Shown here piece by piece: positions 1 through 64,000 of a stretch of 64,000 nucleotides of DNA; positions within the stretch are counted from its first letter, which is position 1; every line of letters begins with the position of its first letter. This stretch comes from Minisyncoccota bacterium. Its GTDB lineage: Bacteria > Patescibacteriota > Minisyncoccia > Phycocordibacterales > UBA6899. A program made the translations under genes and the position numbers. The stretch covers positions 129,844 through 193,843 of the forward strand of contig DATEZQ010000003.1 of NCBI GenBank assembly GCA_035583355.1. Reading direction: 5' to 3'. Below the pieces are notes generated by a model. The model made no database searches. It was not told the origin of the DNA and saw nothing but the letters and a program-made list of their open reading frames with translations.

Positions 1-185
1 TGTCTATAAAAATTCCCACACGCTGGCTACAATGTTTGATAACAGTCATACAAATAGTTACAAATGAACATTATGAATACAGGAATATTTTATCACGCAA
101 TGTTTCCTCATTGCAGCTTTATCTGAGTGCATTTATGTGGGGAAAAATGACAGTATATGTAAGCTACTTTTATGTGTGTTTGAAA

Positions 186-215
186 TAAAAAAATTACTCG
201 CGCGGGGCGAGCAAT
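186..215 (-). terminator. rho-independent terminator downstream of rpsO
   Basis: Hairpin ctcgcgcggggcgag, followed on the minus strand by a U-run. Confidence 0.6.
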
Positions 216-224
216 TCTTTTTAA

Positions 225-485
225 TTATAGACCAATCTGCTTCAACACGGTGTTGTATACAGCCTCGTTCTTCTTCTTAAGATACTTAAGGTGTGTACGG
301 CGGTCTGCAACCATCTTAAGAAGACCACGACGTGAGTGGTTGTCCTTCTTATTCTCCTTGAGGTGTGCAGCGAGCTCATTGATGCGCTGGCTGAGGATGG
401 TCACCTGAACTTCTGGTGATCCAGTATCTGTTGCGTGGCGCTGGCTCTTCGTGATGATGACCTGCTTCTTCTTTGCGGTTAACAT
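225..485 (-). CDS. rpsO: 30S ribosomal protein S15
   Basis: 86 aa starting MLTAKKKQVIITKSQRHATDTGSPEVQV...LKENKKDNHSRRGLLKMV..., typical of S15. The ATG is at 483-485 on the minus strand. Confidence 0.9.
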   Translation of the reverse strand: MLTAKKKQVIITKSQRHATDTGSPEVQVTILSQRINELAAHLKENKKDNHSRRGLLKMVADRRTHLKYLKKKNEAVYNTVLKQIGL

Positions 486-595
486 GGGAAGGAGTATAGC
501 ATAAAAATTCAGAATATGCAAGCCCGTGGCTGTAGTTATAGTTATTTGACCCTCCCCTCTCTTGGAGTAGCGGGTGGGGGTACACTGCGCACCTA

Positions 596-626
596 AAACA
601 AAGAATCACCACGAGGGGTGATTCTT
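596..626 (-). terminator. terminator hairpin
   Basis: aagaatcacc-acgag-gggtgattctt, followed by a U-rich tract on the minus strand. Confidence 0.5.
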
Positions 627-629
627 GTG

Positions 630-845
630 CTATGTTCCTGGCGCCTTTTCATTCAAAAATTGCTCGAGGAGGTGGTCTCTTGGAGAATCTGCGGGTAGGA
701 ATTCGATTCCCTCCCCCATTTCTGCAAGTTCCTTGTTGATGTCATCGATAGTGACCGGAACACGATGGGTATCAGGATTGAATTTCCCTAGTCCGTGTAT
801 GACGATGTGATCAGGAACTTTTACTTTTTGTACCTGTGGTGGCAT
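630..845 (-). CDS. hypothetical protein (71 aa)
   Basis: ORF in the same frame as the upstream 98-aa ORF. The two are separated only by TAA plus one codon, which indicates translational coupling. I recognise no family. Confidence 0.4.
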   Translation of the reverse strand: MPPQVQKVKVPDHIVIHGLGKFNPDTHRVPVTIDDINKELAEMGEGIEFLPADSPRDHLLEQFLNEKAPGT

Positions 846-848
846 AAA

Positions 849-1145
849 TTATTCCATTGGCATATCACGCAGATAGTCATCGAGTGGAATGTTCCACTTA
901 CCGAAAAAAATGTCTGCAGAATGGGGATCGAGTTCATGGGGGAGGTCATTCGTAAAGCCTGCCAGTGCCTCAAAGTCTGCATCAAGTGTACCCTCGGTTG
1001 CAGTAAAAGCATCAGCCTCTATCGCGCTGCGCATCTCCTTTGCATCAGCAGTCTCTTCTGTGCAGGCCCCAGCATCTGCTGCGCCCACTTCACCATTGAA
1101 TTTCTCCATCATCTTGAGCATATTATAGCACGATTTGAAATCCAT
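849..1145 (-). CDS. hypothetical acidic protein (98 aa)
   Basis: ORF with acidic composition. It sits upstream of rpsO on the same strand. Confidence 0.4.
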   Translation of the reverse strand: MDFKSCYNMLKMMEKFNGEVGAADAGACTEETADAKEMRSAIEADAFTATEGTLDADFEALAGFTNDLPHELDPHSADIFFGKWNIPLDDYLRDMPME

Positions 1146-1186
1146 TTCGAAATTTATCCCCCAAAGAAGTTTGCTATAATGTGTAT

Positions 1187-2125
1187 ATGCAAATTACTGA
1201 CTGGATGCGACGATTCCTGGAATATACCGAAATAGAGCGTGGCCGCAGTCTGAATACGGTGCGCAATTATGAGCACTATCTCTCTACATTCATTGAGCAG
1301 TCGGGTGTAAAGACTCCTGAAGATATTACGAGTGAAAAGGTACGTGAGTTTCGTATGTGGCTTAATCGTAAGATGGTTGGCGTTGGGAAACGAGGTGTCG
1401 CAGCGACGCCGATGAAACGACGCACGCAGAACTATTACTTAATTGCATTGCGTGCAATGCTCAAGTATTTGGTGCGACAGGGCGTGCAAAGTCTCCCTCC
1501 AGAACAAATTGAATTAGCAAAAGTGCCACAAAGGCAGCTTGATCTTATTGGTCAAAATGATCTCAATAATCTTCTTGATGCCCCCGAAGGAGATAGTCTT
1601 GCTGCGCTACGCGATAAAGCAATTCTTGAAATGCTCTTTTCGACAGGGCTTCGTGTTTCTGAGCTCGTTGGGCTCGATAGGGATATTGATATGTCGCAAG
1701 AACATTTCTCGGTGCGCGGAAAGGGAGAGAAGGTACGCATCGTATTCATTTCTGATGACGCGCGTGATAGCGTAAGGGACTATCTTGCGAAAAGGACAGA
1801 TGTTGATCCTGCGATGTTTATTGCTATCGGACGTGGTGGGGAAAAGTCTTTGAGTAAGAAAGAAGGGTCATTGCGCATGTCTGCGCGTTCGATCGAGCGT
1901 ACCGTAAAGCAGTACGCGATTAAGTCAGGCATCACGAAGAAAGTCACGCCACACGTGTTGCGTCACTCCTTTGCTACAGACTTGCTGGAAAACGGAGCGG
2001 ACATTCGTTCCGTGCAGGCGCTTCTCGGACATTCGAGCATCACAACGACGCAGATCTATACACACGTGACCGATAGAGGTCTTCAGGAAATTCATAAACA
2101 ATTTCACGGGAAGCGAAGAAAATAA
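1187..2125 (+). CDS. tyrosine recombinase, XerC/XerD family
   Basis: C-terminal catalytic region HVLRHSFATDLLENGADIRSVQALLGHSSITTTQIYTHV. TATAAT at 1175-1180 lies 6 nt upstream of ATG 1187, a leaderless arrangement. The ORF track starts at GTG 1181. Confidence 0.85.
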   Translation: MQITDWMRRFLEYTEIERGRSLNTVRNYEHYLSTFIEQSGVKTPEDITSEKVREFRMWLNRKMVGVGKRGVAATPMKRRTQNYYLIALRAMLKYLVRQGVQSLPPEQIELAKVPQRQLDLIGQNDLNNLLDAPEGDSLAALRDKAILEMLFSTGLRVSELVGLDRDIDMSQEHFSVRGKGEKVRIVFISDDARDSVRDYLAKRTDVDPAMFIAIGRGGEKSLSKKEGSLRMSARSIERTVKQYAIKSGITKKVTPHVLRHSFATDLLENGADIRSVQALLGHSSITTTQIYTHVTDRGLQEIHKQFHGKRRK

Positions 2126-2288
2126 AACAGATTGTGAAACATCCGCGCCAGGGCGCGGATGTTTCATTACACCTTAACTGTGAAACATAAAAGAGTGCTT
2201 AGTGGACGAAATGGGCGATATGAGTTATCGCGTATATTTCACTTCATCCTACATTCCATATTTGTGAAACTCTTGCTATCATTATTTC

Positions 2289-3074
2289 ATGAAACTTATT
2301 TCGTGGAACGTGAACGGATTGCGCGCATCCATCAAGAAAGGATTTCTTGAATGGTTACACGCACAAGACGCTGATATTGTGGGCTTACAAGAGATTAAAG
2401 CAGAAGAGTCACAGCTCCCTGAAGAAGTGCTCAGACCTCATGGAGCAAAAGGACAATGGCATGCATACTTCTCTCCTTCACGAACAAAGAAGGGGTATTC
2501 CGGCGTAGCTATGTTCTGCAAGGAGGTCCCCGATCGTGTCGACTATGGTATGGGTATTCCTCGCTTCGATGATGAAGGACGTTACATTGCTGTACACTTT
2601 AAGGACATCGTCATTATTAATTGCTACTTCCCAAATGGTGGTGGTGGCCCCGATCGTTTGTCCTATAAGTATGACTTTTATGATGCATTTCTTTTGCATA
2701 TTAATGCACACAGATCTGAGGGAAAGAAGATTATATTCATGGGTGACGTGAATACTGCACATAATGAAATCGACCTCGCACGGCCAAAGGCGAATGAACA
2801 GAACACGGGATTTCTTCCTGACGAACGTGCGTGGATAGACAATGTTGTAAATTCAGGATATGTAGACACATTTCGCCACCTCCACCCAGTCCTCACTGAT
2901 GCATATAGTTATTGGGATATGAAAACTGCAGCACGTGAGCGCAATGTTGGTTGGCGCATCGACTATTTCTTTATCAGCAATGACTTACTCCGCAGGCTTG
3001 TGGGTGCAGGAATCAGTAGTGAAGTCTACGGCTCCGATCACTGCCCTATTTGGGTTGAGCTGAAAGATAAATAA
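2289..3074 (+). CDS. xth: exodeoxyribonuclease III (AP endonuclease, ExoIII/APE1 family)
   Basis: MKLISWNVNGLRA...LQE...GDVNTAHNEIDL...SDHCPIW motifs. Confidence 0.9.
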   Translation: MKLISWNVNGLRASIKKGFLEWLHAQDADIVGLQEIKAEESQLPEEVLRPHGAKGQWHAYFSPSRTKKGYSGVAMFCKEVPDRVDYGMGIPRFDDEGRYIAVHFKDIVIINCYFPNGGGGPDRLSYKYDFYDAFLLHINAHRSEGKKIIFMGDVNTAHNEIDLARPKANEQNTGFLPDERAWIDNVVNSGYVDTFRHLHPVLTDAYSYWDMKTAARERNVGWRIDYFFISNDLLRRLVGAGISSEVYGSDHCPIWVELKDK

Positions 3075-3101
3075 AACACCAACACGCTGTGTTGGTTTTT
3101 T
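3075..3101 (+). terminator. rho-independent terminator of xth
   Basis: aacaccaacacgctgtgttggttttt hairpin plus T-run. A second hairpin lies at 3114-3144. Confidence 0.7.
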
Positions 3102-3156
3102 GTATAAAAATAGACCGCCACGACACCCGAAGGTGTGTGGCGGTAGACGATAGGTA

Positions 3157-3888
3157 CTAGCGGATTCCCTGACGGGCTTCCAGTGCGATGAGCGCAGCGT
3201 ATTCCTCGAGAGAGGAAAGGTTGCGACTGCCGAGCGCGAAGGCGATCTCCATCGAGAGGCTATCGCGCTTCTTTTTCAGATCGGCGGTGATGGTGCGCTC
3301 ACCTTGCGGGTCGGCCTCGATGCTCTCATCCAAGAGATGCATCATGTGACTGATTGCGAGGACTCCCGCTTCCTGATGCTGTGGGATCATCTTGATGCCG
3401 TTGTGCTCGCCCCGAAGGACGTTCGCGACCGGGATCCAGATGGGCGCACGCATTTCGGAAGCCTCGAGTCGCGTGGCGCAGGGCTGCGCGGAACTCTTGA
3501 GGAGTCCCACGAAGTATCCCTTGATCTTGCGATCGGGGCCGACGTGGTGCGTCAGGTTGATGCGCTCGAGGAGAGCGAAGCAGCCGTCCTTGCCCTCTTG
3601 AGTGTCATAGCCGGTCTCGGCCATGAACTCGCGACGAGCGACGCGTTCGAGGGTGAGTGCGTCCGCCTCCTCGGTGGTGATGGTCGCCGACTTGGTGACG
3701 ACATCGACATCTTCGCAGCAACCGCCGAAGAACTTCATGCGGGACTGCTCCTCAGGCCTCTGGGGAATGCGCTCACCGCCGAGGAGGCAGGTCAGGTCTT
3801 CGTTGAAGCACTGGGTGAATGCGGCGCCGATCCGAGGATGGCTATTCGCATACAGGCGGTCTTTGTTCAACTGCTGGGGGTGGACCAC
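3157..3888 (-). CDS. hypothetical protein in a GC-rich patch
   Basis: 243-aa ORF. Local GC is about 60 percent against about 45 percent background. It contains FFGGCCED and shows no recognised family. The opposite-strand ORF 3304-3924 was judged spurious. Confidence 0.5.
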   Translation of the reverse strand: MVHPQQLNKDRLYANSHPRIGAAFTQCFNEDLTCLLGGERIPQRPEEQSRMKFFGGCCEDVDVVTKSATITTEEADALTLERVARREFMAETGYDTQEGKDGCFALLERINLTHHVGPDRKIKGYFVGLLKSSAQPCATRLEASEMRAPIWIPVANVLRGEHNGIKMIPQHQEAGVLAISHMMHLLDESIEADPQGERTITADLKKKRDSLSMEIAFALGSRNLSSLEEYAALIALEARQGIR

Positions 3889-4039
3889 GGGGGCCTCCTT
3901 GTAAGAAAGAACTCAGTCAGGTGACTGGTGCTCATATAATAGCATAGATTATCATATTTGTCTAGGCGTTGCTATGACAAAAAATGTGTGGTAGTTTCAT
4001 TGCAGTTATGGCAATATTGCCAATGTTCAGGAGGAAAAC

Positions 4040-4696
4040 ATGTTCACTCTTCTGCGTAGATTTTTCTATTCGAGCGCTCTCCTCGGCCTTCTTATTGGCC
4101 TCCCCCTCACCGCCCAAGAACACCGCTTGCACGCCGGTGTCTCCCTTTCCTGGGCGATTCCCTCCGGTGCGTTCGGTGGCAGTGACGGGTCTCGTGATTC
4201 GTACTACGATTACGGCCGCAGTCGTGTTCCTGGTTTCGCATCGACGGTGGGAGGCAGCGTCTTCATTGGCGTTCCTCTTGCCGAGCGCGTAGTGATTCGG
4301 CCGAATGCGAGCTATTTCCGCTTCCGTGGCGACGAGGGAGATCACTTCGGCTATCGTGCTACGCCGATGTCTCTCGAGATGTCGAGTGTCGGTTGCGATA
4401 TCCAGATCTTTTTCAGTCAGTCATGGAGGCAGTCACGCGGATATGTCCTCTTGGGTGTCGCTTACGATTCTGAGAAGCTTGCCATTGGCGGTAGGGCCTA
4501 TACAGACAGTGCGCCTGATCAGTACAAGGTCAAACGCAGTGCGGCGAATATCGCCTTTGGAAGGGTTTCGCGGATGGAAGGCGTCGGGGTATTCTACGAG
4601 GTAGGCTTCCATCGGACGCTTTCTGACGACATGCCTGCGGGGCTAGAGATGCCAGGCTCTGATTTCTGGAAGCTCGGCATTGGCGTTACGTTCTAA
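4040..4696 (+). CDS. putative 8-stranded outer-membrane beta-barrel protein (OmpA/OmpW-like fold)
   Basis: AGGAGG RBS. N-terminal signal peptide MFTLLRRFFYSSALLGLLIGLPLTAQE. Eight amphipathic beta-strand segments with alternating hydrophobic residues. Ends in the typical C-terminal ...GIGVTF (Phe). GC-rich. Confidence 0.55.
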   Translation: MFTLLRRFFYSSALLGLLIGLPLTAQEHRLHAGVSLSWAIPSGAFGGSDGSRDSYYDYGRSRVPGFASTVGGSVFIGVPLAERVVIRPNASYFRFRGDEGDHFGYRATPMSLEMSSVGCDIQIFFSQSWRQSRGYVLLGVAYDSEKLAIGGRAYTDSAPDQYKVKRSAANIAFGRVSRMEGVGVFYEVGFHRTLSDDMPAGLEMPGSDFWKLGIGVTF

Positions 4697-4700
4697 AATC

Positions 4701-4724
4701 AACCACCCTTCGGGGTGGTTTTTC
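4701..4724 (+). terminator. rho-independent terminator
   Basis: aaccaccc-ttcg-gggtggtt plus tttt. Confidence 0.7.
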
Positions 4725-5078
4725 TTGCGAGTGGTTGTGGTGTGTGTTAGATATAGAGCAGATTGTGAGTGGGAGGAAAACTTGCGAGAAGCAATAGCAA
4801 TTTTCGTAAATATATTTTGTTTTTGCTACTGTACAGCGCTTGCTTGTGGTAGTTTCGATTACTCGATTCCGAGAATCGATACACGCGGTTCTGCGCTTTC
4901 GCTACACCTTGGGCAATTTTGTTTGCATTCGAGTTCGACTCGCACATTTTCTTCTGGGTTAGTTTTTCGCGAAAGCACATCATTCGTGAATACTCCTCCC
5001 AAGCAGTATGACTTTACTTTTAAGTGCAGTGGTAATCACGCTAGTGCCCAAGCGCATGTGCACCCTTGTGTGTGTATC

Positions 5079-5411
5079 ATGTCTAAGAAATTTCGCATCA
5101 CTTTTGCACACGATTCCTTTGCCTATTTTCCGTCATCGCGAAAGCACTTCGGCACTTATGTCATTGCAGGTGCTCGTGCAGAGTCCTTTCTTCACAATGC
5201 GCAATTTCGGACTGCTCAAATTTCGCTCACCGCAGATTTTCCCTTCACATTGAATGCGGTGAATGTTGGTATGGGGCACAGCATCAGTGTGAAACATAAT
5301 AAATATTTTGGGGAAGTTGCTGTGTTGCGAATGGCGGTGCGCGATGTACTCCTTGGGGAGAGCATCGAACATGTGCACGGTGTACGATTTTCTTTCGGAA
5401 TAATATTTTAG
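5079..5411 (+). CDS. hypothetical small protein, weak call
   Basis: ATG at 5079 inside the long ORF 4680-5411. The N-terminal two thirds of that ORF look non-protein-like (Cys-rich, low complexity). The C-terminal part has alternating hydrophobic residues and ends in ...FGIIF. No RBS. Confidence 0.2.
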   Translation: MSKKFRITFAHDSFAYFPSSRKHFGTYVIAGARAESFLHNAQFRTAQISLTADFPFTLNAVNVGMGHSISVKHNKYFGEVAVLRMAVRDVLLGESIEHVHGVRFSFGIIF

Positions 5412-5446
5412 CCGTCCTGTGAGGCGGCTTTTCTCTAATTAAAAAA

Positions 5447-5468
5447 CGAGGGGGCTTCCCCTCGTTTT
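5447..5468. terminator. bidirectional terminator hairpin
   Basis: A-run, then cgagggggcttcccctcg, then T-run. Confidence 0.6.
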
Positions 5469-5478
5469 GGATTCGCAA

Positions 5479-6030
5479 TTATTTGTAGCGCAAAGAGATG
5501 TAACGATCGAACCAAATTGCAGATACCTTTGTATCGGGCTCTGCATTTTTATATTCGATTGCCGCTTCGCTGAAGTCGGTGCAGGCCTCTGCTCGGAGCA
5601 ATGCATCTTTCTCCTGCAGTTCAGTAAGGCGACGATGCCAAATCGTTGAGGTGGGGTCAGTCTTCTCGGTCGACTTCCAGCCGCTCACGGCGACATCAAT
5701 GTTTTCGCATGCGAGGATTTCGTCCCGCAAGGACGGATTCGTAAGATCGAGGTAACGATTTGCCCAGATGTATTCGGTTTTGGTATCACGCTCTGCATTA
5801 TCCCAGCGCTCCTTTGCTACCTGCCGACTCCGACAGGCGTCAGCGCGTAGGAGTACTTGTTCAAGTGTTATTTTCTCTTTGCAGGCCTTCCATATTTCGA
5901 TTTCCGCAGGGTGAACTGCTTTTTCGAGAAACTGCATTGCGATCACTAGTGCGGTGCAGCGATCGGCTCGCGCCTGGATGATCACACGTGTGCTTTCGGG
6001 TATGGTATACATGAGTGCTCCTTTGTGCAA
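5479..6030 (-). CDS. hypothetical protein with internal repeats of about 45 aa
   Basis: 183 aa. Repeated segments LLRADACRSRQVAKERWDNAERDTKTEYIWANRYLDL and LLRAEACTDFSEAAIEYKNAEPDTKVSAIWFDRYISL. Confidence 0.5.
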   Translation of the reverse strand: MHKGALMYTIPESTRVIIQARADRCTALVIAMQFLEKAVHPAEIEIWKACKEKITLEQVLLRADACRSRQVAKERWDNAERDTKTEYIWANRYLDLTNPSLRDEILACENIDVAVSGWKSTEKTDPTSTIWHRRLTELQEKDALLRAEACTDFSEAAIEYKNAEPDTKVSAIWFDRYISLRYK

Positions 6031-6160
6031 CTGTGAATATTATACTATGTATTACATGGTTAGTCTAGTAACTATAATGTTATATATTAACGATGAGGAC
6101 TGGATATAATTTGAGCAGAGCAAAATAAAAATACACATAATATGTGTATTTTTATTTTGC

Positions 6161-7669
6161 TTATTTCACACGGTATTTGTTGCGAATTTCCTTCACTTCT
6201 TTTTCTTCCTCACTTGCGCGAGTACGCTTCCCTTCTTCGCCTTTCGCAAGAAGTACCTCTTGAGGAAGCATCGCGAATTCTTTTGCGGTTCGCTCGAGCC
6301 ATTCGGTTGTATTGCGCTCGGGGTCCTCAAGCACCTCATCAAAGAGTGCATTGAGGATGGCACCAATGCGCGGACCTGCAGGTTCATCGATGGTCTCCAT
6401 GATTTTTGCACCATCAATCTTTAGCATCTTCACTGATACTGGCGCGCGCATCGCTTCTTCAATCATCGAGTGATATTTGCGCAAGCGATACGGTGTCTCC
6501 ATTGGACGTCCAGTTCCTATACGATCACATGCGCGCACATTCATAAGGTCCCAGACTAATTCAGGTCCGACATTCGCAACAATGCGACGCACTGCGGAGA
6601 GTGTGATCGTCTCTATATCAGAGAAGAACATGTGATAGCGCACGAGTTGTGTGGACTTGAAAATGATTTCGCGAGAATATCGAAGGCGCTCAAGAATTTT
6701 CTTCGCCATCTTTGCGCCGATTACTTCATGTCCATAGAATGTCCACGTCTTTTTCTCCTCTGACCACCTGCGTGATGCAGGTTTGCCAACATCATGAAGT
6801 AATGATCCGAGTCGAACATGAAGTGGCCAAGAGCGATCGGCTGCATGTTGAAGGGCTCGAAGATTGTGCTCCCATACGTCATAGATGTGGATTCCCTTCT
6901 GTTCGCACCCTAGCCCCTCGATAAGCTCAGGGCAAACATAGGTGAGTAAACCCACACGATGGAGGACAAGAATGCCTTCCATTGGTTTCGCACTCATGAG
7001 CATTTTTGAAAATTCGTCACGCACACGTTCCATGGCTATCTTCTCGACAAGCGGAGCGTGAGAAATTACTGCTTCAAGAGTTTTCTCCTCGATAGTGAAA
7101 TCAAGTTGTGCGACGAAACGCACCGCACGCATGACGCGAAGTGCATCCTCAGTGAAACGCAAGTGTGGATCACCCACAGCGCGGATGGTGCGCTTTTTGA
7201 TATCGCTTACTCCGTCGTAAGGATCGATGAGCTCATCACGGACGACATTATATGCGATAGCGTTCATAGTAAAGTCGCGACGCTGCAGATCCTCATAAAG
7301 GCTCTTTGAAAATTGCACGCTGTCAGGGCGGCGAAAATCGCTATATGTAGATTCTGTTCGATAGGGTGTTATCTCAACAATGCGCAACGTTGCACGTTCG
7401 GTATCATTCTCTGGGATTGTTTCATTTACTACTCCGACAGTGCCAAAATCATTCTCATAGAATGTATGGGGAAAAAGTTCGATAATCTCAGCAGGCGTGG
7501 CATTCGTGGTAAAGTCCCAATCTTTCGGAGTCTTTCCCTCGAGGAGATCTCGGGTGCAACCACCGACGAGATAAGCTTCGTAGCCTGCGGATTCAAGAGT
7601 GGAAGCAACGGATGAGATTTCGGGTGGGATATTTAGTAGGGGCATAGTTGTGTGTTGCACGTTAAACAA
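6161..7669 (-). CDS. cca: CCA-adding tRNA nucleotidyltransferase / poly(A) polymerase family with HD domain
   Basis: Class II nucleotidyltransferase N-terminus LVGGCTRDLL and a later HDVGK HD motif. Consistent with tRNA genes here lacking an encoded CCA. Confidence 0.8.
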   Translation of the reverse strand: MFNVQHTTMPLLNIPPEISSVASTLESAGYEAYLVGGCTRDLLEGKTPKDWDFTTNATPAEIIELFPHTFYENDFGTVGVVNETIPENDTERATLRIVEITPYRTESTYSDFRRPDSVQFSKSLYEDLQRRDFTMNAIAYNVVRDELIDPYDGVSDIKKRTIRAVGDPHLRFTEDALRVMRAVRFVAQLDFTIEEKTLEAVISHAPLVEKIAMERVRDEFSKMLMSAKPMEGILVLHRVGLLTYVCPELIEGLGCEQKGIHIYDVWEHNLRALQHAADRSWPLHVRLGSLLHDVGKPASRRWSEEKKTWTFYGHEVIGAKMAKKILERLRYSREIIFKSTQLVRYHMFFSDIETITLSAVRRIVANVGPELVWDLMNVRACDRIGTGRPMETPYRLRKYHSMIEEAMRAPVSVKMLKIDGAKIMETIDEPAGPRIGAILNALFDEVLEDPERNTTEWLERTAKEFAMLPQEVLLAKGEEGKRTRASEEEKEVKEIRNKYRVK

Positions 7670-7678
7670 GAAAAAAGC

Positions 7679-7714
7679 GTTTCACGTGGAACTAGTCTAA
7701 TTATATAGACTAGT
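7679..7714. promoter_or_regulatory. palindromic operator-like sites in the cca promoter
   Basis: GTTTCACGTGGAAC at 7679-7692. A perfect 9-6-9 inverted repeat ACTAGTCTA-attata-TAGACTAGT at 7691-7714 lies immediately upstream of the cca start, which is on the minus strand. Confidence 0.4.
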
Positions 7715-7821
7715 GATTAATTTGGTAGGTATCAAGATGCCAGAACTCGCCCCTTCGTCACATCCATATTTCATTTCGCTGTGCTCATGAAATATGGTGT
7801 GCGAGTAGGGCCAGGGCTCGG

Positions 7822-7964
7822 TTGCCCAGGACTCGACACCACTCACAAAGTAATTTAGGAGCAAAGCACCTAAATTACTAAGTGGTGGTCGTCACGGCTC
7901 GGCGACCCTGCGCTGCGCTTCGCGCGAGCGAGGGTGCCCGCCTCCGCCTTTCGAGTCCGGCGGG
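7822..7964. repeat. tRNA-3'-end-mimic element D, downstream of tRNA-Arg
   Basis: Degenerate direct copy of the tRNA-Arg 3' end at 7822-7840 (ttgcccaggactcgacacc). GC-rich hairpin core. Inverted copy of the tRNA 3' end at 7950-7964 (ttcgagtccggcggg). A terminator hairpin at 7981-8007 separates it from the tRNA. Confidence 0.6.
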
Positions 7965-8014
7965 ATCTCGAAAAATTGCGGCGAATAATGCTTCGCATTA
8001 TTCTTGCATTTTTG

Positions 8015-8086
8015 TGCCCCCGCCAGGACTCGAACCTGGGATAACGGTTTCGAAGACCGTTGTGATATCCACTTCACTACAAGGGC
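8015..8086 (-). tRNA. tRNA-Arg (anticodon UCG)
   Basis: Manual cloverleaf: acceptor GCCCUUG/CGGGGGC, anticodon arm ACGGU-CUUCGAA-ACCGU, T-arm CCAGG-UUCGAGU-CCUGG, discriminator A. No encoded CCA. Confidence 0.8.
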
Positions 8087-8238
8087 ATTAATTGTTTAAA
8101 ATACTCTAACCTGGGAAAAGCAAGGCGCTCCGCGCACCAGGCTTGCTTGCCCGATAAGGAGCCGCCACCGCGGCACTGATCAACTCACGCCTTCGCTCTG
8201 CTCAGTCGCTCACGGGTAACGGATTTCTTGACTGTCCC

Positions 8239-8284
8239 GATATCCGCTTCACAACAAGGGCATTAATTGTTTTTTCGAATACTC
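8239..8284. repeat. partial copy of the tRNA-Arg 5' half plus its upstream flank
   Basis: gatatccgcttcacaacaagggcattaattgttttttcgaatactc is about 85 percent identical to 8064-8106, which is the tRNA 5' part plus flank. Confidence 0.65.
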
Positions 8285-8405
8285 AAATTCTTGAAAACTT
8301 GACTGCAAAAACTATGCTCAAAAACGAGCGTAGACACAATATACGTTAAAATGGCTCACTTGCCAAATATTTTAAAATCGGTTAATATACCTCTACAACA
8401 AAAGG

Positions 8406-8476
8406 CGCGGGTATGGTTTAGTGGTAGAATGCGTCCTTGCCAAGGACGAGACGGGAGTTCGATTCTCCCTACCCGC
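8406..8476 (+). tRNA. tRNA-Gly (anticodon GCC)
   Basis: GCGGGUA acceptor, anticodon arm CGUCC-UUGCCAA-GGACG, T-arm GGGAG-UUCGAUU-CUCCC, discriminator A. No CCA. Confidence 0.85.
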
Positions 8477-8484
8477 ACAGCACA

Positions 8485-8707
8485 GAAAAAACAGAGCAAA
8501 GCTCTGTTTTTTCTTTTGTGCTTGCGGGTAGGGAGAATCGAACGGAGAGGGGTCGGGAGAGGAAGCCTCTCCCGTCTAGGAGAGCAGGAGTTTCTTGTTT
8601 CACAAGAAACCCCGTCGAGAACCGTGGGTTCTCGAAGAACTTTGCCGTGCGGGCCCCTTTAGGGTGCGCGAGCAAAGTTCGTGAGATCTCTCCCCTCCCT
8701 ACCCAGG
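8485..8707. repeat. tRNA-3'-end-mimic element A, downstream of tRNA-Gly(GCC)
   Basis: Terminator hairpin at 8491-8505 with flanking A and T runs. Perfect 20/20 inverted copy of the tRNA 3' end at 8523-8542. Hairpins cgagaaccgtgggttctcg and gtgcgggcccctttagggtgcgc. Degenerate direct copy of the tRNA 3' end at 8677-8707. The core is about 75 percent identical to element B in the opposite orientation. Confidence 0.7.
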
Positions 8708-8750
8708 CAAAGCCTGGCTAGGGAGTCCCTGATGTTCCTGGGTTTGTTCA

Positions 8751-9353
8751 GTTGTCCTTTATCCCCACTCTCCACAGCCTTATACACAGACAAAGTGTGG
8801 AAAAACTCACTCAGCTCGTATCCTTCAATGAATTTTTGTTGCTATTGAGCCACTTCACAAAGGACACTGTGGACAACCCTGTGGATAGCGGGGATAACTA
8901 TCATGCAAATGTGGAGTTCGATAGAAGTTTTCCCTAATTTCCGGAAATTTGGCTGTTCCCACCATTACTCAATTGTCTGCCCCCTGCCTCCTCCGATTTG
9001 GCCCATGTCTCTTTGATTTGCCATAGCTCCTTGATCTTATGTGCCTATACACATCATATGCCTAGGTGGTGGGGAAAACTCTGTGGATAGTGGGGATAAA
9101 GGACAAATTAGGGTATTTCCTCACGGAATTGCGATTCCTGGGGCTTTATGCTACAGTAGCGCACCTCTGAGTTCTCAGACAATGTGTGGAAAAATGGAGC
9201 AGCATCCTCGCTATTCCATAGAAATCTTATATTTTAGCCGATATTTTGCCTGTATCTGGGGATAACCCTGTGGATAGTGGGGATAAAGGACATTGATTAT
9301 CTTTGAATTCCTCAATGCACAGTCTTTGCTATTGATATACATAGTTATCCACA
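8751..9353. other. candidate chromosomal replication origin (DnaA-box cluster plus AT-rich region)
   Basis: Four copies, one inverted, of a 26-bp repeat of the form ctgtggatagYggggataaaggacaa at 8751-8779, 8877-8900, 9081-9106 and 9258-9295. TGTGGATAG is 8/9 of the DnaA box TGTGGATAA. Extra TGTGGAAAA boxes. A perfect TTATCCACA at 9345-9353 followed by aatataatttatatttaaaa. Confidence 0.5.
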
Positions 9354-9391
9354 TAATGAATATAATTTATATTTAAAACCGCGAAATACAT

Positions 9392-10445
9392 GTTTCACGG
9401 GAAACAAATTGATATATAATGGGTATATGGATCACAGGATGAGTAATACCGAGGTTGGCACTATGGGTGAAACACTTGCAGTCCGCTATCTCAAATCAAA
9501 GGGATTCTCCATTCTCGCGAAAAACTTTAATATCCCTGGTGTTGGCGAGATCGACATTATCGCTCACTGTGACGGCACTTTTCATTTTGTCGAGGTGAAA
9601 TCCTCATATTCCTTCTCGCTAAACAGTGAATATCACTCTTCTCGTAACTTTGATGATGCGAAAAAGCAACGTATTGCACGAGTTATGCGGAAATACTGTG
9701 ATTTGTATAAGATCGATAGCCCTCGAACTGTAAGCCTCTGCGTTATTTCCTTTTCACGTGAAACATATGATGCTCGCGTATTTTTTGACCCTTTTGTACT
9801 GGTTGACACTATTTGATTTCACGTGAAACGTTGGGACTTGGTTTCATACGAGTGTAATAATATATATTAATTTGGTATTCGAGCTCTGTATTTTCAGCCG
9901 GATTATTGCGCCTGCACGTTTCCCTACTGAAATAGACATTGCTCACCAGGAATCGCTGCAAAATCTGTATGTGGGTCATTACGTAACATGCCATACCCCT
10001 TCCGCTGTGTACTTGAGTATTCTGCATATAATCCAGTTTTCACGTGAAACAAATTGGATATGTGATATCCATAAACAGCCAGACGTTCATGTTCCAGCAA
10101 TGTGTTACGTAGGAACATTATGGTTTCATGTGGAACATGTGATTCTTGGTATTTTGTATTTGATCACTAAGAATGTGTAATAATTACAATTCATGAATAC
10201 CTATTCAGAAGCATATTGTAGCAAATGACCGTTGCGAAGTGTTCAGTACTGTTTCACGTGGAACAGGACATGTCGATCAATGCAATAGCTAAGCTGACCG
10301 TGATCATTGGTCTATGTAGTGCTATGGCTGCTCAGGTATGCATGGATTCTTATATGGCAATTGATATTCTGAATATTTTCTGGAGAACTGCGTGGTTGCA
10401 GAAAGTGATATTGCTGCAAGTTGGTCATTATGTTTCGCGTGAAAC
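9392..10445. repeat. array of 7 copies of the 14-bp palindrome GTTTCACGTGRAAC
   Basis: Copies at 9392-9405, 9751-9764, 9815-9829, 10036-10050, 10123-10136, 10251-10264 and 10432-10445. 9817-10620 is AT-rich with no convincing ORF. Confidence 0.7.
9409..9816 (+). CDS. YraN/UPF0102-family endonuclease-like protein
   Basis: GETLAVRYLKSKGFSILAKNFNIPGVGEIDIIAH...FVEVK. The true start is probably at an internal Met (9439 or 9463). Confidence 0.7.
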   Translation: MIYNGYMDHRMSNTEVGTMGETLAVRYLKSKGFSILAKNFNIPGVGEIDIIAHCDGTFHFVEVKSSYSFSLNSEYHSSRNFDDAKKQRIARVMRKYCDLYKIDSPRTVSLCVISFSRETYDARVFFDPFVLVDTI

Positions 10446-10624
10446 AGAAAATAGGCAATATTCATATGCATTGTTGAGTTACTACGTAACCATTGTAAAC
10501 ATAATTATTATTGTCTGAAAATATTCTTTGTACTATATTTTTCATTATCATTTTATAATAGGCGTAAGCAATAAAGTCTTATGTCCTTTATTTCCACTGC
10601 TGAAATTTTTGTGGTATAATGTAA

Positions 10625-10969
10625 GTGTCTTATAGGGAACTTGTTCCAATTATGTCACATCATCCATTACTCATTGTCAAGGCACGTCATGTAGTTCGCC
10701 ATTCGCATCTTAGTGATGAGGATAAGCAGCTCATGTTTGAGCGCATTCCATATCTTGATCTTGGAATGCTCGCTCTTTTCATTGAGTCTGCTGAAGAGAA
10801 TCCATTTGCACTTGATGCAATTGTGAGTAGTATGAAAAAGAAGCTTGATGCTCGAGGTAATCTCCACCGTTTACATGAGATCCTCGAGAATGAAGAAAAG
10901 GAAATCGCTGACGAGGAAGGAGATGAGACACTTCCGGGTGTTGAATTGAATAATAGCGCAGCAATCTAG
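10625..10969 (+). CDS. hypothetical protein
   Basis: ORF preceded by TGTGGTATAAT, an extended -10. Probable start at MSHHPLL. No family recognised. Confidence 0.4.
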   Translation: MSYRELVPIMSHHPLLIVKARHVVRHSHLSDEDKQLMFERIPYLDLGMLALFIESAEENPFALDAIVSSMKKKLDARGNLHRLHEILENEEKEIADEEGDETLPGVELNNSAAI

Positions 10970-10980
10970 CGAATATCTAT

Positions 10981-12000
10981 ATGAAAGAGCATTTAAACAA
11001 TCCAGAAGAGGAAATGTTTGCAGCATATGGTGAAGACCTTGGCGAGGCTCCACAAGGGGAGTCTGTTGAGGCTGAGCAGCAGTCTGCGGGAGAGGTCCTT
11101 GAGGATTCTCCTATTTCTGACGCTGATCGATATGCAGAGCAGGTGCTCGCGGGCCATTCTCCCGAAGAGAGGGCTGCTGTGGAGAGTATAGTTTCCTCTA
11201 TTGAGAACGTGTACGCAAAGGTAAGTTCTGATGACGTCTTGACCCGAGAAAAAGCTACGGAGGCTTTGCTGGGAACTGCGTTTGCAGCTGCACCAACCAC
11301 AGCCATGGGGCATGAGCAGGAACCATTGTGGAAGAAGGTTCTTACAGGGGCTTCACGGGGTGCCCACGGTGCAGTGAAGGCTCTGGCACTTACTGCAACT
11401 CTTGCAGCTCCTGCTGCAGCACAGGATTACAAGCATCCTAGCCCTGAGATTACTAAAAAAGTTGATTATATATTTGGATCGAGCATTATGGAGCGATTTG
11501 GTGATAGGCGTGGTCACTATAAGAAAGCCTATACAAATCTTGAGGTGCGAAAGAAATTTCTCATCCAGCAGCTTCATGATTTAACTGATGCTCGTCCAAG
11601 AAATACTGCAGAGGAGACTCATATTTTGCGTGTTGAGGCTGATCGTGATGCGAAGCTCGCAGCCCTCCGTGTCGAGCGTACGCTTGAAACTATGTCATTT
11701 GAGAGTCTGCATTCAAATAATCCTGTAGATAAGGCACAGTATGAGGCGAATATTGCCTCGATTGCTGCAAGAGAGGCTAGGGCAATAGAGGAGTGTGAGG
11801 CACAGCTGCTTGCAGAGCATCGTAAGGCGGTTCCAGTAAAGGAGGTTGAAGACTTGCGAAGAGAAATCATTCGAATTGAGAAGAGTGAGGATGAGATTGT
11901 CCAAAGATTCCTCGCGACCCGAAATAACTCGTATAGTTACGGCTCAAGCTGGGGGTTTGGTGGTGGAAGAAACTGGACGCAGTGGGATGGGTATAAATAA
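10981..12000 (+). CDS. hypothetical acidic, coiled-coil-rich protein
   Basis: 339-aa ORF, no family recognised. The ORFs overlapping it on the opposite strand were judged spurious. Confidence 0.5.
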   Translation: MKEHLNNPEEEMFAAYGEDLGEAPQGESVEAEQQSAGEVLEDSPISDADRYAEQVLAGHSPEERAAVESIVSSIENVYAKVSSDDVLTREKATEALLGTAFAAAPTTAMGHEQEPLWKKVLTGASRGAHGAVKALALTATLAAPAAAQDYKHPSPEITKKVDYIFGSSIMERFGDRRGHYKKAYTNLEVRKKFLIQQLHDLTDARPRNTAEETHILRVEADRDAKLAALRVERTLETMSFESLHSNNPVDKAQYEANIASIAAREARAIEECEAQLLAEHRKAVPVKEVEDLRREIIRIEKSEDEIVQRFLATRNNSYSYGSSWGFGGGRNWTQWDGYK

Positions 12001-12020
12001 AAGAGCACAAGTGCTCTTTT
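12001..12020. terminator. bidirectional terminator
   Basis: aagagcacaagtgctctt hairpin plus T-run. Confidence 0.6.
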
Positions 12021-12360
12021 ATTTTTTTTCGACTTCGTCAACATACTCGAGGAAGAGTCTTTCGTCGAACCCTCCACGTTTTTCGCGTTTACTAATTTTC
12101 TTTGCAGAAAGCTCCTCTTTGTCGATCTGGTGGGCAAGGATGATTGCGTCGACAAGCTCAAGTAAGTCTGAGAGTTCGCCGATGATATCTTCTTTGCTTT
12201 TTGCCTCAAGGAGTTCCATTGCCTCCTCAATAACTTTTTGTTTAAGCGCGAGTGCAAATTGTTCATCATTCAGAATCGAGATCTTTGGTGTAGCATTGTC
12301 TGCCGTAATGATTTCGGGAATTCGATCTCGGATAAGTTTGTTGTAGGTGATGCGGGGCAT
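12019..12360 (-). CDS. MazG-like / phosphoribosyl-ATP pyrophosphohydrolase-like NTP pyrophosphatase
   Basis: Start MPRITYNKLIRDRIPEII..., about 113 aa. The upstream part of the ORF overlaps element B and is not coding. Confidence 0.55.
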   Translation of the reverse strand: MPRITYNKLIRDRIPEIITADNATPKISILNDEQFALALKQKVIEEAMELLEAKSKEDIIGELSDLLELVDAIILAHQIDKEELSAKKISKREKRGGFDERLFLEYVDEVEKK

Positions 12361-12435
12361 GAGTATAGTGTAGCATATGGAGAAGGAGAAGAGGAGAAGA
12401 GGGGAGCAAGCGTTGCTTGCGAAGAATACGAGAAG

Positions 12436-12714
12436 CGCACCCTTTGGGTGCGGCCGGGGAATCGAACAAACTTTTCTCGCGCACTCCAGAGGAGCCTCGC
12501 GCGGAAAAGTTAAGACCGGGCAATCGAACAATCACTTGTTCGCGCACCCCGGAGGGGCCCCGCACGACAAGTGATTTCGAGAACCCACGGTTCTCGACGC
12601 TCGAGGACTCGCTGCTCTCCTACGCAAGAGAGGTACCCTCTCTTGGCATCTCTCCGTTCGAATCCCGGCGCCCCTAATAAAAAAGAAAAACTCCCTGAGG
12701 AGTTTTTCTTTTTT
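12436..12714. repeat. tRNA-3'-end-mimic element B, downstream of tRNA-Pro
   Basis: Direct degenerate copy at 12450-12467 (gcggccggggaatcgaac). Core hairpins gagaacccacggttctc and gcaccccggaggggccccgc. Perfect 19/19 inverted copy of the tRNA-Pro 3' end at 12656-12674. Terminator hairpin aaactccctgaggagttt at 12679-12714. Confidence 0.7.
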
Positions 12715-12718
12715 ATTG

Positions 12719-12791
12719 TCGGGGCGCCGGGATTCGAACCCGGAGTCATCCGCTCCCAAAGCGGACATGTTAGCCGTTACACCACGCCCCG
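12719..12791 (-). tRNA. tRNA-Pro (anticodon UGG)
   Basis: CGGGGCG acceptor, anticodon arm UCCGC-UUUGGGA-GCGGA, T-arm CCGGG-UUCGAAU-CCCGG, discriminator A. No CCA. Confidence 0.8.
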
Positions 12792-12859
12792 ATATTTCTC
12801 TTTTATACACTTCGGTCATGACAGTCATCCGCTCGCATAAACTGATATGCGGCCATTAT

Positions 12860-12876
12860 GCCACGCCCCGATGTCT
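12860..12876. repeat. short partial copy of the tRNA-Pro 5' end plus flank
   Basis: gccacgccccgatgtct resembles accacgccccgatatttct at the tRNA 5' end (12781-12799). Confidence 0.4.
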
Positions 12877-13000
12877 TTGTGGGCTCAAGCTCACGTTGTT
12901 GCATATTATCATAGTTTCTAAAAAACGCTAGTCCTATTTATTGCACAATAAATTCCTCAGCATGCTTGTGTGCTTTTCAAAATGCAGTACCATTATTAGT

Positions 13001-13456
13001 ATGAAATTGAATTTTCGCATGAGTGTATGGAGCCTCTTGTTGCTCGCTGCGTTCTTCCTCGCTGCACACCCTGAGCTCTTAGAATTCAAGTTCACTCCAC
13101 GTAGATATAATGTACTTCATGCTGTTGTTCGTGAAGGAGTTGCGAATGATCAATCATGGGCAATTACTCGAATTGCATTCTCTCCTGAAAAGATTCCGTT
13201 TGTAAAAATCCAAAACAGAAATCGTTCATTGCGCGCTTTCTTCTATAATGATGCGCTTTACGTTGAGCAGCACGAGCCGAGAGAAGTGTTTTTGATTTCG
13301 GGAAATTTCTGGACTGAACCAGATATAAAAAATATTCATTTTACAGATACGATGACACTTTTTGTTCGTGGTGTTACTGCGCAGTATGGAGTCCAAGTTC
13401 CGATTGTGCTGCGCATTCATCTTGATACTGGTGTTATCGAAATGATTCAGTCATAG
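13001..13456 (+). CDS. hypothetical secreted protein
   Basis: Signal-peptide-like N-terminus MKLNFRMSVWSLLLLAAFFLAAHP. Confidence 0.5.
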   Translation: MKLNFRMSVWSLLLLAAFFLAAHPELLEFKFTPRRYNVLHAVVREGVANDQSWAITRIAFSPEKIPFVKIQNRNRSLRAFFYNDALYVEQHEPREVFLISGNFWTEPDIKNIHFTDTMTLFVRGVTAQYGVQVPIVLRIHLDTGVIEMIQS

Positions 13457-13460
13457 CACT

Positions 13461-14102
13461 ATGTCCAAATTTGCTACACAAGAATTACGAAAAAAATATG
13501 CGGGGCAGACGCTTCTGAAACTCAAGAAGCTTTTTCCGAATGCGCGCATGTTTTTGAATTACGAAACACCATTTGAGTTACTTGTTGCGGTGATGCTTTC
13601 TGCGCAGTGTACAGATAAAAAAGTGAATGAAGTTACACCAGCTCTATTTGAAAAATACAAAACAGTTGATGACTATGCGAGAGCATCCATTAAGGATCTC
13701 GAGCGACTTGTATACCAAACAGGGTTTTATCATGCCAAGGCAAAGCATATCAAAGAGGCGGCCAAGGTCGTGCGTGATGAGTTCAAGGGACAGCTCCCTC
13801 GCACAATGAAAGACATGTTGCGGATTCCTGGAGTGGGGAGAAAGACTGCGAACGTGGTGCTTGGAAATATATATGGAGTAAGCGAGGGGATTGCTGTTGA
13901 TACGCATGTGCGTCGACTGTCGTATGTACTCGGTTTTTCAAAGGAAAAAGCAATTCCTGCAATCGAGCGGGATCTTATGAGGCTCTTTCCTCGAAAGGAG
14001 TGGTTTCGCCTTACCTATTATCTTATAGAGTATGGGAGACTGTATTGTCCCGCAAAAAAGCATGACCATAGTATGTGCCCACTTGGCCATATCGATGGAT
14101 AA
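13461..14102 (+). CDS. nth: endonuclease III (HhH-GPD DNA glycosylase)
   Basis: LLVAVMLSAQCTDKKVN...IPGVGRKTANVVL...VDTHVRRL, plus a C-terminal Cys cluster. Confidence 0.85.
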   Translation: MSKFATQELRKKYAGQTLLKLKKLFPNARMFLNYETPFELLVAVMLSAQCTDKKVNEVTPALFEKYKTVDDYARASIKDLERLVYQTGFYHAKAKHIKEAAKVVRDEFKGQLPRTMKDMLRIPGVGRKTANVVLGNIYGVSEGIAVDTHVRRLSYVLGFSKEKAIPAIERDLMRLFPRKEWFRLTYYLIEYGRLYCPAKKHDHSMCPLGHIDG

Positions 14103-14383
14103 GCATTGCTTGAACTCCACCTTGCAGTTAATTTGCATTTGCAAATAAGTATCGTTAAACAGTTTCGCTCCTGTGCCGCTTGTGTAACATGTTAATTTAA
14201 CTATCGAATTGCTACATATTGTGCCGTGTAACACATGTAATTACGTAGCAGAGAGTGAAAAGTGCACTTTTGTGTGCTGTGAAACACCTTTCTGAGGTTA
14301 GGGTGCATTTGAGCCATGTTTCACATTACGCAGAAGAATTTCCCTTACACGCATAATAAAAACGCGACATAGTCGCGTTTTGT

Positions 14384-14824
14384 TCACTTAGCATATTCAG
14401 GTGACATGGTCGATGGACGAGGGGTAATCATGTCGCCCTTACGGTCTAGGATTGATTTGAAGATTTCAGTAATAGTGAAACCAAGATGTACGACAAGCAC
14501 AATGATGAGCTGAGATTCTGGGTGTGTGTAGATGTAATTCAGCTGTGCGCAGTGCGGGCAGCGCAAGGAGCAGGTTTGGGGTTCGGAGGGGTGCCATCGC
14601 CCTCTTGTCGAAGTTGGAAGGGGGCCACTGTAGAAGTGGTCTTGGACGAAGTCTGCAGAGCCCAGTGTGAAACATTGGGAGCACTGCACGCAGTGCACGG
14701 TGCACTCCTTTGCGATAGCAAGTTTTTGGGAATGAAGATTCGACCTCATCTCCTGAGGCGTGTCACCTGATGCGGTGGTAATCCTTAGAATGCGATTGAG
14801 TGTATCGGTCACGAGAGACTCCAA
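14384..14824 (-). CDS. hypothetical Cys-rich protein, possible zinc ribbon
   Basis: CVQCSQC and CPHC motifs. Start uncertain. Confidence 0.3.
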   Translation of the reverse strand: MESLVTDTLNRILRITTASGDTPQEMRSNLHSQKLAIAKECTVHCVQCSQCFTLGSADFVQDHFYSGPLPTSTRGRWHPSEPQTCSLRCPHCAQLNYIYTHPESQLIIVLVVHLGFTITEIFKSILDRKGDMITPRPSTMSPEYAK

Positions 14825-14966
14825 AAAGGTTCCGCAGTAAAACTAGCACAGTAGGAGGCTCAGTCAAGGATGTAAGTGAGACAATCTGCTCCATTGCAAA
14901 ATTCGAAATTTTTGCTAGTATGACACTACATTCATGAAGTGAGTGCAGAGGTAAAACTAAGAACCT

Positions 14967-15002
14967 AAGGTTCTGTATCAAATAATATGCGGGTGTAGTT
15001 TA
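14967..15002. repeat. exact 36-bp copy of the tRNA-Gly(UCC) 5' end plus upstream flank
   Basis: aaggttctgtatcaaataatatgcgggtgtagttta is identical to 15133-15168. Confidence 0.8.
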
Positions 15003-15154
15003 CCCCAGAAAGGAAGTGCGTAGCAATTCCTTGAGTTGCTGTGAATCGCGGAGGCGATTCCTTAGGGGGCAAGAACGCCTGGTTCGCGGAGCGACGTTCT
15101 TAATCGTAAAACTTCTTGTGGTTTGAGAATCAAAGGTTCTGTATCAAATAATAT

Positions 15155-15225
15155 GCGGGTGTAGTTTAGTGGTAAAACTCCTGCCTTCCAAGCAGGTGTC
15201 GGGGGTTCGATTCCCCCTGCCCGCA
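15155..15225 (+). tRNA. tRNA-Gly (anticodon UCC)
   Basis: GCGGGUG acceptor, anticodon arm CCUGC-CUUCCAA-GCAGG, T-arm GGGGG-UUCGAUU-CCCCC, discriminator A. No CCA. Confidence 0.85.
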
Positions 15226-15232
15226 CAACAAA

Positions 15233-15460
15233 CAAAAAAGAAGCGAAAGCTTCTTTTTTGTTTTTGTTGTGACGGGCAGGGGGAATCGAAAGACGGAGCC
15301 GGGCACCGTCACCCGGCGCAGATTTTATCCGAGCTTCGCTCGTGATAAATCCAGCCGCGTGCACGGTCGGCGAGTCGGGGTCGCGAGCACTTAGTCGCAG
15401 CGAGCTTTGCGAAGCGAGACTTAGTGACTTGAGACCGATTCCCCAAATCCGATTTCGTGT
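15233..15460. repeat. tRNA-3'-end-mimic element C, downstream of tRNA-Gly(UCC)
   Basis: Terminator gaagc-gaaa-gcttc with A and T runs. Perfect 18/18 inverted copy of the tRNA 3' end at 15273-15290. GC-rich hairpins (ccgggcaccgtcacccgg ...). Degenerate direct copy near 15444-15456. Confidence 0.6.
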
Positions 15461-15483
15461 GCGAAGTACTCCATGAAACTCAA

Positions 15484-15594
15484 GCACGCAGTGTTTTAGT
15501 TTCCCTATGCATCGCAACGGGAAACATAAAGTGTTTTTAGTTTCCTCCTGCATTACATCGAAAGCACGCAGTGTTTAGTTTCATCTGCATCGTG
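15484..15594. repeat. three tandem repeats of about 35-40 bp upstream of the tfoX-like gene
   Basis: gcacgcagtgttttagtttccctatgcatcg, aaagtgtttttagtttcctcctgcattacatcg and gcacgcagtgtttagtttcatctgcatcgtg. Confidence 0.6.
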
Positions 15595-15645
15595 TAGAAT
15601 TTCTATTTCCTTCCTCAACTCTATTTCCCGTGCAATAATAAATAC

Positions 15646-15972
15646 ATGTCCACCCAACGCTCTACCGCTGACTACCTCCTCCAGCTTCTCGGCTCCGACC
15701 ATTTTGCAATCCGTGCTATGTTCGGCGAGTACGCATTGTATTGCGATAGTAAAGTCGTCGCACTCATCTGTGATGATCTTCTCTTTGTAAAGATTCTACC
15801 AGCAAGTATTAGACTTGAATCTCTTTGCGAAAAAGGGGAGCCATACCCTGGCGCGCGATTACACTATCTTGTAGAAGAGTCACAATGGAAATCCATAGAT
15901 GACCTACGAGATATTCTGATCGATGTTGCCGCCACACTTCCTGCTAAGAAGCCGAAGACGAAAAAGGAATAA
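15646..15972 (+). CDS. TfoX N-terminal domain protein (Sxy/TfoX-like competence regulator)
   Basis: MFGEYALYCDSKVVALICDDLLFVKI...ESQW aligns with Sxy LFGSYSLTVDDTVFAMVSDGELYLRA...ESLW. Confidence 0.65.
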   Translation: MSTQRSTADYLLQLLGSDHFAIRAMFGEYALYCDSKVVALICDDLLFVKILPASIRLESLCEKGEPYPGARLHYLVEESQWKSIDDLRDILIDVAATLPAKKPKTKKE

Positions 15973-16026
15973 GCGAAGAAGACAAAAACAGCGTAACGCT
16001 GTTTTTCATTTTATATTTCGAATACT

Positions 16027-16216
16027 CAAAACAAAAAACACCCGAAGGTGTTTTCTGCTGTATGTTTTCTAACCTGCAGTTAATCGCATACTAATGTCCT
16101 TGTGCGCCTTCTTTGTGTGGAAGGAACGGAGCTTCTTTGCGCGTAAGCACGTCGCACAAAACAAAAAACACCCGAAGGTGTTTTCTGCTGTATGTTTTCT
16201 AACCTGCAGTTAATTA
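16027..16216. repeat. 130-bp tandem duplication carrying the hup terminator and a decayed hup 3' fragment
   Basis: Identical 58-bp copies at 16027-16085 and 16157-16214, each with the terminator aaaaaacacccgaaggtgtttt. The intervening 16086-16156 resembles the hup 3' coding end (gtccttgtgcgccttc... against gtccttgagtgccttcgc...). Confidence 0.7.
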
Positions 16217-16486
16217 CTTAACTGCGTCCTTGAGTGCCTTCGCTGCGCGGAACTTCGGAACCTTCATTGCAGCGACCTTGATGGTCTCACCGGTACGTGG
16301 ATTACGTGCGGTGCGTGCTGCGCGAGTGTTCACTGAAAAGATGCCGAGGCCTGCGATCGAAACTTCACCCTCCTTCTTAAGGCCGTTGGTGATGGTCTCG
16401 ATTACAGTCTCAACAGCCTGCTCAGCAGAAACCTTGGTGCCACCAAGTTTCTCGTGGACTGCTTCGACGATTGACTGCTTGTTCAT
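16214..16486 (-). CDS. hup: DNA-binding protein HU
   Basis: MNKQSIVEAVHEKLGG...GLGIFSVNTRAARTARNPRTGETIKV. Confidence 0.9.
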   Translation of the reverse strand: MNKQSIVEAVHEKLGGTKVSAEQAVETVIETITNGLKKEGEVSIAGLGIFSVNTRAARTARNPRTGETIKVAAMKVPKFRAAKALKDAVK

Positions 16487-16750
16487 ATTTTTGGGAGCAG
16501 TATGCTACTAATTGGTGCGATGGCGCACCGTATGCAACACTACTCATCACGAATAATGCTGCATACGATGTACCACCACTCCAGCGGAGGCGACCCTCCT
16601 AACTTCATTGTACCAACTAGATTAATCCGCGCAACAGAGCCATATAATTGGAATACAAAAATTGTGGAAAACAATGGCTTAACCACAATGACTATATAAA
16701 AAATACGGCTTAGTATAGCCGTATTTTTTATATAGTAGAGAGGTACTTGA

Positions 16751-18283
16751 CTAGTGTGCAAATTCAACGCATCGTGTTTCCCTGATAATGCACACTTTTA
16801 TCTCCCCAGGATATTTCAATTCCTGTTCAATATCATGTGCAATCTCACGCGCGAGCTGTAATGCGTGATAATCATCAATACTATCTGGTCGCACGAAGAC
16901 GCGAACCTCACGACCGGCAGAAAGTGCATATGCTTTCTCGACGCCTTCCTTGCTTGTTGCAATACGCTCAAGGTCTTCCAGCTTCTTGATATACTGCTCA
17001 ACTGACTCACGACGGGCACCAGGGCGTCCACCGGAGATGGTATCTGCAGTTTGTACGATAATAGACTCAAGTGTTTCGTAGGGGTACTCCTCGTGGTGTG
17101 CCTGCATTGCGAGGATAATACGCTCATCGACATTGAATTTCTTCAAGATACGGCGACCAATCTCAACGTGCGTTCCTTGCACTTCGTGATCGACAGCCTT
17201 ACCTATATCGTGAAGGAGGGCACCAGCTTTTGCAATCGATACATCGGCACCAAGCTCAACTGCAAGATAGCCTGCAATATGTGCCATTTCAACAGAATGT
17301 TGGAGGACGTTCTGTCCATAGCTTGTACGGAAATAGAGACGACCAATAATGGAAATGAGGCGAGGGTCGATATTGAGCAGTCCACACTCTGCGGCTGCCT
17401 GCTCACCTTTAACCTTCATGATGTGGTTAAGGTCCGCCTTTGCTTTCTCCACAAGTTCCTCGATTTTTGCGGGCTGAATGCGACCATCGAGAATAAGGTT
17501 CTCGAGCGCAATGCGAGCAATCTGACGACGAACCGGGTCAAATGCAGAGATTGTGATGATTCCAGGAGCTTCATCGACAAGGAGCTCAACTCCCGCAATG
17601 CGCTCAAAAGTACGAATATTGCGGCCTTCTTTGCCGATGATCTTACCCTTGATGTCTTCACTTGGAATGGTGACGTGGGTAGTCATTACTTCTCCTGCGT
17701 TTGAAGATGCAATACGTTGAATTGATGTAGCAAGGATGTCTTTCGCTCGACGCTCTAAGCGCTCAAATGAATCTCTCTCAAGTTTTATAGTACGTGCTTG
17801 CAAGTCGTCCGTGGCCTGCTTCTCTACTTTCGCAATGAGTTGATTGCGAGCATCTTCAACAGAGAGTCCACTGACACGCTCAAGTGCATTCTCGACTTCC
17901 TCACGCTGCGCAATGAGATGTTCTTTGATCGTGCGCAATTCAGCAGCTTGATTCTCAATCTTCTTGCGGTCATCCTCAAGTTTTTGTTCTCGATTTGCAA
18001 AAGCTGTTTCCTTTTGATAGAGATGTTCCTCGCTCTTTTGGAGCTTTTCAGTATGCATGCGCTCGGTATCACGCAGGCTTTCTGCATGCTTTTCAGCTTG
18101 CGCGGTGGCTTCTGCTATGATCTTGCGTGATTCTTTTTGGGCTTCGAGGCGGATTTTTTCTGCGTCGAGGCTTGCCGTGCTGTTCCTGCGAATAGCGAGA
18201 ACGAAGTGGAGAAGGTATCCTGCGATAAGTCCCAAAAATCCACTTGCGGCGGTGGTTGCAATGATGTTTCTGAGTTGATCCAT
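16751..18283 (-). CDS. rny: ribonuclease Y
   Basis: N-terminal TM helix and coiled coil, KH domain (IIGKEGRNIRTFE), HD domain (LLHDIGKA). 510 aa. Confidence 0.9.
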   Translation of the reverse strand: MDQLRNIIATTAASGFLGLIAGYLLHFVLAIRRNSTASLDAEKIRLEAQKESRKIIAEATAQAEKHAESLRDTERMHTEKLQKSEEHLYQKETAFANREQKLEDDRKKIENQAAELRTIKEHLIAQREEVENALERVSGLSVEDARNQLIAKVEKQATDDLQARTIKLERDSFERLERRAKDILATSIQRIASSNAGEVMTTHVTIPSEDIKGKIIGKEGRNIRTFERIAGVELLVDEAPGIITISAFDPVRRQIARIALENLILDGRIQPAKIEELVEKAKADLNHIMKVKGEQAAAECGLLNIDPRLISIIGRLYFRTSYGQNVLQHSVEMAHIAGYLAVELGADVSIAKAGALLHDIGKAVDHEVQGTHVEIGRRILKKFNVDERIILAMQAHHEEYPYETLESIIVQTADTISGGRPGARRESVEQYIKKLEDLERIATSKEGVEKAYALSAGREVRVFVRPDSIDDYHALQLAREIAHDIEQELKYPGEIKVCIIRETRCVEFAH

Positions 18284-18557
18284 GGTCTAAAGCGACCTGT
18301 GGTTGGGGCTGAGCACGATAATAAAGGTTTCAGCCTTTACGCTGTCGACAAAATAGCGCTGCAAAAGTTTTTTGCAAAGAAAAGTTCAAAAATACGTTTT
18401 TTAGGTTTGCATCTGTCTTCTGCCACATAGGTCGGTCACTGCTGTACAGTGGTATAGTAATTGTAGCACCGGCCTAAATAAATGGCAAAAAACAGGGGAT
18501 TGCGGGAGCCTTTTCGTGTGCTAGGATGACCACAGAAACAGAAAAAGGAGCTCTTTT

Positions 18558-19688
18558 ATGGGGAATGTCGACTTAATCGCCATTGATGGTGGACCTTGTG
18601 GGGGAAAGACCACAGGAATCGTGCATCTTTCCGATGCACTTATTACTGCAGGCATGCTCCCGCTTGTGGTGCCTGAGGCTGCGACCCTGCTTATTCGTGG
18701 GGGAGCTCCTCCTTGGCAGCTTGCGCGCAGGAGTTTTCAGGAAAGCGTGAACAGAATGCAGTTTGCTCACGAAGAAGTGTGGCGGAATGCCGCCGCTGAG
18801 CTCTCCGAGAAATTCCAGAAGCGCGCAGTGGTGCTCTGTGATCGCGGGCTTCCAAGCTCAATTGCGTATATCGACGGAGATCACCCCGTTGCAGAGTTCG
18901 AAGAGATTGTGAAGCCTTTTGGTTTTCCTTCTGCGGAATCGGTTTTCGCAAGGTATACCGGCGTGCTTCATTTCGTTACGGCCGCAGATGGTGCCGAGGA
19001 ATACTACACTCTGGAGAACAATGCAGCACGTACGGAGACTCCTGAAGAGGCCCGTGCGCTTGATCTCCGTACGAAGTCTGCGTGGCTCGCACATCCACAC
19101 CTCTGTGAGATTGCGAATCGCATGCCTGACGGTACCGCAGTCGGTTTCGATGAGAAGATGCGACGAGCGACTGCTTCACTCTTTCACATGCTCGGCATCC
19201 CTGTGCCTGTGGAAATTGAGGACAAGTTCCTGCTTCGCTCATTCGTGCCTGAGCTCTTGCCGGTTCCTTATGAGAAGGTGTACATTACGCAGACCTACCT
19301 CACCTCCGACAACAAGGCGGTGACTGAGCGTGTGCGCAAACGCGTTTGGCGTGATGGTGTGTCCTATATTCACACAGCCAAAGAACCCGCTCGAGGAGGT
19401 GGACGAATTGAACGCGAGCGATTTATCTCTCATCACGAATACTGCACGCTGCTTGGTCGCCGTGACTCTCGGCGTCGTACGCTTGAAAAGATCAGGCATT
19501 GTTTCTTGTGGTCTGCGCAATACTTCGAAGTTGATGTATTCACAAATCTTCCCCGTCCGCTTATTCTTTGCGAAAGGGAAAAGACGACGATTAGTGAAAC
19601 GACTGTTCTCCCGCCTTTCCTCGACGTCGTCCGAGACGTGACGAATGAGCGTGAGTACTCAAATAGTTCGATCGCCTTGGTAATTTGA
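18558..19688 (+). CDS. P-loop NTPase (kinase-like) fused to a C-terminal CYTH domain
   Basis: Walker A IAIDGGPCGGKTT at the N-terminus. C-terminal VEIEDKFLL ... RIERERF ... FEVDVF resembles the CYTH (triphosphate tunnel) signature EIERKFL. Confidence 0.55.
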   Translation: MGNVDLIAIDGGPCGGKTTGIVHLSDALITAGMLPLVVPEAATLLIRGGAPPWQLARRSFQESVNRMQFAHEEVWRNAAAELSEKFQKRAVVLCDRGLPSSIAYIDGDHPVAEFEEIVKPFGFPSAESVFARYTGVLHFVTAADGAEEYYTLENNAARTETPEEARALDLRTKSAWLAHPHLCEIANRMPDGTAVGFDEKMRRATASLFHMLGIPVPVEIEDKFLLRSFVPELLPVPYEKVYITQTYLTSDNKAVTERVRKRVWRDGVSYIHTAKEPARGGGRIERERFISHHEYCTLLGRRDSRRRTLEKIRHCFLWSAQYFEVDVFTNLPRPLILCEREKTTISETTVLPPFLDVVRDVTNEREYSNSSIALVI

Positions 19689-19692
19689 AGAT

Positions 19693-19716
19693 ACCGCCCT
19701 ACGGGGCGGTTTTTTG
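19693..19716 (+). terminator. rho-independent terminator
   Basis: accgccctacggggcggt plus tttttt. Confidence 0.7.
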
Positions 19717-19816
19717 TATTATTAATTTTGAGCATGTAAAAAGAACGCCGCATCGGAATGCGGACCAGGCATTCTTGCCAGTAGCAGTGTGGCCTCCGCA
19801 ACGCACATCAACTCAA

Positions 19817-19848
19817 TAAAAAAGCTACTCAAGAGAGTAGCTTTTTTA
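19817..19848 (-). terminator. clpP terminator
   Basis: A-run, then agctactc-aaga-gagtagct, then T-run. Confidence 0.65.
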
Positions 19849-19874
19849 TTTTTCTGGTAGCGCGACGACCGCGA

Positions 19875-20465
19875 TTAGCGGATTTTCTGTTTTACTACCT
19901 CGTCTACAAGTCCGTACTTTTTAGCTTCGTCCGCGAGCATGTAATAATCGCGATCGGAATCCTTTTCAAGTTGCTCTTGTGTCTTGCCAGTATTCTTTGC
20001 GAGGATCTTGTTGAGGTTGTCCTTTGTGCGGAGAATGTGGCGTGCAGTGATTGCGATATCTGATGCCTGTCCTTCTGCTCCACCCATGACCTGATGGATC
20101 ATGACTTCAGCATTTGGAAGACAGTAACGCTTGCCCTTTGTTCCTGAAGAAAGGAGGACTGCGGCTGCAGATGCTGCGATACCGATACAGATCGTCGCAA
20201 CATCAGGCTTGATGTGGTTCATCGTATCGTAGATTGCCATTGCAGCAGTCACTGATCCACCTGGGGAGTTGATATAGAGCTTGATTTCCTTCTTCGGATC
20301 TTCTGCTTCCAAGAAGAGTAATTGTGCAACGATGAGGTTCGCCATCATATCGTCGATGGGTCCCTGCAAGAAAACGATGCGCTCCTTCAAAAGGCGTGAA
20401 TAAATATCAAAGGCGCGCTCGCCCATGTTTGTCTTTTCGATAACGGTTGGTACTAGGTATGACAT
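19875..20465 (-). CDS. clpP: ATP-dependent Clp protease proteolytic subunit
   Basis: [19 protein letters not shown]...[16 protein letters not shown]...MIHQVMGG. Confidence 0.95.
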
Positions 20466-20608
20466 ATACGCAATTATTACTTTTCAGGACGTAATGTCAA
20501 GTAATTACATAAAATATCGAGTCATATCCGTTGGCGCAGCATTTTGACGTTATGCATCGAACATGATAGTACTAAGTCAGTTTCTTTATTCTTTTACAGG
20601 AGGCCCCT

Positions 20609-21199
20609 GTGGCTAGACCAAGCAAGAAGGAAGGTGTCATTTCGCAATTCGGTGCCCCCGATGATTTCAAAGACCTCGGACCGGGTGCTTTCTCGGAGAA
20701 GAAATTCACCGAAATTCAGAATCTTCGAAGGACGGTGCGTATTCCGGCTGATTATGTCTCAGCTACTCAGATTTCTCGCCATCCAGCGAAGGGTGCGATC
20801 GGTACGGACAATTACATCGACCCCCTTGTGCTCAAGGCTGCCGCCGTGGTGCCAACCGACGAATTGGTGCCGGGCGCGAAGTATGATGTGCGCTTCTACG
20901 CAATCGGCGGAAAACTCTCTTCGACTGAAGGACTCAGATTCCTTCGCGAGCAACGCTCACTCCAAATCGGAGTGCCCGGGCTTTCAATCATTTACGACTT
21001 ACTCAAGGGGAATCTGCCTTGTGATCGTTGGGTGGTCGCACTCGACGACCGTGGACACCTCTTCAAGGATGAGTTCGGGAGCTATCGTGTCCCTATGATC
21101 AAGCAACCCATTGCTGCATCCTCCGCGTTTTTGCTCGGACATTTCGCAAATCCTTGGCAAAACAGACAGGTGCTCATTTCGGTTGTGCGCATTGGATGA
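20609..21199 (+). CDS. hypothetical protein
   Basis: 196-aa ORF followed by the terminator aaaaccaccccaaggggtggttttt at 21205-21229. Confidence 0.5.
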   Translation: MARPSKKEGVISQFGAPDDFKDLGPGAFSEKKFTEIQNLRRTVRIPADYVSATQISRHPAKGAIGTDNYIDPLVLKAAAVVPTDELVPGAKYDVRFYAIGGKLSSTEGLRFLREQRSLQIGVPGLSIIYDLLKGNLPCDRWVVALDDRGHLFKDEFGSYRVPMIKQPIAASSAFLLGHFANPWQNRQVLISVVRIG

Positions 21200-21245
21200 T
21201 TTCAAAACCACCCCAAGGGGTGGTTTTTACAAACATTCAAACCAC

Positions 21246-22310
21246 TTAAGTGGTTTGAATGTTTTTTGACGCGTATGTTTCGCAGATTTTATTCACGAGT
21301 CCTGGGCCAGAGAATATCATTCCCGAAATTAGTTGCACGAGATCTGCACCTGCAGCAAACTTTTCCATTGCATCTCCTGGACTCAGAATTCCACCTACTC
21401 CGAAAATAGTGAACCGCTTCCCATAAGTTTCGCGTGTAAGGCGAATGAGTGTAGTGCTACGCTCCCTGCATGGTTTCCCAGAAAGTCCACCACGGTATGC
21501 GGTAGGGCAGTCTTCTTTGAAATCAACCTCACCATACTCCTTGTTGAGATTCCCTATAACAACTCCGTGGACATTGAACTTATCTGCAACTTTTAAGAGT
21601 GCATTGAATTGCTCCCACTCAAGATTGATCGGCATCTTTAAGTATATGGGTTTTTGGGAGGGGGTGCTCATGATGACCGTGAGCAATTGCGTGAGGAGTT
21701 GGGGTTCCGTAAAAGTCTCGCCGCCAAAAGCATTCGGACAAGAAATATTGATCGTATAGTAATCTCCAATATTCGCTGCATTGAGTTTTCGGAATGATGC
21801 TGCAAAGTCTTCGATACTTGCCTCGGTCGACTTGTTGGCATCACTATTGTTCGTGCGCGCGATGGAGATACCGAGTACGAAGTTTTTTTCTCTATTGGTG
21901 TGAGAAAGTTTTTCAATGAGTGCGTCGACACCTTTATTGCGTAGCCCTTTGAATACCACAATGCTTTGGTTTCTTGGCATGCGTATCATTCGCGGCTTCG
22001 GATTGCCTTCACAATAATGTGCAGTAATTGAACCTATTTCTTCTCCCCCGAAAGAAAGAGAGGGGAGAATGCGCGTGAGACTGCCGTTGGTATCGAAACC
22101 AGCAGAGAGTAATACTGGTGTACGATAATGAATTCCATCAATAGTCTTGCTGATGTCGGGGCCTCTATAGCCGTAGATTCTCGCAAAAAGTTTGCGCGTG
22201 AAATAGAACCTCCCTGAAAATTCTCCGATCCACATAAAGATTGCATGAGCAGTATCGGGATTCATTGCGAATAGAAGCGGCTTCAAGAGGTGGCGGTAAA
22301 GTGTGTCCAT
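21246..22310 (-). CDS. pyrD: dihydroorotate dehydrogenase
   Basis: N-terminal LLKPLLFAMNPDTAH, central NISCPN and FGVGGI motifs. Confidence 0.8.
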   Translation of the reverse strand: MDTLYRHLLKPLLFAMNPDTAHAIFMWIGEFSGRFYFTRKLFARIYGYRGPDISKTIDGIHYRTPVLLSAGFDTNGSLTRILPSLSFGGEEIGSITAHYCEGNPKPRMIRMPRNQSIVVFKGLRNKGVDALIEKLSHTNREKNFVLGISIARTNNSDANKSTEASIEDFAASFRKLNAANIGDYYTINISCPNAFGGETFTEPQLLTQLLTVIMSTPSQKPIYLKMPINLEWEQFNALLKVADKFNVHGVVIGNLNKEYGEVDFKEDCPTAYRGGLSGKPCRERSTTLIRLTRETYGKRFTIFGVGGILSPGDAMEKFAAGADLVQLISGMIFSGPGLVNKICETYASKNIQTT

Positions 22311-22381
22311 AGCGTTCGTGTATTATAGACGATAAATGAAATTTTCCAAATAACAAAACCCGCCGAAGCGGGTTGTTGTTA

Positions 22382-23422
22382 TTATTTCTGATTCTCGAGG
22401 AAGGTAAAGACCTTTTCGTTCTCAAGGATCATACGGACGAAGCCCTCAATGCGCTCTTTTTGTGCGTTAGGATAACGCGCAGAAAGTGCAGCGACTTCAC
22501 GTTCCATATCCTCTGCGGATGGCTCGAGCTTTTCCTCCTCGGCGATCTTTGCGGCAATGATCTGTGTCTTTGCACGAGCAATTGCATCATCACGCCATTC
22601 CTTGTGCATGTCCTCGCGTGTCTTTCCGACCTGTGCAAGATACTTTGGAAGTTCCATGCCCATGCGTGCAATGTCTGCACTGAACTCCTCTTCCATACGT
22701 GCGAGTTCCTGCTCGATGAGGATCTCCGGAAGCTCCATAGTCGTTTCCTTTACGAGCTCCTGCATGATCGCTACGCGTACTTTGTCACGTGCCTGTCGAG
22801 TCTTCTCAGCAAGAATATTCTCTTTGAGCTTCTCCTCGAACTCCGCGACATTCTCGAATGCGCCAAGTGTCTTGACCCACTCATCATTCAGTTCTGGGAG
22901 TGGAAGTGTTTCGTCGTACTCCTTACCTTCTTTTTGTGCATCGCTCTTGGCACGGAGGCGCTTTAGCTCATCAATGGTCTTTTGGACCTCATCTGTGGTA
23001 ACAGTAACTTCTTCTTTTGTTGTAGCAATCTTCTTCGCTATTGCTTTGTACTCAGGGAGCACAAACTTTGGGAAGATAGCGGTTGTAATTGTGAAACCAA
23101 GTGGAGAACCGATTGCAAGTTTCGTAACTTTAACATCAGGGCGACCAATCACATCAAGCTTGTTGCTGATGACGATGGTTGGATACGCGCGGCCAATCGC
23201 TACTTCTGCCATCTCCTCAAGGATTGCTCCTTCTCCGATACGTGCAAGCAAGATCGATTCTGGAACCATGCCTTTTCGGAATCCAGGGAGATCCGCATGT
23301 TCTTGGAGGTGCTTGATAGCCTGTGGTCGTGCTGCAGCAAATTCATCTGCAGTGATTTCAGCAGTAATTTCGATGCGAGATCCCTCGAGATCCTTCATCG
23401 TTATATTGTAGTTCTTTTCCAT
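22382..23422 (-). CDS. tig: trigger factor
   Basis: PPIase-like domain GFRKGMVPESIL and a C-terminal chaperone-like domain. The start is ambiguous: the ORF extends to 23467 and Met 23422 is used here. Confidence 0.8.
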   Translation of the reverse strand: MEKNYNITMKDLEGSRIEITAEITADEFAAARPQAIKHLQEHADLPGFRKGMVPESILLARIGEGAILEEMAEVAIGRAYPTIVISNKLDVIGRPDVKVTKLAIGSPLGFTITTAIFPKFVLPEYKAIAKKIATTKEEVTVTTDEVQKTIDELKRLRAKSDAQKEGKEYDETLPLPELNDEWVKTLGAFENVAEFEEKLKENILAEKTRQARDKVRVAIMQELVKETTMELPEILIEQELARMEEEFSADIARMGMELPKYLAQVGKTREDMHKEWRDDAIARAKTQIIAAKIAEEEKLEPSAEDMEREVAALSARYPNAQKERIEGFVRMILENEKVFTFLENQK

Positions 23423-23570
23423 AAGTACGCCGATGTTAACATGAAATTGATATTTTGGAAATGCCATGATGACCCTTGTTGTTCCTGCAATTATATATTT
23501 GGTTATAACGAAAAATCAGCACCCCTGGCGCTGATTTTCGTGTATGTTTAAGAACGGTGAGCCTCAATAT

Positions 23571-23885
23571 TTAGATGTCCTTGAGATCATCAAGTGTCTT
23601 GAGGTTTGCATCCATGCTACTGAGGCTTTCCTCGACCGCAGGAAGATCCGCGGTGTTTGCGAGCGGTACTTCTACCATAGCTGGCTCAGTGCTTGTTGAT
23701 TCAGTTGCCTGAGGAGGAAGTGTTGTGGCAGGCGTACTCTTGCTGGTATCACTAATATACCAAATTACTCCTGCTGCAATAATGATGAGTGCAATGACTC
23801 CGAAAAGCATTGGCTTGTTCTTGAATGATGCGCTGACTGCTGCTTCGCCCTTAAATGGGTTTTCTCCATGTGGTGTTTGTTCCAT
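23571..23885 (-). CDS. small membrane-anchored hypothetical protein
   Basis: One TM helix LFGVIALIIIAAGVIWYI. Confidence 0.45.
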   Translation of the reverse strand: MEQTPHGENPFKGEAAVSASFKNKPMLFGVIALIIIAAGVIWYISDTSKSTPATTLPPQATESTSTEPAMVEVPLANTADLPAVEESLSSMDANLKTLDDLKDI

Positions 23886-23910
23886 GATAGTGCTTTAAAG
23901 TACGAGTAAT

Positions 23911-24450
23911 TTATGGCTTTGGTGTTGCAGCAGGTTGAGGGGTAGGTGTTGCAGGGCGTGATACCTTCACTGCCTTGAGTTTCTGGATTGCGTCAACAAT
24001 GATCGTGCGACATGCACGCATATCATTTGTGGTCTTCGTGACTCCATCGCGTATTGCCTGTGTATTTGTCTTGTCAGTAAGACTGCGTGTCTTTAGAATA
24101 TCCTGAAGATTTGCAATGTCCTGCTTCACTTCATCGAGCTTTGCTTTCGCTGAAGCAATGTCGACATCAGCCTTTGTGACATCTCCGCCCTTGTCTTTGA
24201 ATTTAACTGACTGCTCCGCAACCTTATTGATCGCAACAGAGAGAAGCTCTTGATGGCGAGTAAGTGCGTTGATGACATTGCTGACGCGATCTTTGATAAT
24301 CTTCTCGGGAAGAGCTTTAGTGACTGCAGGTGTAGCTACTGCGGGACGTGGCTTTACTGGAGCCGTGCCCGCGGTCTGAGCACCCGCGAATACTGGGACA
24401 CTTATAGCGATAAGTGTCAGTGCTGTGGTGATGTGCTTGTTCATAATCAA
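23911..24450 (-). CDS. secreted coiled-coil hypothetical protein
   Basis: Signal peptide MNKHITTALTLIAISVPVFAGAQT. Confidence 0.5.
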   Translation of the reverse strand: MIMNKHITTALTLIAISVPVFAGAQTAGTAPVKPRPAVATPAVTKALPEKIIKDRVSNVINALTRHQELLSVAINKVAEQSVKFKDKGGDVTKADVDIASAKAKLDEVKQDIANLQDILKTRSLTDKTNTQAIRDGVTKTTNDMRACRTIIVDAIQKLKAVKVSRPATPTPQPAATPKP

Positions 24451-24692
24451 TATGTTCTAAGTAATGTCCATATTATACATCATCTTTGGGTAACATTTTA
24501 GTATTTGTGGACAATAGGGGGACATGATTGATTCTTTACTGGTGCTCGATTGAGCTCACTTGCATTTTATCTCTTACTTGCTATAGTGATATGGTAAGCG
24601 AGCTACTGTAAAGTATCTCGCAGCTTCTTTTCTAGGGCCTCTCTTGGCTCAGAAAAAAGCGTTAGCAATACAATTGAATAACAATTAAATAT

Positions 24693-26051
24693 ATGTTGGA
24701 CATAAAGACAATGAAGCTCGCAATCGAGCAGCTTGAGGAGGAGAAGGGTTTGCCAAAAGGTAAGCTCATTGATGCTATTGAAGCATCGCTTGCCGCAGCC
24801 TACAAAAAGGATTTTGGTAAGAAGGGACAGATCGTTCGTGCTGTCCTTGATGAGGATTCAGGTGCGGTGGAATATTCTCAGGTGAAGATCGTTGTCGATG
24901 ATACTATGGTACGTCAGGTGGAAGAGGGTGAGGAACTCGGGGATGAGATTTCGCTTCCTGTCATTCCTTCAGCTGGTGCCATTGTTGTTCCACAGGGTGA
25001 GGAGGATGAGAACGGGGAGCCTATTGACCTTCGTGTTCGTTTCAATCCTGAGCACCATATTATGATTGAAGATGCACGCCTCTTTAAGCGCGGGGCTGCA
25101 CTTGGCGAGGAGATTATTTTCCCACTTGAAATGAAGGATGATTTCGGACGCATCGCAGCGCAGACTGCAAAGCAGGTCATCATTCAGAAGATTCGTGAGG
25201 CAGAGCGTGGCGCCATTCTCGAGGAGTTCTCTTCACGAGGTGACGAAGTCATCACAGGAACGATTCAGCGTATTGAGCGTGGTAATATTTTCGTCGACCT
25301 TGGTCGTGCGACTGCTATTCTTGCTCATGATGATCAGATTCCTGGAGAGCGTGTCCGTATTGGGGACCGTATCCGTGCGTATCTCTATTCTGTGGAGGAG
25401 ACTCCACGAGGTGTGTCGTTGCGTCTCTCTCGCGCACACCCATCTTTTGTAAAAGCATTGTTTGCACTCGAAGCACCAGAAATCGCAAATGGCGTAGTGG
25501 AGATCAAGAGCATCGCTCGTGAGCCAGGATCACGTACGAAGATCGCCGTGACCACCACAGACGAACATATTGATCCTATCGGTACCTGCGTCGGACAGCG
25601 TGGAACGCGCGTTTCGACCATCATTAATGAACTTGGTGGTGAGAAGATCGATATCATCCAGTGGTCGCCAAATGCAGAGGATTTCATCGCGGAATCTCTT
25701 TCACCAGCTCGTGTTGGTGAAGTTGTCATCGACGAAGATGCAAAGCATGCACGCGTGCAGGTAGCAGCCGATCAGCTCTCACTTGCTATCGGTAAGAGCG
25801 GACAGAATGTTCGTCTTGCCGCCCGTCTTACGGGATATCGTATCGATATCAATTCACGTGAGGCAGAAGCAGTCCTCGCAGAGGAGAGCGCTCCGATGCA
25901 TGCGGAAACCGCAGTAAATCCCGAGGAAGAGGTTGCAGAGTTCATTGCCTCTGATGACAATGCACAAGCAGTCGATCCTGAAGTATCTGCTGTAGAGGAG
26001 CGTGTTGATGACCGTTCTGTTGCAGAAGAGAACGTCAACGACGAAGCGTAA
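24693..26051 (+). CDS. nusA: transcription termination/antitermination factor NusA
   Basis: S1 and KH domains, acidic C-terminus. Confidence 0.9.
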   Translation: MLDIKTMKLAIEQLEEEKGLPKGKLIDAIEASLAAAYKKDFGKKGQIVRAVLDEDSGAVEYSQVKIVVDDTMVRQVEEGEELGDEISLPVIPSAGAIVVPQGEEDENGEPIDLRVRFNPEHHIMIEDARLFKRGAALGEEIIFPLEMKDDFGRIAAQTAKQVIIQKIREAERGAILEEFSSRGDEVITGTIQRIERGNIFVDLGRATAILAHDDQIPGERVRIGDRIRAYLYSVEETPRGVSLRLSRAHPSFVKALFALEAPEIANGVVEIKSIAREPGSRTKIAVTTTDEHIDPIGTCVGQRGTRVSTIINELGGEKIDIIQWSPNAEDFIAESLSPARVGEVVIDEDAKHARVQVAADQLSLAIGKSGQNVRLAARLTGYRIDINSREAEAVLAEESAPMHAETAVNPEEEVAEFIASDDNAQAVDPEVSAVEERVDDRSVAEENVNDEA

Positions 26052-26148
26052 TTACAAAAGAATGAGAAAGACGAGAGGAGTAAGGAGAAATGCAAGAGCA
26101 TGTTCTGCTTACTCTTTCTCATCTCCGGAAAAATAATAAACTAAAACT

Positions 26149-26679
26149 ATGCCTTTAAATCTATGGCATGATGTGCCTCGCGGAACAACGCAGGCACTGA
26201 ATGCAATCATTGAGATCCCTATGGGCTCACGCGTGAAGTATGAGCTCGATAAGAAGACGGGAATAATCAAATATGACCGTGTGCTCTATTCACCTATGCA
26301 CTATCCTGCTAACTATGGTTTTGTGCCACAGACCTTGTGGGATGATGGTGATCCGCTTGATGTACTCGTGCTGGGAGCCGAAGAGCTTGTGCCTGGCTGT
26401 CTTATAGAAGTGCGTCCAATTGGCGTACTCGACATGGTTGATGGCGGTGACGGCGATGCGAAAATCTTGGCGGTGCCTTGCAATGATCCACGCTGGAATA
26501 ATACGAACGATATCTCGAATGTCGAAGCACATATCCTTGAGGAAATCAAACACTTCTTCAAAGTGTATAAGACACTCCAGAACAAGGAAGTTTTTGTTGG
26601 CGAGTGGCGTGACCGCGTCGAGGCTGACAAGGATATTGAAAAGTCTTTCGTTTTGTATGACGAAATGATGCATAAGTAG
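26149..26679 (+). CDS. ppa: inorganic pyrophosphatase
   Basis: IEIPMGSRVKYELDKKTG...DGDPLDVLVL. Confidence 0.9.
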   Translation: MPLNLWHDVPRGTTQALNAIIEIPMGSRVKYELDKKTGIIKYDRVLYSPMHYPANYGFVPQTLWDDGDPLDVLVLGAEELVPGCLIEVRPIGVLDMVDGGDGDAKILAVPCNDPRWNNTNDISNVEAHILEEIKHFFKVYKTLQNKEVFVGEWRDRVEADKDIEKSFVLYDEMMHK

Positions 26680-26755
26680 GACCGTATAACAACTCTCTTC
26701 TTGAGGGTTGTTATTTTTTATTACGAATGTTGTGCTGTGCTATAATATGTTTACT

Positions 26756-28510
26756 ATGCTCGCCGAGGAGATCAAATTGAAGAAATTTATTATCGATTCC
26801 GGTGTCATTTCACGCGCGGATATTCTTGCTGCAGAAAAGGAAGCAGAAAATAGCAGCAGCACGCTCGCGGAAACACTTGTAAAGCAAGGGAAGGTTACGG
26901 CAGATGACATGCGTCGCATGCAGGCTTATGTGCTTGGTATTCCTTATGTCGACCTTCGTGGACAAAAGATCGAAGCTGAGGTGCTCGCATTGGTTCCAGA
27001 ACCAATAGCGCGTAGACACAATATCGTTGCATTTCGACGCTCCGAACAGGGTCTCGAGGTTGCAATGCTCGACATCAATGACCTTGAAGCGATAGACTTT
27101 GTGCGCAAGAAGGTGGGTATTCGCATACTTACGAGACTCACGGACCGGGAGTCGATGAAATCAGTGCTTCTGCAGTATCAAAAGTCTCTTAAGGCGGAGT
27201 TTGGGGATATCATCCAACAGGAAGCAAAGGCGATGAAGGTGATTCGAGGTGAGTCAGGAGATGAGGCCGCGTCTGAAATGGACCTCAAGAAGCTTGCAGA
27301 AGATCTACCAGTGGTGCGTATCGTTGATACACTACTTAATCATGCAATCTTGCAGGGTGCGTCTGATATTCATATTGAGCCAATGGAGAACCAGCTCTTG
27401 GTGCGTTATCGTATTGATGGTATTTTGCATGACGCCATGGTGCTCCCAAAGGACACCGCTCCTGGCATTACCGCACGCGTTAAAGTGCTCTCGAACCTGA
27501 AGCTCGATGAGAAGCGTTTGCCGCAAGATGGACGCTTTAAGATCCAGCTTGATGCAGAAAAAGTTTCCTTCCGTGTATCGACATTGCCGACGCACTTTGG
27601 AGAGAAGACCGTCATGCGCCTCCTCCGTGAGTCATCAGGTGGATACACCCTTGAGGCCTTAGGCTTCCACGGTTATTCACTTGAGACATTGCATCAGGCA
27701 ACGAAACAGCATATTGGACTTATTCTTGTCACAGGTCCTACTGGTTCTGGTAAGACAACGACACTCTATACAATGGTCGACATCTTGAATACTCCTGATG
27801 TAAACATTTCTACCGTTGAGGATCCTATTGAGTATCAGATGCCACGTATTAATCAGACACAGATTAGGCAAGATATTGGTCTCACGTTCGCCGCCGGTTT
27901 GCGCTCACTCTTGCGCCAAGATCCTGACGTGATTATGGTTGGAGAAATTCGTGATGGTGAAACTGCATCGCTTGCTATTAATGCTGCACTCACTGGACAT
28001 CTCGTGCTTTCGACACTCCATACGAACTCTGCTGCAGGTGCGATTCCACGCTTCATCGATATGGGTGCTGAGCCATTCCTTATCGTTTCAACGGTGAATG
28101 TTGTTGTTGGACAGCGTCTTGTGCGCAGGCTCACTGCAGCGAAAGAGAAATATAATATGACCCCCGAGGAACTGCGCAATTTGTCTCGAGGAGTCAATAT
28201 GGATCGTTTGCTTGAAGCGCTCATCGAGGAAAAGATTGTGCCAAAGGACACAACTTGGGAGACGATGCCATTCTACAAGCCAAAGCCTGGTGCTGATAGT
28301 GAAGACGGCTATAAGGGCCGTATTGGTATCCATGAGGTGCTCAAAATGTCTACGATGCTTCGCGAGCTCGCACTGAAGAATGCTCCAGCCGAGCAGATCG
28401 AGACGCAGGCACGTAAGGAAGGAATGTTTACGATGCTCGAGGATGGTATATTTAAAGCGGTGATGGGTCTGACAACCATAGAGGAAGTGTATCGTGTTGT
28501 GAATGAATAA
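26756..28510 (+). CDS. pilB: type IV pilus assembly ATPase PilB/GspE family
   Basis: Walker A GPTGSGKTT, GEIRD, an Asp box and the tetracysteine-less C-terminus of a PilB-like protein. TATAAT at 26741-26746 suggests a leaderless start at 26756. The ORF track starts at 26708. Confidence 0.85.
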   Translation: MLAEEIKLKKFIIDSGVISRADILAAEKEAENSSSTLAETLVKQGKVTADDMRRMQAYVLGIPYVDLRGQKIEAEVLALVPEPIARRHNIVAFRRSEQGLEVAMLDINDLEAIDFVRKKVGIRILTRLTDRESMKSVLLQYQKSLKAEFGDIIQQEAKAMKVIRGESGDEAASEMDLKKLAEDLPVVRIVDTLLNHAILQGASDIHIEPMENQLLVRYRIDGILHDAMVLPKDTAPGITARVKVLSNLKLDEKRLPQDGRFKIQLDAEKVSFRVSTLPTHFGEKTVMRLLRESSGGYTLEALGFHGYSLETLHQATKQHIGLILVTGPTGSGKTTTLYTMVDILNTPDVNISTVEDPIEYQMPRINQTQIRQDIGLTFAAGLRSLLRQDPDVIMVGEIRDGETASLAINAALTGHLVLSTLHTNSAAGAIPRFIDMGAEPFLIVSTVNVVVGQRLVRRLTAAKEKYNMTPEELRNLSRGVNMDRLLEALIEEKIVPKDTTWETMPFYKPKPGADSEDGYKGRIGIHEVLKMSTMLRELALKNAPAEQIETQARKEGMFTMLEDGIFKAVMGLTTIEEVYRVVNE

Positions 28511-28511
28511 A

Positions 28512-28531
28512 AAACATAGCTTTGCTATGTT
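28512..28531 (+). terminator. pilB terminator
   Basis: aacatagc-tttg-ctatgtt plus T-run. Confidence 0.65.
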
Positions 28532-28566
28532 TTTTATTTTCACATCACGAGACACTCCTCAAGTTC

Positions 28567-28680
28567 GCGGCACTGGCCTTTTTGCCGGGGGCTGCCTCAC
28601 GCTTCGCCTTCGCCGTACCACTGTACGTCGTCAGGCTCCAGCGAGGCAGCCGCCGACAAAAATGCTCAGTGTTTCATAGT
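28567..28680 (+). promoter_or_regulatory. conserved structured intergenic element, copy 1 (upstream of pilC)
   Basis: About 75 percent identical to 62033-62145. Outer stem GGCUGCCUC/GAGGCAGCC and inner hairpin CGUAC-cacu-GUACG. Copy 2 shows compensatory changes in both stems. Conserved 3' tail aaaaatgctcagtgtttcat. Confidence 0.55.
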
Positions 28681-28745
28681 TTGGGAGATGCAATGCACTG
28701 CGACTTTGTCGCAGAGGAAATACAATTCATGGTATTATTAAGACA

Positions 28746-29966
28746 ATGACGAAGTTCCAGTACAAGGCACAATTGATTGCGACAGCAGGAGAGGTTGGTG
28801 GAGTTGCTGAAGCGAAGGACAAGTTTGAGCTCGCCCATAAGCTCAAAGATGAGGGCAAGCTGCTTATTTCTGCTACTCCAGTCACTGGCTTCCATTTCAA
28901 TATGGATGCAATCAATGCACACCTCACGCGTGTGGACTTGCGAGACAAGATTCTACTTGCGAATAATCTCGCGACAATGATTCAGGCAGGACTTCCTCTT
29001 TCTCGTGCGCTCGGTATCATCTTGAAGCAAACGACAAATCCAAAGTTGAAGCAGGTGCTCGCAAGTCTCGTCGATAGTATCAACAAAGGAATGACGCTTT
29101 CTGATGCACTGAATAAGTTCCCAGATATCTTCCCTGATGTGTTTATTTCTATGGTGCGTGCAGGTGAAGAGTCAGGTGGGCTTGTGGAGGCATTACAAGT
29201 AGTAGGTGGGCAGATGGAAAAGACCTATACCCTTACGAAGAAGGTGAAGGGTGCAATGATGTATCCGATGGTGGTCACGACAGTTATGATTGCGGTGGGT
29301 GTCCTCATGATGATCTATGTTGTTCCGGGCCTCGCGCAGACATTTGCCGAAGCGAACGTCGCACTCCCTACACTGACAAAAATATTCATTGTTACCGCAG
29401 ACTTCTTGAAAAATGACAGTATCGTTGCTGCGATTTCTCTTGTCGTACTTATTGTTGGAGTAGTGCTTTTCAAGCGTACAAAGGTGGGAAACCGCACATT
29501 CGCATTTGTCGCACTTAAGGTGCCCGTATTCGGTATTTTAGTGAAGCAGTACAATACCGCTCTTGTGACACGTACGCTGTCATCACTTATTTCCTCGGGA
29601 GTAGATATTGTGCGTGCAATTGATATCACGCGAGATGTCTCGAGCAATGTCTTCTATCGTGAAACACTTGATGCAGCAAAAGAAGACGTTCAGAAGGGTG
29701 TACCACTCTCTCAGTCATTTGTGAAGAATGCACAGATTTACCCACTCATGGTTGGTGATATGATGGAAGTGGGCGAGGAGACAGGACAGCTCTCGCAGAT
29801 GCTCAAGAAGATTGCTACGTACTATGAGCAGGAAGTCGAGCAAGCAACGAGCGATATGAGTAAACTCTTTGAGCCTATTCTTATGGTTATGATTGGTACG
29901 TTCGTTGGACTCTTTGCAATGGCAATGATTAGTCCGATGTACTCGATTATGTCGACCATTAATTAA
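28746..29966 (+). CDS. pilC: type IV pilus inner-membrane platform protein PilC/GspF family
   Basis: Two GspF repeats, polytopic membrane protein, 406 aa. Confidence 0.85.
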   Translation: MTKFQYKAQLIATAGEVGGVAEAKDKFELAHKLKDEGKLLISATPVTGFHFNMDAINAHLTRVDLRDKILLANNLATMIQAGLPLSRALGIILKQTTNPKLKQVLASLVDSINKGMTLSDALNKFPDIFPDVFISMVRAGEESGGLVEALQVVGGQMEKTYTLTKKVKGAMMYPMVVTTVMIAVGVLMMIYVVPGLAQTFAEANVALPTLTKIFIVTADFLKNDSIVAAISLVVLIVGVVLFKRTKVGNRTFAFVALKVPVFGILVKQYNTALVTRTLSSLISSGVDIVRAIDITRDVSSNVFYRETLDAAKEDVQKGVPLSQSFVKNAQIYPLMVGDMMEVGEETGQLSQMLKKIATYYEQEVEQATSDMSKLFEPILMVMIGTFVGLFAMAMISPMYSIMSTIN

Positions 29967-29969
29967 AAT

Positions 29970-30000
29970 AAATACACATCCGCAATGCGGATGTGTATTT
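29970..30000. terminator. bidirectional terminator
   Basis: aaatacacatccgcaatgcggatgtgtattt. Confidence 0.7.
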
Positions 30001-30002
30001 AT

Positions 30003-30167
30003 TTACCTTGTGGTTACGATGAACTGTGGTGAGGTATCCACTCCGTTCTGGAGTTTAGCCTTCTCGGTGCGGAAGTAGAAGGTATATGCAACAAGGGGAA
30101 TTGCAGAAAGAACGATAAGGAGTGTTCCGACACTTGTGCTTATCTTGGTGGTACGTAATATTTCCAT
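30003..30167 (-). CDS. possible small membrane protein (54 aa), absent from the ORF track
   Basis: Hand translation gives MEILRTTKISTSVGTLLIVLSAIPLVAYTFYFRTEKAKLQNGVDTSPQFIVTTR, with one TM helix. No clear RBS. Confidence 0.25.
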   Translation of the reverse strand: MEILRTTKISTSVGTLLIVLSAIPLVAYTFYFRTEKAKLQNGVDTSPQFIVTTR

Positions 30168-30338
30168 TACTCAAGAATATCATTTGCCCACGGTTTGCAA
30201 ACTTGCGCAAATGGCTTAGATATTGGTCTTTTTTTATACAGACAATGCAGTGATTGCAAGTGCAATTACATATTAGTAATCAATCAATGTGTCTGTCCAG
30301 GAGAAGTATGGCATAAGTAAATGGTATAATACCCCTAT

Positions 30339-31100
30339 ATGAAATATATAGTGGGAAACTGGAAGATGTATCCTCGCAGCCTCGCTGAGGCAAAAGAGAT
30401 CGTAGCTGAAGTAAAAGCTATTGCGCGCAAGGCCGTTATGAAGAAAGTCCAGCCAGTCATTTGTCCTCCTTCTGTATTTCTTGCGGGGCTTATGGGAAGT
30501 GGAAGTAGTTTGCAGTTTGGTGGACAGAATGCCGCCGCAATTGGGGAGGGACCATTTACCGGTGAGGTCTCTCCTGTGCAACTTGCCTCCCTTGGGGCAA
30601 AATATGTGATCTTGGGCCACTCGGAGCGAAGAGCGCTCGGTGAGTCTGATGCGGATGTGGCTGCAAAGGCCATTGCTGCCGTTAAGGCCGGACTTATGGT
30701 CATTCTCTGTGTCGGAGAAAAAGAGCGTGATCATGACGGGCATTATTTCGTAGAGGTAGCGAATCAGCTCCGCGGATCACTTGCGAATTTCCCAGAGTCA
30801 AAGTCTGTACAGCTCATGATCGCATATGAACCAATTTGGGCAATTGGAGTAAATGCAACACATCCTGCTACTCCAAGAGATCATCAAGAAATGAGTATGC
30901 TCTTGCGACGCACACTTGCGGAGCTCTTCGGCAAGCAGAAGGGATTTCATATTCCACTACTCTACGGAGGTTCAGTGGATGCAAAGAATGCTCAGAGTTT
31001 TCTTGATATTGGTGCTGATGGTCTTCTTGTTGGTCGCACGAGTCTGCGCGCAAAAGATTTTGCTTTGATTATTCATAATGCCGTCCAAAACAATGCATAA
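30339..31100 (+). CDS. tpiA: triosephosphate isomerase
   Basis: MKYIVGNWKM ... GHSERR ... YEPIWAIG ... YGGSV. TATAAT at 30325-30330 lies 8 nt upstream of the ATG. Confidence 0.9.
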   Translation: MKYIVGNWKMYPRSLAEAKEIVAEVKAIARKAVMKKVQPVICPPSVFLAGLMGSGSSLQFGGQNAAAIGEGPFTGEVSPVQLASLGAKYVILGHSERRALGESDADVAAKAIAAVKAGLMVILCVGEKERDHDGHYFVEVANQLRGSLANFPESKSVQLMIAYEPIWAIGVNATHPATPRDHQEMSMLLRRTLAELFGKQKGFHIPLLYGGSVDAKNAQSFLDIGADGLLVGRTSLRAKDFALIIHNAVQNNA

Positions 31101-32241
31101 GGGATTCCCGCTCATGACTGCGCACGCTGACCTCTTCAAAGGTAAACGCGTGCTCCTACGTCTTGACCTCAACGTACCGCTCGCACTTAATACTATTCGT
31201 AGTGATTTTCGAATTCGAGCGTCTCTTCCAACGTTAAATTTCTTACGCACGCACGGTGCTCGCGTTATCATATTGAGTCATATTGGAAAAGGTGATCCCA
31301 AAGACTCCTTGCGACCTATTGCGGAGTATCTTTCGCGTATGATGCCGCTCTTGTTCCTTGATCGATTTGATACTGAAGCAAACAAGAGGGTTGTCGATGC
31401 AATGAATGATGGCGATGTGGTCATGCTTGAGAACTTACGACTCCATGCGGGCGAGAAAGATAATTCACCAGAATTTGCGGCAGAGCTTGCAGCACTTGGT
31501 GATTATTACGTCAATGATGGATTTGCGGTTTCACATCGAGCGCATGCCTCGATTGTTGGTGTTCCTGCGTTGCTGCCCTCATTCGCGGGTATGCGTTTTG
31601 CGGAAGAGGCTGCGGAGCTCTCTCGTGTGTTTGACCCACAGCATCCATTTCTCTTTATTATGGGAGGAACGAAAGTTGCAACCAAGCTTCCACTTTTGCA
31701 GAAGTTGAGTAAGCTCGCTGATCATATTTTTGTTGGAGGAGTAGTTGCAAACGATTTCTTGAAGGCTAAGGGATATAATGTCGGATGTTCAATTTGTGAC
31801 ACTGATATGGGAGAGGAGCTACTCGCGATAAGTCATGATCCGAAGCTCATTACGCCAATGGATGTTGTAGTGAAGGGTGGTGGTGGTAACCGTACTGCAC
31901 TTGTAGATGATATTCTCGATGGAGAAATGGTAGCGGATATTGGACGGGAAACCGTTACTGCGCTTGAGCAGGTGCTTGGGGAATCGAAGCTCGTTGTCTG
32001 GAACGGCCCTCTCGGTTTCTACGAAGAAGGTTATACCGATGGTAGTCGTGAGCTCCTTGAGCGCATCCTTGGAAGTAACGCATATGCAATACTTGGAGGG
32101 GGAGATACTGTTGCGCTTGTTGAGTCAATGGGGAGTATCGAGCGATTCGGTTTTGTTTCCACCGGTGGTGGCGCAATGCTTGAATATCTTGCGAATGAAA
32201 CACTTCCAGGACTTGATGCGCTCCGTGGGCTTCCTGCATAA
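31078..32241 (+). CDS. pgk: phosphoglycerate kinase
   Basis: KGKRVLLRLDLNVPL ... MGGTKVATKL ... WNGPLG. Overlaps the tpiA 3' end by about 23 nt. Confidence 0.9.
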   Translation: MPSKTMHKGFPLMTAHADLFKGKRVLLRLDLNVPLALNTIRSDFRIRASLPTLNFLRTHGARVIILSHIGKGDPKDSLRPIAEYLSRMMPLLFLDRFDTEANKRVVDAMNDGDVVMLENLRLHAGEKDNSPEFAAELAALGDYYVNDGFAVSHRAHASIVGVPALLPSFAGMRFAEEAAELSRVFDPQHPFLFIMGGTKVATKLPLLQKLSKLADHIFVGGVVANDFLKAKGYNVGCSICDTDMGEELLAISHDPKLITPMDVVVKGGGGNRTALVDDILDGEMVADIGRETVTALEQVLGESKLVVWNGPLGFYEEGYTDGSRELLERILGSNAYAILGGGDTVALVESMGSIERFGFVSTGGGAMLEYLANETLPGLDALRGLPA

Positions 32242-32284
32242 TAAAAGACGCCAAAAGGCGTTTTTTGTTATACAATACTGCTAT

Positions 32285-33943
32285 ATGACGAGCGAACAGC
32301 TGGCAAAAGAATTACAGACACTTATAAAAGGTGATGTTGTGTTTGATGATCAAACACTCGATCGCATGAGTCACGATATGAGTATTTTCGAGATGCGACC
32401 GAAGATTATAGTCTACCCAAAGGACGAGACTGATGTTTCGATTGTTGTGCGATTTGTAAAGATGAAGAAGGCAACAGGCGAAGATATATCTATTACCGCA
32501 CGAGCAGCGGGGAGTGACATGTCTGGCGGAGTGCTTTCTACTGGAGTTGTCCTGGTGTACACAAAGTACATGAATCAACTCAAGGAAGTAGGAGTCGACT
32601 TTGCCATTGTTGAACCGGGAATGTTCTATCGCGACTTTGATGCAGAGACAAAAAAGCATGATGGACTTATTCTGCCGAGTTTCCCCGCTTCTCGAGAGAT
32701 TTGCGCATTAGGGGGGATGATAAATAATAATTCTGGCGGTGAGCTCAATCTGCGTTATGGTAAAACGGATCGTTACGTCCATGCGCTCTCAGTGACCCTT
32801 TCAGACGGATCGTCCGCAGAGTTCAAGAAGATCACACTCGATGAGCTCGAGCAGAAGAAAACTGGAAATGGATTTGAAGCACAGATCTATCGAGACATGC
32901 ATCGAATGCTCAAGGAGCACAAGCAAGAGATAGAAAATAGCACTCCGACAGTTACGAAGAATTCTGCAGGGTATGCATTGTGGGATGTGCTCGATGAGGA
33001 GAGGGGGACATTTGATCTTGCGCGTCTCTTGGTTGGAGCACAGGGTACCCTCGCACTTGTGAATGAAGCAAAGGTTGGACTTGTGAAACCAAAACCACGT
33101 CGCGCTATGATGGTCGCATTCGTTCATAGTCTCAAGGATGTTCCAGAAGTCATGCATCGTATACTTCCACTCTCTCCTGAGTCATGTGAGTCTTATGATG
33201 AGAATACACTCAAGCTGGCACTTCGATTCTTCCCCGAATTGTTCAAACAGCTTGGATTCATGAACATGCTCAAACTTGGTTTCTCATTCATTCCAGAACT
33301 CCTCATGTTCGTGCGTGGTGGAGCACCTGATCTTATTATTATGGTCGAGTTTGCAGAAGATACTGATGAGGAGGCGCTCCGAAAGGCACGAGCTGCAGCG
33401 TGGTCACTTCGTGATCTTAATGCAAAGACTGAGGTTATCAATACCGCGCTTGGTGCAAAGAAATTCTGGACCATTAGACGTGAGAGTTTTGCGCTCTTGC
33501 GCAAGAACCCAAAGGGGCTCAAAGCCGCGCCATTCATTGATGATTTCGTTGTTCACGTCGATGATCTTCCACACTTCCTTCCCGAACTCATTACACTGCT
33601 TTCTCCATACAAATTGACCTTTACAATTGCTGGTCATGTTGGAGATGGGAACTTCCACATCATCCCGCTTATGAATCTCGCTGACCCAAAGTCACATGAT
33701 ATCATCATAGAACTTTCGCAGAAGGTATACGCACTCGTTCATCAATATCATGGTTCAATTACCGGTGAGCACAATGATGGCATCATTCGTACACCATACT
33801 TGCCAATGATGTTCACTCCTGCCATGCTCGAGCTCTTCGCACAGACTAAGCATATCTTTGACCCTCAGAACATCTTGAACCCCGGCAAAAAAGTCGGCGG
33901 CACGATCGCAGACATCAAGAAGTACATGATGTCGCACAAATAA
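32285..33943 (+). CDS. FAD-linked oxidase (GlcD/D-lactate dehydrogenase-like, FAD_binding_4)
   Basis: FAD-binding domain RAAGSDMSGG ... C-terminal oxidase domain. The start is at Met 32285 inside the longer ORF that begins at 31940. Confidence 0.8.
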   Translation: MTSEQLAKELQTLIKGDVVFDDQTLDRMSHDMSIFEMRPKIIVYPKDETDVSIVVRFVKMKKATGEDISITARAAGSDMSGGVLSTGVVLVYTKYMNQLKEVGVDFAIVEPGMFYRDFDAETKKHDGLILPSFPASREICALGGMINNNSGGELNLRYGKTDRYVHALSVTLSDGSSAEFKKITLDELEQKKTGNGFEAQIYRDMHRMLKEHKQEIENSTPTVTKNSAGYALWDVLDEERGTFDLARLLVGAQGTLALVNEAKVGLVKPKPRRAMMVAFVHSLKDVPEVMHRILPLSPESCESYDENTLKLALRFFPELFKQLGFMNMLKLGFSFIPELLMFVRGGAPDLIIMVEFAEDTDEEALRKARAAAWSLRDLNAKTEVINTALGAKKFWTIRRESFALLRKNPKGLKAAPFIDDFVVHVDDLPHFLPELITLLSPYKLTFTIAGHVGDGNFHIIPLMNLADPKSHDIIIELSQKVYALVHQYHGSITGEHNDGIIRTPYLPMMFTPAMLELFAQTKHIFDPQNILNPGKKVGGTIADIKKYMMSHK

Positions 33944-33945
33944 AA

Positions 33946-33969
33946 CAAAAACCGCTTTCGCGGTTTTTG
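33946..33969 (+). terminator. rho-independent terminator
   Basis: aaaaaccgc-tttc-gcggttttt. Confidence 0.7.
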
Positions 33970-34117
33970 TTTTTCTAAATATGATGCTAAATCATTTAGT
34001 ATTGGAATTCGGATGAAGATTGTCTTGCTGGAGGCGAATGAACTCTAGGGAGATGGGCCCGTCGCCCATCGACTGAGTCATTTGCCGAAGCAAGGCAATA
34101 TTCGCCGAATTACGATA

Positions 34118-36490
34118 CTAAATCTCGCAGACGCCTGAAGAGCATGCTAGCTCCTTCGATCCCTGTGTCTCATCAACCCTTTCGTAGGAAACAATCTTTG
34201 AGAAGTCGATGTGCTCCCACTTCTTTGAAAGCTCTTCAAACTGGGCCTTTGTAATCTCCTCGTATGGAGCAAGTTGGTAGACATGCTCACTACGTGGAAG
34301 GAATGAAAGTCCGCCAACGATATCCCAGTTCTCGTAGACCCATGTTGCGACCTTAAGCCACTCGTCTTCGCCGATAGAAACTGTAACTGATGGATTGTGC
34401 TCAGTGTAGTGCTGCTTCACAATCTTCCAGTGTTCGAGCTGGTCAATTGCAGAGAGATCATCCTTGAAAGTTGATCCTCCAGGAGCCTTGACGGGGAAGT
34501 CGATGACATAAGTGGCTGCATTTTCAACATTCTGTCCAACCTCTGGGTTGTATGGAACTCCTTGGTCGCGGAGCATACGGAAGAGACTGTCGGTTGCAGA
34601 GATGCGGATGCGGCGAATGTAATATGGAGCGTGTCGAGGGTGCATTCCTGATGATGCATCGACAAGCTGGGAGACGGTACCTGATGGTTTCACGCAGGTG
34701 ACTGCAGTAGAAGCGTTGATGCCAATACGCTTTGCGTAGATCTTGTTGGTCTCAATTGCTGCATCGCGGAGTTCAGCGAGAAGCTCAGCGTCGTGCATTG
34801 GATCTGGATTATCCCACTGGCCAGTGAGCGATACGCCGAGAAGGCGCTCTTCCTCACAGTTCTTTTTCCATTCCTTCGAGAGGTACTTGAAGTTCGTGAG
34901 TGACGACTGGTAGGTACCAAGCATTGCAGCGAGACGGACCTTGCGAAGAAGTGACTCCTTCGTATCGTCAGCACGAACGACAACTTCAGAAAGGTTGCAG
35001 AACTGCTTCGAACGGAGGATGATCTCTCCACATGGGTTCACACCACATGTATCGATATAACCACTGAAGTTCTTTGCGCGACGTGCAGGAAGCTGCTTCA
35101 TGAGTGAGCCGCGGTTGAAGATTCCTCGTTCACCTGAGCCTGACTTCATAAGCGCCGTCCATTCGTCGACAAACTCGGTGATGGTTGGCTTCTGCATGTA
35201 TGCTGCAGAGTTGTTTGCGATCATACGCTGTGGCTCGTTCAAATAGAACTGACCACTCTTTGCATTACGCATGTCGTGATCTTCGAGCTCAGAGAGCGAG
35301 ATGAGTGCACTACGACGAACACCGCCAGAAACGACTACTTCACCAATCTTACAAATGATATCGTGGACATCAATATTTGAAAGACGCTTGCCTTGCCTGC
35401 GCATAATCTTCTCTCGAGAGAAGTTGATGAGTGAGCGCAACGGCTCTGGGCCTGATGACTTGCCGCCCATCGTCATCAGGCGTGCACCTGCGGGACGAAG
35501 CTGTGAATAATCGAACTGCACATCTTCACCCTCGTACCATGTCTTGAGACCAAGAACGAGTGCCTCTGCCCATCCTTCCTTTGAATCACCGACGACGTGA
35601 ATAGTTGGCTTCTTGCCCGTCTGCTTCTTGATCTGAGGAAGTTGCTGGACGGTCTGGCTCTCCACTGAAAATCCCACACCAGTACCACACATAGAGAGAT
35701 ACATGATTTCACCGAAGTCACCAAGTTTTGTTGGGGCAATGAATGAACAGTTGTATCCAGTGACATTTGTCTTGCGTGCTGCAGGACCTGCGCTCCACAT
35801 GAGGCGCATTGAAGGCATGACTTCATGCGCAAGGATAGCCTCGCGAAGTTCTGCATACTCCTTGTCCTTAATTTTCCCATCGAGATTCTCGCGCATGAAC
35901 GCCATATAGCGATCAACGGTTTCGATCCAAGTTTCGCGACGCCCCTCCTCCTCAATCCAACGTGAGTAAGAGCGATAGTAGACGAATTCTGCAAGCGCAT
36001 TGCGGAAGTACTTCTTGCTTTCAACGGCAAGTTCGCGTACACGTGACGGTACAATGCCCGTTGTTTCACGAATTTTCTTGTGCTCTTCGCGGTACAAGAT
36101 ATAAGCTTTCGCCGTACGTGCATAGCCGCAGAGGATGAGTTCAGTCTCTACTGCATCCTGGATGTCCTCGACGTCGATGATATATCCCTTCTTGCGTGAC
36201 TTCTGCATTTTTGTGAGTGAGGTCACGATGCGGTTCGCTACTTTCTGTGCGTCAGTGACGTCTCCCTCGCTTGTTGCGATCATTGCACGCTCAATCGCGC
36301 TAATGATGCGTGTCTTGTCGAACGGAACGATGACATTATCGCGCTTGCGAATACTGTCGAGTCCTCCCGCTTTCGAAGAAGTTTTTGCTGGTGTGTTCTT
36401 CATGGTGTGTAAAAGCCTGCGCCACTCATTGGACAGGCCGCTATTAAAAATGCAGGAATGTCTCTCCTCGCGGCGCAAGTTTTGCCGCAA
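34118..36490 (-). CDS. ribonucleotide reductase catalytic subunit with N-terminal ATP-cone; class II (NrdJ-like) suspected
   Basis: ATP-cone (VIVPFDKTRIISAIERAM), active-site NPCGEI, C-terminal Cys pair CSSGVC. No nrdB in the window, so the class is an inference. Confidence 0.8.
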   Translation of the reverse strand: MRQNLRREERHSCIFNSGLSNEWRRLLHTMKNTPAKTSSKAGGLDSIRKRDNVIVPFDKTRIISAIERAMIATSEGDVTDAQKVANRIVTSLTKMQKSRKKGYIIDVEDIQDAVETELILCGYARTAKAYILYREEHKKIRETTGIVPSRVRELAVESKKYFRNALAEFVYYRSYSRWIEEEGRRETWIETVDRYMAFMRENLDGKIKDKEYAELREAILAHEVMPSMRLMWSAGPAARKTNVTGYNCSFIAPTKLGDFGEIMYLSMCGTGVGFSVESQTVQQLPQIKKQTGKKPTIHVVGDSKEGWAEALVLGLKTWYEGEDVQFDYSQLRPAGARLMTMGGKSSGPEPLRSLINFSREKIMRRQGKRLSNIDVHDIICKIGEVVVSGGVRRSALISLSELEDHDMRNAKSGQFYLNEPQRMIANNSAAYMQKPTITEFVDEWTALMKSGSGERGIFNRGSLMKQLPARRAKNFSGYIDTCGVNPCGEIILRSKQFCNLSEVVVRADDTKESLLRKVRLAAMLGTYQSSLTNFKYLSKEWKKNCEEERLLGVSLTGQWDNPDPMHDAELLAELRDAAIETNKIYAKRIGINASTAVTCVKPSGTVSQLVDASSGMHPRHAPYYIRRIRISATDSLFRMLRDQGVPYNPEVGQNVENAATYVIDFPVKAPGGSTFKDDLSAIDQLEHWKIVKQHYTEHNPSVTVSIGEDEWLKVATWVYENWDIVGGLSFLPRSEHVYQLAPYEEITKAQFEELSKKWEHIDFSKIVSYERVDETQGSKELACSSGVCEI

Positions 36491-36627
36491 GGAGAAACAT
36501 CAATGCCTCCCAATTGTACACTACGAGCTCTCCTCGCCATGTGGATAGTAATACGGCCCTATATATAGATAAAATCGATATATTAGGTCATAATATTTGC
36601 CTCACCGCAAGTAGCAGAAAGTAACTA

Positions 36628-36654
36628 AAATACCACCTGAGTGTGGTGGTATTT
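36628..36654 (-). terminator. rsmE terminator
   Basis: aaataccacc-tgag-tgtggtggtattt. Confidence 0.6.
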
Positions 36655-36677
36655 GTGGGCTCTATACACTAAATATT

Positions 36678-37376
36678 TCAGGAAAGTGCCGTGGCAAGTG
36701 CGAGTGTTGCAATCGCTGCCGTCTCCGCACGCAAGATAAACGTGGGGAGTTGCAAGACTCGACCCGCAGACTGCAGTGCGTCTATCTCATGCTCTGTCCA
36801 GCCACCTTCGGGGCCGATAAATAGCGCGAGGCTTTTGTGTGCGAAAGCGTGTGCATCAAACGTGCTTCCTGTTGGGTCAAAGCCGATGATTGCTGTTGTT
36901 CCAGTGAGTCTGGTGAGTGCAGCGTCAAAGGAAAGTGGTGCTTCTACGATAGGGACGTCAACACGACCACATTGCTCAGATGCTTCTATGGTGATTCGTG
37001 CAGCACGTTCCAAATTTAATCCCTTCTTCTCGCTGCGCTCACTAATGACGGGAATAATATGTGTGACCCCAAGCTCCACTGCCTTTTGGAGGATTAAATC
37101 AAAGTTGTCTTTTTTGATGAGCGCTGCACAGAGTGTGAGCTGGCGTGTTGCTTTTCTGCCTTGTGCCTGACTCAAAATAGAAAGTGTTGCTGATTTGCGG
37201 TCAATTACATCGAGTACACAAGTGAATTCTGTTCCCGCGGTGTTAAATAGAATTACTTGATCCTCATGTTTCATTCGAAAAACATTTCGCCATTGGTGGA
37301 GCAAATCTGTATTATCAATAATTATTTTTCCATGTGTTGGAAAAAGGTCACCTATATAGAATCGATGAAGTCGCAT
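36678..37376 (-). CDS. rsmE: 16S rRNA (uracil1498-N3)-methyltransferase RsmE family
   Basis: RsmE/DUF558 fold with a PUA-like N-terminus and C-terminal GPEGG. Confidence 0.75.
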   Translation of the reverse strand: MRLHRFYIGDLFPTHGKIIIDNTDLLHQWRNVFRMKHEDQVILFNTAGTEFTCVLDVIDRKSATLSILSQAQGRKATRQLTLCAALIKKDNFDLILQKAVELGVTHIIPVISERSEKKGLNLERAARITIEASEQCGRVDVPIVEAPLSFDAALTRLTGTTAIIGFDPTGSTFDAHAFAHKSLALFIGPEGGWTEHEIDALQSAGRVLQLPTFILRAETAAIATLALATALS

Positions 37377-37386
37377 ATGTGTTTAC

Positions 37387-37800
37387 TTAGAGTTCCTTGC
37401 GAATAGCAATACCTGCTTCGGCAATGCTTTCTTTGCTGATGTCTTTCTTTTGCCAGTGCTCATGCCCATCGCCTTCAAAGCGAGGCATGATATGCACGTG
37501 AGTATGAAAGATCACTTGACCGGCAGCTGATCCATTGTTGATGCCAATGTTTATGCCATCTGCATCGACCGCGCGTTGAATAACGGGTGCAAGCATACGC
37601 ACCGTCTCCATGACTGCAGCAAGTTCTTCTTTGCGTATGGTCATAATGTTCTCTGCGTGTCGTTTTGGGATGACAAGAGTGTGCCCTCGATTGATTGGAT
37701 TGATGTCGAGGAATGCAAAAGTTTGGTCATCCTCATATATCTTTTCAGAAGGGATGTTACCATTGGCAATTTTGCAAAAAAGACAGTCTTCGGGAGTCAT
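37387..37800 (-). CDS. HIT family hydrolase
   Basis: Histidine triad HTHVHIMP. Confidence 0.8.
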   Translation of the reverse strand: MTPEDCLFCKIANGNIPSEKIYEDDQTFAFLDINPINRGHTLVIPKRHAENIMTIRKEELAAVMETVRMLAPVIQRAVDADGINIGINNGSAAGQVIFHTHVHIMPRFEGDGHEHWQKKDISKESIAEAGIAIRKEL

Positions 37801-37841
37801 ATATATAGAGTCATTAGGATTATGCTACAATTATAGTCTAT

Positions 37842-38507
37842 ATGATACTGAAAACAAACTTACATCTACACGCGAATGATGACCCAGAGGACAATTTGGA
37901 GTTTTCATTCATTGCGGCGCTTGATGAAGCAAAACGACTCGGTATCGGATGCGTTGCCCTCACGTGCCATAACGCGTATATCGATAAGCCCGAATATCAT
38001 GCAGCGGCCAAAGAACGAGGTATTCTCTATATTCCTGGAATTGAACTTTCAGTGGAGCGTAAACACGTGGTCATACTTAATGCAGATAAAAGTGTCGAGA
38101 AGATTGCGTCTTTTGTACAACTTGCACGGTATAAAGCAGAGCATCCAGAGTGCTTTATTCTTGCACCACATCCATACTTTAAGACCGTGTTTTGCCTCGG
38201 AGATAAACTCGAGCAACATAAGGAGATTTTTGATGCCATCGAATGCTCTTGGTTTTACAGTAAGCACTTTGATATGAACAAGGAGGCTGCCGCCTTCGCG
38301 AAGGAGAATAATCTTCCTTATGTAGCAACGTCTGATCTTCATGAGTTGCGTTTCATGGATACGAGCTATGCAAACGTCGAAGTTGATCAAGTGAGTATTC
38401 CCGCTGTTTTTGCAGCACTCCGTGCAGGGAAATTCACAAATACAACATCACCACGCAAGCTGTTTCGTGAGCTCATTCCTAATTTTATATATCTCGTACT
38501 TCTCTAA
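37842..38507 (+). CDS. PHP-domain phosphoesterase
   Basis: LHLHANDD ... CHN ... PHP-family motifs. Confidence 0.6.
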   Translation: MILKTNLHLHANDDPEDNLEFSFIAALDEAKRLGIGCVALTCHNAYIDKPEYHAAAKERGILYIPGIELSVERKHVVILNADKSVEKIASFVQLARYKAEHPECFILAPHPYFKTVFCLGDKLEQHKEIFDAIECSWFYSKHFDMNKEAAAFAKENNLPYVATSDLHELRFMDTSYANVEVDQVSIPAVFAALRAGKFTNTTSPRKLFRELIPNFIYLVLL

Positions 38508-38566
38508 TAGGATTTATTGTGTTGTAGCCCCCCTCTGGGGGCTTTCTGTGTGCTAAGATATGCCAC

Positions 38567-40228
38567 ATGCATCCATTGACTGAGCAGCTCTTGCGTAATA
38601 GGGGGATTATCGGCCCTGCCGAACAACAGGCATTTTTGAATCCTGACTATACACGTGATGTGCGTGATCCTTTTGGCATTCTCAATATGGAAAAAGCAGT
38701 TGATCGCATTCTTTCGGGAATGCGTGCGGGTGAGGATATTGTCATCTTTGGAGATTACGACTGTGATGGTATTCCTGGTTCAGTCATTCTCCATGATCTC
38801 TTTGTAAAGATTGGTTACGATAATTTCCGTAATTACATTCCACATCGACATAATGAAGGTTATGGGTTATCAGTTGCGGCAGTGGAGAAATTCATCAAGG
38901 AAGGTGTGCAGCTTATCATTACGGTCGACTGTGGTATTACTGATGTCGCCGCAGTCGAAGTCGCAAATGCTGCAGGAATAACGGTCATCATCACTGACCA
39001 CCATTTGCCTGGGCCGGTACTTCCTCCCGCTTTCGCAATTCTCAATTCAAAGCAAGAAGGGGATACCTATCATGACAATATGTTGTGTGGGGCAGGTGTG
39101 GCATTCAAGTTGTCTCAAGCAATGCTCAAGAAAGGCGGATTTGCGGATATTCCCGATGGTTGGGAAAAGTGGCTTCTTGATATGGCGGGCATTTCGACGA
39201 TTGCGGACATGGTGCCACTTGTGAAAGAGAATCGCGCGCTTGCATACTTCGGACTGAAGGTGCTTAAGCGTTCTGCGCGTCCAGGTCTTAAGGCATTGCT
39301 TGCGACCGCGAAAGTGGATCAGCGTTTTCTTACTGAGGAAGATGTGGGATTTACAATCGCGCCTCGCATCAATGCAGCATCGCGCATGGCAGAGCCTATC
39401 GCCGCATTTCATATGCTTGCAGCAGACGATGAGGCGAAGGCGATCGCACATGCAAAGGCACTTGAAGATCTCAATAATTCTCGCAAGCTCGCAACGAAGA
39501 AGATGGCCGAGGAGGCACACCGTATAGTTTCAGAACTTAAAAAGATACCAGAGGTACTCGTTGTCGGAAAGATTGGATGGTCAGTTGGTGTGGCAGGCAT
39601 CGTTGCGGCACAACTCGTGGAGCGCTACCAAAAGCCCGCATTCGTATGGTGTCAGGATGGTGATGAGATCAAAGGGTCCTGCCGCTCTGATGGTTCGATT
39701 AGCGTCGTTGAGCTGATGCATGCGGTTCCTGGAGAAGTGTTCATTGCGCGGGGTGGCCATGCACAAGCGGGTGGCTTCAGTGTTCATCCTGATCATATTA
39801 ATGATTTTGCAAAAGCATTGAATAAGGCACACAAAGGGGTTACTAAGAATATTTCGCCTGATAGTCTCTATGAAACAGACGGACATTTGCAGCTTGCTGA
39901 TGTTTCGAGGGAGACCTATAACGCCATCACGGCACTCGCTCCATTTGGCGAAGGGAATCCAAAGCCGATATTCGCTTTCGAAGGAGTGCGTGTTGCTGAT
40001 GTGCAGATGTTCGGCAAAACAAAAGAACACCTGAAGGTGGTGCTCAGCGATGAATTGGGTCGCTCTGCGGAGGCAATTGCTTGGTATAAAACTCCAGCGA
40101 GCTATCCGCATGCACATCTAGTGAAAGGTGGAAGTGTGACGATGATCGCACATGTTGAGGAGTCACGATTCCTTGGCAAGGTACAGTTACGATTACGCAT
40201 TATTGATATTCTCCCGGCACGTATATAA
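38567..40228 (+). CDS. recJ: single-stranded-DNA-specific exonuclease RecJ
   Basis: DHH (GDYDCDGI, ITDHH) and DHHA1 domains. Confidence 0.85.
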   Translation: MHPLTEQLLRNRGIIGPAEQQAFLNPDYTRDVRDPFGILNMEKAVDRILSGMRAGEDIVIFGDYDCDGIPGSVILHDLFVKIGYDNFRNYIPHRHNEGYGLSVAAVEKFIKEGVQLIITVDCGITDVAAVEVANAAGITVIITDHHLPGPVLPPAFAILNSKQEGDTYHDNMLCGAGVAFKLSQAMLKKGGFADIPDGWEKWLLDMAGISTIADMVPLVKENRALAYFGLKVLKRSARPGLKALLATAKVDQRFLTEEDVGFTIAPRINAASRMAEPIAAFHMLAADDEAKAIAHAKALEDLNNSRKLATKKMAEEAHRIVSELKKIPEVLVVGKIGWSVGVAGIVAAQLVERYQKPAFVWCQDGDEIKGSCRSDGSISVVELMHAVPGEVFIARGGHAQAGGFSVHPDHINDFAKALNKAHKGVTKNISPDSLYETDGHLQLADVSRETYNAITALAPFGEGNPKPIFAFEGVRVADVQMFGKTKEHLKVVLSDELGRSAEAIAWYKTPASYPHAHLVKGGSVTMIAHVEESRFLGKVQLRLRIIDILPARI

Positions 40229-40250
40229 AAAGAGGCATATGCCTCTTTTT
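40227..40250. terminator. bidirectional terminator between recJ and rnhA
   Basis: aaaagaggcatatgcctctttt. Confidence 0.7.
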
Positions 40251-40980
40251 ATATTTTGACTCCCCATGTCTGGAGGATTTCCTTCTCCTCACTCGGTGAC
40301 ATTGCTTTTTTGTATTTCACGCCCGATTTACCCTTTACACGATCTTCACATTCTGCCCATGTTTTGTGGCGTTTTGCTTTGCCATCAACAAGTGAGAGGT
40401 ATGAATATGCTGGGCCGGTACGCTTTTTCGTACTGCTCTTCTTTGATGCGGCTTCTGGGTCAATACCGATGTTGAGTACATCGACTGCATAGTCCGCAAG
40501 TGATCCATTGAAAAGTTCCGGTTCCTCTTTGCGTGCAAATGCAGTTGCGATGCTGTCGCAACGCTCATTGCCTGCAACTCCCACGTGTCCAGGGACGTAT
40601 TGGAAATGGATGACTCCGTGCTTCTTGTGGTCACTAATGCGCTGATCTATTTCCTCAAACAACTCCCGGTGCAGGGCAGGCGTCTTCGTGCTCGTCATCC
40701 AATTATTTTTCTTCCAACCGTGGATCCATTTAGTGACTGCATTGATGACATATTGTGAATCGGTACAGCAGAGGATGTCACCTTTTTCTCCCCCGATACG
40801 CCTTAGCCCCTCGAGGAGTGCCATAATCTCCATACGATTATTTGTTGTGTGTTTTTCTGCACCTCCAAGTTCAATGACAACTTTTTTCGAGAGAATCACA
40901 ACAGTACCCCATCCTCCAGGGCCAGGATTCCCGAGTGCGGCGCCGTCGGAAAATATGATATGGGTGTACTTCGTAAGCAT
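40249..40980 (-). CDS. rnhA: ribonuclease HI with C-terminal hybrid-binding (HBD / Cauli_VI-like) domain
   Basis: RNase H core SDGAALGNPGPGGWG...TNNRMEIMA...TDSQYV. The C-terminal AYSYLSLVDGKAKRHKTWAECEDRVKGKSGVKYKKAMSPSEE resembles an RNase H1 HBD. Confidence 0.8.
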   Translation of the reverse strand: MLTKYTHIIFSDGAALGNPGPGGWGTVVILSKKVVIELGGAEKHTTNNRMEIMALLEGLRRIGGEKGDILCCTDSQYVINAVTKWIHGWKKNNWMTSTKTPALHRELFEEIDQRISDHKKHGVIHFQYVPGHVGVAGNERCDSIATAFARKEEPELFNGSLADYAVDVLNIGIDPEAASKKSSTKKRTGPAYSYLSLVDGKAKRHKTWAECEDRVKGKSGVKYKKAMSPSEEKEILQTWGVKI

Positions 40981-41029
40981 GCATTGAGTATACCATAGAC
41001 CATGCTCCGGCCCTTTTCTGCTCTCGTCT

Positions 41030-42733
41030 GTGGATATGTTGGGGATACTACTCTATTACGCTGCTAGTATCATGGAGTATACTCAACTGATGCCTCGCAT
41101 CCGTGACTACTTACTGCCTTCTCTCTTTGCATTCGCGTGTGGCGCAATTATTGGCGTATACACGAATTATGCACTTATGTTTGGATTGATTATCGGAACA
41201 AGTGTGCTTATTGTGCTACCACGGATATTCAAAGGTAATTACCCGCTTACGCGCATTCTATTTATTGCATTGTTTGTATTTGTGCTTGGAGTGTTTAGGG
41301 GAGCAGCACTCCACGATCAATTTGATTGTTCTCTGCTCTGCGCAAAGGTAAATACGCTCGTTAGCGTGGTGGGTGTCGTAGATAGAGAGCCAGAGTTTCG
41401 TGATGGGTCAGAGCGTTTTGTGGTCCGACTTACAGAAGCAAATGACATACGTGTACAGGCGAACATACAGCATGCTCCAAGTCTTTCTTACGGCACAGAG
41501 GTACGCCTTACAGGAATACTTCGCGAACCCGAAGATTTTGAAGGTATAACCGGGGCCTTGTTCCGATATAAAGACTTTTTACATGCACGGGGCATTATGT
41601 ATGTAATGAATAATGCACGCGTGGAAAGTTTAAGATACGATCAAGGGAATTCTGTTATTGGACTCCTGCTTTCCTTCAAGCAAAAGATAAAAGAAATTTG
41701 TGATCGGTTGCCTTCCCCCGAAAGTGGATTGTTGATGGGAATGATCTTTGGAGGAAAAAATGGACTCCCGGCAAACATACAAGATGATTTTCGTATTGCA
41801 GGAATCATTCATATTGTAGTGCTCTCCGGAGAAAATCTCACGATCATTGCGTTGCTTGTTATGTGGGTCATTCGAAAGTTTCTTGGATTCTACACGGGTA
41901 TCATGGTGTCGGCGTTTGTTATATCCCTCTATGCAATTATTGGAGGAATGGAGCCCGCAACAATGCGTGCGTTAGTGATTGTGCTACTGGTATTCGTTGC
42001 GACACTTTTGCGCAGAGAGGTAAGTCTCCCGCGAATACTTTTTATTGGTGCGATGCTCCTCATTGTGTACAATCCGTTATTGCTTTTTGATGACCCGAGT
42101 TTCCAGCTTTCCGTGCTCGCAATGCTCGGGCTTATATTCATTGGACCGATCATTGAGCGCAGTTTGCTTACTCGTGGTATCCCGCTCCTGTTTACGAGTT
42201 ATCTCGCGCCAATTTTTGCAGCGCAATTGGGGGTGTTGCCGTATATCATGTATACGAGTCAGTCATTTGCTTCGTATGCATTTCTTGCGAATGCGCTCGT
42301 CCTGTTCATTATCGGTTTTCTCTCAATTGGCGGAATGGTAGTCGTTGCTATTGGATGGGTGCTACCGTCGTTGCTTTCGATTATTGCGTTTCCTGTGGTA
42401 ATCGCACTCAGTGCAGTACTTCATATTGCTCATGGTATCGCGCAATTGCCCTATGCAGCATTACCTCTACATATTTCAGGATGGTTCACCGCCACGGTTT
42501 ATCTGTTTGTCAGCGTATGGATATTCAGAAGGTATCACGATGGAACACTTACTCCACTTGCGCTCTTTACACTCAAGGAAGAGGTAAAACAGATTGCGAA
42601 AAGAAAAATCCCTTGGGCACCTCCAATTCCAGATGTGCAAGGGATTCAGTTTAATCATCTTGATTTTGTTTTTGTGGCGGAGCAGCGGAAGGAGAAAGTC
42701 GATACGGAGCGAACCATTTGCTGGGATGATTGA
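41030..42733 (+). CDS. comEC: DNA internalization competence protein ComEC/Rec2, membrane channel part without MBL domain
   Basis: DUF4131-like N-terminus, a competence domain and polytopic TM helices. 567 aa, with no C-terminal metallo-beta-lactamase domain. Confidence 0.75.
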   Translation: MDMLGILLYYAASIMEYTQLMPRIRDYLLPSLFAFACGAIIGVYTNYALMFGLIIGTSVLIVLPRIFKGNYPLTRILFIALFVFVLGVFRGAALHDQFDCSLLCAKVNTLVSVVGVVDREPEFRDGSERFVVRLTEANDIRVQANIQHAPSLSYGTEVRLTGILREPEDFEGITGALFRYKDFLHARGIMYVMNNARVESLRYDQGNSVIGLLLSFKQKIKEICDRLPSPESGLLMGMIFGGKNGLPANIQDDFRIAGIIHIVVLSGENLTIIALLVMWVIRKFLGFYTGIMVSAFVISLYAIIGGMEPATMRALVIVLLVFVATLLRREVSLPRILFIGAMLLIVYNPLLLFDDPSFQLSVLAMLGLIFIGPIIERSLLTRGIPLLFTSYLAPIFAAQLGVLPYIMYTSQSFASYAFLANALVLFIIGFLSIGGMVVVAIGWVLPSLLSIIAFPVVIALSAVLHIAHGIAQLPYAALPLHISGWFTATVYLFVSVWIFRRYHDGTLTPLALFTLKEEVKQIAKRKIPWAPPIPDVQGIQFNHLDFVFVAEQRKEKVDTERTICWDD

Positions 42734-42735
42734 TA

Positions 42736-43302
42736 TTATTTTTCTTCGGTATTTTTGTAACTTCTCCAAAGGAAAAAGACAACGAGGATGGAGATGACTG
42801 CGAGTGCTCCAGAGTATGGCTTCCAGACGTCGGTATTCTTGCCGAAGAACATGCCGATCTCGATAAAGATAAAAGCCCAGACAGTAGAAGCGAGGAACAT
42901 CAGCGCTGCATAGGGGATACGAGGTGCTTTGCCGATACCGCCGAATATCGGAACAAAGACCTTGAGGGTAGGGAGCATTTTTGCGATAAAGAGGAATCCC
43001 AGCCCTTTCTTTGCGAAAAAGCGCTCCGTTTTTGCAACATGATGGGGTTTCATTGGAAGGAATTTCAGTGCAGCATTCATGCCGTGTTCACGCGCGAATT
43101 CATAAAGCGCAATATTGCCGATCGTGTTACCAATCGCACCTGCAACGATAGCAGTAGGGAGGGCAAGTGTGCCTACTCCAACGAAGTAGCCTACAATGAT
43201 ATAGAGGACCTGACTTGAGGGGAAAGAGAAAATTCCATTCGAAAACATAAGAATGAAGATACCCATATAGGAAAGTCCCGAGATGATCTGTTCGAGTGCC
43301 AT
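42736..43302 (-). CDS. DedA/SNARE-associated family membrane protein
   Basis: DedA-like topology and motifs. Confidence 0.75.
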   Translation of the reverse strand: MALEQIISGLSYMGIFILMFSNGIFSFPSSQVLYIIVGYFVGVGTLALPTAIVAGAIGNTIGNIALYEFAREHGMNAALKFLPMKPHHVAKTERFFAKKGLGFLFIAKMLPTLKVFVPIFGGIGKAPRIPYAALMFLASTVWAFIFIEIGMFFGKNTDVWKPYSGALAVISILVVFFLWRSYKNTEEK

Positions 43303-43361
43303 CGTTAAATTGTAGCACAGGACTCAATTTTGTGCCTACGTAAGTAGATGTTGCGAAAGAG

Positions 43362-46300
43362 GTGGTAAATTTGGTTAATGGACATAAGGGAAGGCACGTG
43401 TCAACTCAGGCCTTCTGCCTGATTATGGAATATAATAGGCATATGCTATTGCTCCCAAAGTTCGAAGAGGATTATCAGCGCTTAACCTCGCTTCAGAAGG
43501 AGGTGGTGGACACCGTTGATGGACCACTTATGGTCGTTGCGGGGCCAGGTACCGGAAAGACACAGGTGCTTGGACTTCGTGTCGCAAATATTTTGAAAAC
43601 GCGGGACGTTTCCCCAAACAATATTCTCTGCCTGACCTTCACTGATGCAGGTGCAGTGAATATGCGCGAACGCCTCGAGCGCTTCATCGGTGCTGATGCA
43701 TATCGTGTCGGAATTTATACGTTCCATGCATTTTGTAATGCAACGATTGGAAGGCATCCAGAATATTTTTACAATGCAGCGACCTATGCTGCTGCTGATG
43801 ATATTGCGCGCGCAGAAATCGTTGAACAGCTTTTCGTAAAGTTGCCACATCGACATCCGCTTGCAAGCTATCATCCCGATGAGGGATTCGTCTATCGTCG
43901 TGACGTGATGGAGCGCATTAAGCACATCAAATCAGCGGGCTTCACGCCGGACGAATATATTCGAGAAGTGGAAGCGTATGCAAAAGAGATGCCAAAAGCA
44001 AGCAAGGTGCTTGCCTCGTGGCCAGATCGTCTTGCGATCAAATCGCTCGCTCCTATCGAACAGATTCTTGGCGAACTCCTCGCAATCGGAACAAGTTATA
44101 GCCTCTTCCTCGCAAAGACACTTTCTGTCGCTTATGAGGAAGCTCGAGATTTAGGAAAGACGGGGCCGCTTGGAGATTGGAAAAAGAAATTCACCGAGAA
44201 GGGAGATGATGAGGTGGTAGTCCTCAAAGATCTCGGCCGCATCGAGAAGATGCGTGCGGTTGCAGCGATGTACAAAGACTATGAGGATGCACTTCATGAG
44301 CGTGCGCTCTATGATTATGATGACATGATCATCGATGTCCGATGCGCACTTGAGGAGAATAGTACGTTGCGTAATGTGCTTGAAGAACAATATCAATATA
44401 TCCTTGTCGATGAGTTCCAGGACACCAATGAAGCGCAGATGAAATTGGTCGTCGCACTCTCTTCGAATCCTGTACATGAGGGCAGGCCGAATGTGATGGT
44501 GGTGGGCGACGACGATCAGGCTATCTTCAAGTTTCAGGGAGCTGAGCTTTCGAACATTCTCAATTTCGAGCGCATGTACAAGGATGTACAGACGATCGTG
44601 CTTGATAAGAACTTCCGCTCACACAAAGATATTCTTGATGCAGCACGTAAGGTGGTGCTTCAGGGTTCGTATCGTCTCGAAACGGTAAAGAAGATATCGA
44701 AGGAGCTTGTGCAGGGGAACAAGGATTTGAAGACCGGGAACGTGACGTATAAGCAATATGGCTCAGATATTGAAGAATTTGCCGCTGTCGCCGCAGCAAT
44801 TGCTGCACAAATCGCAAGGGGCGAGGATCCAAAGGAGATTGCAGTTATTGCGCACAAGCATGCGCAGCTTCAGGATTTTCTTCCGTACCTTGAGCGCGAG
44901 GGTGTGCCGTATTCGTATATACGTCGCGCGAGCGTCTTCGATGAGCCGCATATTCACGAATTGATTACCGTTTGTGATTATCTCGCATCACTGTCGGGAG
45001 AGGGAGTGCGCAAAGATGAACTCCTTCCGCAAATTCTCACACTCCCCACATTTGGTTTGTCACGCACGATGCTCTTTCGCATTGCAGTGCGTGCGAAGGA
45101 CGAGCGCAAGAGCTGGTCTGAAGTCATTGGGGAAATGGAGGATGCGCCGATCCAAAATGCATTTGCATTACTTGCAAAGCTTGGTGGTAGCGCCGAGAGC
45201 ATGCCGCTTGAACATTTGCTCGACGAGTATATGCGTGAGTCGGGATTCCGTACGCACTACTTTGGGAAGGATGCACTCAAGGAGAAGCCTGCACAGTATG
45301 TCGCCTTCCTCGCATCGCTGAAGACATTCATCGAAGCACTGCGCGGTTGGCGTGAGGGTGAACCACTCTTTGCGCGCGACGTTGCACCATTCGTGGCGCT
45401 CCACAAAGAGCAGGGCATTGGCCTCGTGAGTACTTCACCATTTGTCAAAGGTGGACGAGCGGTACAGGTCATGTCCGCACACAAGAGTAAGGGACTTGAG
45501 TTTGGTAGCGTATTTATTATCGGAGCGCATGAGTCCGTATGGGCAAAGGGTGGGCGAGCGAATAAGGCTCCGGTGCCTGCACCACTTGTGCCACGCATCT
45601 CTCCAGCAGGAGAGGACGAAGATGATTTCATTCGTATACTCTATGTTGCACTTACGCGTGCAAAACACACACTCTCGGTGACGGGACATAATAAGCTAGT
45701 GAAGTATCTCGGCGAGATCAGTGATGTTCCCGAGGAAGATGCAAAACTCGATATCGACTCCGAAGAAGGAGCGCGAGCTATTCTCGCGCATGAACAAGTG
45801 CTTTCTTTGACTGCAGCCCCGTATGTCGAGGATGAGTTAGCGGTGCTTAAAGAAGCGCTCAGTGATTATCGTCTGTCAGTGACCCATCTCAATAATTTCC
45901 TTGATGTGACTGCTAATGGTCCCGCATATTTTCTTGAGCAAAACCTGTTGCACTTCCCGCAACCGATGAGTGTGGCAAGTACATTTGGTTCGGCTATTGA
46001 TACTGCGCTCACCGAGCTCGTGCGCTATCCGAAATATAATGCGGGGGAGTCTGCGCCACTTGAGCGACTTATTGCGGTGTTTAAACGTGAACTCGCAAAA
46101 GGGCGACTACCTCAGGATGAGGCACGTAAGCAAATTCGCCGCGGAGAAGAAGTGCTTGCCGCATATGTTGGAGCAAAGAAGGGGTATTTCCAAATCGAGG
46201 ATGAAGCGCAAGTGGACTTCCGTAATGAAGGTGTGGTGATCGAAGGCGCTCCACTTTCCGGAAAGATCGACCTTTTGCGCCAGGAAGCAGGGGAATTCCA

Positions 46301-46670
46301 TGTTGTCGACTTCAAAACGGGGAAGGAGAGCGAGCGCTGGGATGGCCCGGGCATGGATCAGCACGAGAAGATAAAATTGCATAAATATAAGCAGCAACTT
46401 ATGTTCTATCAGTTGCTCCTTAATAAGAGTGCGCGTCATGCGATTCCAGTGGCGTCGCTTGCGCTTGAATTCGTCGAGAGCGCAGTTGATGGGCCTGTCG
46501 TCAGTTTGAGTTTCAAGCCAGCTGATGAAGACCTTGAGCGACTTTCACATTTGATTGGTATCGTCTATAAGAAGATTATGGCACTTGATTTCCCTGATGT
46601 TACGCACTATGAACAGAGCGTAAGGGGTATTAATGCTTTCGAGGAAGATCTCCTTAGTGGAAAAATCTAA
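43362..46670 (+). CDS. UvrD/PcrA-like helicase fused to a C-terminal PD-(D/E)XK nuclease (AddA-like)
   Basis: Walker A AGPGTGKT, motif II DEFQDTN, VVDFKTGKE nuclease motif. An alternative start lies near 43425. Confidence 0.8.
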   Translation: MVNLVNGHKGRHVSTQAFCLIMEYNRHMLLLPKFEEDYQRLTSLQKEVVDTVDGPLMVVAGPGTGKTQVLGLRVANILKTRDVSPNNILCLTFTDAGAVNMRERLERFIGADAYRVGIYTFHAFCNATIGRHPEYFYNAATYAAADDIARAEIVEQLFVKLPHRHPLASYHPDEGFVYRRDVMERIKHIKSAGFTPDEYIREVEAYAKEMPKASKVLASWPDRLAIKSLAPIEQILGELLAIGTSYSLFLAKTLSVAYEEARDLGKTGPLGDWKKKFTEKGDDEVVVLKDLGRIEKMRAVAAMYKDYEDALHERALYDYDDMIIDVRCALEENSTLRNVLEEQYQYILVDEFQDTNEAQMKLVVALSSNPVHEGRPNVMVVGDDDQAIFKFQGAELSNILNFERMYKDVQTIVLDKNFRSHKDILDAARKVVLQGSYRLETVKKISKELVQGNKDLKTGNVTYKQYGSDIEEFAAVAAAIAAQIARGEDPKEIAVIAHKHAQLQDFLPYLEREGVPYSYIRRASVFDEPHIHELITVCDYLASLSGEGVRKDELLPQILTLPTFGLSRTMLFRIAVRAKDERKSWSEVIGEMEDAPIQNAFALLAKLGGSAESMPLEHLLDEYMRESGFRTHYFGKDALKEKPAQYVAFLASLKTFIEALRGWREGEPLFARDVAPFVALHKEQGIGLVSTSPFVKGGRAVQVMSAHKSKGLEFGSVFIIGAHESVWAKGGRANKAPVPAPLVPRISPAGEDEDDFIRILYVALTRAKHTLSVTGHNKLVKYLGEISDVPEEDAKLDIDSEEGARAILAHEQVLSLTAAPYVEDELAVLKEALSDYRLSVTHLNNFLDVTANGPAYFLEQNLLHFPQPMSVASTFGSAIDTALTELVRYPKYNAGESAPLERLIAVFKRELAKGRLPQDEARKQIRRGEEVLAAYVGAKKGYFQIEDEAQVDFRNEGVVIEGAPLSGKIDLLRQEAGEFHVVDFKTGKESERWDGPGMDQHEKIKLHKYKQQLMFYQLLLNKSARHAIPVASLALEFVESAVDGPVVSLSFKPADEDLERLSHLIGIVYKKIMALDFPDVTHYEQSVRGINAFEEDLLSGKI

Positions 46671-46675
46671 TTCAA

Positions 46676-46703
46676 AACCCACCAGTATCTGCTGGTGGGT
46701 TTT
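46676..46703 (+). terminator. rho-independent terminator
   Basis: aaacccaccag-tatct-gctggtgggttt plus T. Confidence 0.7.
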
Positions 46704-46748
46704 ATTGTCCCCTTAGGAGTGGGCAGCTTGTGGTGTACAATAGAGGTA

Positions 46749-48545
46749 ATGAACTTTCGTGCGCAACAAAAAGGTTTTACGCTTATTGAGACAGTGGTCT
46801 CCGTTGCGATTTTTGCTTTTGTTGCCATCGGACTCTATATGTCTTACGCAGAAGTGCTCAAGGTCGTGCACCGCGCGCAATTGCGCAGCGCGACGACCGC
46901 ACTCGCAACTGAGCAATTCGAAATCGTTCGTAATCTCCCTTATAACCTCGTTGGCCTTAAGAACGGAATACCGGCAGGAGTGTTGCTGCCTACGCAAACT
47001 CTTGTGCGCAGTACTCGAACCTTTAATGTCTCCACGATGGTGCGCAATATTGACCTTCCATTCGATGCTGTTGCTCCGTCAGATACAAATCCTGCAGACA
47101 ACAAATTAGTTGAACTTGATATTGTGTGCACCTCTTGTACTGATTACTTACCGATGTCGTTCACTGCGCAGGTGGGTCCAAAAGACCTTGAGGCATCATC
47201 GACGCTCGGTTCACTCTTTGTGCGTACTATCGATGCGGCAGGAAATCCTGTTCCGGGCGCAACGGTACATGTCGTGCTCGCTTCCTCGACAGCACCGATT
47301 GATTATACTGATGTCACTGGAGCAAATGGCATGTTGCAGCTCGTGGGTGTAATCCCTGCAATCAATGCATATCAAGTGTCGGCAACCAAAGCTGGCTATT
47401 CTCTTGACCAAACCTATTCACCAAATGGTCCAACAACAACGCAGCCTGTGCTTCCGCACGCAACGATTGCTCCAGGGACGGTGACGCAACTCACATTTGC
47501 TATCGACCTTCTCGCACAGCTCAACGTGACCAGTGTTACTCCAGCATGTACTCGTATTCCGAATGTACCATTCACGCTGACCAGCAATAAGCTCATTGGT
47601 ACCGAACCCGTGTATAAATATCAGAAGACGAACTCTACCGACGGTAGCGGGGCACTCACACTCCCTTCGATGGAGTGGGATAGTTATACAGTCGAGGCAT
47701 CGAAGACAGGCTATGACCTTGCGGGCGTAAGTCCACTTTCACCATTCAATCTTCTTCCCGGGGCATCTCAGAATTTGCAACTTGTATTGGTGCCTCAAAC
47801 AGGAGATCCAAATGACAATACACTATTAGTGACGGTCATTGACGGGGTGACGGGACTGCCGCTTTCGGGAGCAGACGTGTTGATTGAGAAGGGTGGCGAA
47901 ACGACACAAAATCTCACAACTGGTCGCGGATTCCTCAATCAGTCTGATTGGTCGGGTGGCTCGGGACAAGAAATGTTTGTCGACCGCACTGCATATGCAT
48001 CAGATGATGGAAATGTAGACGTCAGTGGTACCGCTGGATCGGTGAAGCTCAAGAAGAGTGGCGGAAACTATGCTGCAAGTGGATCTCTGGAGTCATCGAT
48101 CTTTAGCGTTGATACTGCGACGAACTTCTACCAGCTTCGTTTCTCGCAAACGGTACAGCCTGCAGGAACAGAGGCAAAGTTCCAGCTCGCAACTGCGAAT
48201 GCGACGAGTGGCCCTTGGGTGTTTATTGGGCCAAATGGTACAACGACTTCGTATTACACTGCAACGACAACAGATATCAGTGCGGTGTCATCAGGAAAAC
48301 AATTCTTCAAATATAAACTCTATCTTACGACGACCGATTCTGCGAAGACTCCTGTCGTCGATGACGTATCGTTCACGTTTTCATCTGACTGTGTGTCTTC
48401 AGGACAGACCTATGCACAAGGACTCCATAACGGTACCTGGTCAGTCACCGTATCAAAAGATGGCTATGCGACTGAGCAACAGAACGTCGTCATGACGACG
48501 AGTAAGCCGTGGGGTACTGCAGCCTTTCAACTTGATCCGAATTAA
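46749..48545 (+). CDS. large prepilin-type N-terminal cleavage/methylation domain protein (pseudopilin-like)
   Basis: N-terminus MNFRAQQKGFTLIETVVSVAIF, followed by Ig-like/carboxypeptidase-regulatory-like beta-rich repeats. Confidence 0.65.
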   Translation: MNFRAQQKGFTLIETVVSVAIFAFVAIGLYMSYAEVLKVVHRAQLRSATTALATEQFEIVRNLPYNLVGLKNGIPAGVLLPTQTLVRSTRTFNVSTMVRNIDLPFDAVAPSDTNPADNKLVELDIVCTSCTDYLPMSFTAQVGPKDLEASSTLGSLFVRTIDAAGNPVPGATVHVVLASSTAPIDYTDVTGANGMLQLVGVIPAINAYQVSATKAGYSLDQTYSPNGPTTTQPVLPHATIAPGTVTQLTFAIDLLAQLNVTSVTPACTRIPNVPFTLTSNKLIGTEPVYKYQKTNSTDGSGALTLPSMEWDSYTVEASKTGYDLAGVSPLSPFNLLPGASQNLQLVLVPQTGDPNDNTLLVTVIDGVTGLPLSGADVLIEKGGETTQNLTTGRGFLNQSDWSGGSGQEMFVDRTAYASDDGNVDVSGTAGSVKLKKSGGNYAASGSLESSIFSVDTATNFYQLRFSQTVQPAGTEAKFQLATANATSGPWVFIGPNGTTTSYYTATTTDISAVSSGKQFFKYKLYLTTTDSAKTPVVDDVSFTFSSDCVSSGQTYAQGLHNGTWSVTVSKDGYATEQQNVVMTTSKPWGTAAFQLDPN

Positions 48546-48618
48546 CAAACACTATCTTGCAGATAGTGTTTGTTTTCGTTTCATGGTCGTGTACAATGAA
48601 GTAGTAATGAACGTTGGC

Positions 48619-49242
48619 ATGAAACAATCGAAGGTGTCATACAATGCCGGTGTCACAATCATCGAGCTTGTTGTCGTGCTTTTCATTCTTGGGCTTCTCT
48701 CTGCAGGAGTAATTGCCTTTCAGCGAAATATATTCAGCACTTCTCGAGTATTGCAAACGAGTCTCCGTAGTGAATCCCAAACGCATAGCGTGTTTCGTGC
48801 CTTTACTGCGGAGGTGCGTAGTGCACTTCCTGCATGGAATGGAGCTTCTATCATCGAGAGTGCGGCGACCTCAACGCTGATATTCTACACAACGATTGAT
48901 GCTGATAAATATACAGAGCGCGTGCGTTATCAACTTGTAGGCACGCAACTCGTGAAAGGAATAACGAAATTCAACATTGCAACGGGGGCATATGATCTCC
49001 CCGAGACTACAACGACAATAGTTTCTGGCATCAATGCGGCACCATTTGGAAAGATCTTTTCTTATTATGACAAGAATTATGATGGATCGAGTAGTTCCAC
49101 CCCGCTTGCTGCCCCAGTTGATATCGCGCGCGTGCGACTCGTTCGGTTTGATCTTCCGCTTGCTGCGCTCGGTACTACTGCATCCTCCACACGAGTTAAT
49201 TCGATTCAAGTAACGTTCCGCAATCTCAAAGATAACTACTAA
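48619..49242 (+). CDS. prepilin-type pseudopilin
   Basis: MKQSKVSYNAGVTIIELVVVLFILGLL. Confidence 0.65.
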   Translation: MKQSKVSYNAGVTIIELVVVLFILGLLSAGVIAFQRNIFSTSRVLQTSLRSESQTHSVFRAFTAEVRSALPAWNGASIIESAATSTLIFYTTIDADKYTERVRYQLVGTQLVKGITKFNIATGAYDLPETTTTIVSGINAAPFGKIFSYYDKNYDGSSSSTPLAAPVDIARVRLVRFDLPLAALGTTASSTRVNSIQVTFRNLKDNY

Positions 49243-49243
49243 T

Positions 49244-50692
49244 ATGTACCGTTCCCTGCGCAATCAAAAAGGAGCAATGCTCATTCAGGTCATCGCATTT
49301 CTTGCGATAGGGGTTTTGATGCTTTCGGGAATCATGGGCTGGGGGCTCGCATCGGTGAAATTGGCCAAGCATGGTCAATATAGAGAGCAGGCACTTCAGG
49401 CTGCCGAAGCAGGAATCGACTATTATCGCTGGCATCTTGCGCATGATGCGACGGATTTTTACGACGGACAAGGTGCGACGAGTACTGGTCCGTATATACA
49501 TGACTTCCTCGATAAGGATGGTGTGCGCATTGGACAGTTCGAGCTTACTATCACTCCGCCACCGCCAGGATCTTCAATTGTTACAATCAAGTCAAAGGGT
49601 GTTGTTGATGCTGAGGCGTCGGCAGCACGTACAATCGTGGAGCGAGTTGCGAAGCCATCATATGCGAAATATGCATTCGTCACGAACGCGACAAGCACCT
49701 ATTACGGTGCAGGCGATGACATTTATGGAGAGCTCTATTCAAATGGTGTGTTGCGTTTCAATTCACCCGCCAAAGCGCACAGTCTTGTCTCAAGTATGAT
49801 TGGGAGTACGACAGATCCATATTATGGAAAGGTGTGGGGAGCGTCGTGTACCGGTGATCCTACTCCTCCGACAATGTATACAAATGCATCATGCCCCTCA
49901 ATCTTTCTTGCGGGACGCACAATCAATGCACCGCAGATAAGTTTCAATAATCTCGCTCTCGATCTTTCTTCATTGCGTACAAAAGCAATCGCCAATGGTA
50001 ATTATTATGCAGACTCGGGCGCCAAGGGATATGTAATGGTCCTCAAGACTAATGACACCTATGACCTCTATCGTGTGAACACGGTGCGCTCAACTCCCGG
50101 GGGCTGTTCCAACACATATAGTGAAACAGGTTGGGGAATATGGAGTGTAAATACACGGACGCTTATTGGGAACTATCCATTTCCTGCTGATGGAATCATA
50201 TTCATTACTGATGACTTGTGGCTTGAAGGGCAAATCGATGGTGCACACATCACTGTTGCCGCGGGAAGGAATGCGGGTGGCGGAGCACTGAAGCCAAATG
50301 CAAATATCATCATCAATAATAATCTGCTCTATACGAATAAAGACGGAAGTGATGCAATTGGAGTAATAGCTGAAAATAGTTTTATCGTCGGCCTCTACTC
50401 TGCGGATAATCTTGAGATTGATGCGGCGATTATTGCAGAGAAGGGTGCAACGAGGAGAAATTACTATAGCTCAAACTGTAGTGCGACATATTACAAGCGC
50501 ACCTCGCTTAAGATCTTTGGTATGATGGTGTCGAATCAGCAGGGATACTTTGTGTGGACCTCGGGTGGTTTCGTAAATTCTGGATATGCAGCACAGCCAG
50601 TTCAGTATGATGGGAATCTACTTTACTCCCCACCGCCTTCCTTCCCCCTTACGACCGATCAATATCAGATTATCAGTTGGGATGAAATATAA
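49244..50692 (+). CDS. PilX-like minor pilin / pilus-associated protein
   Basis: N-terminus NQKGAMLIQVIAFLAIGVLML, a hydrophobic pilin-like helix, then a large beta-rich domain. Confidence 0.55.
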   Translation: MYRSLRNQKGAMLIQVIAFLAIGVLMLSGIMGWGLASVKLAKHGQYREQALQAAEAGIDYYRWHLAHDATDFYDGQGATSTGPYIHDFLDKDGVRIGQFELTITPPPPGSSIVTIKSKGVVDAEASAARTIVERVAKPSYAKYAFVTNATSTYYGAGDDIYGELYSNGVLRFNSPAKAHSLVSSMIGSTTDPYYGKVWGASCTGDPTPPTMYTNASCPSIFLAGRTINAPQISFNNLALDLSSLRTKAIANGNYYADSGAKGYVMVLKTNDTYDLYRVNTVRSTPGGCSNTYSETGWGIWSVNTRTLIGNYPFPADGIIFITDDLWLEGQIDGAHITVAAGRNAGGGALKPNANIIINNNLLYTNKDGSDAIGVIAENSFIVGLYSADNLEIDAAIIAEKGATRRNYYSSNCSATYYKRTSLKIFGMMVSNQQGYFVWTSGGFVNSGYAAQPVQYDGNLLYSPPPSFPLTTDQYQIISWDEI

Positions 50693-50715
50693 AACCAGCA
50701 GTTGCTGGTTTTTGT
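50693..50715 (+). terminator. rho-independent terminator
   Basis: aaccagca-gt-tgctggtt plus T-run. Confidence 0.7.
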
Positions 50716-50789
50716 TTTTTTGACAAAAGCACCGAGCGTGCTAACTTGCATTGAGAACATGTTCGATAACACTCATCTTGGAGTGAGCC

Positions 50790-51350
50790 ATGACTCATGA
50801 GCCAAAGTTTGAAAGAGCAATTGGTTGGCTGAAAGATCAAATTGCACGTAAGGACTTTGCAGCAGCGCTCCAGACATTTATGCAGACAGGGTATTTGCCC
50901 GCGAAAGCTGTGCGCAGATTTGTGAACGAGGCGCCCGTTACATTGGCTACGTCGCTCCTTCATAATTTCAAGCTCCACTGCATGACCGGACTCACAAAGG
51001 AGAACGTGTTTGATCGGTCTTTGAATATTTCCTCCTATCTTTCCGCATGTGCAGTGCAGAGCATCATTGGGTACTTCAGAGAGAAGCAGCACTTGCTCTC
51101 GGTCATTCAGAGTTTTGGAATTCCAGTGCCGCTCGTACTTGTGCAAACGATGCGTGAAATCGAGCAGGGGATAAAGCGAAGTACTCCACACGGCAAATTT
51201 CTTGCGTCGGGTTTCGTAAGAGTATATTTCGATGCTCAGTTCTCGAAGTATACGCACCCCGAACTTGATTTCCGGCTCGTTGTACGTACACATAAGAACG
51301 AAATAAGGAAGCTGAAGCAAGATGTTTCAGAAGGTTGCACAATGAAGTGA
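50790..51350 (+). CDS. hypothetical protein
   Basis: Preferred over the overlapping Cys/His-rich minus-strand ORF 50673-51320. Followed by the terminator agggccgtcatggccct plus T8 at 51364-51390. Confidence 0.45.
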   Translation: MTHEPKFERAIGWLKDQIARKDFAAALQTFMQTGYLPAKAVRRFVNEAPVTLATSLLHNFKLHCMTGLTKENVFDRSLNISSYLSACAVQSIIGYFREKQHLLSVIQSFGIPVPLVLVQTMREIEQGIKRSTPHGKFLASGFVRVYFDAQFSKYTHPELDFRLVVRTHKNEIRKLKQDVSEGCTMK

Positions 51351-51412
51351 TTCGATTAGCGATAGGGCCGTCATGGCCCTATTTTTTTTACCACCACCTC
51401 AAAAGTGAATTA

Positions 51413-51441
51413 TTGACAAAAGTGGTATTTTGTGCTATATT
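51413..51441 (+). promoter_or_regulatory. sigma70-like promoter
   Basis: TTGACA, 17 nt, TATATT. Downstream SD aaggaga and ATG 51484. Confidence 0.55.
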
Positions 51442-51483
51442 ATCAATGTTCATTCTCAATCAACTCACTTTCAAGGAGACCTC

Positions 51484-51987
51484 ATGGTCACTTCCGTTTC
51501 GCCTGAAATCAAGAAAGAGGAAAAGCCCGCGCTGAGCACCATTGCGCTGCGACAGGATACCATCCGCCTCGCGCTGACGGTGCGCACTGCGCCGAAGTCG
51601 CTCTGGTCGATGCCCGTCACTGGCGGCCACAGTGAGCCTGACCCTGTTCCATCTGGACAGAAGATTGTGAGGCGAGTGACCGACGTTTGTGTCGGCACGG
51701 ATATTCTCCGCACGCATCGGCTTCTCTTCGTCGACCGCAAGGATGTTTCCTACAACGGAAAGCGCCGAGACAAGTTCATCTTTGTCATGGTGCCCGCTGG
51801 GGAGCTTGAGGGTGAATCTCTGGATTCCCCGTTCTTGCCGGCGGCCTTTGTCGCACTGTCCGAACATTTCGTTCACGAAGCTTTCAATGAGGCCATCGTG
51901 TACGACAATGGTGAGTCTGGACTGTGTATCGAATTTCGCGGTGAGGCTCATCGCCGGAACGCGCACAAGTCCTTTGTCATCGCTTAG
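51484..51987 (+). CDS. hypothetical protein, GC-rich
   Basis: SD plus ATG. Local GC about 58 percent. The terminator tgggcccccatcttgggggccca plus T-run lies at 52004-52032. The opposite-strand ORF was judged spurious. Confidence 0.5.
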   Translation: MVTSVSPEIKKEEKPALSTIALRQDTIRLALTVRTAPKSLWSMPVTGGHSEPDPVPSGQKIVRRVTDVCVGTDILRTHRLLFVDRKDVSYNGKRRDKFIFVMVPAGELEGESLDSPFLPAAFVALSEHFVHEAFNEAIVYDNGESGLCIEFRGEAHRRNAHKSFVIA

Positions 51988-52101
51988 TCGATGATCTATC
52001 CTTTGGGCCCCCATCTTGGGGGCCCACTTTTTTACCCTTGCGCCACGTTAGAATATGTTTTATGGTATTTACAATTTTGCAATATGTGGTATAATTATTA
52101 C

Positions 52102-52482
52102 ATGACTGAACAACATCCAAACATACAAAACGAAGCAGAAGTGCTTCCTGAGGGAGTAACTCCCCATGTAGAGGACGAAATTGTTTTGAATGCAGATGAC
52201 TACAAAGAGAGCTTGAATCAGTACGCTGCAAAGCTGAATGCACATATTAGCGAGGAAGAGGCACTTTCAAAGAAAATGGAAGACGTCCTTTCGAAGATTG
52301 GAGAGGCAATCGATGCACAGCCGAAAGGAAATCGCCTTTCGGAGGAGGAGCTTAGTGCGGGCATTGCGGAATTTCAGAAAACGAAACTCGAATGGGATCG
52401 TATGAGCCCAGAGGAGCAGCAGGCTGCTATTGCCGCAGGGAAACATGAACCCGTTCTCGGTGAATTCATTAAGACTGCATAA
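52102..52482 (+). CDS. hypothetical acidic protein
   Basis: TATAAT at 52090-52095 lies 6 nt upstream of ATG 52102 (leaderless). The terminator aaacacacaagc-aat-gcttgtgtgttt lies at 52488-52515. Confidence 0.5.
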   Translation: MTEQHPNIQNEAEVLPEGVTPHVEDEIVLNADDYKESLNQYAAKLNAHISEEEALSKKMEDVLSKIGEAIDAQPKGNRLSEEELSAGIAEFQKTKLEWDRMSPEEQQAAIAAGKHEPVLGEFIKTA

Positions 52483-52501
52483 TACATAAAACACACAAGC
52501 A

Positions 52502-53431
52502 ATGCTTGTGTGTTTTATTGTGCCATACAATGACTGCTATAATTCAGTAATGCAGGCAATAGTCGACGTCATAAAGAAGTATCCGCATCGAGCGATCGCG
52601 TGCGTTTCAATCATGTTCTTTGTTTGCGTCTTCTATTTCACGCCTCTACGGACTCCTGCAGTAATGAAGATCACTTTTCTTGATGTCGGGCAAGGTGATG
52701 CGGTGCTGGTCACTGGACCAAATGGAAATCGTCTACTTTATGATGCGGGCCCGCCTACAGGAGCCGTGCTTTATGCACTTGATAAAGAACTCTCGTATTT
52801 TGATCGACGTATCGCATTTATGGTTTCCTCACACCCGGATGTAGATCACATCGGTGGCTTCGGTGCGGTGCTTTCACGCTATACCCCACTGCTCTATCTC
52901 GATGGACATACACATACAAGTAGTGCCGATTTTGCAGGCCTTGAGGAGATGCTGGGGGCAAAGCGTATCGAACGTCGTACGCTGACGCGTGGTGCACGAC
53001 TATCACTCGGGAGTGGTGTTGTGGTCGATGTACTTAACCCAGTACAGGATGCGCGCAAGGAGAGCCTTTCAACAAATGATGCTTCTGTTGTTCTGCGCAT
53101 TCAATATGGATCATCAACAGTACTTTTAACTGGCGACCTGGAGTTAGGCGAGGAGTCGAGACTCGTTGATGCTTATGGTGGAGCATTGCACACAACGGTA
53201 CTCAAAGCAGGACATCATGGTTCGAAATCTTCTTCAAGCGAAAAATTTCTTCAAGCAGTGCAACCAGATTATGTAGTCATTTCTGCGGGAAAGAATAATC
53301 GTTATGGTCATCCAAGTCCTGCAGCACTGGATCGCATGGGGAGGACTAGGGCACAAATTCTTGAGACGAGTCAGCTTGGGAGCATTCATTTTTCTTGCTC
53401 TCCAGAGGCATGTGTGTATTTGCGAAAGTAA
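52502..53431 (+). CDS. ComEC-type metallo-beta-lactamase domain protein (stand-alone MBL part of ComEC)
   Basis: N-terminal TM segment, then ITFLDVGQGDAVLV ... SHPDVDHIGG ... LKAGHHGSKSSSS. The start is uncertain. Confidence 0.7.
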   Translation: MLVCFIVPYNDCYNSVMQAIVDVIKKYPHRAIACVSIMFFVCVFYFTPLRTPAVMKITFLDVGQGDAVLVTGPNGNRLLYDAGPPTGAVLYALDKELSYFDRRIAFMVSSHPDVDHIGGFGAVLSRYTPLLYLDGHTHTSSADFAGLEEMLGAKRIERRTLTRGARLSLGSGVVVDVLNPVQDARKESLSTNDASVVLRIQYGSSTVLLTGDLELGEESRLVDAYGGALHTTVLKAGHHGSKSSSSEKFLQAVQPDYVVISAGKNNRYGHPSPAALDRMGRTRAQILETSQLGSIHFSCSPEACVYLRK

Positions 53432-53433
53432 AA

Positions 53434-53453
53434 AGGGACCCCGAGGGGTCCCT
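53434..53453. terminator. bidirectional terminator
   Basis: agggaccccgaggggtccct. Confidence 0.65.
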
Positions 53454-53458
53454 GAATG

Positions 53459-54856
53459 TTATTTTTGAAGAAGGTACTTCATGACATCTTCGACGCCATA
53501 GGTGCCATCTTCACTAGAAATCAATTTGCGAACGAAGGATACGTCATCGCCGAGTGTAATGACTGAGGGTGCATCTGCGCTTGCCTTTGTCGTATTCGAC
53601 AAGAGGCCATTGCAGAGACATTCGGCACCAACAGTGTCCGCTTCCTTGCCACCCTTGCGCACGTAGTTGTCGATTGGTTCAGCAGGGCAGCGGAATCCGA
53701 TCTTTCCTGAATCGTCCACATAGGGACGTAGGAGGAGTCCTTGATCGCAGAGGCGCTTGCGCCCTGCGAGGACTGCTCGGTCGGCTATCGTTCCTTCGAG
53801 ATCGACCACCTTGAAGGGGAAGCCGGTCGGAGAAAGATTGAGATCAGTGCGCGTACGTGCTTCACCGCGATAAATTCTTCGCAGTAATTCGCGTCGCAGG
53901 TCGTCACGTAATCCCGAGTCTCGAGAGAGTGCAAAGATCGAGCCGACTTGAATTCCTGACGCGCCGTTCTCGAGTGCCCACGCAAGACCTTCCGGGGACG
54001 CGAGTCCTCCGCCGATCCAGAAGGGGATTCCGAATTCGCGCATCTTCGCGAGATTAGCGAAATCTTTCTCACCATAGATCGGTTCTCCTTCTTCATCGAG
54101 GACGATGCTGCCTCGCGGGGGAGCATTGTGTCCACCTGCGGAAGGCCGTTCGATGACGAAGGCTTGGATCGATCCATTGCTCTTCTTCATCAGGTACGAT
54201 GCTGCTGCATCGGTGGTGATGATCGGGATGAAGTCGGGACGCTTGAGCCCCGCGAGTGAAGTGCCAAAGAATTTCTTGACATCGAACTCAGAGAGGTAAG
54301 AACCACCACTATCGAGCGAAATGTTGTAGGAGGGATTTCCTCCTGCAGCGATCACGTCGAGCATGCCGGGCACCTTATTGGGGAGCCCTGCGCCCATCGT
54401 TACTGCATCAACGCCCGCGAGCATTGCACCGACGATGTTGTAGGTGTGTTGGAGCTGGACCTTCTCGAGGTAGTTGATGGTGATGGGCTGATTGTGTCCC
54501 TCTTTGGCGAGCCAGACGAATGCGAAGTTCGCGCAGACCGTGAGCGCAATGAGTTTGTCACTCGGGCGCTCGAGGAACTGCTGCAGTAGTGTGAATCGTT
54601 GTCCTGGCTGCAGGCCGCCGTCGATGTAGTAGCGATTGATAATCTCTTCAGCAATCGCAGGGAAGGGGAAGTGGCTGAGGGCTCGACGGATGTGCCCACC
54701 AGGATCTCCGAGCTGGAGCGTGCGGACCATGATGCGGTCTGCCATGACGCCCGAAACGGTACCGAGGCCACCGTGCTGTGCAACTTTATTTGCGAGTCCA
54801 AACGTCGAGATATCAACGCCCATTCCGCCTCCGCGGACTTCATGATGATTATCCAT
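53459..54856 (-). CDS. nitronate monooxygenase (NMO/2-nitropropane dioxygenase, FabK-like) family protein
   Basis: TIM-barrel FMN-binding motifs. 465 aa, unusually long. The gene is relatively GC-rich. Confidence 0.7.
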   Translation of the reverse strand: MDNHHEVRGGGMGVDISTFGLANKVAQHGGLGTVSGVMADRIMVRTLQLGDPGGHIRRALSHFPFPAIAEEIINRYYIDGGLQPGQRFTLLQQFLERPSDKLIALTVCANFAFVWLAKEGHNQPITINYLEKVQLQHTYNIVGAMLAGVDAVTMGAGLPNKVPGMLDVIAAGGNPSYNISLDSGGSYLSEFDVKKFFGTSLAGLKRPDFIPIITTDAAASYLMKKSNGSIQAFVIERPSAGGHNAPPRGSIVLDEEGEPIYGEKDFANLAKMREFGIPFWIGGGLASPEGLAWALENGASGIQVGSIFALSRDSGLRDDLRRELLRRIYRGEARTRTDLNLSPTGFPFKVVDLEGTIADRAVLAGRKRLCDQGLLLRPYVDDSGKIGFRCPAEPIDNYVRKGGKEADTVGAECLCNGLLSNTTKASADAPSVITLGDDVSFVRKLISSEDGTYGVEDVMKYLLQK

Positions 54857-54976
54857 GTTCGCCTCCTATAGGCAAAGAACTGCACGAAGTCTGTTTTGTA
54901 GTGCGCTGTGAGAAGCATACAACAACTACACCATAAATCAAATGTTTGTTACTAAAAAACCCTGCAGGAGGGTAGT

Positions 54977-55588
54977 TTAGATTCCGCGCAGAATGATGTT
55001 ATGCAAGAAGTCGATAACAGGAGCAATATAGCTGGAGAGGAAGAAGACGAAGAGGAGCAAGATGATTACGCCCTGGTGCTCCATGAAGTAGACGAACTTC
55101 GCATAGCGCGCGGAGAGGAATGAGGTAAATACTTTGAATCCGTCGAGCGGCGGAATTGGAACGAGATTGAAAACCATGAGCGCAAGATTGATGTCGACGA
55201 TAGCGATCAGCATGCTTTGCATAGAACCACTGATATATGGCGCTGCCATGCGCGTGATGAATCCAAAGATGATTGCGATAAGGAAATTTGTAGCAGGCCC
55301 TGCAGCGGCAACGAGTGCTTCGCCCCAGCGCTGGTTCCTCAGGTTGTATGGATTATAAGGGACCGGCTTTGCCCATCCGAATGGGACCTTAAAGAGAAGG
55401 ATCGAGAAGAGGGGGACAACAAAAGAGCCGATGGGGTCAAAGTGTTTTGCGGGATTCAATGTGAGTCTTCCAGAGAGGCGAGCGGTAGGGTCCCCAAGAG
55501 AAAGTGCCATGTAGCCGTGTGCGACTTCATGGGCGATGACCGAGAGGATAAGTATTCCAAGTCCAGCGATAGCGAGTTCAGGTGTCAT
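54977..55588 (-). CDS. site-2 protease (peptidase M50) family zinc metalloprotease
   Basis: HEVAHGY zinc motif, membrane-embedded. The start is taken at Met 55588 rather than the ORF maximum 55717. Confidence 0.6.
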   Translation of the reverse strand: MTPELAIAGLGILILSVIAHEVAHGYMALSLGDPTARLSGRLTLNPAKHFDPIGSFVVPLFSILLFKVPFGWAKPVPYNPYNLRNQRWGEALVAAAGPATNFLIAIIFGFITRMAAPYISGSMQSMLIAIVDINLALMVFNLVPIPPLDGFKVFTSFLSARYAKFVYFMEHQGVIILLLFVFFLSSYIAPVIDFLHNIILRGI

Positions 55589-55639
55589 GGAGGTATTGTA
55601 GCAGAAGAAGGAGGAGGGGAGAAGAAGCAAAAAATACAA

Positions 55640-55745
55640 GGGAATAAGGGGATAAGGGGATAAGGATGGAAGAAATTCGGTTATTTCTACTTTGGTCTGT
55701 TTTGTATTTAACCTCATTCCCTCATTCCCTTATACCCTTATTCCC
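55640..55745. repeat. long imperfect inverted repeat upstream of the M50 protease gene
   Basis: Left arm gggaataaggggataaggggataagg at 55640-55665. Right arm cctcattccctcattcccttatacccttattccc at 55712-55745. About 22 of 26 positions pair, with a 46-bp spacer. Confidence 0.7.
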
Positions 55746-55834
55746 TGCATTGAGCATTTTCTCCATTAACGCCTTGCCTTTTTCGTACTTATGTGATAAT
55801 CTGCCAAGTACTTAACGCAATTAATCTTATACGT

Positions 55835-56053
55835 ATGGCATCAACGAATATCTGCGTGCTTTGTGCGAAGGGAACCCGCGTCGCAGGGGGTTACTCAAAT
55901 CGCGTCCGCGCAACAAAATTCAATCCAACGGGGAACGTCCGCAAGTACCCAAATCTTCAGTGGGCAACTCTTCCCGAGACGATCGGTGGTGGCCGCATTA
56001 AGATCTGCACACGCTGTCTCAAGGGCAACAAGCACATTGAGCTCGCAAAGTAA
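55835..56053 (+). CDS. rpmB: 50S ribosomal protein L28
   Basis: CVLCAKGTRVAGGYSNRVRATKFNPTGNVRKYPNLQ...ICTRCLK. The terminator aaacaccc-tat-gggtgttt plus T follows at 56053-56080. Confidence 0.7.
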   Translation: MASTNICVLCAKGTRVAGGYSNRVRATKFNPTGNVRKYPNLQWATLPETIGGGRIKICTRCLKGNKHIELAK

Positions 56054-56162
56054 AACACCCTATGGGTGTTTTACTTTTTTAGGACATATAATTCCATATA
56101 TTGACAACTATAAGAATTAGTTGTATTATATATACATTACCCTTTGGGGTATTTGATAAGGA

Positions 56163-56411
56163 GTGCAGATGCACACCGTAGTTACGCCATCCCTTCTTCC
56201 CATCCTCCTAGTGTTCGCTTTCGTCTTCGCGATGTGGGCCGTTTACTGGGGCTTGTTCTATCTTGTTGGGCTCCTCATTCCCTGCTACCGCTGGAACGGA
56301 GTTTTCAACAATCGCTGGGAGCTCAAGGTGCTCTCGCTCGGCCTTGGGGTATTCGCGTCCTTGGGGACACTCGTGGTCCTTGCGGTGTACTATGGCCCGC
56401 GCTCGTGCTGA
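56163..56411 (+). CDS. small membrane protein, hypothetical
   Basis: SD taaggag plus ATG. Two TM helices. Confidence 0.5.
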   Translation: MQMHTVVTPSLLPILLVFAFVFAMWAVYWGLFYLVGLLIPCYRWNGVFNNRWELKVLSLGLGVFASLGTLVVLAVYYGPRSC

Positions 56412-56470
56412 TCAGTTCTTCTTCCTCAGGGAGGCAATGTGCCTCCCTGTTTTTCTATAAAACAAACGCC

Positions 56471-57910
56471 TCAAGCGAGGTGTTTGTTTGTTATGCGTTG
56501 ATTGTTTATTAAATTGATGATGAATGGAATGATGCCGAGGAAGAGTCCACCGAAGCCTATTGCTATCGTGGTCTTATCAAGTGTATTAATGCTATAGAGT
56601 GACACAGAGACAAGAAAGAGTGCAGAGATGAGTGGCCACAGTATCTTCAGGAGCAAGTCGCGTACATTCCAAAGCGACTTTCGATAGTGCCAAGCACATG
56701 CGAAGCCCGTCATACTATAATAGAAGGCAACTTGAAGGACGGTTGCGTTAATCGCCGCCTTCACGACATATGCTGCGGAGTGTGAATGCACCGAGAAGAT
56801 GAAGAGTGCGGTGCTGACGCTCCATATGATAAGAATCGCGAGCCATGGGCTATTCCACTTTGCGTAGATTTTTTGATAACGTTTGTGCAGCGCACCTGCT
56901 CTACTCATAGAGAAGAGTGTCTTTATGAATTGGAGGATCGATGCTTCAATCGCACCGATGCTCGAGAGAAGTATTGTCACGACGGCAATAGTGCCGAGAG
57001 GCTTTGGAAAAAGCATATTCGCGACGTCGAAGACAACATTTGTACCTGATGCAGCGATCTGTTCTGGCGAGAGGGTGGAGTAGATAGCCATCATCGAGAG
57101 CATGGTAAGCGCAGCGACGACAATCATGACTGCCGAGACACTTTTCGTAATCCCATTGTTTGCAGTTGATGTTTCCTCTCCTACGTTCATTGCAACATCC
57201 CAGCCCCAGAAGAAGAAGAGGGCAATAAGCGTGCTCGAGACAAATGATTCTCTAGTGAACGAAGAAATGAGAAAAGGAAATTCAGGAAGTGTTCCACTTT
57301 TGAACACAAAAAGGTGATAGGCCGCAGCAATGATGATCGACAGCATGGTGACCAGACTCAGGCTTGTAACGAAGGTCTCAATCTTACTTGCAAAGCGAAG
57401 TCCGCGAAGGACGATGAAATTTATAAGTGAAAGAATAGCAACGCCGAGGATGGTGATGAGTGTTTTGTTCTCTGCAAATGCAGGGTTGATGACGCTGAGT
57501 ATCCCGGTTGCAGCGGGAGGCGCTGCAGAAACAAGATAGATGACCGAGGCGACGAGTACGGCCCACCCCGAGAGAAAGCCAAGTGCCTTACCGAAGATCT
57601 CAGTGACCCAAGTAAACGATGCTCCATCATCAACCTTCAGTTTGTTGAGGTGAATGAAGGACAGCGTAATTCCGAAGATCATAAGACCCGAATAGAGTAT
57701 GCTCGCTGGCGCAAGATTCCCTGCCGTAGAGAGTAGTGCTGCTGCAGCAGCGGCGATGCTGAGTGCAGGAGAAGTTCCTCCGATTCCGAGAAATATTGAG
57801 TCGATTGTGGCGATCTTTCTTTCCTGTGTTTCTTGTGTATGCATAACAGTGTTTCCATTATATCGTATTTTTGTGTATCTACTTTGAAATATCGATGATG
57901 GCAGTTCCAT
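56471..57910 (-). CDS. APC-family amino acid permease
   Basis: About 12 TM helices with APC superfamily topology. An alternative start lies at Met 57844. Confidence 0.8.
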   Translation of the reverse strand: MELPSSIFQSRYTKIRYNGNTVMHTQETQERKIATIDSIFLGIGGTSPALSIAAAAAALLSTAGNLAPASILYSGLMIFGITLSFIHLNKLKVDDGASFTWVTEIFGKALGFLSGWAVLVASVIYLVSAAPPAATGILSVINPAFAENKTLITILGVAILSLINFIVLRGLRFASKIETFVTSLSLVTMLSIIIAAAYHLFVFKSGTLPEFPFLISSFTRESFVSSTLIALFFFWGWDVAMNVGEETSTANNGITKSVSAVMIVVAALTMLSMMAIYSTLSPEQIAASGTNVVFDVANMLFPKPLGTIAVVTILLSSIGAIEASILQFIKTLFSMSRAGALHKRYQKIYAKWNSPWLAILIIWSVSTALFIFSVHSHSAAYVVKAAINATVLQVAFYYSMTGFACAWHYRKSLWNVRDLLLKILWPLISALFLVSVSLYSINTLDKTTIAIGFGGLFLGIIPFIINLINNQRITNKHLA

Positions 57911-57956
57911 AGAGGGAGGCGTGCGTGCAGTGTGACAATACTATATAATATATAGT

Positions 57957-60836
57957 ATGCAGTTGAATCACAGCGCAGCTATTTTGGTGCTCCTGAGTAT
58001 GCTTGCCTTCGTTGCACATGCAGAAAATTCCACGAGGCCGGTGGAGCTTTCTGGTGTGGCAACAACAAGTAATGCAGTAATCGATCAGACCGCTCCAGGA
58101 CCGGTTTTCCTTGATTGGAGTATGTCGGGTGCTGACAGTATATTTGAATTTTATATGCCATGGGGAATCAATGGTATCCGTGCAGAACTTTTACAGAACG
58201 ATGAAGTTATTGCAACAACATCGTTGCTTGCGCGGACGCCTTTTGTGCAGCGAGCGGAGTTTAACCTGAAAAAACCCGGTGATGGAGTGTACGCATATCG
58301 AGTTAATCTCTGTTCGGGTGAAGCGACGAGTACAGGTTGCACTACAAGTCACATGGTATCAGTCAGTGTGCGTAAGGGGGAAGCTATCCTCGAGTCAGCA
58401 TTACCCGAGGATGAGCAGTCGATAGAGCGGTTGCAAGAACTCAAAGATGTAGAGCTCGATCGTACTGCTGCGCGCATGGAGGCTGAGATGGTGCGCATGC
58501 GAGGTCTTGTGCCGAGCGGTAATCAGCAACAGCTTAGCCTAGAGATGCATGCAGAGCGAAATATTGAGCGAATAAGACGTCTGATTACATCGGATGTTCG
58601 GCGTGTGCTCTTTGCACCGGCCAATACGATTTCACGCTCAGCGTTTTTTGAGGCAGCACAGAAATTTCCCGCATTTTGCAATGAGTCAAATGGTCGAGAA
58701 TCACTTGATACTGCTTGTGCTCGTGAACTTTCTGCAATCATTGCCTTTATTACGTATTACACAGGTTCGGATACTTCCAGTAGTAGGTCAGGCATGCAAT
58801 ATCCAAGAGGGGCAGTTTCATTTCTTGGGAACGATGCATCAAGATTCATGCAAATAATTCCTGGCAAGGAGGAAACCCTAGAAGGGCGTATCAAAGAGCA
58901 TCCCGACGATGCATTGCTCGCGCTTTTTTGGTGGTATATGACACCGCAGAGTCCTGAACCCGATCCGCATAGCGCGCTTCTTGGTATATGGCAACCGAAT
59001 GCTATTGATAAGACGAGGAACATTGCTCCTGGTTTTGGAGCAGCGATAAATATTGCTACGCACGGCAGGAGCTGTCACGGTGGAGATGTATTACCACAAG
59101 GGTATGTATTGCGCACATTATATAAGGGATTCCTTAGCGTATTTAATGTTCGTGACGAGTACACTGATCTCTGTGAAGAACAGTCGGCGTTTGGGATTGG
59201 GGGGTCTGCATTTCTACCACAATACTGGGAACCGGGGCGAGATGGCGGATACTGTACGCTCGACTTTAGAGAAAATAAATATTTTTTGCAGAATCCTATG
59301 AGTTTTAGTCTCTGCAGCTCTACCTCGCGCGGGGTCGCCACAACAACACATCCAATGTTGCAAGAAAGTTTTGCTGCTGCGGCACATTTATTGAATGTCA
59401 TGATGGATCGAATCGGCCCGGGAGAAGGTTTGCATGCAAAAAGTAGTATGCCAGACATGCGCACGCAACTTAGTGCAACAATCGTGGGGACATATCCCTA
59501 CTGGAGGGCATACGATGGAGATACTCAACCCGAGCAGCTCCCACTTACAAAGCTCAATACGCTATTTTTTGAAATCGCATCTCCTGGGCAAGAAGGTGAG
59601 CTCTTGCTGCATGATGAGAGACTTATGAACAATGAAGTCTTTGCAGGAGACTGCTATCGCGAGGACTGTGCGCGAGGACTACTCCATCAATTCGCACTTA
59701 TACATGAGCGTTATCCGAAATTGAATATCATAATGAGTATTGGTGGATGGGATGGATCTGCTCATTTCGCGAAATTAAGTGACACAAAGAAGCGCAATAG
59801 ATTTGTCACCGAAGTGCATACTTTGCTTGCACAGCACCCTGAGATCAGGGGCGTAGATATCAACTGGATGTACCCAAGTAATCTACCCGGTAATGATTTG
59901 ATAAATCCTGGAGGAGACAGGGAGACGATGAGACAAATCATGATTGCGCTTCGTGATATGGAAAATAGATTATATGAAGATGATGGGGTGGTGCGAAAAC
60001 TCTATCTCGGGGTTGGTGCAGGTGCGGATAATATTAATGCAGCTGGTCTCGGCGAGGTTGCCTCGCTTGTTGATGGTGTGCATCTTGCTACTTATGATCT
60101 CCACGGACCATGGGAAAAGGAAACGGGCCATGGGGCGCAGCTCTTCGCGACGAATATTGGTACCGATGTACTTAGTGTTGCATCTGTGGTGACACTCGCA
60201 CGCAAGGCAGGGGTGCCTGCAAAGAAGATATTGATTGGAATTCCCTATTACGGAAGGATGTGGAGCGGAGTAGAACCTGGCTCGAATCCACTACTCCCCG
60301 GATTTGGAACTCCAACGAATGCGACAAGTAGCGCAACGCTTATCGATTACCGAACAATTGCAACGCATGTTCTTGGGAAAGGGCAATATCAATTTTATGA
60401 GGATGCGCTGCGTGGAGCAGTGTATCTTTACGACGGAGATCGATTTATTTCGTATGACGCGCCTGAGATGATTGAAAAGAAAATGCAATATGCATGGCAA
60501 GATGGTTTTGGGGGAGTACTTCTTGCGGATATTATGGGAGATGATGGGACACTTCAGGATAAAGTGCTTAGCGTGGTTGCAGCTCAATCTGAAAAGAAGA
60601 CATGTAGGCTTTCAAGAAAGCCAGATCGAAACCTTGCCGCAAATAGTCGAGGTGCTGATGTCTTTGCGCTGCAGACATTCCTCGCATGTCTTGGGAATAT
60701 TCCTGAACACATCGATATCAATGGAAATTACGGAGCCGCAACAGAAGCAGGGGTTAAGTTATTCCAGAAAGCCGAAGGATTGGAAGTCACTGGTGTTGTC
60801 GGCAAGGAAACAAGGGAGCGCCTTAGCAAATTCTGA
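57957..60836 (+). CDS. secreted GH18 chitinase-like (catalytic motif degenerate) protein with C-terminal peptidoglycan-binding domain
   Basis: Signal peptide. GH18 SIGGW motif (LNIIMSIGGWDGS). The catalytic DxxDxDxE is replaced by RGVDINWMYP. C-terminal PG_binding_1-like segment ADVFALQTFLACLG...TGVVGKETRERL. Confidence 0.75.
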   Translation: MQLNHSAAILVLLSMLAFVAHAENSTRPVELSGVATTSNAVIDQTAPGPVFLDWSMSGADSIFEFYMPWGINGIRAELLQNDEVIATTSLLARTPFVQRAEFNLKKPGDGVYAYRVNLCSGEATSTGCTTSHMVSVSVRKGEAILESALPEDEQSIERLQELKDVELDRTAARMEAEMVRMRGLVPSGNQQQLSLEMHAERNIERIRRLITSDVRRVLFAPANTISRSAFFEAAQKFPAFCNESNGRESLDTACARELSAIIAFITYYTGSDTSSSRSGMQYPRGAVSFLGNDASRFMQIIPGKEETLEGRIKEHPDDALLALFWWYMTPQSPEPDPHSALLGIWQPNAIDKTRNIAPGFGAAINIATHGRSCHGGDVLPQGYVLRTLYKGFLSVFNVRDEYTDLCEEQSAFGIGGSAFLPQYWEPGRDGGYCTLDFRENKYFLQNPMSFSLCSSTSRGVATTTHPMLQESFAAAAHLLNVMMDRIGPGEGLHAKSSMPDMRTQLSATIVGTYPYWRAYDGDTQPEQLPLTKLNTLFFEIASPGQEGELLLHDERLMNNEVFAGDCYREDCARGLLHQFALIHERYPKLNIIMSIGGWDGSAHFAKLSDTKKRNRFVTEVHTLLAQHPEIRGVDINWMYPSNLPGNDLINPGGDRETMRQIMIALRDMENRLYEDDGVVRKLYLGVGAGADNINAAGLGEVASLVDGVHLATYDLHGPWEKETGHGAQLFATNIGTDVLSVASVVTLARKAGVPAKKILIGIPYYGRMWSGVEPGSNPLLPGFGTPTNATSSATLIDYRTIATHVLGKGQYQFYEDALRGAVYLYDGDRFISYDAPEMIEKKMQYAWQDGFGGVLLADIMGDDGTLQDKVLSVVAAQSEKKTCRLSRKPDRNLAANSRGADVFALQTFLACLGNIPEHIDINGNYGAATEAGVKLFQKAEGLEVTGVVGKETRERLSKF

Positions 60837-61025
60837 TCGGAACCACCCACTGGGGTGGTTTTCTTGATACCTTGCAAAAATGCCAAAATATAGTATAGTT
60901 CCAGGACCTGATCGATTTACTGCACCGCATTACTATGTGGATGCACAGGTGAAGAAAGAAGGTGTAAGTAGTGGGGAAATCCTGCTACTGAATAAATTAC
61001 TTCAATTAATTCAATAATCTGGCTC

Positions 61026-61442
61026 ATGCCAACACTCAACCAATTGAAGCGTAAGGCCCGCAAGGCGCCTGTGCGCAAGTCAAAGACAGTGGCACTCGGT
61101 CGTGGATTCAATGCAATCCAGAACCGTCCAAATGTCTACGCATCACCTTTCAAGCGTGGTGTATGTACAAAGGTTTCTACAAAGACCCCACGTAAGCCTA
61201 ACTCTGCTATCCGAAAGATCGCACGTGTTCGCCTTACCAACGGTATGGAAATCACTGCCTATATCCCAGGTATGGGACATAAGCTCCAGGAGCACTCAGT
61301 CGTCGTCGTTCGCGGTGGTCGCGTGAAGGACCTCGGTCTTCGCTATACGATCGTTCGCGGTCGTCTCGATGCAGCAGGTGTCGAGAAGCGTAAGCAGGGT
61401 CGCTCACTTTACGGTGCTAAGCGCCCTAAGGCAGCTAAGTAA
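61026..61442 (+). CDS. rpsL: 30S ribosomal protein S12
   Basis: [13 protein letters not shown] ... PNSAIRK ... [18 protein letters not shown]. Confidence 0.95.
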
Positions 61443-61472
61443 TTATTGGTCCATTCCTAAGAAAATAATATT

Positions 61473-61943
61473 ATGCGTCGACCAGTAAAGAATCGTAATA
61501 TCCGCCAGGCGGACTTCAAGTACAACTCACTTGATATCTCACAGCTCGTAAACTACGTCATGTGGGATGGTAAGAAGACAATCGCAGAGGCAGTCGTTTA
61601 TGACTGTATGGATGAGATTGCAAAGAAGACAAAGGTGGAGAATCCATCTGAAGTCCTCAAGGCAGCTATCCAGAACGCAGGTCCTTTGATCGAAATCCGT
61701 TCACGTCGTGTCGGTGGTGCAAACTACCAGGTTCCACGTGAGGTTCGTGACGAGCGTCGCCGTTTCCTCGCTCTCCGTTGGATCATCGGTGCAGCTCGTG
61801 CAAAGAAGGGTGTCAAAATGGCAACCAAGCTTGCAGATGAGATCATCGCAGCATCAAAGAATGAAGGTGAGGCTATTAAGAAGCGCGACAACGTGCACAA
61901 GATGGCCGAAGCAAATAAGGCGTTCGCGCACTTTGCTTGGTAA
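61473..61943 (+). CDS. rpsG: 30S ribosomal protein S7
   Basis: Typical S7, 156 aa. Confidence 0.95.
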   Translation: MRRPVKNRNIRQADFKYNSLDISQLVNYVMWDGKKTIAEAVVYDCMDEIAKKTKVENPSEVLKAAIQNAGPLIEIRSRRVGGANYQVPREVRDERRRFLALRWIIGAARAKKGVKMATKLADEIIAASKNEGEAIKKRDNVHKMAEANKAFAHFAW

Positions 61944-61946
61944 TAA

Positions 61947-61978
61947 AAATGAACCCCTACTCGGGGTTCATTTTTATT
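61947..61978 (+). terminator. rpsG terminator
   Basis: aatgaacccc-tact-cggggttcatt plus tttt. Confidence 0.75.
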
Positions 61979-62032
61979 ACCAAGAGCGCGAACGCCTTAT
62001 TTGCTCCGCCCATCTTCGTCGTGACCATATTT

Positions 62033-62145
62033 ACGGCACTGGTCTTTTTCGCGTGATCGTCTGCTTTTCGCTTTCGCGGTACCATTGTACCGCTTCAAGC
62101 TCCAAAGCTAGACGCTGACGCGAAAAATACTCAGTGTTTCATGTT
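62033..62145 (+). promoter_or_regulatory. conserved structured intergenic element, copy 2 (upstream of the pilin-RCC1 gene)
   Basis: Homologous to 28567-28680. Outer stem CGCGUGAUCGUC/GACGCUGACGCG and inner hairpin GGUAC-cauu-GUACC, with tail aaaaatactcagtgtttcat. Confidence 0.55.
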
Positions 62146-62252
62146 GTTGGTTGTGTGGCTTCGAAATCTGGGCGGTTTCATAATATAGACCTTGCGTCTC
62201 AGTAAAAAAATCACATAAGTTTCAGTGAAGTCTACATGCTATAATTCCACTA

Positions 62253-63851
62253 ATGAATTCTCGGATCAGTCTCGGCTTCACGCTCATTGAGCTCCTTGTT
62301 GTTATTGCGATCATCGCACTGCTTTCAAGTGTTGTGTTCTCTGCTTTGACGACTGCACGCGTGAAGGCGCGTGATGCGAGTCGCATCGCAAACGCACGAC
62401 AGCTCTCGCTCGCGCTCGAACAATATGAAATGACCAATGGTACCTATGCAGTCGCAGGCGCGGGGTATCAAGGAACCGGATCGGGTTATGCCTCATATGT
62501 CGGTGGTATTGATTACACAACCTCGATCGTTTCTGCTTTGAAGTCTTCGGGGACATATTCGTCCTCAAAACTTTCCGACCCACTCTATGGTGATCAGAAC
62601 TATTTCATCGGTCGCTGTACGACAACGCTTGCATACACCTTGTATCTCAAGGTTGAACAGGACGCATTGAAGCAAGATGCTGCAGCGCTCTCTTCGGGTT
62701 GTGATGGTGCAACTGCAGTGAGCCTCGGTTTTAATTATGTCGCAGGCGGTAGTGGAGTTGGTGCATTTGGTGGCGGAATTGCGGGAGGGGGTGGAGGAGG
62801 TGCTCCATCACCAAAAATTTCAATTGGATACTCACACGCAATGGCGCTGGTCGGAGGATCACTCTATTTGTGGGGCAATGATGATAATGGAACGCTTGGG
62901 TTTAATCGCGCAGGTACAAAATCATTTCCGACGCAGATGGGGTCTTCTACCGATTGGAAGGATATTAGTGCAACGATGTTTGATTCATTTGCGATTAAAA
63001 ATAATGGAGAGCTATATGCAACTGGGTACAATAATCACGGGCAACTTGGCTTCGGCGACGTGACACAGCGCAATGTGTTTACGAAAGTCGGTGCAGATAC
63101 TTGGTCGAGCATTGTTGGTGGTCAGTACTATACACTTGGAATAAAAACCGATGGAACACTTTGGGCATGGGGGTATGGACAGTTCAACTCTCTTGGTCTT
63201 GCTACAACATCAGACATTCTCTTGCCTACTCAGGTAGGTACTGCGAATGACTGGAAGTCCATATCAGCTGGATTTTACTCTTCTGCGGGAATCAAAAATG
63301 ATGGTTCGTTGTGGACTTGGGGTTATAACGCTTATGGCCAACTTGGTCTCAATAATACGACTGCACAACCGGTGCCAGTGCGTGTGGGTAGTGATACTGA
63401 TTGGAAAAAAATAAGTATGGGATATGGCATTCTCATGGCAATCAAGAATAATGGCACGTTGTGGGCTTGTGGTGACAACACTTCGGGAAGACTTGGATTT
63501 GGCGATACTGCAATCAGGAGCGTGCTGACACAGCTTGGCACGGACACATGGAATGATATATCGGTCGGTAATGGTTTTCAGCACGGAGTAAAATCTAATG
63601 GAACGCTTTGGGCGTGGGGAGTACAGGGGTCAAGTCAGCTCGGTCTTGGAGATGCGGTAACACGCACCGTGCCGACACAGGTTGGTAGTGCAAGTGACTG
63701 GAAGTTCGTCTATGACAATTTGTATGCAAGCGTTATTGCGCAGAAAGTTGGTGATACTCTTTATTCATGGGGATACGGTGGAAATGGGGTGCTTGGTCTC
63801 GGAAATTTCTCGAACTACAATCTTCCTCAAGCGCTCACTCCTCCGTGGTGA
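62253..63851 (+). CDS. prepilin-type N-terminal domain protein fused to RCC1-repeat beta-propeller
   Basis: Prepilin motif G/FTLIELLVVIAIIALL, then repeated GQLGLG/GRLGFG RCC1 blades. TATAAT at 62240-62245 lies 7 nt upstream of the ATG. Confidence 0.75.
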   Translation: MNSRISLGFTLIELLVVIAIIALLSSVVFSALTTARVKARDASRIANARQLSLALEQYEMTNGTYAVAGAGYQGTGSGYASYVGGIDYTTSIVSALKSSGTYSSSKLSDPLYGDQNYFIGRCTTTLAYTLYLKVEQDALKQDAAALSSGCDGATAVSLGFNYVAGGSGVGAFGGGIAGGGGGGAPSPKISIGYSHAMALVGGSLYLWGNDDNGTLGFNRAGTKSFPTQMGSSTDWKDISATMFDSFAIKNNGELYATGYNNHGQLGFGDVTQRNVFTKVGADTWSSIVGGQYYTLGIKTDGTLWAWGYGQFNSLGLATTSDILLPTQVGTANDWKSISAGFYSSAGIKNDGSLWTWGYNAYGQLGLNNTTAQPVPVRVGSDTDWKKISMGYGILMAIKNNGTLWACGDNTSGRLGFGDTAIRSVLTQLGTDTWNDISVGNGFQHGVKSNGTLWAWGVQGSSQLGLGDAVTRTVPTQVGSASDWKFVYDNLYASVIAQKVGDTLYSWGYGGNGVLGLGNFSNYNLPQALTPPW

Positions 63852-63891
63852 TGAGCGTAGTACGAGCACACGTTATGCTATACTTTATATA

Positions 63892-64000
63892 TGAGTAATC
63901 CAATTACACCTATTGTTCCAGCAGAGAAGATACATATATTGCTTGCTGATGATGATGAGATGACCTTGCGCCTGTTTAGTTCATATCTTGTCGAGGCGGG
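63892..64000 (+). CDS. response regulator receiver domain protein (5' partial, runs off the window)
   Basis: MSNPITPIVPAEKIHILLADDDEMTLRLF... Confidence 0.5.

Follow-up and report, generated by a model that had tools for sequence, protein, structure and literature searches.

Degenerate parS-like palindromes around a candidate oriC as a probable ParB-loading centromere of a Paceibacteria (CPR) bacterium

The parS site, bound by the partition protein ParB, is the universal "centromere" site of bacterial chromosomes, and in most model bacteria the parAB genes lie close to the origin. The parS sites of Bacillus subtilis are spread over hundreds of kb. Clusters of the Corynebacterium glutamicum and Streptomyces coelicolor type lie near the parAB operon and span from several kb to tens or hundreds of kb; Caulobacter and Myxococcus have dense origin-proximal parS clusters too, and such dense clusters presumably lend robustness to the loading of ParB and the recruitment of SMC. 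The centromeres of plasmids and prophages (F sopC, P1 parS, the iteron centromeres of types Ib and II) are element-specific and usually tandem with regular spacing, and the Noc-binding sites (NBS, ATTTCCCGGGAAAT) of Firmicutes are a related 14-bp palindrome with a CCCGGG core, read by a ParB paralogue and scattered chromosome-wide. The conserved ParB target has been given as TGTTNCACGTGAAACA (listed as GTTTCACGTGAAAC for mycobacteria), with 3–21 copies on each chromosome, nearly all within the ori domain (PMC7022226); B. subtilis has 10 sites, 8 of which fall in the ori domain (PMC7022226), and the counts for C. glutamicum and S. coelicolor are 10 and 21, respectively (Table 1, PMC7022226). 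A literature search on parS and ParB in Patescibacteria, Parcubacteria, Saccharibacteria and Paceibacteria returned no relevant description.

The 64-kb stretch of DNA analysed here (the window) carries an array of palindromes whose match to parS spans all 16 positions, including the outer TGTT/AACA, and thus goes beyond the CACGTG core. These palindromes are most probably (we would put it at roughly 0.87) degenerate parS copies which would form a ParB-loading centromere at the oriC of a Paceibacteria (CPR) bacterium. The predicted centromere consists of about nine parS sites, one perfect and the others with 1–3 mismatches, straddling the candidate oriC. The identity of the motif, its local enrichment, the proximity of DnaA boxes and the persistence of the array among relatives while the sequence between its sites turned over were observed directly. 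The likeness to the B. subtilis-type parS/ParB (Spo0J) system extends to the same 16-bp palindrome, present here in one perfect copy, and to multiple degenerate, origin-adjacent copies, some of them inside genes. In contrast to B. subtilis, about nine sites are packed within 2.8 kb directly round the DnaA boxes, and no parAB was found in the window or within up to ±10 kb of cca in 80 relatives. With the C. glutamicum and S. coelicolor clusters the locus shares many parS copies in one origin-proximal cluster, but here each kb holds about 3 sites, and tRNA genes, oriC boxes and yraN lie between them. The element is of a textbook kind in a little-studied lineage and leaves the understanding of partition systems unchanged; its departures from the textbook are this density, the interleaving with DnaA boxes, tRNA genes and yraN, and the lack of parAB nearby.

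Plasmid and prophage centromere arrays also have repeated sites packed in a short non-coding stretch, but the motif here is the universal chromosomal parS, with irregular spacing and without tandem repetition. Moreover, the conserved synteny of the chromosome speaks against an integrated element: comparison with the same-family relative L083 (see below) shows that the AT-rich spacer holding part of the array and the two genes downstream of it are native to the family. One site, at 9391, with CACGGG, stands halfway toward the NBS core. An NBS identity was nevertheless rejected, since CACGTG forms the core of most copies (CGGG occurs at 9391 alone), the sites are clustered and no ParB/Noc homologue was found in the DNA searched.

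A repeat finder run on the 64-kb window grouped eight 14-mers into one family, at 7679, 9392, 9751, 9816, 10037, 10123, 10251 and 10432, with irregular spacing (1713, 359, 65, 221, 86, 128 and 181 bp). The initial annotation of this DNA had listed seven array copies and a further full copy upstream of cca; all of them were recovered, with two of the array coordinates off by one base. Its consensus, GTTTCACGTGRAAC, is exact at 7679 and 10251 only; the remaining copies deviate from it by 1–2 bases and are 86–93% identical to it. Likewise, the CACGTG core ascribed to the array is intact in four of its seven copies and altered at 9392 (CACGGG), 10123 (CATGTG) and 10432 (CGCGTG). The generic reading given at that time, a binding array for a dimeric protein beside the origin, holds, but the 14-mer had not been recognised as the core of parS.

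The whole window was scanned with 16-mers scored by mismatches to TGTTNCACGTGNAACA, with the expectation taken from shuffles. Ten sites made up the set, irregularly spaced at 25–795 bp: 10250 without mismatch; 7653, 9391 and 10431 with one each; 7678, 9750, 10036 and 10122 with two each; and 8596 and 9815 with three. At up to two mismatches, eight sites were observed against 0.27 in shuffles, and at up to one mismatch four against 0. All eight fall inside 7653–10446, i.e., 2.8 kb out of 64 kb, and none in the other 61 kb, where only three further matches were found, each with three mismatches. The 12-mer core at up to two mismatches gave 16 matches against 3.95 expected, nine of them within 7655–10444. 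The local enrichment and clustering of the palindromes are real, and both scans speak against the earlier proviso that the 14-mer might be no more frequent here than expected. Self-similarity of the window around the copies stops at the 16–27 nt motif, with no further internal duplications, and no tandem repeats were found by TRF in the spacer or the array; the irregular spacing and the lack of tandem repeats agree with the earlier statement that this is not a CRISPR array. Most copies are degenerate, and their individual affinities for the predicted reader may be low.

One edge of the centromere/origin zone is the 5′ end of cca (CCA-adding enzyme; 6161..7669, minus strand; Pfam PolyA_pol, PolyA_pol_RNAbd and HD). 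The 16-mer scan placed the parS-like site TGTTGCACGTTAAACA (7653..7668, one mismatch) 8 bp upstream of the cca ATG at 7645, and CGTTTCACGTGGAACT (7678..7693, two mismatches), found by both the 16-mer scan and the repeat finder and kept in L083, in the cca upstream region. Two tRNA genes called by ARAGORN and Rfam lie between cca and the DnaA boxes, tRNA-Arg(tcg) at 8014–8086 on the minus strand and tRNA-Gly(gcc) at 8407–8478 on the plus strand; ARAGORN with introns allowed found no intron-containing tRNAs as a source of tRNA-half repeats. They are followed by a weak parS-like variant, TGTTTCACAAGAAACC (8596..8611, three mismatches, with CACAAG), within a small hairpin, whose membership in the array is uncertain. 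The sites at 7653 (one mismatch) and 8596 (three mismatches) had been missed in the initial annotation.

Beyond the DnaA boxes, TGTTTCACGGGAAACA (9391..9406, one mismatch) lies just 5′ of yraN (UPF0102 in Pfam and NCBIfam; 9409/9427–9816, plus strand) and has counterparts in L083, L086 and L090. The conserved neighbour yraN carries in its 3′ end the site CTTTTCACGTGAAACA (9750..9765, two mismatches), which encodes FSRET there, and the same in-gene site is shared by L083, L086, L088 and L090. The next site, GATTTCACGTGAAACG (9815..9830), overlaps the yraN stop codon and has a perfect 12-mer core with three outer mismatches. Within the spacer, GTTTTCACGTGAAACA (10036..10051, two mismatches) was detected by the 12-mer and 16-mer scans and the repeat finder, and GGTTTCATGTGGAACA (10122..10137, two mismatches) by the 16-mer scan and the repeat finder. 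The perfect parS TGTTTCACGTGGAACA (10250..10265), the reverse complement of TGTTCCACGTGAAACA, is an instance of the B. subtilis-type consensus, and the last site, TGTTTCGCGTGAAACA (10431..10446, one mismatch), has an identical 18–22 nt match in the spacers of L083 and L090. The TGTTCC...GGAACA palindromes noted earlier are present at 10091–10118, and a probable decayed parS copy, TGTTACGTAGGAACA (10104..10118; 15 nt, one base short), is part of this feature; the block 10104–10136 aligns at 80–82% with stretches of the L083 and L088 spacers that contain parS.

With up to one mismatch to TTATCCACA, 25 DnaA boxes were found in the window, 12 of them within 8759–9353, confirming that a DnaA-box cluster stands alongside the palindromes. 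In this cluster (8752..9353), the candidate oriC, the boxes are arranged in four copies of a 36–43 nt composite unit, TGGGGATAACCCTGTGGATAGTGGGGATAAAGGACA, and the cluster is followed by an AT trough with a GC content of 0.29 at 9300–9450. The palindromes lie on both of its sides, all sites with up to two mismatches within 1.1 kb of it, and a lone DnaA-box unit at 10582–10598 closes the array. Since the sign of the GC skew is the same on both sides of the site, in the window as in L083, the DnaA boxes are what designates the candidate oriC in the window.

The AT-rich spacer (9817..10651; 835 bp, GC content of 0.24–0.47 in 100-nt windows) contains five parS-like sites and one decayed copy. ORF 10225–10518 matched only itself among 5.8 billion proteins, and the only match of ORF 9872–10180 among 1.84 billion representatives was a junk tandem-repeat translation; neither had a Pfam match. 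No homologues of the spacer ORFs were found in relatives, neither tblastx nor blastn matched the spacer in 1.25 Mb of their DNA, and the spacer contained no RNA element matching Rfam. Judged by these searches, the spacer is not a gene, and the alternative that this AT-rich stretch (9817–10620 in the initial annotation) encodes a protein conserved in relatives finds no counterpart in its ORFs. The description of the array as largely non-coding holds only in part: yraN covers about 40% of the 1.05 kb in question and two copies overlap it. A decayed Wzy_C-like gene, the host of parS copies in some distant relatives, was also considered as the source of the spacer, and no similarity was found.

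Downstream of the spacer lies a two-gene unit of unknown genes on the plus strand (10652–10969 and 10981–12000), for which a promoter-like site (TTTCCA-18-TATAAT with TG) was found at 10591..10620, plus strand; this stretch is among the few parts of the spacer that resemble relatives. The unit is followed by a small MazG-like ORF on the minus strand, tRNA-Pro (12718) and nth (13461–14102). The product of ORF 10981–12000 is 100% identical to a 'Candidatus Paceibacterota bacterium' MAG protein (VJ579_02035, NCBI). Neither of the two products matched Pfam, NCBIfam or PHROG. Their AlphaFold models comprise one confident 4-helix protein and one partly confident coiled-coil, and neither had a significant fold match in the PDB. 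Without family or fold matches, the two proteins are not obvious DNA-binding candidates and were rejected as the cognate regulator.

The 339-aa protein encoded by ORF 10981–12000 was used to find the same-family relatives L083, L086, L088 and L090. In L083, the CCA enzyme is 87% identical to that of the window and other housekeeping proteins are 83–95% identical. All four share the layout of cca, tRNAs, DnaA boxes, yraN, an AT-rich spacer and the same two downstream genes, and the comparison with related genomes suggested earlier shows the array to be kept in each: the spacers hold 4 sites in 506 bp (L083), 7 in 848 bp (L086), 4 in 590 bp (L088) and 7 in 938 bp (L090). Between the spacer of the window and that of any of the four, only the palindromes and the promoter of the next gene are detectably similar. 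Because the number of sites has been kept while the sequence between them was randomised, selection would seem to act on the motif itself, and this conservation of site number is the strongest argument for such selection in the present data. Outside the spacer, a 93%-identical block upstream of cca in L083 carries a pair of parS sites at the same 25-bp spacing as in the window, and the orthologue of site 7653 is a perfect parS. The CACAAG variant recurs after tRNA-Gly in L083, at the position equivalent to 8596, and just upstream of cca in a further relative (L004). L083 also has an orthologous cluster of 12 DnaA boxes, and its yraN carries one site at the 5′ end of the called ORF and one in the 3′ end.

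A more distant set comprised 80 Parcubacteria/Paceibacteria loci oriented on cca, with sites counted at up to two mismatches; the CCA enzyme of the window is at most 62% identical to those of species representatives of Yonathbacteria and other Parcubacteria. Across the 80 loci, parS-like sites reach a density of 0.3–0.8 per locus per 500 bp from about −2 kb to +1 kb of the cca start and are less dense from −3 kb and out to +1.5 kb, against a background of about 0.02 per kb elsewhere, i.e., an about 36-fold contrast around cca. DnaA boxes peak together with the parS-like sites near cca. In 12 of the 29 relatives with both long flanks, the GC skew is negative before the spot and positive after it; the reverse switch was seen in none of the 29. 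Closer relatives keep the order cca, tRNA-Arg, tRNA-Gly, boxes/parS, yraN and tRNA-Pro, and yraN lies upstream of cca in the loci of 47 relatives. In the nearest relative of the genome collection, L003 (Yonathbacteria), the region near cca contains only four sites, each with three mismatches.

In some relatives, genes carry perfect copies as short inserts that keep the frame, and all three reading frames are used. The more unusual material found in this work is in these relatives, where 8–13 perfect parS copies sit in a single Wzy_C-like membrane-protein gene, again in all three frames, and parAB is absent near the origin; in one locus (L061), some copies share palindromic flanks of about 48 bp. 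A tentative extension, which we regard as possible but unlikely, is that the Paceibacteria centromere is fused with oriC, with parS sites continually created and lost and in some lineages written into neighbouring genes, and with parAB at a distance, if present. The inserts would then be short palindromes that may enter the Wzy_C-like gene, cca and yraN in all three frames, and the 0.8-kb spacer of the window may act as a non-coding "parS nursery". If so, parS would behave partly like a domesticated spreading repeat.

The reader protein was sought in several ways. Pfam searches of nearly all window ORFs of at least 120 aa detected no ParB or ParA, motif scans of the window gave nothing convincing, and phmmer, queried with Spo0J and Soj of B. 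subtilis, gave no match at E ≤ 1 among 6,876 six-frame ORFs (window and 82 loci); the sequence used as the Spo0J query was checked and matches the real protein at 100% identity. A protein-database search with the same query gave Bacillus proteins only and so carries no information on Paceibacteria. Overall, ParB and ParA are absent from the 64-kb window and from 1.2 Mb round the arrays of 80 relatives (up to ±10 kb of cca), so the check for a nearby cognate regulator suggested in the initial annotation gave none. Within this searched DNA, parAB is not origin-proximal in the clade. A ParB encoded elsewhere in the genome is nevertheless to be expected, because dozens of genomes across the clade retain the exact 16-bp specificity, some with as many as 13 perfect copies, and because ParB is, to our knowledge, the only reader of the parS sequence.

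The mechanism we propose is drawn from established ParABS biology, and ParB as the reader, with all the steps that follow, is assigned by analogy. Dimers of a chromosomal, Spo0J-type ParB would bind each 16-bp palindrome through their helix-turn-helix domains, then bind CTP, close into clamps and slide onto the flanking DNA. Many closely set loading sites, weak and strong, would make this loading robust and yield one large ParB–DNA complex over the roughly 3-kb cca–oriC–yraN zone. Such a complex would mark new origins for segregation, via ParA if present, and/or load the SMC condensin. As a side effect, it may dampen the overlapped promoters of cca, yraN and the downstream genes.

The same palindromes could be explained in three other ways, each of which we consider very improbable. 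Perhaps the least so is that they are operators of a lineage-specific dimeric transcription factor or nucleoid protein other than ParB, for example a CACGTG-binding regulator of cca, yraN and the downstream operon. Sites do lie at promoter regions (7653 and 7678 for cca, 9391 for yraN), 10431 is about 160 bp before the promoter-like site, and no ParB was found nearby. This explanation would, however, leave the match to all 16 parS positions, rather than to the CACGTG core alone, without a reason. It is also at odds with the many copies inside coding sequences, with the two conserved downstream proteins lacking a match to any DNA-binding family or fold, and with the absence of spread to other promoters in 61 kb of the window and about 0.86 Mb of the relatives' flanks. 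The operator of a transcription-factor regulon was rejected on the same grounds, as no site with up to two mismatches occurs elsewhere in the window and copies occur inside ORFs. Among the four roles hedged in the initial annotation, the partition element is thus the favoured one, and a regulator with a regulon is unsupported, with no recurrence at other promoters.

Local proliferation of selfish or neutral short palindromic repeats (REP/MITE- or RPE-like), without centromere function, would account for the in-frame perfect inserts of the relatives in all three frames, and the about 48-bp palindromic flanks in L061 resemble insertion or duplication units. Against such an origin, which we hold to be highly improbable, the copies are confined to the origin zone instead of being dispersed, self-similarity in the window is limited to the motif, and the motif is no lineage-specific repeat but the universal parS; moreover, the arrays persist at the same locus over deep divergence while their flanks randomise. 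Hardly more credible is a role mainly in replication control at oriC, by sequestration or by ParA/Soj–DnaA regulation, instead of segregation. The sites stand immediately beside the DnaA-box cluster at either end, the lone DnaA-box unit at 10582–10598 closes the array, and control of DnaA by ParB–Soj is known in B. subtilis (PMC7022226), all of which count in favour of that role. Yet it would be a downstream role of the same ParB–parS complex and not another identity of the sites; no ParA/Soj was found in the DNA searched (window and relatives' loci), and the GC skew of the window does not confirm oriC. A parS centromere at the candidate oriC thus remains the preferred reading.

If this reading is correct, the array marks, at the level of sequence, where the origin and centromere lie in this uncultured, ultra-small CPR bacterium and would imply that a canonical ParB–parS system is at work in reduced CPR genomes. 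The synteny marker of cca, tRNA-Arg, tRNA-Gly, DnaA boxes and yraN with parS is usable to orient and close Paceibacteria genomes.

Apart from the array, the half-sites reported earlier (TGTGAAAC) do exist, at 2133, 2179, 2263, 14278 and 14318, and this 8-mer is over-represented (11 occurrences against 2.6 expected). Two of the three half-sites at 2133–2186 lie within or abut a terminator-like GC hairpin, and these distant half-sites are not members of the array. The half-parS heptamer GTTTCAC is likewise enriched outside the array, with 18 occurrences against 6.9 ± 2.5 expected.

In three distant Parcubacteria relatives (loci L070, L066 and L061), 8-13 perfect copies of the parS palindrome (TGTTCCACGTGGAACA, with AAAT/ATTT flanks) are contained within one Wzy_C/O-antigen-ligase-like gene, encoded on the minus strand at L070:7863-9680, L066:6693-8453 and L061:7721-9673. 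Its product is a membrane protein of about 600 aa, and in all three loci the gene is positioned immediately upstream of tRNA-Ala, tRNA-Arg and cca. The copies use all three reading frames and appear in the protein as the short inserts (K/M)(L/M)FHVEQ, (N/K)CSTWN and (I/N)VPRGT; for some of those in L061, the similarity extends into common palindromic flanks of about 48 bp. Such an arrangement shows selection at the DNA level, or insertion, overlaid on a coding sequence. The cca coding region of relatives (loci L005-L082) is a further host, with about 90 parS-like sites at offsets between +5 and +1472, counted from where the match begins, 72 out of 91 of them in the frame encoding V-[ST]-[RH]-[EV]-T. 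These sites recur at codon offsets of ~11, ~212-330, ~900-990 and ~1250, the second of which corresponds to a variable insert with 2-3 parS-like copies per gene. The window's own cca lacks the internal parS-like sites seen in the cca of relatives.

Within the window, yraN (9427-9816) is the host gene of a parS site. It is only ~50% identical to its counterpart in the same-family relative L083 (L083:8764-9150), whereas the adjacent housekeeping genes reach 83-95%; this parS-hosting gene is evolving unusually rapidly. Directly 3' of the array lies a two-gene unit (10652-10969 and 10981-12000), whose conservation is limited to the window's own family. The first gene encodes a 105-aa protein predicted from the single sequence to form four helices (pLDDT 83), sharing 93% identity over 75 aa with its L083 counterpart. 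The second product (339 aa) begins with an acidic, variable N-terminus followed by a conserved hydrophobic stretch, and its predicted structure ends in a confident C-terminal coiled coil. Family and fold searches with both products returned no match.

Outside the array, the half-parS heptamer GTTTCAC was observed 18 times against 6.9 ± 2.5 expected under a third-order Markov model, with 17 of the 18 copies in the window's first 36 kb, including those at 2134-2264 and 14279-14667 and scattered others; GTTCCAC was not enriched. Two copies at 2133-2186 are in or abut a terminator-like GC hairpin 3' of a xerC-like gene, and those at 14278 and 14318 form an inverted, inside-out pair. Half-site binding by ParB has been reported for P. 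aeruginosa and other species (PMC7022226). A variant with a CACAAG core, TGTTTCACAAGAAAC(C/A/G), is found in a small hairpin at 8596-8611 as well as at L083:8112 and L004:9166. It is conserved 3' of tRNA-Gly in both the window and L083, and is present directly upstream of cca in the relative L004. This variant may be a weak parS, or a piece of an RNA or terminator.

The stretch at 7740-8750, between cca and the DnaA boxes, is GC-rich, conserved non-coding DNA with tRNA-fragment repeats, and positions 7878-8899 are 82% identical to L083. It includes a copy of the tRNA-Arg 5' half (8214-8272, 80% identity), a copy of the tRNA-Arg T-arm (8103-8119) and a perfect inverted copy of the tRNA-Gly 3' end (8523-8543), the last of which forms, together with a terminator hairpin (8484-8514), an 87-nt palindrome at 8457-8543. 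An Rfam search of 7740-8750 matched no family, and no intron-containing tRNA was detected there. Directly beyond the cca-proximal parS pair is a perfect hairpin palindrome, ACTAGTCTAATTATATAGACTAGT (7691-7714); in L083 one base of its 5' arm is changed, and the surrounding block is 93% conserved overall.

GC skew is positive on either side of the candidate origin (left +0.07, right +0.05), and L083 behaves in the same way. The GC content at 3-5 kb is unusually high (0.52-0.57), and a Pfam scan of the ORFs there gave no match; within 1-6100, a rearrangement or an acquired segment may adjoin the origin. The DnaA boxes at 8752-9292 are organised as a composite unit of 36-43 nt, TGGGGATAACCCTGTGGATAGTGGGGATAAAGGACA, with three boxes per unit and four copies, one of which is inverted. 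The parS spacer carries a lone partial unit (TGTCCTTTATTTCCACT) at its distal end (10582-10598), overlapping the promoter of the next operon.

Follow-up and report, generated by a model that had tools for sequence, protein, structure and literature searches.

The 64,000-nt stretch of DNA from a Minisyncoccota bacterium analyzed here (hereafter, the window) contains four tRNA genes, all four of which carry the same downstream layout. Read in the sense of the tRNA, this layout consists of the tRNA 3' end (S1), a hairpin or terminator, an antisense copy of the tRNA end (AS), a GC-rich folded core, and a direct copy of the tRNA end (S2). In the window, AS covers the segment from the T-loop to the discriminator, and S2 is degenerate. 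The four elements are denoted A to D (Table 1); A and B share one type of core (type 2), and C and D share another (type 1). Element B, the subject of this work, follows tRNA-Pro(TGG), and its functional strand is the minus strand, i.e., the sense strand of tRNA-Pro. The open reading frames inside 12436-12717 are mechanical, up to 98 aa long, and confined to the structured repeats; we regarded none of them as a gene.

Table 1. Features of element B and its surroundings, with the other cassettes of the window (window coordinates)
Feature	Position	Strand	Basis and remarks
tRNA-Pro(TGG), target gene of B	12718-12791	-	ARAGORN; Rfam tRNA, 64.4 bits
Symmetric hairpin, 19+19 nt, 4-nt loop	12676-12717		A-run before, T-run after; 100% complementary; folds
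AS, antisense of tRNA-Pro ~53-72	12656-12674	-	19/19 complementary to S1
P2 hairpin of core, AAGAGAGG-GUA-CCUCUCUU	12626-12644	-	Alignment; covariation at 7/8 P2 pairs
Purine-rich joining strand GCGUAGGAGAGCAG	12612-12625	-	Consensus GUGGAGGAGAGCAG, columns nearly invariant
P3 region, CGAG...CGAG motif	12598-12611	-	Tandem sheared G-A pairs possible, tRNA-sense strand only
P4 hairpin UCGAGAACCGUGGGUUCUCGA	12577-12597	-	Core-type signature, common to element A (8615-8635)
P5a, long variable hairpin	12531-12575	-	Apical part common to A; stem fully compensated
Internal partial T-loop/T-stem copy, GUUCGAUUGCCCGG (minus strand)	12516-12531	-	Closes the first of two tandem [hairpin + copy] modules
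P5b, duplicated P5 hairpin module	12469-12511	-	Inverted repeat; folds
S2, degenerate direct tRNA 3'-end copy GUUCGAUUCCCCGGCC	12452-12467	-	
Small hairpin GCACCC-AAA-GGGUGC, directly after S2	12435-12452	-	Sequence; folds
Pseudo-tRNA-Pro, 5' part, acceptor strand to variable loop	12823-12872	-	86-93% identical to the live gene
MazG-like gene	12019-12360	-	PRA-PH/MazG-type fold; same strand as functional strand of B
Element B, whole extent	12452-12674	-	At tRNA-Pro(TGG); AS vs S1 19/19
Element A	8521-8720		At tRNA-Gly(GCC), 8407-8478 (+); AS vs S1 21/21
Element C	~7826-7965		At tRNA-Arg(TCG), 8014-8086 (-); AS vs S1 15/16, one indel
Element D	15273-15441		At tRNA-Gly(TCC), 15155-15226 (+); AS vs S1 18/18
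CCA-adding enzyme gene	6161-7669		
Tyrosine recombinase gene, Xer-like	1181-2125		

The live tRNA-Pro gene does not encode CCA, and its last ~20 nt (12721-12739), which span the T-loop (from G53, T-arm) through the acceptor 3' strand, constitute S1. The original prediction placed next to this gene an inverted copy of the tRNA-Pro 3' end, perfect over 19 nt, and we found it exactly as claimed: the plus strand of 12656-12674, GTTCGAATCCCGGCGCCCC, is the exact reverse complement of 12721-12739, so that AS comprises the T-loop, the 3' strand of the T-stem and the 3' strand of the acceptor. The complementarity of S1 and AS runs on through the 19+19-nt hairpin that forms the center of the S1/AS palindrome; therefore, the tRNA end, the hairpin and the inverted copy make up a single palindrome of ~84 nt. 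The hairpin is probably the terminator of the tRNA.

The degenerate direct copy that had also been reported fared less well on its own. The segment at approximately 12446-12467 does align with the tRNA end, but alone it is weakly above chance: S2 of B has 17 matches, 2 mismatches and 2 gaps against the tRNA end, and 22 of 500 shuffles score equally. The relatives have a clear second direct copy 3' of the core, whereas that of B consists of the 17 matches with 2 gaps; the credibility of S2 in B thus derives from the family context and not from its own alignment. The T-loop of this copy reads TTCGATT, compared to TTCGAAT in the live tRNA-Pro. S2 is best read as the displaced original end of tRNA-Pro, and the small hairpin directly after it may be what is left of the original terminator of the tRNA; similarly, the pseudo-tRNA-Pro located 31 nt upstream of the live gene is read, from its sequence, as the displaced 5' end. 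The third, internal partial copy was confirmed, with 15 of the 16 positions of 12516-12531 identical to 12454-12469, and it results from the tandem duplication, inside the element, of a module made up of a hairpin and a copy. In the core of B, the AGGGGUC of the family is degenerate (AGAUGCC), and P2 departs from the family consensus GGGAAAAC...GUUUUCCC by changes that fully compensate each other. Together with the tandemly duplicated P5-plus-S2 module and the worn S2, these features indicate that B is an old copy.

The suggested homology between the hairpins of B and those of element A, as well as their common architecture tied to a tRNA 3' end, is borne out. The minus strand of A aligns with the plus strand of B, and the mean column identity of the two loci as aligned is 74%. 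A profile built from 54 metagenome copies, with the window excluded, has exactly two matches in the window, namely, A (8545-8638, E = 1.6e-12) and B (12634-12575, minus strand, E = 5.5e-11). The P4 signature also occurs twice in the window, versus 0.02 occurrences expected. Conversely, the claim that B fills the entire region upstream of the MazG-like gene has to be abandoned: B stops at ~12452 (~12435 with the next hairpin), approximately 75-90 nt short of the start. A consensus scan in and beside B on the MazG strand gave no convincing sigma-70-type site. Within the 75-90 nt that precede the ATG, there is a purine repeat, GGAGAA (plus strand), as well as the hexamers TATGCT/TATACT, and the latter could serve as a -10 element. 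We regard the MazG-like gene as simply the downstream neighbor of the displaced tRNA end, and the suggested effect of B on its promoter as no more than a possibility.

The layout recurs in relatives. The best matches of the CCA-adding enzyme gene (62% identity) are in Candidatus Yonathbacteria and other Paceibacteria/Parcubacteria, and in these genomes the same Arg/Gly/Pro/Gly tRNA cluster adjoins this gene. In 81 sequences (80 related genome loci and the window) with 240 tRNA genes, AS followed by S2 within a few hundred bases was found at 33 tRNAs, the four of the window included; in many relatives, S2 is perfect and 18-24 nt long. There are at least four core types across the relatives, mutually unrelated. 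The same orthologous tRNA differs among genomes both in the presence or absence of a cassette and in the type of core. For example, the tRNA-Gly(GCC) site upstream of the DnaA-box region is empty in one related locus (L001), and is occupied by type 1 in three loci (L002, L004 and L013), type 2 in the window, type 3 in two loci (L016 and L073) and type 4 in L012. One genome tends to carry the same core type at different tRNAs (L012, L043, L002, L039 and the window). Tandem arrays were also found: type 2 followed by type 1 in L005, and type 2 followed by type 3 in L252, in which two S-spacer-AS modules identical at 72 of 72 positions surround different cores. It should be noted that no filled/empty pair was obtained at the strain level, as an exact-protein look-up gave two contigs/samples, both with an identical B.

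Scanning of metagenome contigs for the P4 signature revealed at least 120 loci with the core type of B. We analyzed 123 motif instances, i.e., the metagenome loci listed, A, B and one locus from a related genome. Among the matches listed, 41 of the 123 instances follow a tRNA, with 21 anticodon classes represented and a median distance from the tRNA end to the P4 motif of 125 nt; most of the remaining instances among these matches lie at the termini of conserved protein genes. The architecture thus recurs at many unrelated targets, and the protein-gene targets fall into the following two groups: (i) 5'-end targets, in which the cassette is upstream of, and antisense to, the N-termini of EF-G, LepA, TypA and RuvX; (ii) 3'-end targets, in which the cassette is downstream of the C-termini of L7/L12, S9 and H+-pyrophosphatase. 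In protein genes, the order is the functional gene end (X+Y), AS, the core, and a second copy of the gene end (X'Y'). With AS defined as an ungapped complement of at least 10 nt in the 32 nt before the core, with its target site within ~370 nt upstream, AS was detected in 41 of 68 unique copies among the matches listed, versus none of 68 shuffled controls. A direct repeat between the two flanks was present in 44 of the 68 unique copies among these matches. The site complementary to AS begins 1-8 nt before the direct repeat and extends 10-20 nt into it.

The two copies of the gene end differ mostly at synonymous sites: for coding targets among the matches listed, there are 128 synonymous versus 33 nonsynonymous codon differences, and several of the latter are located at the junction with the core. 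This pattern is indicative of two gene ends that have independently evolved as functional versions, as opposed to a fresh target-site duplication; accordingly, one of the two copies is foreign, i.e., comes from another lineage. AS matches the functional copy better than it matches the second copy: 15/15 versus 8/9 in locus L200, 15/15 versus 14/16 in L214, and 16/16 versus 13/16 in L277. This suggests that the functional gene end, AS and the core together represent the incoming unit, whereas S2 is the displaced resident end.

The conserved type-2 core consists of AGGGGUC, P2, GUGGAGGAGAGCAG, P3, P4 (UUGAGAACCGUGGGUUCUCAA) and P5. In an RNAalifold analysis of 56 copies, compensatory changes were found in 7 of the 8 P2 pairs, at the base of P3, and in P4; the metagenome set was picked by the P4 motif, and therefore the invariance of P4 is no evidence. 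The covarying fold is strand-specific. The tRNA-sense strand is the more stably folded one in 67 of 83 unique cores among the matches listed (16 the other way), and wobbles in P4 comprise 8 G-T versus 0 of the equivalent A-C. Judging from the alignment, tandem sheared G-A pairs are possible between the CGAG...CGAG flanks of P3 on the tRNA-sense strand only. Thus, what folds is one strand of the core, that of tRNA-sense polarity, and it would do so either as RNA or as single-stranded DNA. At 5'-end targets the core is antisense to the gene, which makes it unlikely that all cassettes share a co-transcriptional role.

We conclude that B is a worn copy of a widespread and apparently undescribed family of ORF-less insertion cassettes of ~100-250 nt in Patescibacteria (CPR). 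The family behaves much as site-specific integrative or homing elements do, in that the target is restored. Full-text literature searches, including searches with sequence strings, found no description of such cassettes; recent papers on tRNA group I introns in Patescibacteria concern introns of the anticodon loop. The reading that we favor, with a probability of roughly one half, is that the cassettes are non-autonomous, replace a gene end, and spread by recombination within conserved targets. A cassette would then have four parts: (i) a replacement gene end, in B the last ~20 nt of tRNA-Pro with the hairpin terminator; (ii) AS, complementary to the target across the insertion boundary; (iii) the conserved folded core, P2-P5; (iv) the displaced original gene end, S2, which would decay afterwards. 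The insertion would be harmless because the replacement end completes the gene.

Spread between genomes would occur by recombination inside the conserved target, with homology arms provided by the gene body (left) and S2 (right). Host homologous recombination after DNA uptake would be the most likely route, and it is favored because the window encodes ComEC, PilB/PilC of type IV pili, TfoX_N, RecJ and an AddA-like helicase-nuclease. AS and the core would fold the heterologous insert into a closed hairpin; since AS pairs with either X or X', the heterologous loop could close in either register. Copies within a genome would swap core modules by gene conversion, as suggested by L214 and L240, which have near-identical P2-P4 cores but different targets and different flanking modules, and such conversion would explain the agreement of core types within one genome. 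Across lineages, homology exists in conserved sequences only, and a surrogate end can be short only near a terminus; hence the targets would be conserved and close to gene ends. Several observations count against recombination as the means of spread. No excised or circular form of a cassette was seen, and the right arm at tRNAs (S2, 15-24 nt) is short for RecA-type recombination. So strongly conserved a core also implies a function, which the recombination model leaves unnamed. No enzyme that acts on the cassettes in trans was identified among the 54 window ORFs searched against Pfam.

An alternative is that AS is a programmable guide that pairs with the intact target across the cut site, with insertion at the edge of the guide:target duplex, and that the core is either catalytic itself or a scaffold for an enzyme supplied in trans (HUH/Y1-type, recombinase, reverse transcriptase or nuclease). 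One family of cores is indeed found at 8 or more unrelated target sequences, each with a target-complementary AS; AS lies immediately 5' of the conserved core, with a short fixed linker, and its target straddles the duplication boundary by 1-8 nt. AS has also remained perfect in B (19/19) and A (21/21) despite the 74% mean column identity of their loci, the intact target is regenerated, and tandem re-insertion is found. However, no ORF is associated with any copy, inside or beside it, and the viral contigs, phage genomes and plasmids gave no matches. A guide that best matches the resident functional copy would be self-targeting, a perfect AS could instead be upheld through template-switch correction of a quasi-palindrome, and the shared architecture of types 1, 3 and 4, with unrelated cores, argues against a single dedicated scaffold. 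We therefore consider guide-directed insertion of this kind unlikely. A broader proposal, to which we give a minor but substantial probability, is that the cassettes are mobile elements without protein genes in which AS, fused to a conserved scaffold of RNA or single-stranded DNA, is an antisense guide for the choice of target; they would insert at the edge of the guide:target duplex, bring a surrogate gene end, be ribozyme-like or dependent on host enzymes, and be retargetable to any conserved gene terminus.

In this respect, the cassettes resemble the omega RNAs of TnpB/IscB, the bridge RNAs of IS110 and the guide sequences of group I/II introns, all of which have a target complement of 14-25 nt beside a structured scaffold, with the complementarity spanning the insertion point. 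They differ from these RNAs in that there is no gene for TnpB, IscB or an IS110 recombinase and no Rfam match in sequence or structure, and in that the putative guide repeats the neighboring resident gene, in inverted form, as opposed to flanking DNA. The omega-RNA/PATE of IS200/IS605 and the IS110 bridge RNA were accordingly rejected, with no TnpA/TnpB/IscB or IS110 recombinase domain among the 54 window ORFs (Pfam) and no Rfam match.

A further possibility is that S1 and S2 are attL and attR around a deleted island or prophage (CIME-like), perhaps mobilizable by a tyrosine recombinase in trans. Such integration classically leaves direct repeats of a tRNA 3' end that begin in the T-loop, and these are present here (perfect over 18-24 nt in relatives, degenerate in B); the element-borne gene end is foreign, and the window encodes a tyrosine recombinase. 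This gene, however, looks like a housekeeping Xer-type recombinase and is ~5.6 kb from the nearest cassette, C; it is the only recombinase gene of this type in the window, and no integrase, transposase or reverse transcriptase is found inside or adjoining the copies, including those in relatives, so that an integrase-borne island or prophage was rejected. Nor could one recombinase recognize tRNA T-arms, P-loop codons of GTPases, and the ends of rplL and pyrophosphatase genes. Remnants of random deletions would be neither conserved nor covarying, whereas the core is conserved at 120 or more loci with unrelated targets, and a cassette measures 100-250 nt. Viral contigs gave no match in two scans with type-2 patterns, and the 115 matches to a looser type-1 pattern included none with the flanking features required by the filter; a BLAST search of element A against phage and plasmid collections also gave no match. 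An origin as integrase remnants is thus rather improbable.

The cassettes nevertheless have several points in common with tRNA-integrating islands and prophages: insertions have their boundary in the T-loop, each side retains a 3' part of the tRNA, a working tRNA is completed by the copy nearer to the gene, the end borne by the element derives from another lineage, and ends of protein genes can be targets as well (dusA-type islands). Unlike these elements, which measure kilobases, the cassettes are 100-250 nt long, have no integrase or other ORF, carry an antisense target copy and a structured core common to unrelated targets, and are not found in viral contigs, phage genomes or plasmids. Within the window, the neighboring ORFs of 339, 171, 146 and 183 aa gave no Pfam/NCBIfam match, and the 339-aa one also had no match in PDB; they thus offered no lead to an enzyme. 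Elements A and B are not the two ends of a single 4-kb element: each matches its own tRNA, and the intervening DnaA-box cluster and YraN are syntenic chromosomal sequence in relatives.

It is also conceivable that the elements are cis-acting RNAs beneficial to the host, co-transcribed with the gene, in which AS pairs with the transcript end and thereby aids formation, stability or processing of tRNA and mRNA 3' ends. In favor of this, folding of the core at 3'-end targets is on the gene-sense strand, with RNA-like features (G-U pairs, GNNA loops and tandem G-A), the elements are located at highly expressed genes, and S1, the hairpin and AS would form a very stable 3' structure. But at the genes for GTPases and RuvX the elements are upstream and antisense, and no common cis role fits both arrangements; elements A, B and D lie beyond a terminator that follows the tRNA. 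Moreover, close relatives lack the cassette at the same tRNAs, the same site holds different core types in different genomes, and the foreign duplicated gene ends and tandem arrays point to insertion. We consider such a host function very unlikely. A local rearrangement without any element, i.e., snap-back or template switching at the terminator hairpin that gives a direct-inverted-direct triplication (tandem inversion duplication), is highly improbable, although the overall order is indeed direct, inverted, direct and the palindrome of S1, hairpin and AS is centered on the terminator loop and includes non-conserved spacer bases: this process leaves unexplained the conserved covarying core common to 120 or more loci, the mainly synonymous divergence between gene-end copies, and the position of AS directly after a gene end of 50-90 nt without the rest of the inverted copy. 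As a complete explanation it is largely refuted by the conserved core, and it may have contributed to the origin of AS.

The remaining comparisons concern other classes of small or mobile elements. Overall, the cassettes lack the defining features of integrase islands, MITEs, introns, omega- and bridge-RNA systems and DGRs. With MITEs, CIMEs, IS200/IS605-derived PATEs and REP/BIME sequences, they share small size, absence of ORFs, richness in hairpins, multiple copies per genome, location at gene ends or between genes, and a presumed dependence on functions supplied in trans. Unlike in these families, however, the terminal inverted repeats of the cassettes (AS and S2) are derived from the target and thus different at every site, the target duplication covers 15-100 nt to the gene terminus with one copy foreign, and there is no known autonomous parent element. 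For the same reasons MITEs were rejected: their inverted repeats are element-specific and their target-site duplications short and of fixed length, whereas in the cassettes the inverted repeats are copies of each local target, and the duplications of 15-100 nt diverge at synonymous sites. Homing elements (group I introns, inteins, homing endonuclease genes and fungal mitochondrial elements) are comparable in that their targets are the most conserved stretches of essential genes, such as the T-loop, the P-loop of GTPases, rplL and rpsI, and in that they apparently spread across lineages, with co-transfer of flanking gene sequence producing mosaic or foreign gene ends; the fungal mitochondrial elements, like the cassettes, bring a foreign C-terminal gene end. 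The cassettes differ in being unspliced, restricted to termini and provided with a surrogate end, and they have neither an endonuclease gene nor an intron match in Rfam. Integron attC and CTX-phi attP(+) sites likewise have two inverted repeats that flank a variable or structured center of 60-200 nt, and strand-specific folding recreates a duplex attachment sequence; in the cassettes, by contrast, the stem is target-specific as opposed to a conserved recombinase box, there is no IntI, no demonstrated relation to Xer-dif and no cassette ORF.

Searches for known RNA families were also negative. Rfam 15 at the gathering threshold gave only the four tRNAs in the window; when B and the type-1 and type-3 loci were scanned permissively, the matches were, besides tRNAs, only hairpin artefacts below the threshold (e.g., miRNA models on the palindrome). 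Intron_gpI had no match at E<=10 in B or in the type-1 or type-3 loci; a spliced group I intron was rejected because there is no covariance-model match and the elements occur at gene termini only, together with a surrogate end. A tmRNA or tRNA-like gene was rejected because ARAGORN gives only the four tRNAs in the window, and mimicry of the acceptor/T-helix, considered for type-3 copies, did not hold up as a general explanation, given that protein genes have the same architecture. AS has no complement of CCA, which rules against a retrovirus-like primer-binding site; AS is thus a copy of gene DNA and not of mature tRNA. A DGR VR/TR pair was rejected since the differences between S1 and S2 in L214 involve all bases and are not adenine-specific; no reverse transcriptase domain was found in the window.

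If replacement of gene ends by cassettes is confirmed, the streamlined genomes of CPR bacteria would hold a large population of minimal selfish or symbiotic protein-free cassettes at the ends of essential genes, including those for tRNAs, EF-G, LepA, L7/L12 and S9. The partial tRNA copies and GC-rich islands that confuse annotation around CPR tRNA genes would thereby find an explanation, and mosaic gene ends would become a marker of horizontal exchange between CPR lineages. It would also pose a mechanistic question, namely, how an antisense copy of each new target is made and kept perfect. If AS truly directs insertion, the cassettes would represent a very compact programmable integration system, and guided integration free of protein genes, if true, would be categorically new.

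The cassette architecture of B, the ORF-less cassette behind tRNA-Pro(TGG), was also found downstream of the three other tRNA genes of the window. In the tRNA sense, it consists of the gene end, a hairpin or terminator, an antisense copy, a folded core and a second direct copy. The core types are mutually unrelated; the type 1 core motif of cassettes C and D can be written as AGNCGGAGGC...GAG(G/U)CGGGGUCGCGA...CGUGAC.

Features of the window discussed in the text
Feature	Position	Remarks
Xer-like tyrosine recombinase	1181-2125	
Cassette C	~7826-7965	behind tRNA-Arg-TCG (-); type 1
Pseudo-tRNA-Arg	8103-8272	broken by 94-nt insert
Cassette A	8521-8720	behind tRNA-Gly-GCC (+); type 2, as B
YraN-family ORF	9409-9816	within origin-like region
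Pseudo-tRNA-Pro, 5' part	12823-12872	31 nt upstream of live gene
36-nt direct repeat	14967-15168	spans promoter and initial 14 nt of tRNA-Gly TCC; lies on both sides of a 130-nt GC-rich insert
Cassette D	15273-15441	behind tRNA-Gly-TCC (+); type 1
Natural-transformation and recombination genes (joint)	15646-15972; 26708-29966; 38567-40228; 41030-42733; 43362-46670	
Ribosomal protein S7	61473-61943	

Duplications at the window tRNAs also occur on the 5' side, and GGCAAGNANGCCTGGTNCGCGGAGCG is common to the 5'-side inserts of tRNA-Arg and tRNA-Gly. We looked in these duplications and inserts for an antisense segment directly 5' of a core and complementary to the adjacent gene end, and did not find one. 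Possibly, the 5'-side duplications represent a different type of cassette, one that targets 5' ends.

The region 7680-10444 resembles a replication origin: 12 of the window's 25 DnaA-box-like 9-mers cluster in 8759-9353, all seven window copies of the palindrome TTTCACGTGAAA fall within the region (0.24 expected), and three 36-nt repeats are present. In relatives, the same origin-region motifs lie downstream of tRNA-Gly(GCC). The gene for the CCA-adding enzyme (6161-7669) directly adjoins the tRNA cluster, an arrangement that is kept in relatives; all four window tRNA genes lack an encoded CCA. Between B and the start codon of the MazG-like gene lies a purine repeat (12377-12406, GGAGAA/GGAGAAGAGGAGAAGAGGGGAG on the plus strand), which reads as a polypyrimidine tract on the strand of that gene.

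Elsewhere, the window holds a natural-transformation and recombination set comprising TfoX_N, PilB, PilC, RecJ, ComEC and an AddA-like helicase-nuclease. The gene next after that for S7 (region 61473-63851) encodes a 532-aa RCC1-repeat protein, not fusA; this protein has an N-terminal methylation motif of the pilin type.

Among loci from related genomes and metagenomes, tRNA-type copies with the type 2 core (e.g., L301, L302, L199 and L252) carry a 3' module, GAGUGAGAU-AGCGAAGCG, 5' of the T-stem 3' strand. This module looks like a T-stem/T-loop (GAGUUCGAU) in which GA replaces UC, together with a mini-hairpin (GCGAAGC), and is, in effect, a disabled target mimic that is built into the cassette. 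Another variant, at tRNA-Pro in L048 and L008, has a ~65-nt insert followed by a 24-33-nt direct copy with the entire T-arm, and is without a recognisable antisense copy.

Two loci, L252 (tRNA-Pro CGG) and L005 (tRNA-Gly TCC), each have two tandem cassettes of different core types after one tRNA. In L252, the modules made up of direct copy, spacer and antisense copy are identical between the two cassettes (72/72), while the cores are unrelated. These arrays reflect either core exchange inside a constant frame or local duplication of the frame at each insertion. L214 and L240, both from sample series Ga0209542, have near-identical cores across hairpins P2-P4, the differences in P3 being compensatory, but differ in their targets (an H+-PPase C-terminus in one, tRNA-Ile in the other), antisense copies and P5/3' modules. 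This pattern hints that copies exchange modules or undergo gene conversion with one another.

Follow-up and report, generated by a model that had tools for sequence, protein, structure and literature searches.

Element C, the GC-rich segment behind tRNA-Gly(UCC), belongs to a lineage-restricted family of small cassettes which contain no genes and are located in tRNA 3' flanks. The window, i.e. the whole stretch of 64,000 nucleotides that was analysed, contains four tRNA genes, tRNA-Arg(UCG) (8014-8086, minus strand), tRNA-Gly(GCC) (8407-8478, plus strand), tRNA-Pro(UGG) (12718-12791, minus strand) and tRNA-Gly(UCC) (15155-15226, plus strand). Each of the four shows, read in its own orientation, the layout tRNA(X)-T-X'-core-X. 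Here, X is the tRNA tail, T a terminator hairpin and X' an inverted copy of about 20 nt at the 3' end of the neighbouring tRNA gene, reaching from the T-loop to the discriminator. The GC-rich core comprises about 110 to 220 nt in the window elements, and the direct copy of X at the far end is often decayed. The units have a size of about 150 to 300 nt, and at least 20 copies exist in relatives besides the four in the window. We assign a probability of about 0.5 to the reading that the cassette is non-autonomous, driven by recombination and anchored at the tRNA 3' end, with a core that forms a structured read-through RNA; the mobilising mechanism and a benefit to the host are what we infer in this reading.

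The anchor of element C was identified by ARAGORN and by the Rfam tRNA model (71.6 bits) and does not encode the CCA end. X (15206-15223) extends from its T-loop up to position 71 in the 3' strand of the acceptor; two copies of this segment lie downstream. The first-pass annotation had described a terminator followed by a perfect 18-nt inverted copy of the tRNA 3' end at 15273-15290, and both were confirmed. The terminator (T, 15230-15263) is a hairpin of 15 pairs with a GAAA loop on the tRNA-sense strand; it is bidirectional in form, having an A-tract at its 5' side and a T-run at its 3' side. Its counterpart in the orthologous locus of the related genome L036 is identical, that in L031 wholly different. 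The inverted copy (X', 15273-15290, CGGGCAGGGGGAATCGAA) is the exact reverse complement of 15206-15223, and the dinucleotide-shuffled window did not contain a single match to this 18-mer, even if two mismatches were allowed. With the mirrored spacer, X' reaches back to 15253. X and X' are part of a longer imperfect palindrome with 38-nt arms (15206-15243 and 15253-15290), whose centre is the terminator loop and in which the spacer between tRNA and hairpin is mirrored too. The acceptor part of X' reads GCGGGCA, which is Watson-Crick complementary to the 3' strand of the acceptor, while the tRNA's own acceptor 5' strand reads GCGGGTG and makes two G-U pairs. It follows that X' was copied from X at the DNA level.

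The GC-rich core of element C (15291-15435) was divided on the basis of alignment, RNAalifold and pair counts. Its 5' domain (15291-15376) belongs to the C/D type and contains the nested helices GRC/GYC, GSCG/CGSC and ACCSTCGC/GCGASGGT and a long hairpin with a UUCG loop. The 3' module (15377-15435) consists of GAGCACTTAGT, a variable hairpin and ACTTAGTGACTTGAGAC; the hairpin tip is wholly replaced in L036, L031 and L033, the closing helix being retained. A feature that had not been annotated before is found at the far end, where the tRNA tail recurs as a partial direct copy. This distal X (15436-15444, CGATTCCCC) is a 9-nt copy of the T-loop and the T-stem 3' strand and pairs with X' to form helix P1, which closes the element. 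The L036 orthologue possesses a full-length distal X of 18 to 19 nt (CCGATTCCCCCTGCCCGCA) compared to the 9 nt in the window. A tail (15445-15476) is kept in L031 and L036, where the remnant of an older 3' module precedes it. All these features of element C lie on the plus strand.

Element A (8484-8727, plus strand) is located behind tRNA-Gly(GCC), belongs to the A/B type and comprises T (8484-8514), X' (8523-8543, 21 of 21 positions matching), the core, a decayed distal X (8681-8704) and a terminal hairpin extending to 8727. Element B (12440-12717, minus strand), also of the A/B type, borders on tRNA-Pro and contains T (12676-12717), X' (12656-12675) and a core with two hairpin-4 modules, each of them followed by a decayed X (12516-12531 and 12454-12469). 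Behind tRNA-Arg(UCG), element D (7826-8013, minus strand, C/D type) comprises T (7981-8003), a decayed X' (about 7943-7967), the core and a distal X (7826-7836). In elements C and A, T is a GC-containing hairpin with a U-run right after the gene, as is typical of intrinsic terminators, and equivalent hairpins are present at all loci. X' lacks a complement of CCA, except where the gene encodes CCA (tRNA-Ser of L006), and runs on into the complement of the tRNA gene's own 3' flank instead. Its boundary always lies at the T-loop, the sole part of X that is common to all tRNAs.

The earlier proposal that element C shares the architecture of A, B and D (tRNA, terminator, inverted tRNA 3'-end copy and GC-rich core) proved to be correct. 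The motif downstream of the inverted copy, which had been likened to that of A and B, indeed recurs: tcgaa is present in all elements because it is the end of the inverted copy (T-loop complement), and cggag comes next in both core types. The resemblance of the core to that of element D was also substantiated, since the degenerate 22-mer TCGAAAGRCGGAGSCGGGCACC matched only C and D within the window and these two elements could be aligned over their full extent. The suggested division into the subfamilies A/B and C/D agrees with the results obtained with covariance models: within the window, the C/D-type model detected C and D and no other element, and the A/B-type model A and B alone.

The host is a small candidate-phyla (Paceibacterota-like) bacterium; its RNase Y, CCA-adding enzyme and TfoX-like protein assign the window to the Parcubacteria/Paceibacterota. 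An exact-protein look-up gave no entry for the TfoX-like gene; one identical TfoX-like protein is known from a 'Candidatus Paceibacterota' MAG. Syntenic DNA of six related genomes (the L001/L031/L021 group, L030, L032, L033, L034/L035 and L036), drawn from ENA, NCBI and Logan assemblies, was compared; L001, L031 and L021 were grouped with L006, L007, L010 and L025 as one species, represented by MAG SKS1.bin43. Within this clade, the layout was detected at 19 of the 20 tRNA loci for which enough downstream sequence was available, the sole exception being tRNA-Pro of L033, which has no cassette. Exact inverted copies of 14 to 24 nt occurred at 13 loci and exact direct copies reached 20 nt. A control performed with the tRNA 5' end at 20 loci yielded exact matches of at most 8 nt. 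Cassettes were found at six tRNA species (Gly-GCC, Gly-UCC, Pro, Arg-UCG, Arg-GCG and Ser-GCU), and in each case the arms match their own tRNA. The tRNA-Arg of L032 has an unusual T-loop (TTCAAAT); this change is present in X', while the distal copy still reads TTCGATT. In the more distant relative L003, a plain tRNA-Gly(UCC) without any element was found. Due to its absence from L003 and from tRNA-Pro of L033, the cassette is not essential. The contigs of the RNase Y relatives P0005 and P0006 do not contain a tRNA.

Both core types showed a conserved fold. Eight copies of the A/B type aligned well and revealed four hairpins, with GGAGAGCAG and GTGCGCGAG as conserved single-stranded stretches, and 25 of the 52 predicted pairs keep pairing with changes on both sides. 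Hairpin 3 (TCGAGAACC-GTG-GGTTCTCGA) was invariant in the first set of sequences. The variants TTGGAAACC-GAG-GGTTTCCAA in L036 and ATGAGAACC...GGTTCTCAT in L032 demonstrated that hairpin 3 is a helix too. Eight copies of the C/D type, including element C, share P1 (X' and distal X), three nested helices with a variable hairpin and a long 3' hairpin. In this fold, pairing extends to 92.9% of the cells. Changes on both sides were counted for 29 of 48 pairs, compared to 13 +/- 2.2 in shuffles; if the partners were slid by one to three columns, pairing fell to 33-42%. P1 itself comprises 8 to 22 bp with 92% of the cells paired. A precise tRNA-like end that would serve RNase P, RNase Z or CCA addition is not a suitable description of this helix, which pairs T-loop bases and extends beyond the discriminator. 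The two covariance models (R1 for the C/D type and R2 for the A/B type) were run over 212 kb of clade DNA and, apart from the window, gave matches only behind tRNAs or terminators. Four copies in L036, which had not been used for model building, were matched at 126 to 148 bits.

Several observations concern the strand that folds. The consensus energy of the C/D type is -56.7 on the sense strand versus -42.9 on the antisense strand, and the corresponding values of the A/B type are -57.8 and -50.6. In 10 of 12 elements, single-sequence minimum free energies were lower on the sense strand, and all 12 contain more G than C on the tRNA-sense strand, irrespective of the genomic strand. Several pairs alternate between G-U and A-U or G-C on the sense strand, their antisense equivalents being A-C mismatches, and the sense-strand hairpin loops read GAAA, GTAA, GCAA or TTCG (GNRA and UUCG loops). 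This preference, drawn from modest energy and G-U differences in 8 to 12 related sequences, points to the tRNA-sense strand as the folded one. An RNA of the antisense strand, as suggested by the bidirectional form of the terminator, is disfavoured by the energies, the G-U patterns, the loop motifs and the base composition. A coding function of the core was rejected as well, since the variation in the stems is compensatory, length changes are not multiples of three and no open reading frame is conserved. The elements of the window do not share an orientation with respect to the DnaA-box cluster (8759-8897); both co-directional and head-on arrangements occur among the four, which speaks against a link to the direction of replication and makes a replication-tied single-stranded DNA form less likely than RNA.

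The scan for promoters did not detect any between T and X'. Since T directly abuts X', RNA of the core would have to arise by read-through of T, i.e. the core would be transcribed only if RNA polymerase starting at the tRNA promoter passes the hairpin. The core is regarded as a putative structured read-through RNA, with a strong terminator lying before it. When the read-through transcript was folded as a whole, which is a purely thermodynamic prediction, X paired with X' across T and the tRNA was unfolded; this pairing was favoured by 6 to 27 kcal/mol over separate folds of tRNA and element. In such an RNA, X' could capture the 3' half of the tRNA itself in a duplex of about 40 bp. A duplex of this kind would be a likely target of RNase III, by which read-through would be cut off from the downstream genes.

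Comparison of orthologous loci shows that the unit is a discrete insertion or deletion bounded by two copies of X. The tail of tRNA-Arg(UCG) in L036 reads GGCGGGGGCACAAA|TACCAA..., without a unit between tail and flank; the tail GGCGGGGGCACAAA is directly followed by TACCAATTTATT...AGTCTATATAATTAGACTA. Exactly this point is occupied by a single T-X'-core-X unit, which ends with a second GGCGGGGGCA, in L030, L031 and the window. It is conceivable that the site of L036 was emptied by a precise deletion between the direct repeats rather than never having been filled. The comparison also shows a transfer of core types and of single hairpin modules from one tRNA locus to another, with arms that in every case match the tRNA next to them. 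Behind tRNA-Arg(UCG), the core is of the C/D type in the window, L030, L031 and L033, a mosaic in L032 and of the A/B type in L036. For tRNA-Gly(GCC), the A type was found in the window, L031 and L033, and the C/D type in L036, where a 5'-truncated remnant of an older A-type element lies behind the C/D-type core. The hairpin-4 stem of element B in the window is that of the tRNA-Ser element in L006 and differs at every position from its L031 orthologue, which still pairs. Tandem arrangements occur in L007, in which a C/D unit and an A/B unit separated by a perfect X follow tRNA-Arg(GCG), and in L033, which carries two near-identical units behind tRNA-Gly(UCC). Even copies remote from tRNA genes keep tRNA-derived arms: a copy in L010 has a 20-bp closing stem resembling a tRNA tail, and L006 contains, at a distance of 1 kb downstream of tRNA-Ser, a second unit with an X' that is a decayed copy of the tRNA-Ser tail.

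At tRNA-Gly(UCC), the window and L036 have one allele. The tRNA, the spacer and T are identical, and the identity of X' and the core 5' domain amounts to about 97%, the differences including one double change from A-U to G-C, compared to about half identity of the upstream intergenic DNA. L031, which is about equally distant, has another T, another X' spacer and a core of a D-like subtype, with the older 3' module behind it. Element A is 96% identical in the window and L021/L031 over X' and core, the sequence just past it only about 55%. More generally, genomes that share about 50-60% identity in the flanking intergenic DNA retain 96-100% identity in X', T and the core 5' domain, and the same core type occurs at the same tRNA across genomes whose CCA-adding enzymes (cca) are 74-92% identical. 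The conservation of element A, the occurrence of the same type at the same tRNA and the near-full occupancy imply that the cassettes persist over long times and may be of use to the host despite their turnover.

A transposase, an integrase, a reverse transcriptase or a RAYT gene did not adjoin any of the copies. Neither were insertion sequences found among the window ORFs and in the fetched loci, nor phage or island genes flanking the units. The sole recombinase seen in the window and in the fetched loci is a tyrosine recombinase (1181-2125 in the window) which scores as XerD/XerC/XerA-like; as its gene is syntenic in every relative, it is a housekeeping enzyme. A small ORF between two units of L006 gave a weak GIY-YIG match. 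A nuclease of this family was discarded as mobiliser since this is a single weak case with no homologue in the window or the other fetched loci.

In the reading we favour, the X repeats and the ends derived from the T-loop (GGAATCGAAC ... GTTCGATTCC) would be the sites of a recombination, homologous or by template switching, through which units are gained, lost, duplicated and exchanged. Alternatively, a host recombinase might act on a tRNA-tail duplex imitated by the folded X'/X stem, comparable to the imitation of dif by CTX-phi. Recombination of a circle X-T-X'-core with the X of a tRNA gene would yield X-T-X'-core-X, which exactly fits the layout. However, none of the copies is linked to a transposase, an integrase or a reverse transcriptase, and the nearby recombinase is of the housekeeping Xer type. 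No intermediate has been observed that accounts for the matching X' of a newly arrived core such as the A/B type at tRNA-Arg of L036, and a strong terminator precedes the supposed RNA. A bolder version, to which we give rather little credence, regards the cassette as a self-addressing mobile element whose inverted target copy is the device setting the destination. At the DNA level, the inverted and the direct copy would fold into a replica of the tRNA-tail duplex and serve as partner site of the housekeeping recombinase; in a guide version, a guide strand would pair with the tRNA gene or its transcript during templated insertion. In either case, a gene-less core could be re-targeted to any tRNA by altering about 20 nt. 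The near-full occupancy of tRNA loci and the persistence of the same type at a cca identity of 74% suit a function for the host equally well as mobility. Therein lies the most serious competitor, which we consider possible but clearly less probable than the favoured reading: the cassette would be a cis-acting RNA module of tRNA expression kept by the host, a fail-safe terminator or insulator combined with a processing device, and its mobility would be incidental. X' would pair with the tRNA tail or the distal X in read-through RNA and give rise to long RNase III duplexes, while the structured core would block exonucleases and shield downstream genes and oriC from the strong tRNA promoter. This is consistent with the occupancy of 19 of 20 tRNA loci in constant orientation, with the same type at orthologous tRNAs (cca identity 74-92%), with the 96-100% identity of X', T and the core 5' domain next to intergenic DNA of about 50-60% identity, with the L032 X' tracking the lineage-specific T-loop change TTCAAAT, with a fold that is covarying and specific for the sense strand, and with the ability of X to pair either with X' or inside the tRNA. 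On the other hand, the module is missing in the next relatives (L003) and at tRNA-Pro of L033, the two core types, although unrelated, do equally well and can replace one another at one tRNA, tandem, truncated and off-tRNA copies exist, and capture of the tRNA 3' half would destroy the tRNA of that transcript.

The origin of the matching arms would be explained by a copying reaction, although as a reading of the whole cassette we regard it as unlikely. A terminated pre-tRNA or single-stranded DNA ending at T would fold back on the terminator hairpin and the A/U tracts, and its extension would copy the spacer and X into spacer' and X'. At the T-loop, synthesis would switch to core RNA or DNA of another locus, and the product of this reverse transcription or snap-back copying would be fixed beside the tRNA gene. 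Priming at the terminator hairpin followed by a template switch at the T-loop would account for the matching X' of a new core. The palindrome centred at the terminator loop and including the spacer besides X argues for such a process, as do the nature of X' as a Watson-Crick copy of the gene 3' strand and its flank without a CCA complement, the fit of the arms to the local tRNA even with a newly arrived core type (tRNA-Arg of L036) and the constant boundary at the T-loop, the sole stretch common to all tRNAs. By contrast, no reverse transcriptase was seen in the ORFs of the 64-kb window or in the fetched parts of the relatives' genomes, intermediates are not known, and the distal direct X and the clean empty site fit recombination between repeats at least equally well. 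Integrases of the class that uses the T-loop of tRNA genes leave direct repeats of the segment from the T-loop to the 3' end, and together with the weak GIY-YIG ORF between two units in L006 this could be taken to mean that ordinary integrative elements (prophages or islands) once used these tRNAs and left the cassettes behind as decayed attachment-site scars. This is very improbable, since scars leave unaccounted for the inverted copy, the two covarying folds, the same unit of 150 to 250 nt at six tRNA species and the near-saturation, and phage or island genes are absent from the flanks of the units. Nothing apart from the fact that all genomes are metagenome assemblies favours chance similarity or an assembly artefact such as a palindromic mis-join. 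The number of matches expected by chance is zero, the elements lie in the interior of long contigs, and the layout recurs at four loci of the window and in independent ENA, NCBI and Logan assemblies; this replication refutes such an explanation, to which we attach a negligible probability.

The relationship of the cassette to known systems was evaluated feature by feature. Phage Ms6 has its attB site in the T-loop of a tRNA-Ala gene (PMC1762012) and tRNA fragments left by integrated elements have been described (PMC9897764). Like tyrosine-integrase elements of this kind, the cassette has in X a tRNA region that is recombined with and duplicated, and the unit is bounded by direct copies of X, carries its own terminator and stacks at the same tRNA. 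Both direct repeats of the tRNA 3' segment and an empty site in a relative (L036, versus filled sites in L030, L031 and the window) were found. By contrast, the unit lacks coding capacity and hence an integrase of its own. What separates it from tRNA-targeting integrative elements is its size of 150-300 bp, the lack of an integrase or any other gene, the extra inverted copy of the site and the fact that the family serves at least six different tRNAs with matching arms. The folded single strand of CTX-phi imitates dif (PMC3442271) and the attC hairpins of integrons serve integron integrases (PMC4792948). The cassette shares with CTX-phi/IMEX and attC an inverted target-like pair around a structured spacer that is foldable into the target duplex, and an Xer-type enzyme is the only recombinase seen in the window and the fetched loci. 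At the level of sequence, helix P1 provides the folding of an inverted target-like pair to a site duplex known from IMEX. The target of the cassette, however, would be the tRNA tail and not dif or attI, so that the analogy is only anatomical.

There are also similarities to MITE, REP/BIME, Correia and NIME sequences, which likewise are short, non-coding, multi-copy, hairpin-rich and modular, lie behind genes near terminators and exchange modules among their copies. In NIME arrays, a short repeat takes turns with variable units, which is reminiscent of X alternating with cassettes. Being short, non-coding and present in multiple copies, the cassette corresponds to MITEs. It differs from them in that its inverted arms are copied from the neighbouring tRNA instead of being constant in the family, and in its near-exclusive association with tRNAs. 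Constant terminal inverted repeats and a parent insertion sequence are lacking, only the T-loop-derived 8 to 10 nt being common to all, and in place of a short target-site duplication of fixed length, the flanking repeat is a tRNA tail of about 19 to 24 nt. REP/REPIN sequences are palindromes of 20 to 40 nt associated with RAYT; the units are far larger and contain several helices, and no Y1/RAYT gene was present among the window ORFs scanned. The primer-binding site of LTR retroelements is complementary to 18 nt at the 3' end of a tRNA, and X' is similarly a perfect complement of 18 to 24 nt to the 3' end of a specific tRNA. However, a primer-binding site matches the mature 3' end including CCA and adjoins an LTR or a reverse transcriptase. 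X' contains no CCA complement unless CCA is encoded, its match entering the 3' flank of the gene (not TGG), it has no LTR or reverse transcriptase, and it adjoins the gene of that very tRNA. T-box leaders are not a suitable category either, as an Rfam T-box match was not obtained and the pairing involves 18 to 24 nt of the tRNA tail, not the anticodon and NCCA. ARAGORN did not find any tmRNA, and with its T-loop bases paired in P1, which extends past the discriminator, the cassette does not qualify as a tmRNA or tRNA-like element. Thus, the cassette belongs to none of the families tested; it falls into a class that resembles small structured intergenic repeats and integrative DNA anchored at tRNA tails.

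Database searches gave a similarly narrow picture. At the gathering score, only the four tRNAs of the window passed Rfam 15; with an E-value threshold, the search merely added sub-threshold miRNA- and sRNA-like long-hairpin matches over the tRNA-T-X' palindrome, which were deemed spurious. Scans of JGI metagenomes with the tail of tRNA-Gly(UCC) plus its inverted copy as one pattern and a three-part A/B-core pattern as another gave no matches. In a scan of genomes with the 18-nt sequence of A/B hairpin 3, six matches were found in one MAG (SKS1.bin43), i.e. in one GTDB species, and the other 17 in unrelated, mostly GC-rich genomes were taken as chance. In two scans of viral sequences, one pattern gave a single chance match inside a coding region and the other none. 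Literature searches did not yield a description of this tRNA-tail cassette arrangement, and we could not find any earlier account of a tail-copying cassette that comes and goes exactly at tRNA-tail copies.

If the turnover of the cassettes reflects real mobility, they would be gene-less elements that carry their address in their own arms, copied from the target. This would add another way of using tRNA genes as landing sites and represent a natural form of retargeting that relies on sequence and not on the specificity of a protein. If, on the other hand, they are kept by the host, they would constitute a structured RNA of a new class, linked to the transcription of tRNAs in bacteria whose genomes are very small. 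Either way, the cassettes account for most of the unusually long GC-rich intergenic DNA near the tRNA genes and the replication origin of the window, and the two covariance models R1 and R2 can be used for the annotation of related genomes.

Upstream of several tRNA genes that carry a cassette at their 3' side, partial copies of the same tRNA were detected. A pseudo-tRNA-Arg (8103-8272, minus strand) precedes the real tRNA-Arg(UCG). It begins with the initial 48 nt of the tRNA (80% identity), followed by a GC-rich insert of approximately 95 nt and by the 5' strand of the T-stem with the T-loop; this end abuts the promoter of the real gene. Among the syntenic regions fetched from related genomes, the pseudo-tRNA-Arg was also present in L031, an ENA assembly, while L030, L032, L033 and L036 lacked it. 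A 27-nt hairpin motif of its insert recurs in an insert upstream of tRNA-Gly(UCC), where a second duplication was identified (14960-15125). There, a 43-nt copy (95%) comprising the promoter and the initial 14 nt of the tRNA lies 166 nt upstream of its counterpart at the real gene, and is followed by the GC-rich insert with the motif GAATCGC-GGAG-GCGATTC. This insert looks like a collapsed element of the C/D type, the core type of the cassettes behind tRNA-Gly(UCC) and tRNA-Arg(UCG). Since neither L031 nor L036 contains the promoter copy and insert, the feature is recent.

For tRNA-Pro, the 5' part of a pseudo-tRNA (12797-12872, minus strand) is located immediately upstream of the gene. Anticodon stem and D-arm are fully preserved, whereas the anticodon loop, which starts with ATATC, is enlarged to 16 nt. 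This copy is kept in L036 (upstream of 7356) and occurs as two tandem copies in L033 (upstream of 2215), while L031 does not contain it. It may have a functional role as a leader.

The flanks of elements C and D, the cassettes of tRNA-Gly(UCC) and tRNA-Arg(UCG), contain further conserved features. Between element C and a TfoX-like gene (15646-15972), three AAGCACGCAGTGTTT(T)AGTTTC-like repeats spaced by approximately 40 nt (15482-15585) were found, which may constitute a regulator-binding array; the region is partly kept in L036. On the minus strand, element D is located between tRNA-Arg(UCG) and cca (6161-7669), which encodes the CCA-adding enzyme, with a flanking stretch (7669-7826) separating it from cca; element D has the same position in L030, L031 and L033. 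L032 has the tRNA-Arg(UCG)-cca arrangement as well, the element between them possessing a mosaic core. A conserved AT-rich hairpin (AGTCTATATAATTAGACT, 7691-7714), which includes TATAAT, precedes cca.

Two further observations came from the MAG SKS1.bin43. In L006, two units of the A/B core type, both keyed to tRNA-Ser, flank an ORF of 104 amino acids (3633-3944, minus strand). Its weak full-length GIY-YIG match (E = 1.3e-3) is below the Pfam cutoff; the ORF may represent cargo or encode a homing nuclease. In L021 (1-40), two substitutions (CACCC, CCGA) distinguish the tRNA-Gly(GCC) tail from its inverted copy in the cassette, which retains the canonical sequence. Unlike L021, L031 of the same lineage has an intact tRNA-Gly(GCC), and the substitutions reflect either variation within the population or an error in the assembly.

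A Xer-type tyrosine recombinase gene followed by an exonuclease III-like gene (1181-3074) is syntenic in all relatives; the pair lies approximately 6 kb away from a putative origin. The latter is a cluster of DnaA-box-like 9-mers (TTATCCCCA, TTATACACA, TGTGGAAAA, TGTGGACAA and TGTGGATAG; 8759-8897), which form a 31-nt inverted pair immediately past element A, the tRNA-Gly(GCC) cassette. The cluster, which probably represents the replication origin, is also kept in L021/L031, L033 and L036.

Follow-up and report, generated by a model that had tools for sequence, protein, structure and literature searches.

ERIC, RUP, Correia, bcr1 and SPRITE are small interspersed palindromic repeats (PMC3184786, PMC3049150). 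The MITE-like ERIC, RUP and Correia types (PMC3184786) share several properties with the element described here, two copies of which lie in the 64,000-nucleotide stretch of DNA that was analysed (the window). Both are 100-150 bp long and non-coding, form one long imperfect hairpin with paired ends, and occupy intergenic positions, often just past genes, that are patchy among related genomes (PMC3184786). However, the element has covarying termini rather than inverted repeats of conserved sequence, a target duplication (TA or otherwise) is not demonstrable, the copy number is seemingly low, and the element resides in a CPR host, where it adjoins a mirrored 3' end of the upstream gene. The bcr1 repeat of the Bacillus cereus group (~150 bp) resembles the element in its non-conserved genomic distribution and in the compensatory changes that maintain its predicted structure, whereas bcr1 is distinguished by 5-bp direct repeats and by documented transcription (PMC3184786). 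SPRITE is alike in length (~105 nt), in its location near gene 3' ends or between convergent genes and in having a stem followed by a U-containing tract, for which an auxiliary-terminator role has been proposed; its sequence is rich in A+T, its stem measures 18 bp and its U-rich tract is long (PMC3184786, PMC3049150), whereas the element has a G+C content of 46-59% (42% in the L026 copy), a stem of ~45-50 bp and only UUUCWU after the stem. Integron attC sites are also imperfect palindromes of variable sequence and conserved structure, with a fixed orientation downstream of genes and with bulged bases in the lowest part of the stem. An attC identity was nevertheless rejected, as the R''/R' cores (RYYYAAC, GTTRRRY) are missing, the element ending in ACGGCAC... 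and ...CAGTGTTTCAT, and neither a cassette array nor an IntI-type integrase lies next to any copy.

As in MITEs, the element is small, non-coding and dispersed in multiple copies (~140 nt, nine copies, four loci), and it is polymorphic for presence and absence among close relatives; a cognate transposase with matching ends was not found among ~36 window proteins. It departs from a classical MITE in its covarying termini, in having no demonstrable target duplication and in lacking a partner transposase. We place it in the broad kind of interspersed palindromic repeats, its status as a MITE not being proven. No description of small interspersed hairpin repeats in Patescibacteria was found in the literature. 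Patescibacteria have tiny genomes, which are thought to contain few repeats and little regulatory RNA. The reading that we prefer, and that we hold to have an even chance of being correct, is a new terminator-proximal interspersed hairpin repeat family of Paceibacteria with putative effects on expression via read-through transcripts. In its favour, the size, the hairpin shape, the position at gene 3' ends and the patchy distribution match those of ERIC, RUP, bcr1 and SPRITE (PMC3184786, PMC3049150). As set out below, it is also supported by nine copies at four independent loci, by positional orthologues at the pilB-pilC, rpsG and rpoD loci, by copy types that do not follow locus, by one copy in a stretch missing from the window and from L021, by the lack of a promoter and of a strand bias in wobble pairs, and by compensatory changes in neighbouring palindromes that have a coding arm.

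The sequence-only reading had pointed out two homologous 115-bp blocks of about 75 percent identity at 28567-28680 and 62033-62145. Both blocks are present at these positions and their homology is supported, with a mean column identity of 73% in a MAFFT alignment of wider regions and a blastn match of 77.8% over 81 nt (E = 5e-8) between copy 1 and copy 2. The outer stems (GGCUGCCUC/GAGGCAGCC in one block and CGCGUGAUCGUC/GACGCUGACGCG in the other), the inner stems (CGUAC..GUACG and GGUAC..GUACC) and the common 3' end aaaaatRctcagtgtttcat were found as that reading had quoted them. With the covariance model described below (R1) and the predicted folds, copy 1 (c1) was delimited to 28562-28699 on the + strand (full R1 match, cmsearch 133.7 bits), with the hairpin at ~28569-28675 and a G/T-rich tail at ~28676-28699, and copy 2 (c2) to 62028-62167 on the + strand (151 bits), with the hairpin at ~62035-62139 and the G/T-rich tail at ~62140-62167. 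Neither blastn nor R1 identified a third copy in the 64-kb window. The neighbouring genes were assigned by Pfam as those of PilB (T2SSE), PilC (T2SSF), S12, S7 and a pilin with N_methyl and RCC1 repeats.

Each block is similar to its own reverse complement (75-77% identity over ~105 nt) and folds into a single long imperfect hairpin of ~105 nt followed by the G/T-rich tail. The RNA folds of copies 1 and 2 have energies of -59.9 and -51.8 kcal/mol (range over both strands -52 to -63). On the + strand the z scores are -5.1 for copy 1 and -7.0 for copy 2, compared with -5.9 and -8.9 for the - strand, and none of 200 shuffled sequences folded equally well; with DNA parameters the z scores are -7.0 and -8.1. 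Logan contigs of SRR5177929 end beside both copies, at the start of L008 (window 28745) and at the end of L023 (window 61945), breaks that are likely to be better explained by long palindromes than by repeat collapse.

The search for further copies in relatives that the sequence-only reading had suggested was productive. Related loci were gathered via homologues of RpoD, PilC and S7, and R1, built on eight copies, was run with cmsearch over ~260 kb of related DNA, yielding nine distinct copies in total, the two of the window included, at four independent loci and no other matches. A single scan of the genome collection and a single scan of the metagenome collection, queried with the conserved ends, returned one true match each (L005 and L007, respectively), and viral contigs, phages and plasmids gave no match. 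Besides c1, between pilB and pilC, and c2, after rpsG, the copies comprise four located after rpoD, namely L005 (the same as L013; JAJZQJ01 MAG and ENA contig), L007 (JGI metagenome contig), L010 and L012 (both Logan contigs); two on a single ENA groundwater contig, namely L020a between pilB and pilC, which is the orthologue of c1, and L020b after pilC; and L026, which lies after rpsG on a JGI contig and is the orthologue of c2. All are intergenic, lie directly past the 3' end and intrinsic terminator of pilB, rpsG, rpoD or pilC, and are always oriented like the upstream gene; the four copies at the rpoD locus sit between the terminators of two convergent genes, rpoD and an NTPase gene. The family is confined to a narrow Paceibacteria (Patescibacteria/CPR) clade. 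Its low density, with 1-2 copies per 20-64 kb sampled, counts against an interspersed repeat. Only in L007 is a 285-aa gene (245-1102, on the minus strand of the locus) found between the element and the NTPase gene; its predicted product looks like an Mrr-type restriction endonuclease, and a leaderless-type promoter of its own lies 30 nt past the element tail.

Covariation was tested on a model-based alignment of the nine copies, covering 38 stem pairs, with shuffle controls. Standard pairs occupy 92.4% of the pair cells compared with 76% after shuffling, and a displacement of the partners by 1-3 columns lowers pairing to 36-48%. The compensatory changes that had been claimed from the two window copies were borne out, with double changes in 24 of the 38 pairs across the nine copies and an observed covariation score that was reached by 0/500 shuffles. 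Covariation extends to all five helices; in the basal stem, CACTGG/CAGTG is replaced by CACCGG/CGGTG, CATTTG/AAATG and GCGACGA/TCTTCGC, and the hairpin is retained at ~35-55% sequence divergence via paired changes in each helix. The ends GGCACTGGTCTTTTT and AAAAATNCTCAGTGTT are inverted repeats that are identical in five of the nine copies and change in compensated fashion in L010, L020a, L026 and L020b, suggesting that pairing rather than sequence is maintained. The copies also share two unpaired motifs (5'-side UUCG and 3'-side CUCCA), an internal loop of 2x2, a single bulged U close to the base and the one-sided G/T-rich tail. The stem is followed by UUUCAU, except for UUUCUU in L020a and GUUCAC in L026.

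Several of these features count against a mobile repeat: the termini covary where conserved transposase-binding inverted repeats would be looked for, the bulges, the UUCG and CUCCA loops and the one-sided tail are conserved in all copies, and the copy at the rpoD locus persists across several genomes. Conserved loops and a persistent rpoD copy are expected of a functional RNA or of a protein-binding structure. It is possible, if distinctly tentative, that the copies form a true structured non-coding RNA gene family, encoding protein-binding or trans-acting small RNAs whose paralogues are kept by selection. Function would then reside in the shape of the hairpin, in its conserved internal loops and in the G/U-rich 3' tail. 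The very strong covariation in all five helices, the invariant unpaired motifs and conserved asymmetry, and a position that is conserved after rpoD in four genomes as well as at pilB-pilC and rpsG all speak for such a family. Similar hairpins with a GUAC..GUAC apex and a 3' UUUCAU, found downstream of rpoD in more distant genomes, point the same way. These ~85-nt hairpins (L011 ~6750-6850 and L014 ~11556-11650, in loci whose RpoD is 73-79% identical) have the layout GCGAACTCCTAGGT...GTAC..GTAC...CCGTCGGATTTCATC, covary with each other and are built like the element. With filters off, R1 scored them at only 8.7 and 5.7 bits, and they are at most putative homologues of the element.

The distribution of wobble pairs bears on the choice between RNA and DNA. 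With the outermost two pairs excluded, the non-Watson-Crick cells comprise 7 G.U and 10 A.C on the + strand and 15 others; as an A.C cell corresponds to a G.U on the - strand, no strand bias is evident (7 vs 10), in counts that are small and not independent. These overall counts speak against an RNA gene family and are consistent with a structure maintained in DNA. On the side of the RNA, + strand G.U pairs at columns 44:104 and 48:100 recur in several diverged copies, whereas all A.C cells are singletons.

A sigma-70-type promoter was not found on either strand at the three loci searched. Upstream of the element, the 25-60 nt that separate it from the terminator of the preceding gene consist of a mirrored gene end that differs at each locus, and a + strand promoter therefore has no room. 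The lack of a promoter on either strand and the lack of space on the + strand weigh against an RNA gene family, as does the absence of an Rfam family for the element. The latter left intact the novelty that had been proposed for it: an Rfam 15 gathering scan of the window returned only 4 tRNAs, and an E-value scan of 28450-28800 only weak generic hairpin (miRNA) matches. The element was also not called as an intrinsic terminator by the terminator scan. A resemblance to SRP RNA or 6S RNA was dismissed as superficial, the GUCAGG...AGCAGCC-like stretch being present in c1 only, not in c2, with no Rfam hit. Protein coding was likewise rejected: the minus strand starts ATGAAACACTGA (M-K-H-stop), longer frames would require TGA read-through, of which the window genes, without sign of TGA recoding, give no indication, frames are shifted between copy types by 1- and 2-nt indels, and L012 and L020a have no candidate start codons.

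The relationships among the copies do not follow their loci. c1 is 95% identical to the L005 copy at the rpoD locus and only 66-68% identical to its positional orthologue L020a, compared with 80-82% for the flanking pilB/pilC coding DNA; similarly, c2 shares 86-90% identity with the rpoD-locus copies of L010 and L012 and 64-67% with its positional orthologue L026. Locus thus does not predict copy type, which stands against a set of RNA paralogues. Positional orthologues of the element are known at the pilB-pilC (L020a), rpsG (L026) and rpoD loci. The equivalent loci of a close relative lack the element, a further point against an RNA gene family: it is absent from the pilB and pilC flanks in L021 and from the regions after rpoD and rpsG in GCA_964386905.1 (two loci, ~37 kb). 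The L020b copy lies within a stretch of ~260 bp that the same site in the window and in L021 does not have. In this single filled/empty comparison, of L020b with the window and with L021, the junctions are A/T-rich and may read TAA/TAAA. The other copies are not flanked by any consistent direct repeat, and a target-site duplication is not demonstrable. A long target duplication consisting of a direct duplicate of the upstream gene end was rejected as not general across loci, since a duplicate past the element is significant only at the L026 rpsG locus (0/300 shuffles), marginal at tRNA-8407 and L020b and absent at the remaining loci.

In L026 a decayed direct copy of the rpsG 3' end (78%) and a second terminator follow right after the element (4694-4729), giving the order gene end, mirror, element, gene end once more. 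In both the window and L026, rpsG has no fusA downstream (window 61943-62253 vs L024 10471-10965), and in the element-free GCA_964386905.1 rpsG is followed by two small ORFs and then fusA; as the rpsG-fusA order is kept only in the element-free relative compared, the element appears to sit at a break in the str operon.

The mirrored gene ends form palindromes of 80-125 nt that have the intrinsic terminator of the upstream gene at their centre, the left arm being the last 20-45 nt of the coding sequence and the right arm, past the T-run, an inverted duplicate of that coding end. The palindrome 5' of c1 (28481-28561, + strand; DNA fold z = -12.5, supported by the arm alignment) has a left arm composed of the last ~30 nt of pilB, an A-run and the terminator stem, and a right arm composed of the T-run and the mirrored pilB 3' end. 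In the palindrome 5' of c2 (61899-62016, + strand; DNA fold z = -15.7), the last 45 nt of rpsG and its terminator are mirrored past the T-run, with arms that are 91-100% complementary. Further examples were found at L026 4425-4549, L020 9816-9881 and L013 11348-11411. At the pilB, rpsG and rpoD loci the element begins 7-17 nt beyond the mirrored gene end; no mirrored gene end was found at the pilC-downstream copy L020b. Compensated changes at synonymous sites were observed in 8/38 pairs of the rpsG palindrome relative to L026 and in 5/29 pairs of the pilB palindrome relative to L020, and the mirrored arms therefore track the synonymous changes of their own gene. Of the five longest gene-end palindromes of the window, two adjoin the element and the others belong to tRNA genes (8407, 12791 and 15155); long gene-end palindromes are absent from the element-free loci L009, L011, L021 and L024.

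At 8457-8745, 12430-12739 (minus strand) and 15206-15520 of the window, a tRNA gene is followed by a terminator, a mirrored tRNA 3' end that is up to 100% complementary, and a different structured block. These G+C-rich, multi-hairpin blocks are ~200 nt long each, two of them share 65 nt at 85% identity, and E-value scans of Rfam gave no match for them. The window also encodes a CCA-adding enzyme (6161-7669), which fits tRNA genes without an encoded CCA.

Since the mirrored arm lies beyond the U-run of the terminator, an RNA-level explanation of these arms is unlikely. DNA-level template switching or fold-back copying in palindromes seems to be at work in these genomes, and such a process could equally keep the arms of the element complementary. 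Because palindromes with a coding arm covary in the same way, covariation is weakened as proof of a functional RNA, a further argument against the RNA gene family. Of the view that covariation pointed to a functional RNA, the strong paired changes stand, and the conclusion is weakened by the lack of a promoter, the absence of wobble bias and these covarying palindromes. The family is thus a clean case in which extensive covariation may have arisen without an RNA function, and it calls for caution in practice when RNAs are sought by covariation in genomes of this kind.

We consider it rather unlikely that the element is purely a DNA-level palindrome, acting as a cruciform or single-strand hairpin with no role in transcripts. 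The hairpin would stall replication or be cut, and fold-back priming at the nearest terminator hairpin would mirror the gene ends, a proposal to which we attach the same low probability; that the element persists and is homogenised by template switching is no more probable in our estimate. The restriction of long mirrored gene ends to sites beside the element or beside the structured blocks at tRNA genes, the arms that follow the synonymous changes of their own gene, the unbiased wobble pairs and the very stable DNA folds agree with a palindrome of this sort. However, template switching alone would erase the bulges and loops, which are identical in diverged copies, neither the one-sided tail nor the fixed orientation with respect to the upstream gene is accounted for, and the fold-back repair step is itself conjectural. 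A related and quite improbable proposal is that the element is a structure-specific mobile element or recurrent break site, inserted or repaired next to a terminator by snap-back priming on the terminator hairpin, a step that would yield an inverted copy of the 3' end of the upstream gene. If this were true, snap-back priming would be a so far undescribed CPR mechanism that builds 80-125-nt gene-end palindromes at both protein and tRNA genes. The mirrored gene ends may be either footprints of insertion or repair, or selected features; if they were footprints of insertion or breakage, they would point to a new DNA-level mechanism worth testing.

Under the preferred interpretation as a terminator-proximal repeat family, the repeat unit would comprise the ~105-nt hairpin and a G/T-rich tail of ~30 nt, and the family would spread, or be overwritten, by copying between terminator-proximal sites, either through non-autonomous transposition or through gene conversion between loci. 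Template switching inside the palindrome, a process in DNA, would maintain the complementarity of the arms at least in part and would also give rise to the mirrored gene ends next to it. Selection would preserve the conserved bulges and internal loops, for instance against the instability of long perfect palindromes or for recognition by a structure-specific protein. In read-through transcripts, the ~50 bp imperfect duplex with UUUCWU could form a second 3' hairpin that acts as a barrier or stabiliser, and this hairpin might insulate the next gene without any regulation specific to pili.

The pilus genes had been the basis of the original proposal, in which the element was a cis-regulatory leader, small RNA or cruciform operator common to pilus-gene promoters, an explanation that we now regard as highly improbable. 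In its favour, the pilB-pilC copy is kept in L020, and both window copies precede pilus genes with leaderless starts: the blocks end 66 and 108 nt before the ATG, in accordance with the 60-110 bp given previously. The ATGs of pilC and of the pilin-RCC1 gene lie 7 nt past the putative extended -10 boxes TGGTATTAT (box, spacer and ATG at 28730-28748, + strand) and TGCTATAAT (62237-62255, + strand; gene assigned by Pfam), and both genes look leaderless from this arrangement. However, the same element follows rpoD in four genomes and pilC in one, and the four copies at the rpoD locus lie between convergent genes with no gene of the same orientation downstream. L021, in which PilC is 87% identical and three other genes lie between pilB and pilC, shares the pilC promoter (TGTGGTATTATTAAGTCAATG) and has no element, showing that this promoter is independent of the element. 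Moreover, no element precedes two pilin-like paralogues in L013 (17328-20291) or the pilin-like gene at 46695 of the window, and the distance between element and promoter differs in every case. The claimed tie to pilus genes and their promoters thus did not hold, and pilus-specific regulation by the element was rejected.

A response-regulator gene had also been placed at 63892; its predicted product has a receiver-like N-terminus, and the sequence is too short for confirmation by Pfam. This putative gene has a -10 box, TGCTATACT, 7 nt before its ATG (63876-63894). Like the starts of pilC and the pilin-RCC1 gene, its start has no Shine-Dalgarno sequence, and leaderless starts look common here.

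Retrons, IS200/IS605 ends and class C group II introns were excluded together with attC sites, because the defining sequences or partner genes are missing. Pfam searches of ~36 of the 67 candidate window ORFs gave no transposase, HUH enzyme or reverse transcriptase, and the sole recombinase among these proteins is an Xer-like tyrosine recombinase (1181-2125). ComEC and an AddA-like helicase-nuclease are also encoded in the window (41030-42733 and 43362-46670). A parS site was rejected for the element, in which TGTTTCA is the only half-site, with no adjoining GTGAAACA. Elsewhere in the window, an inverted repeat with AGGGAATAAGGGGATAAGG-type arms 54 nt apart is found at 55639-55746, and GTGAAACA and TGTTTCAC, which are parS-like half-sites in swapped order, lie 30 nt apart at 14267-14336.
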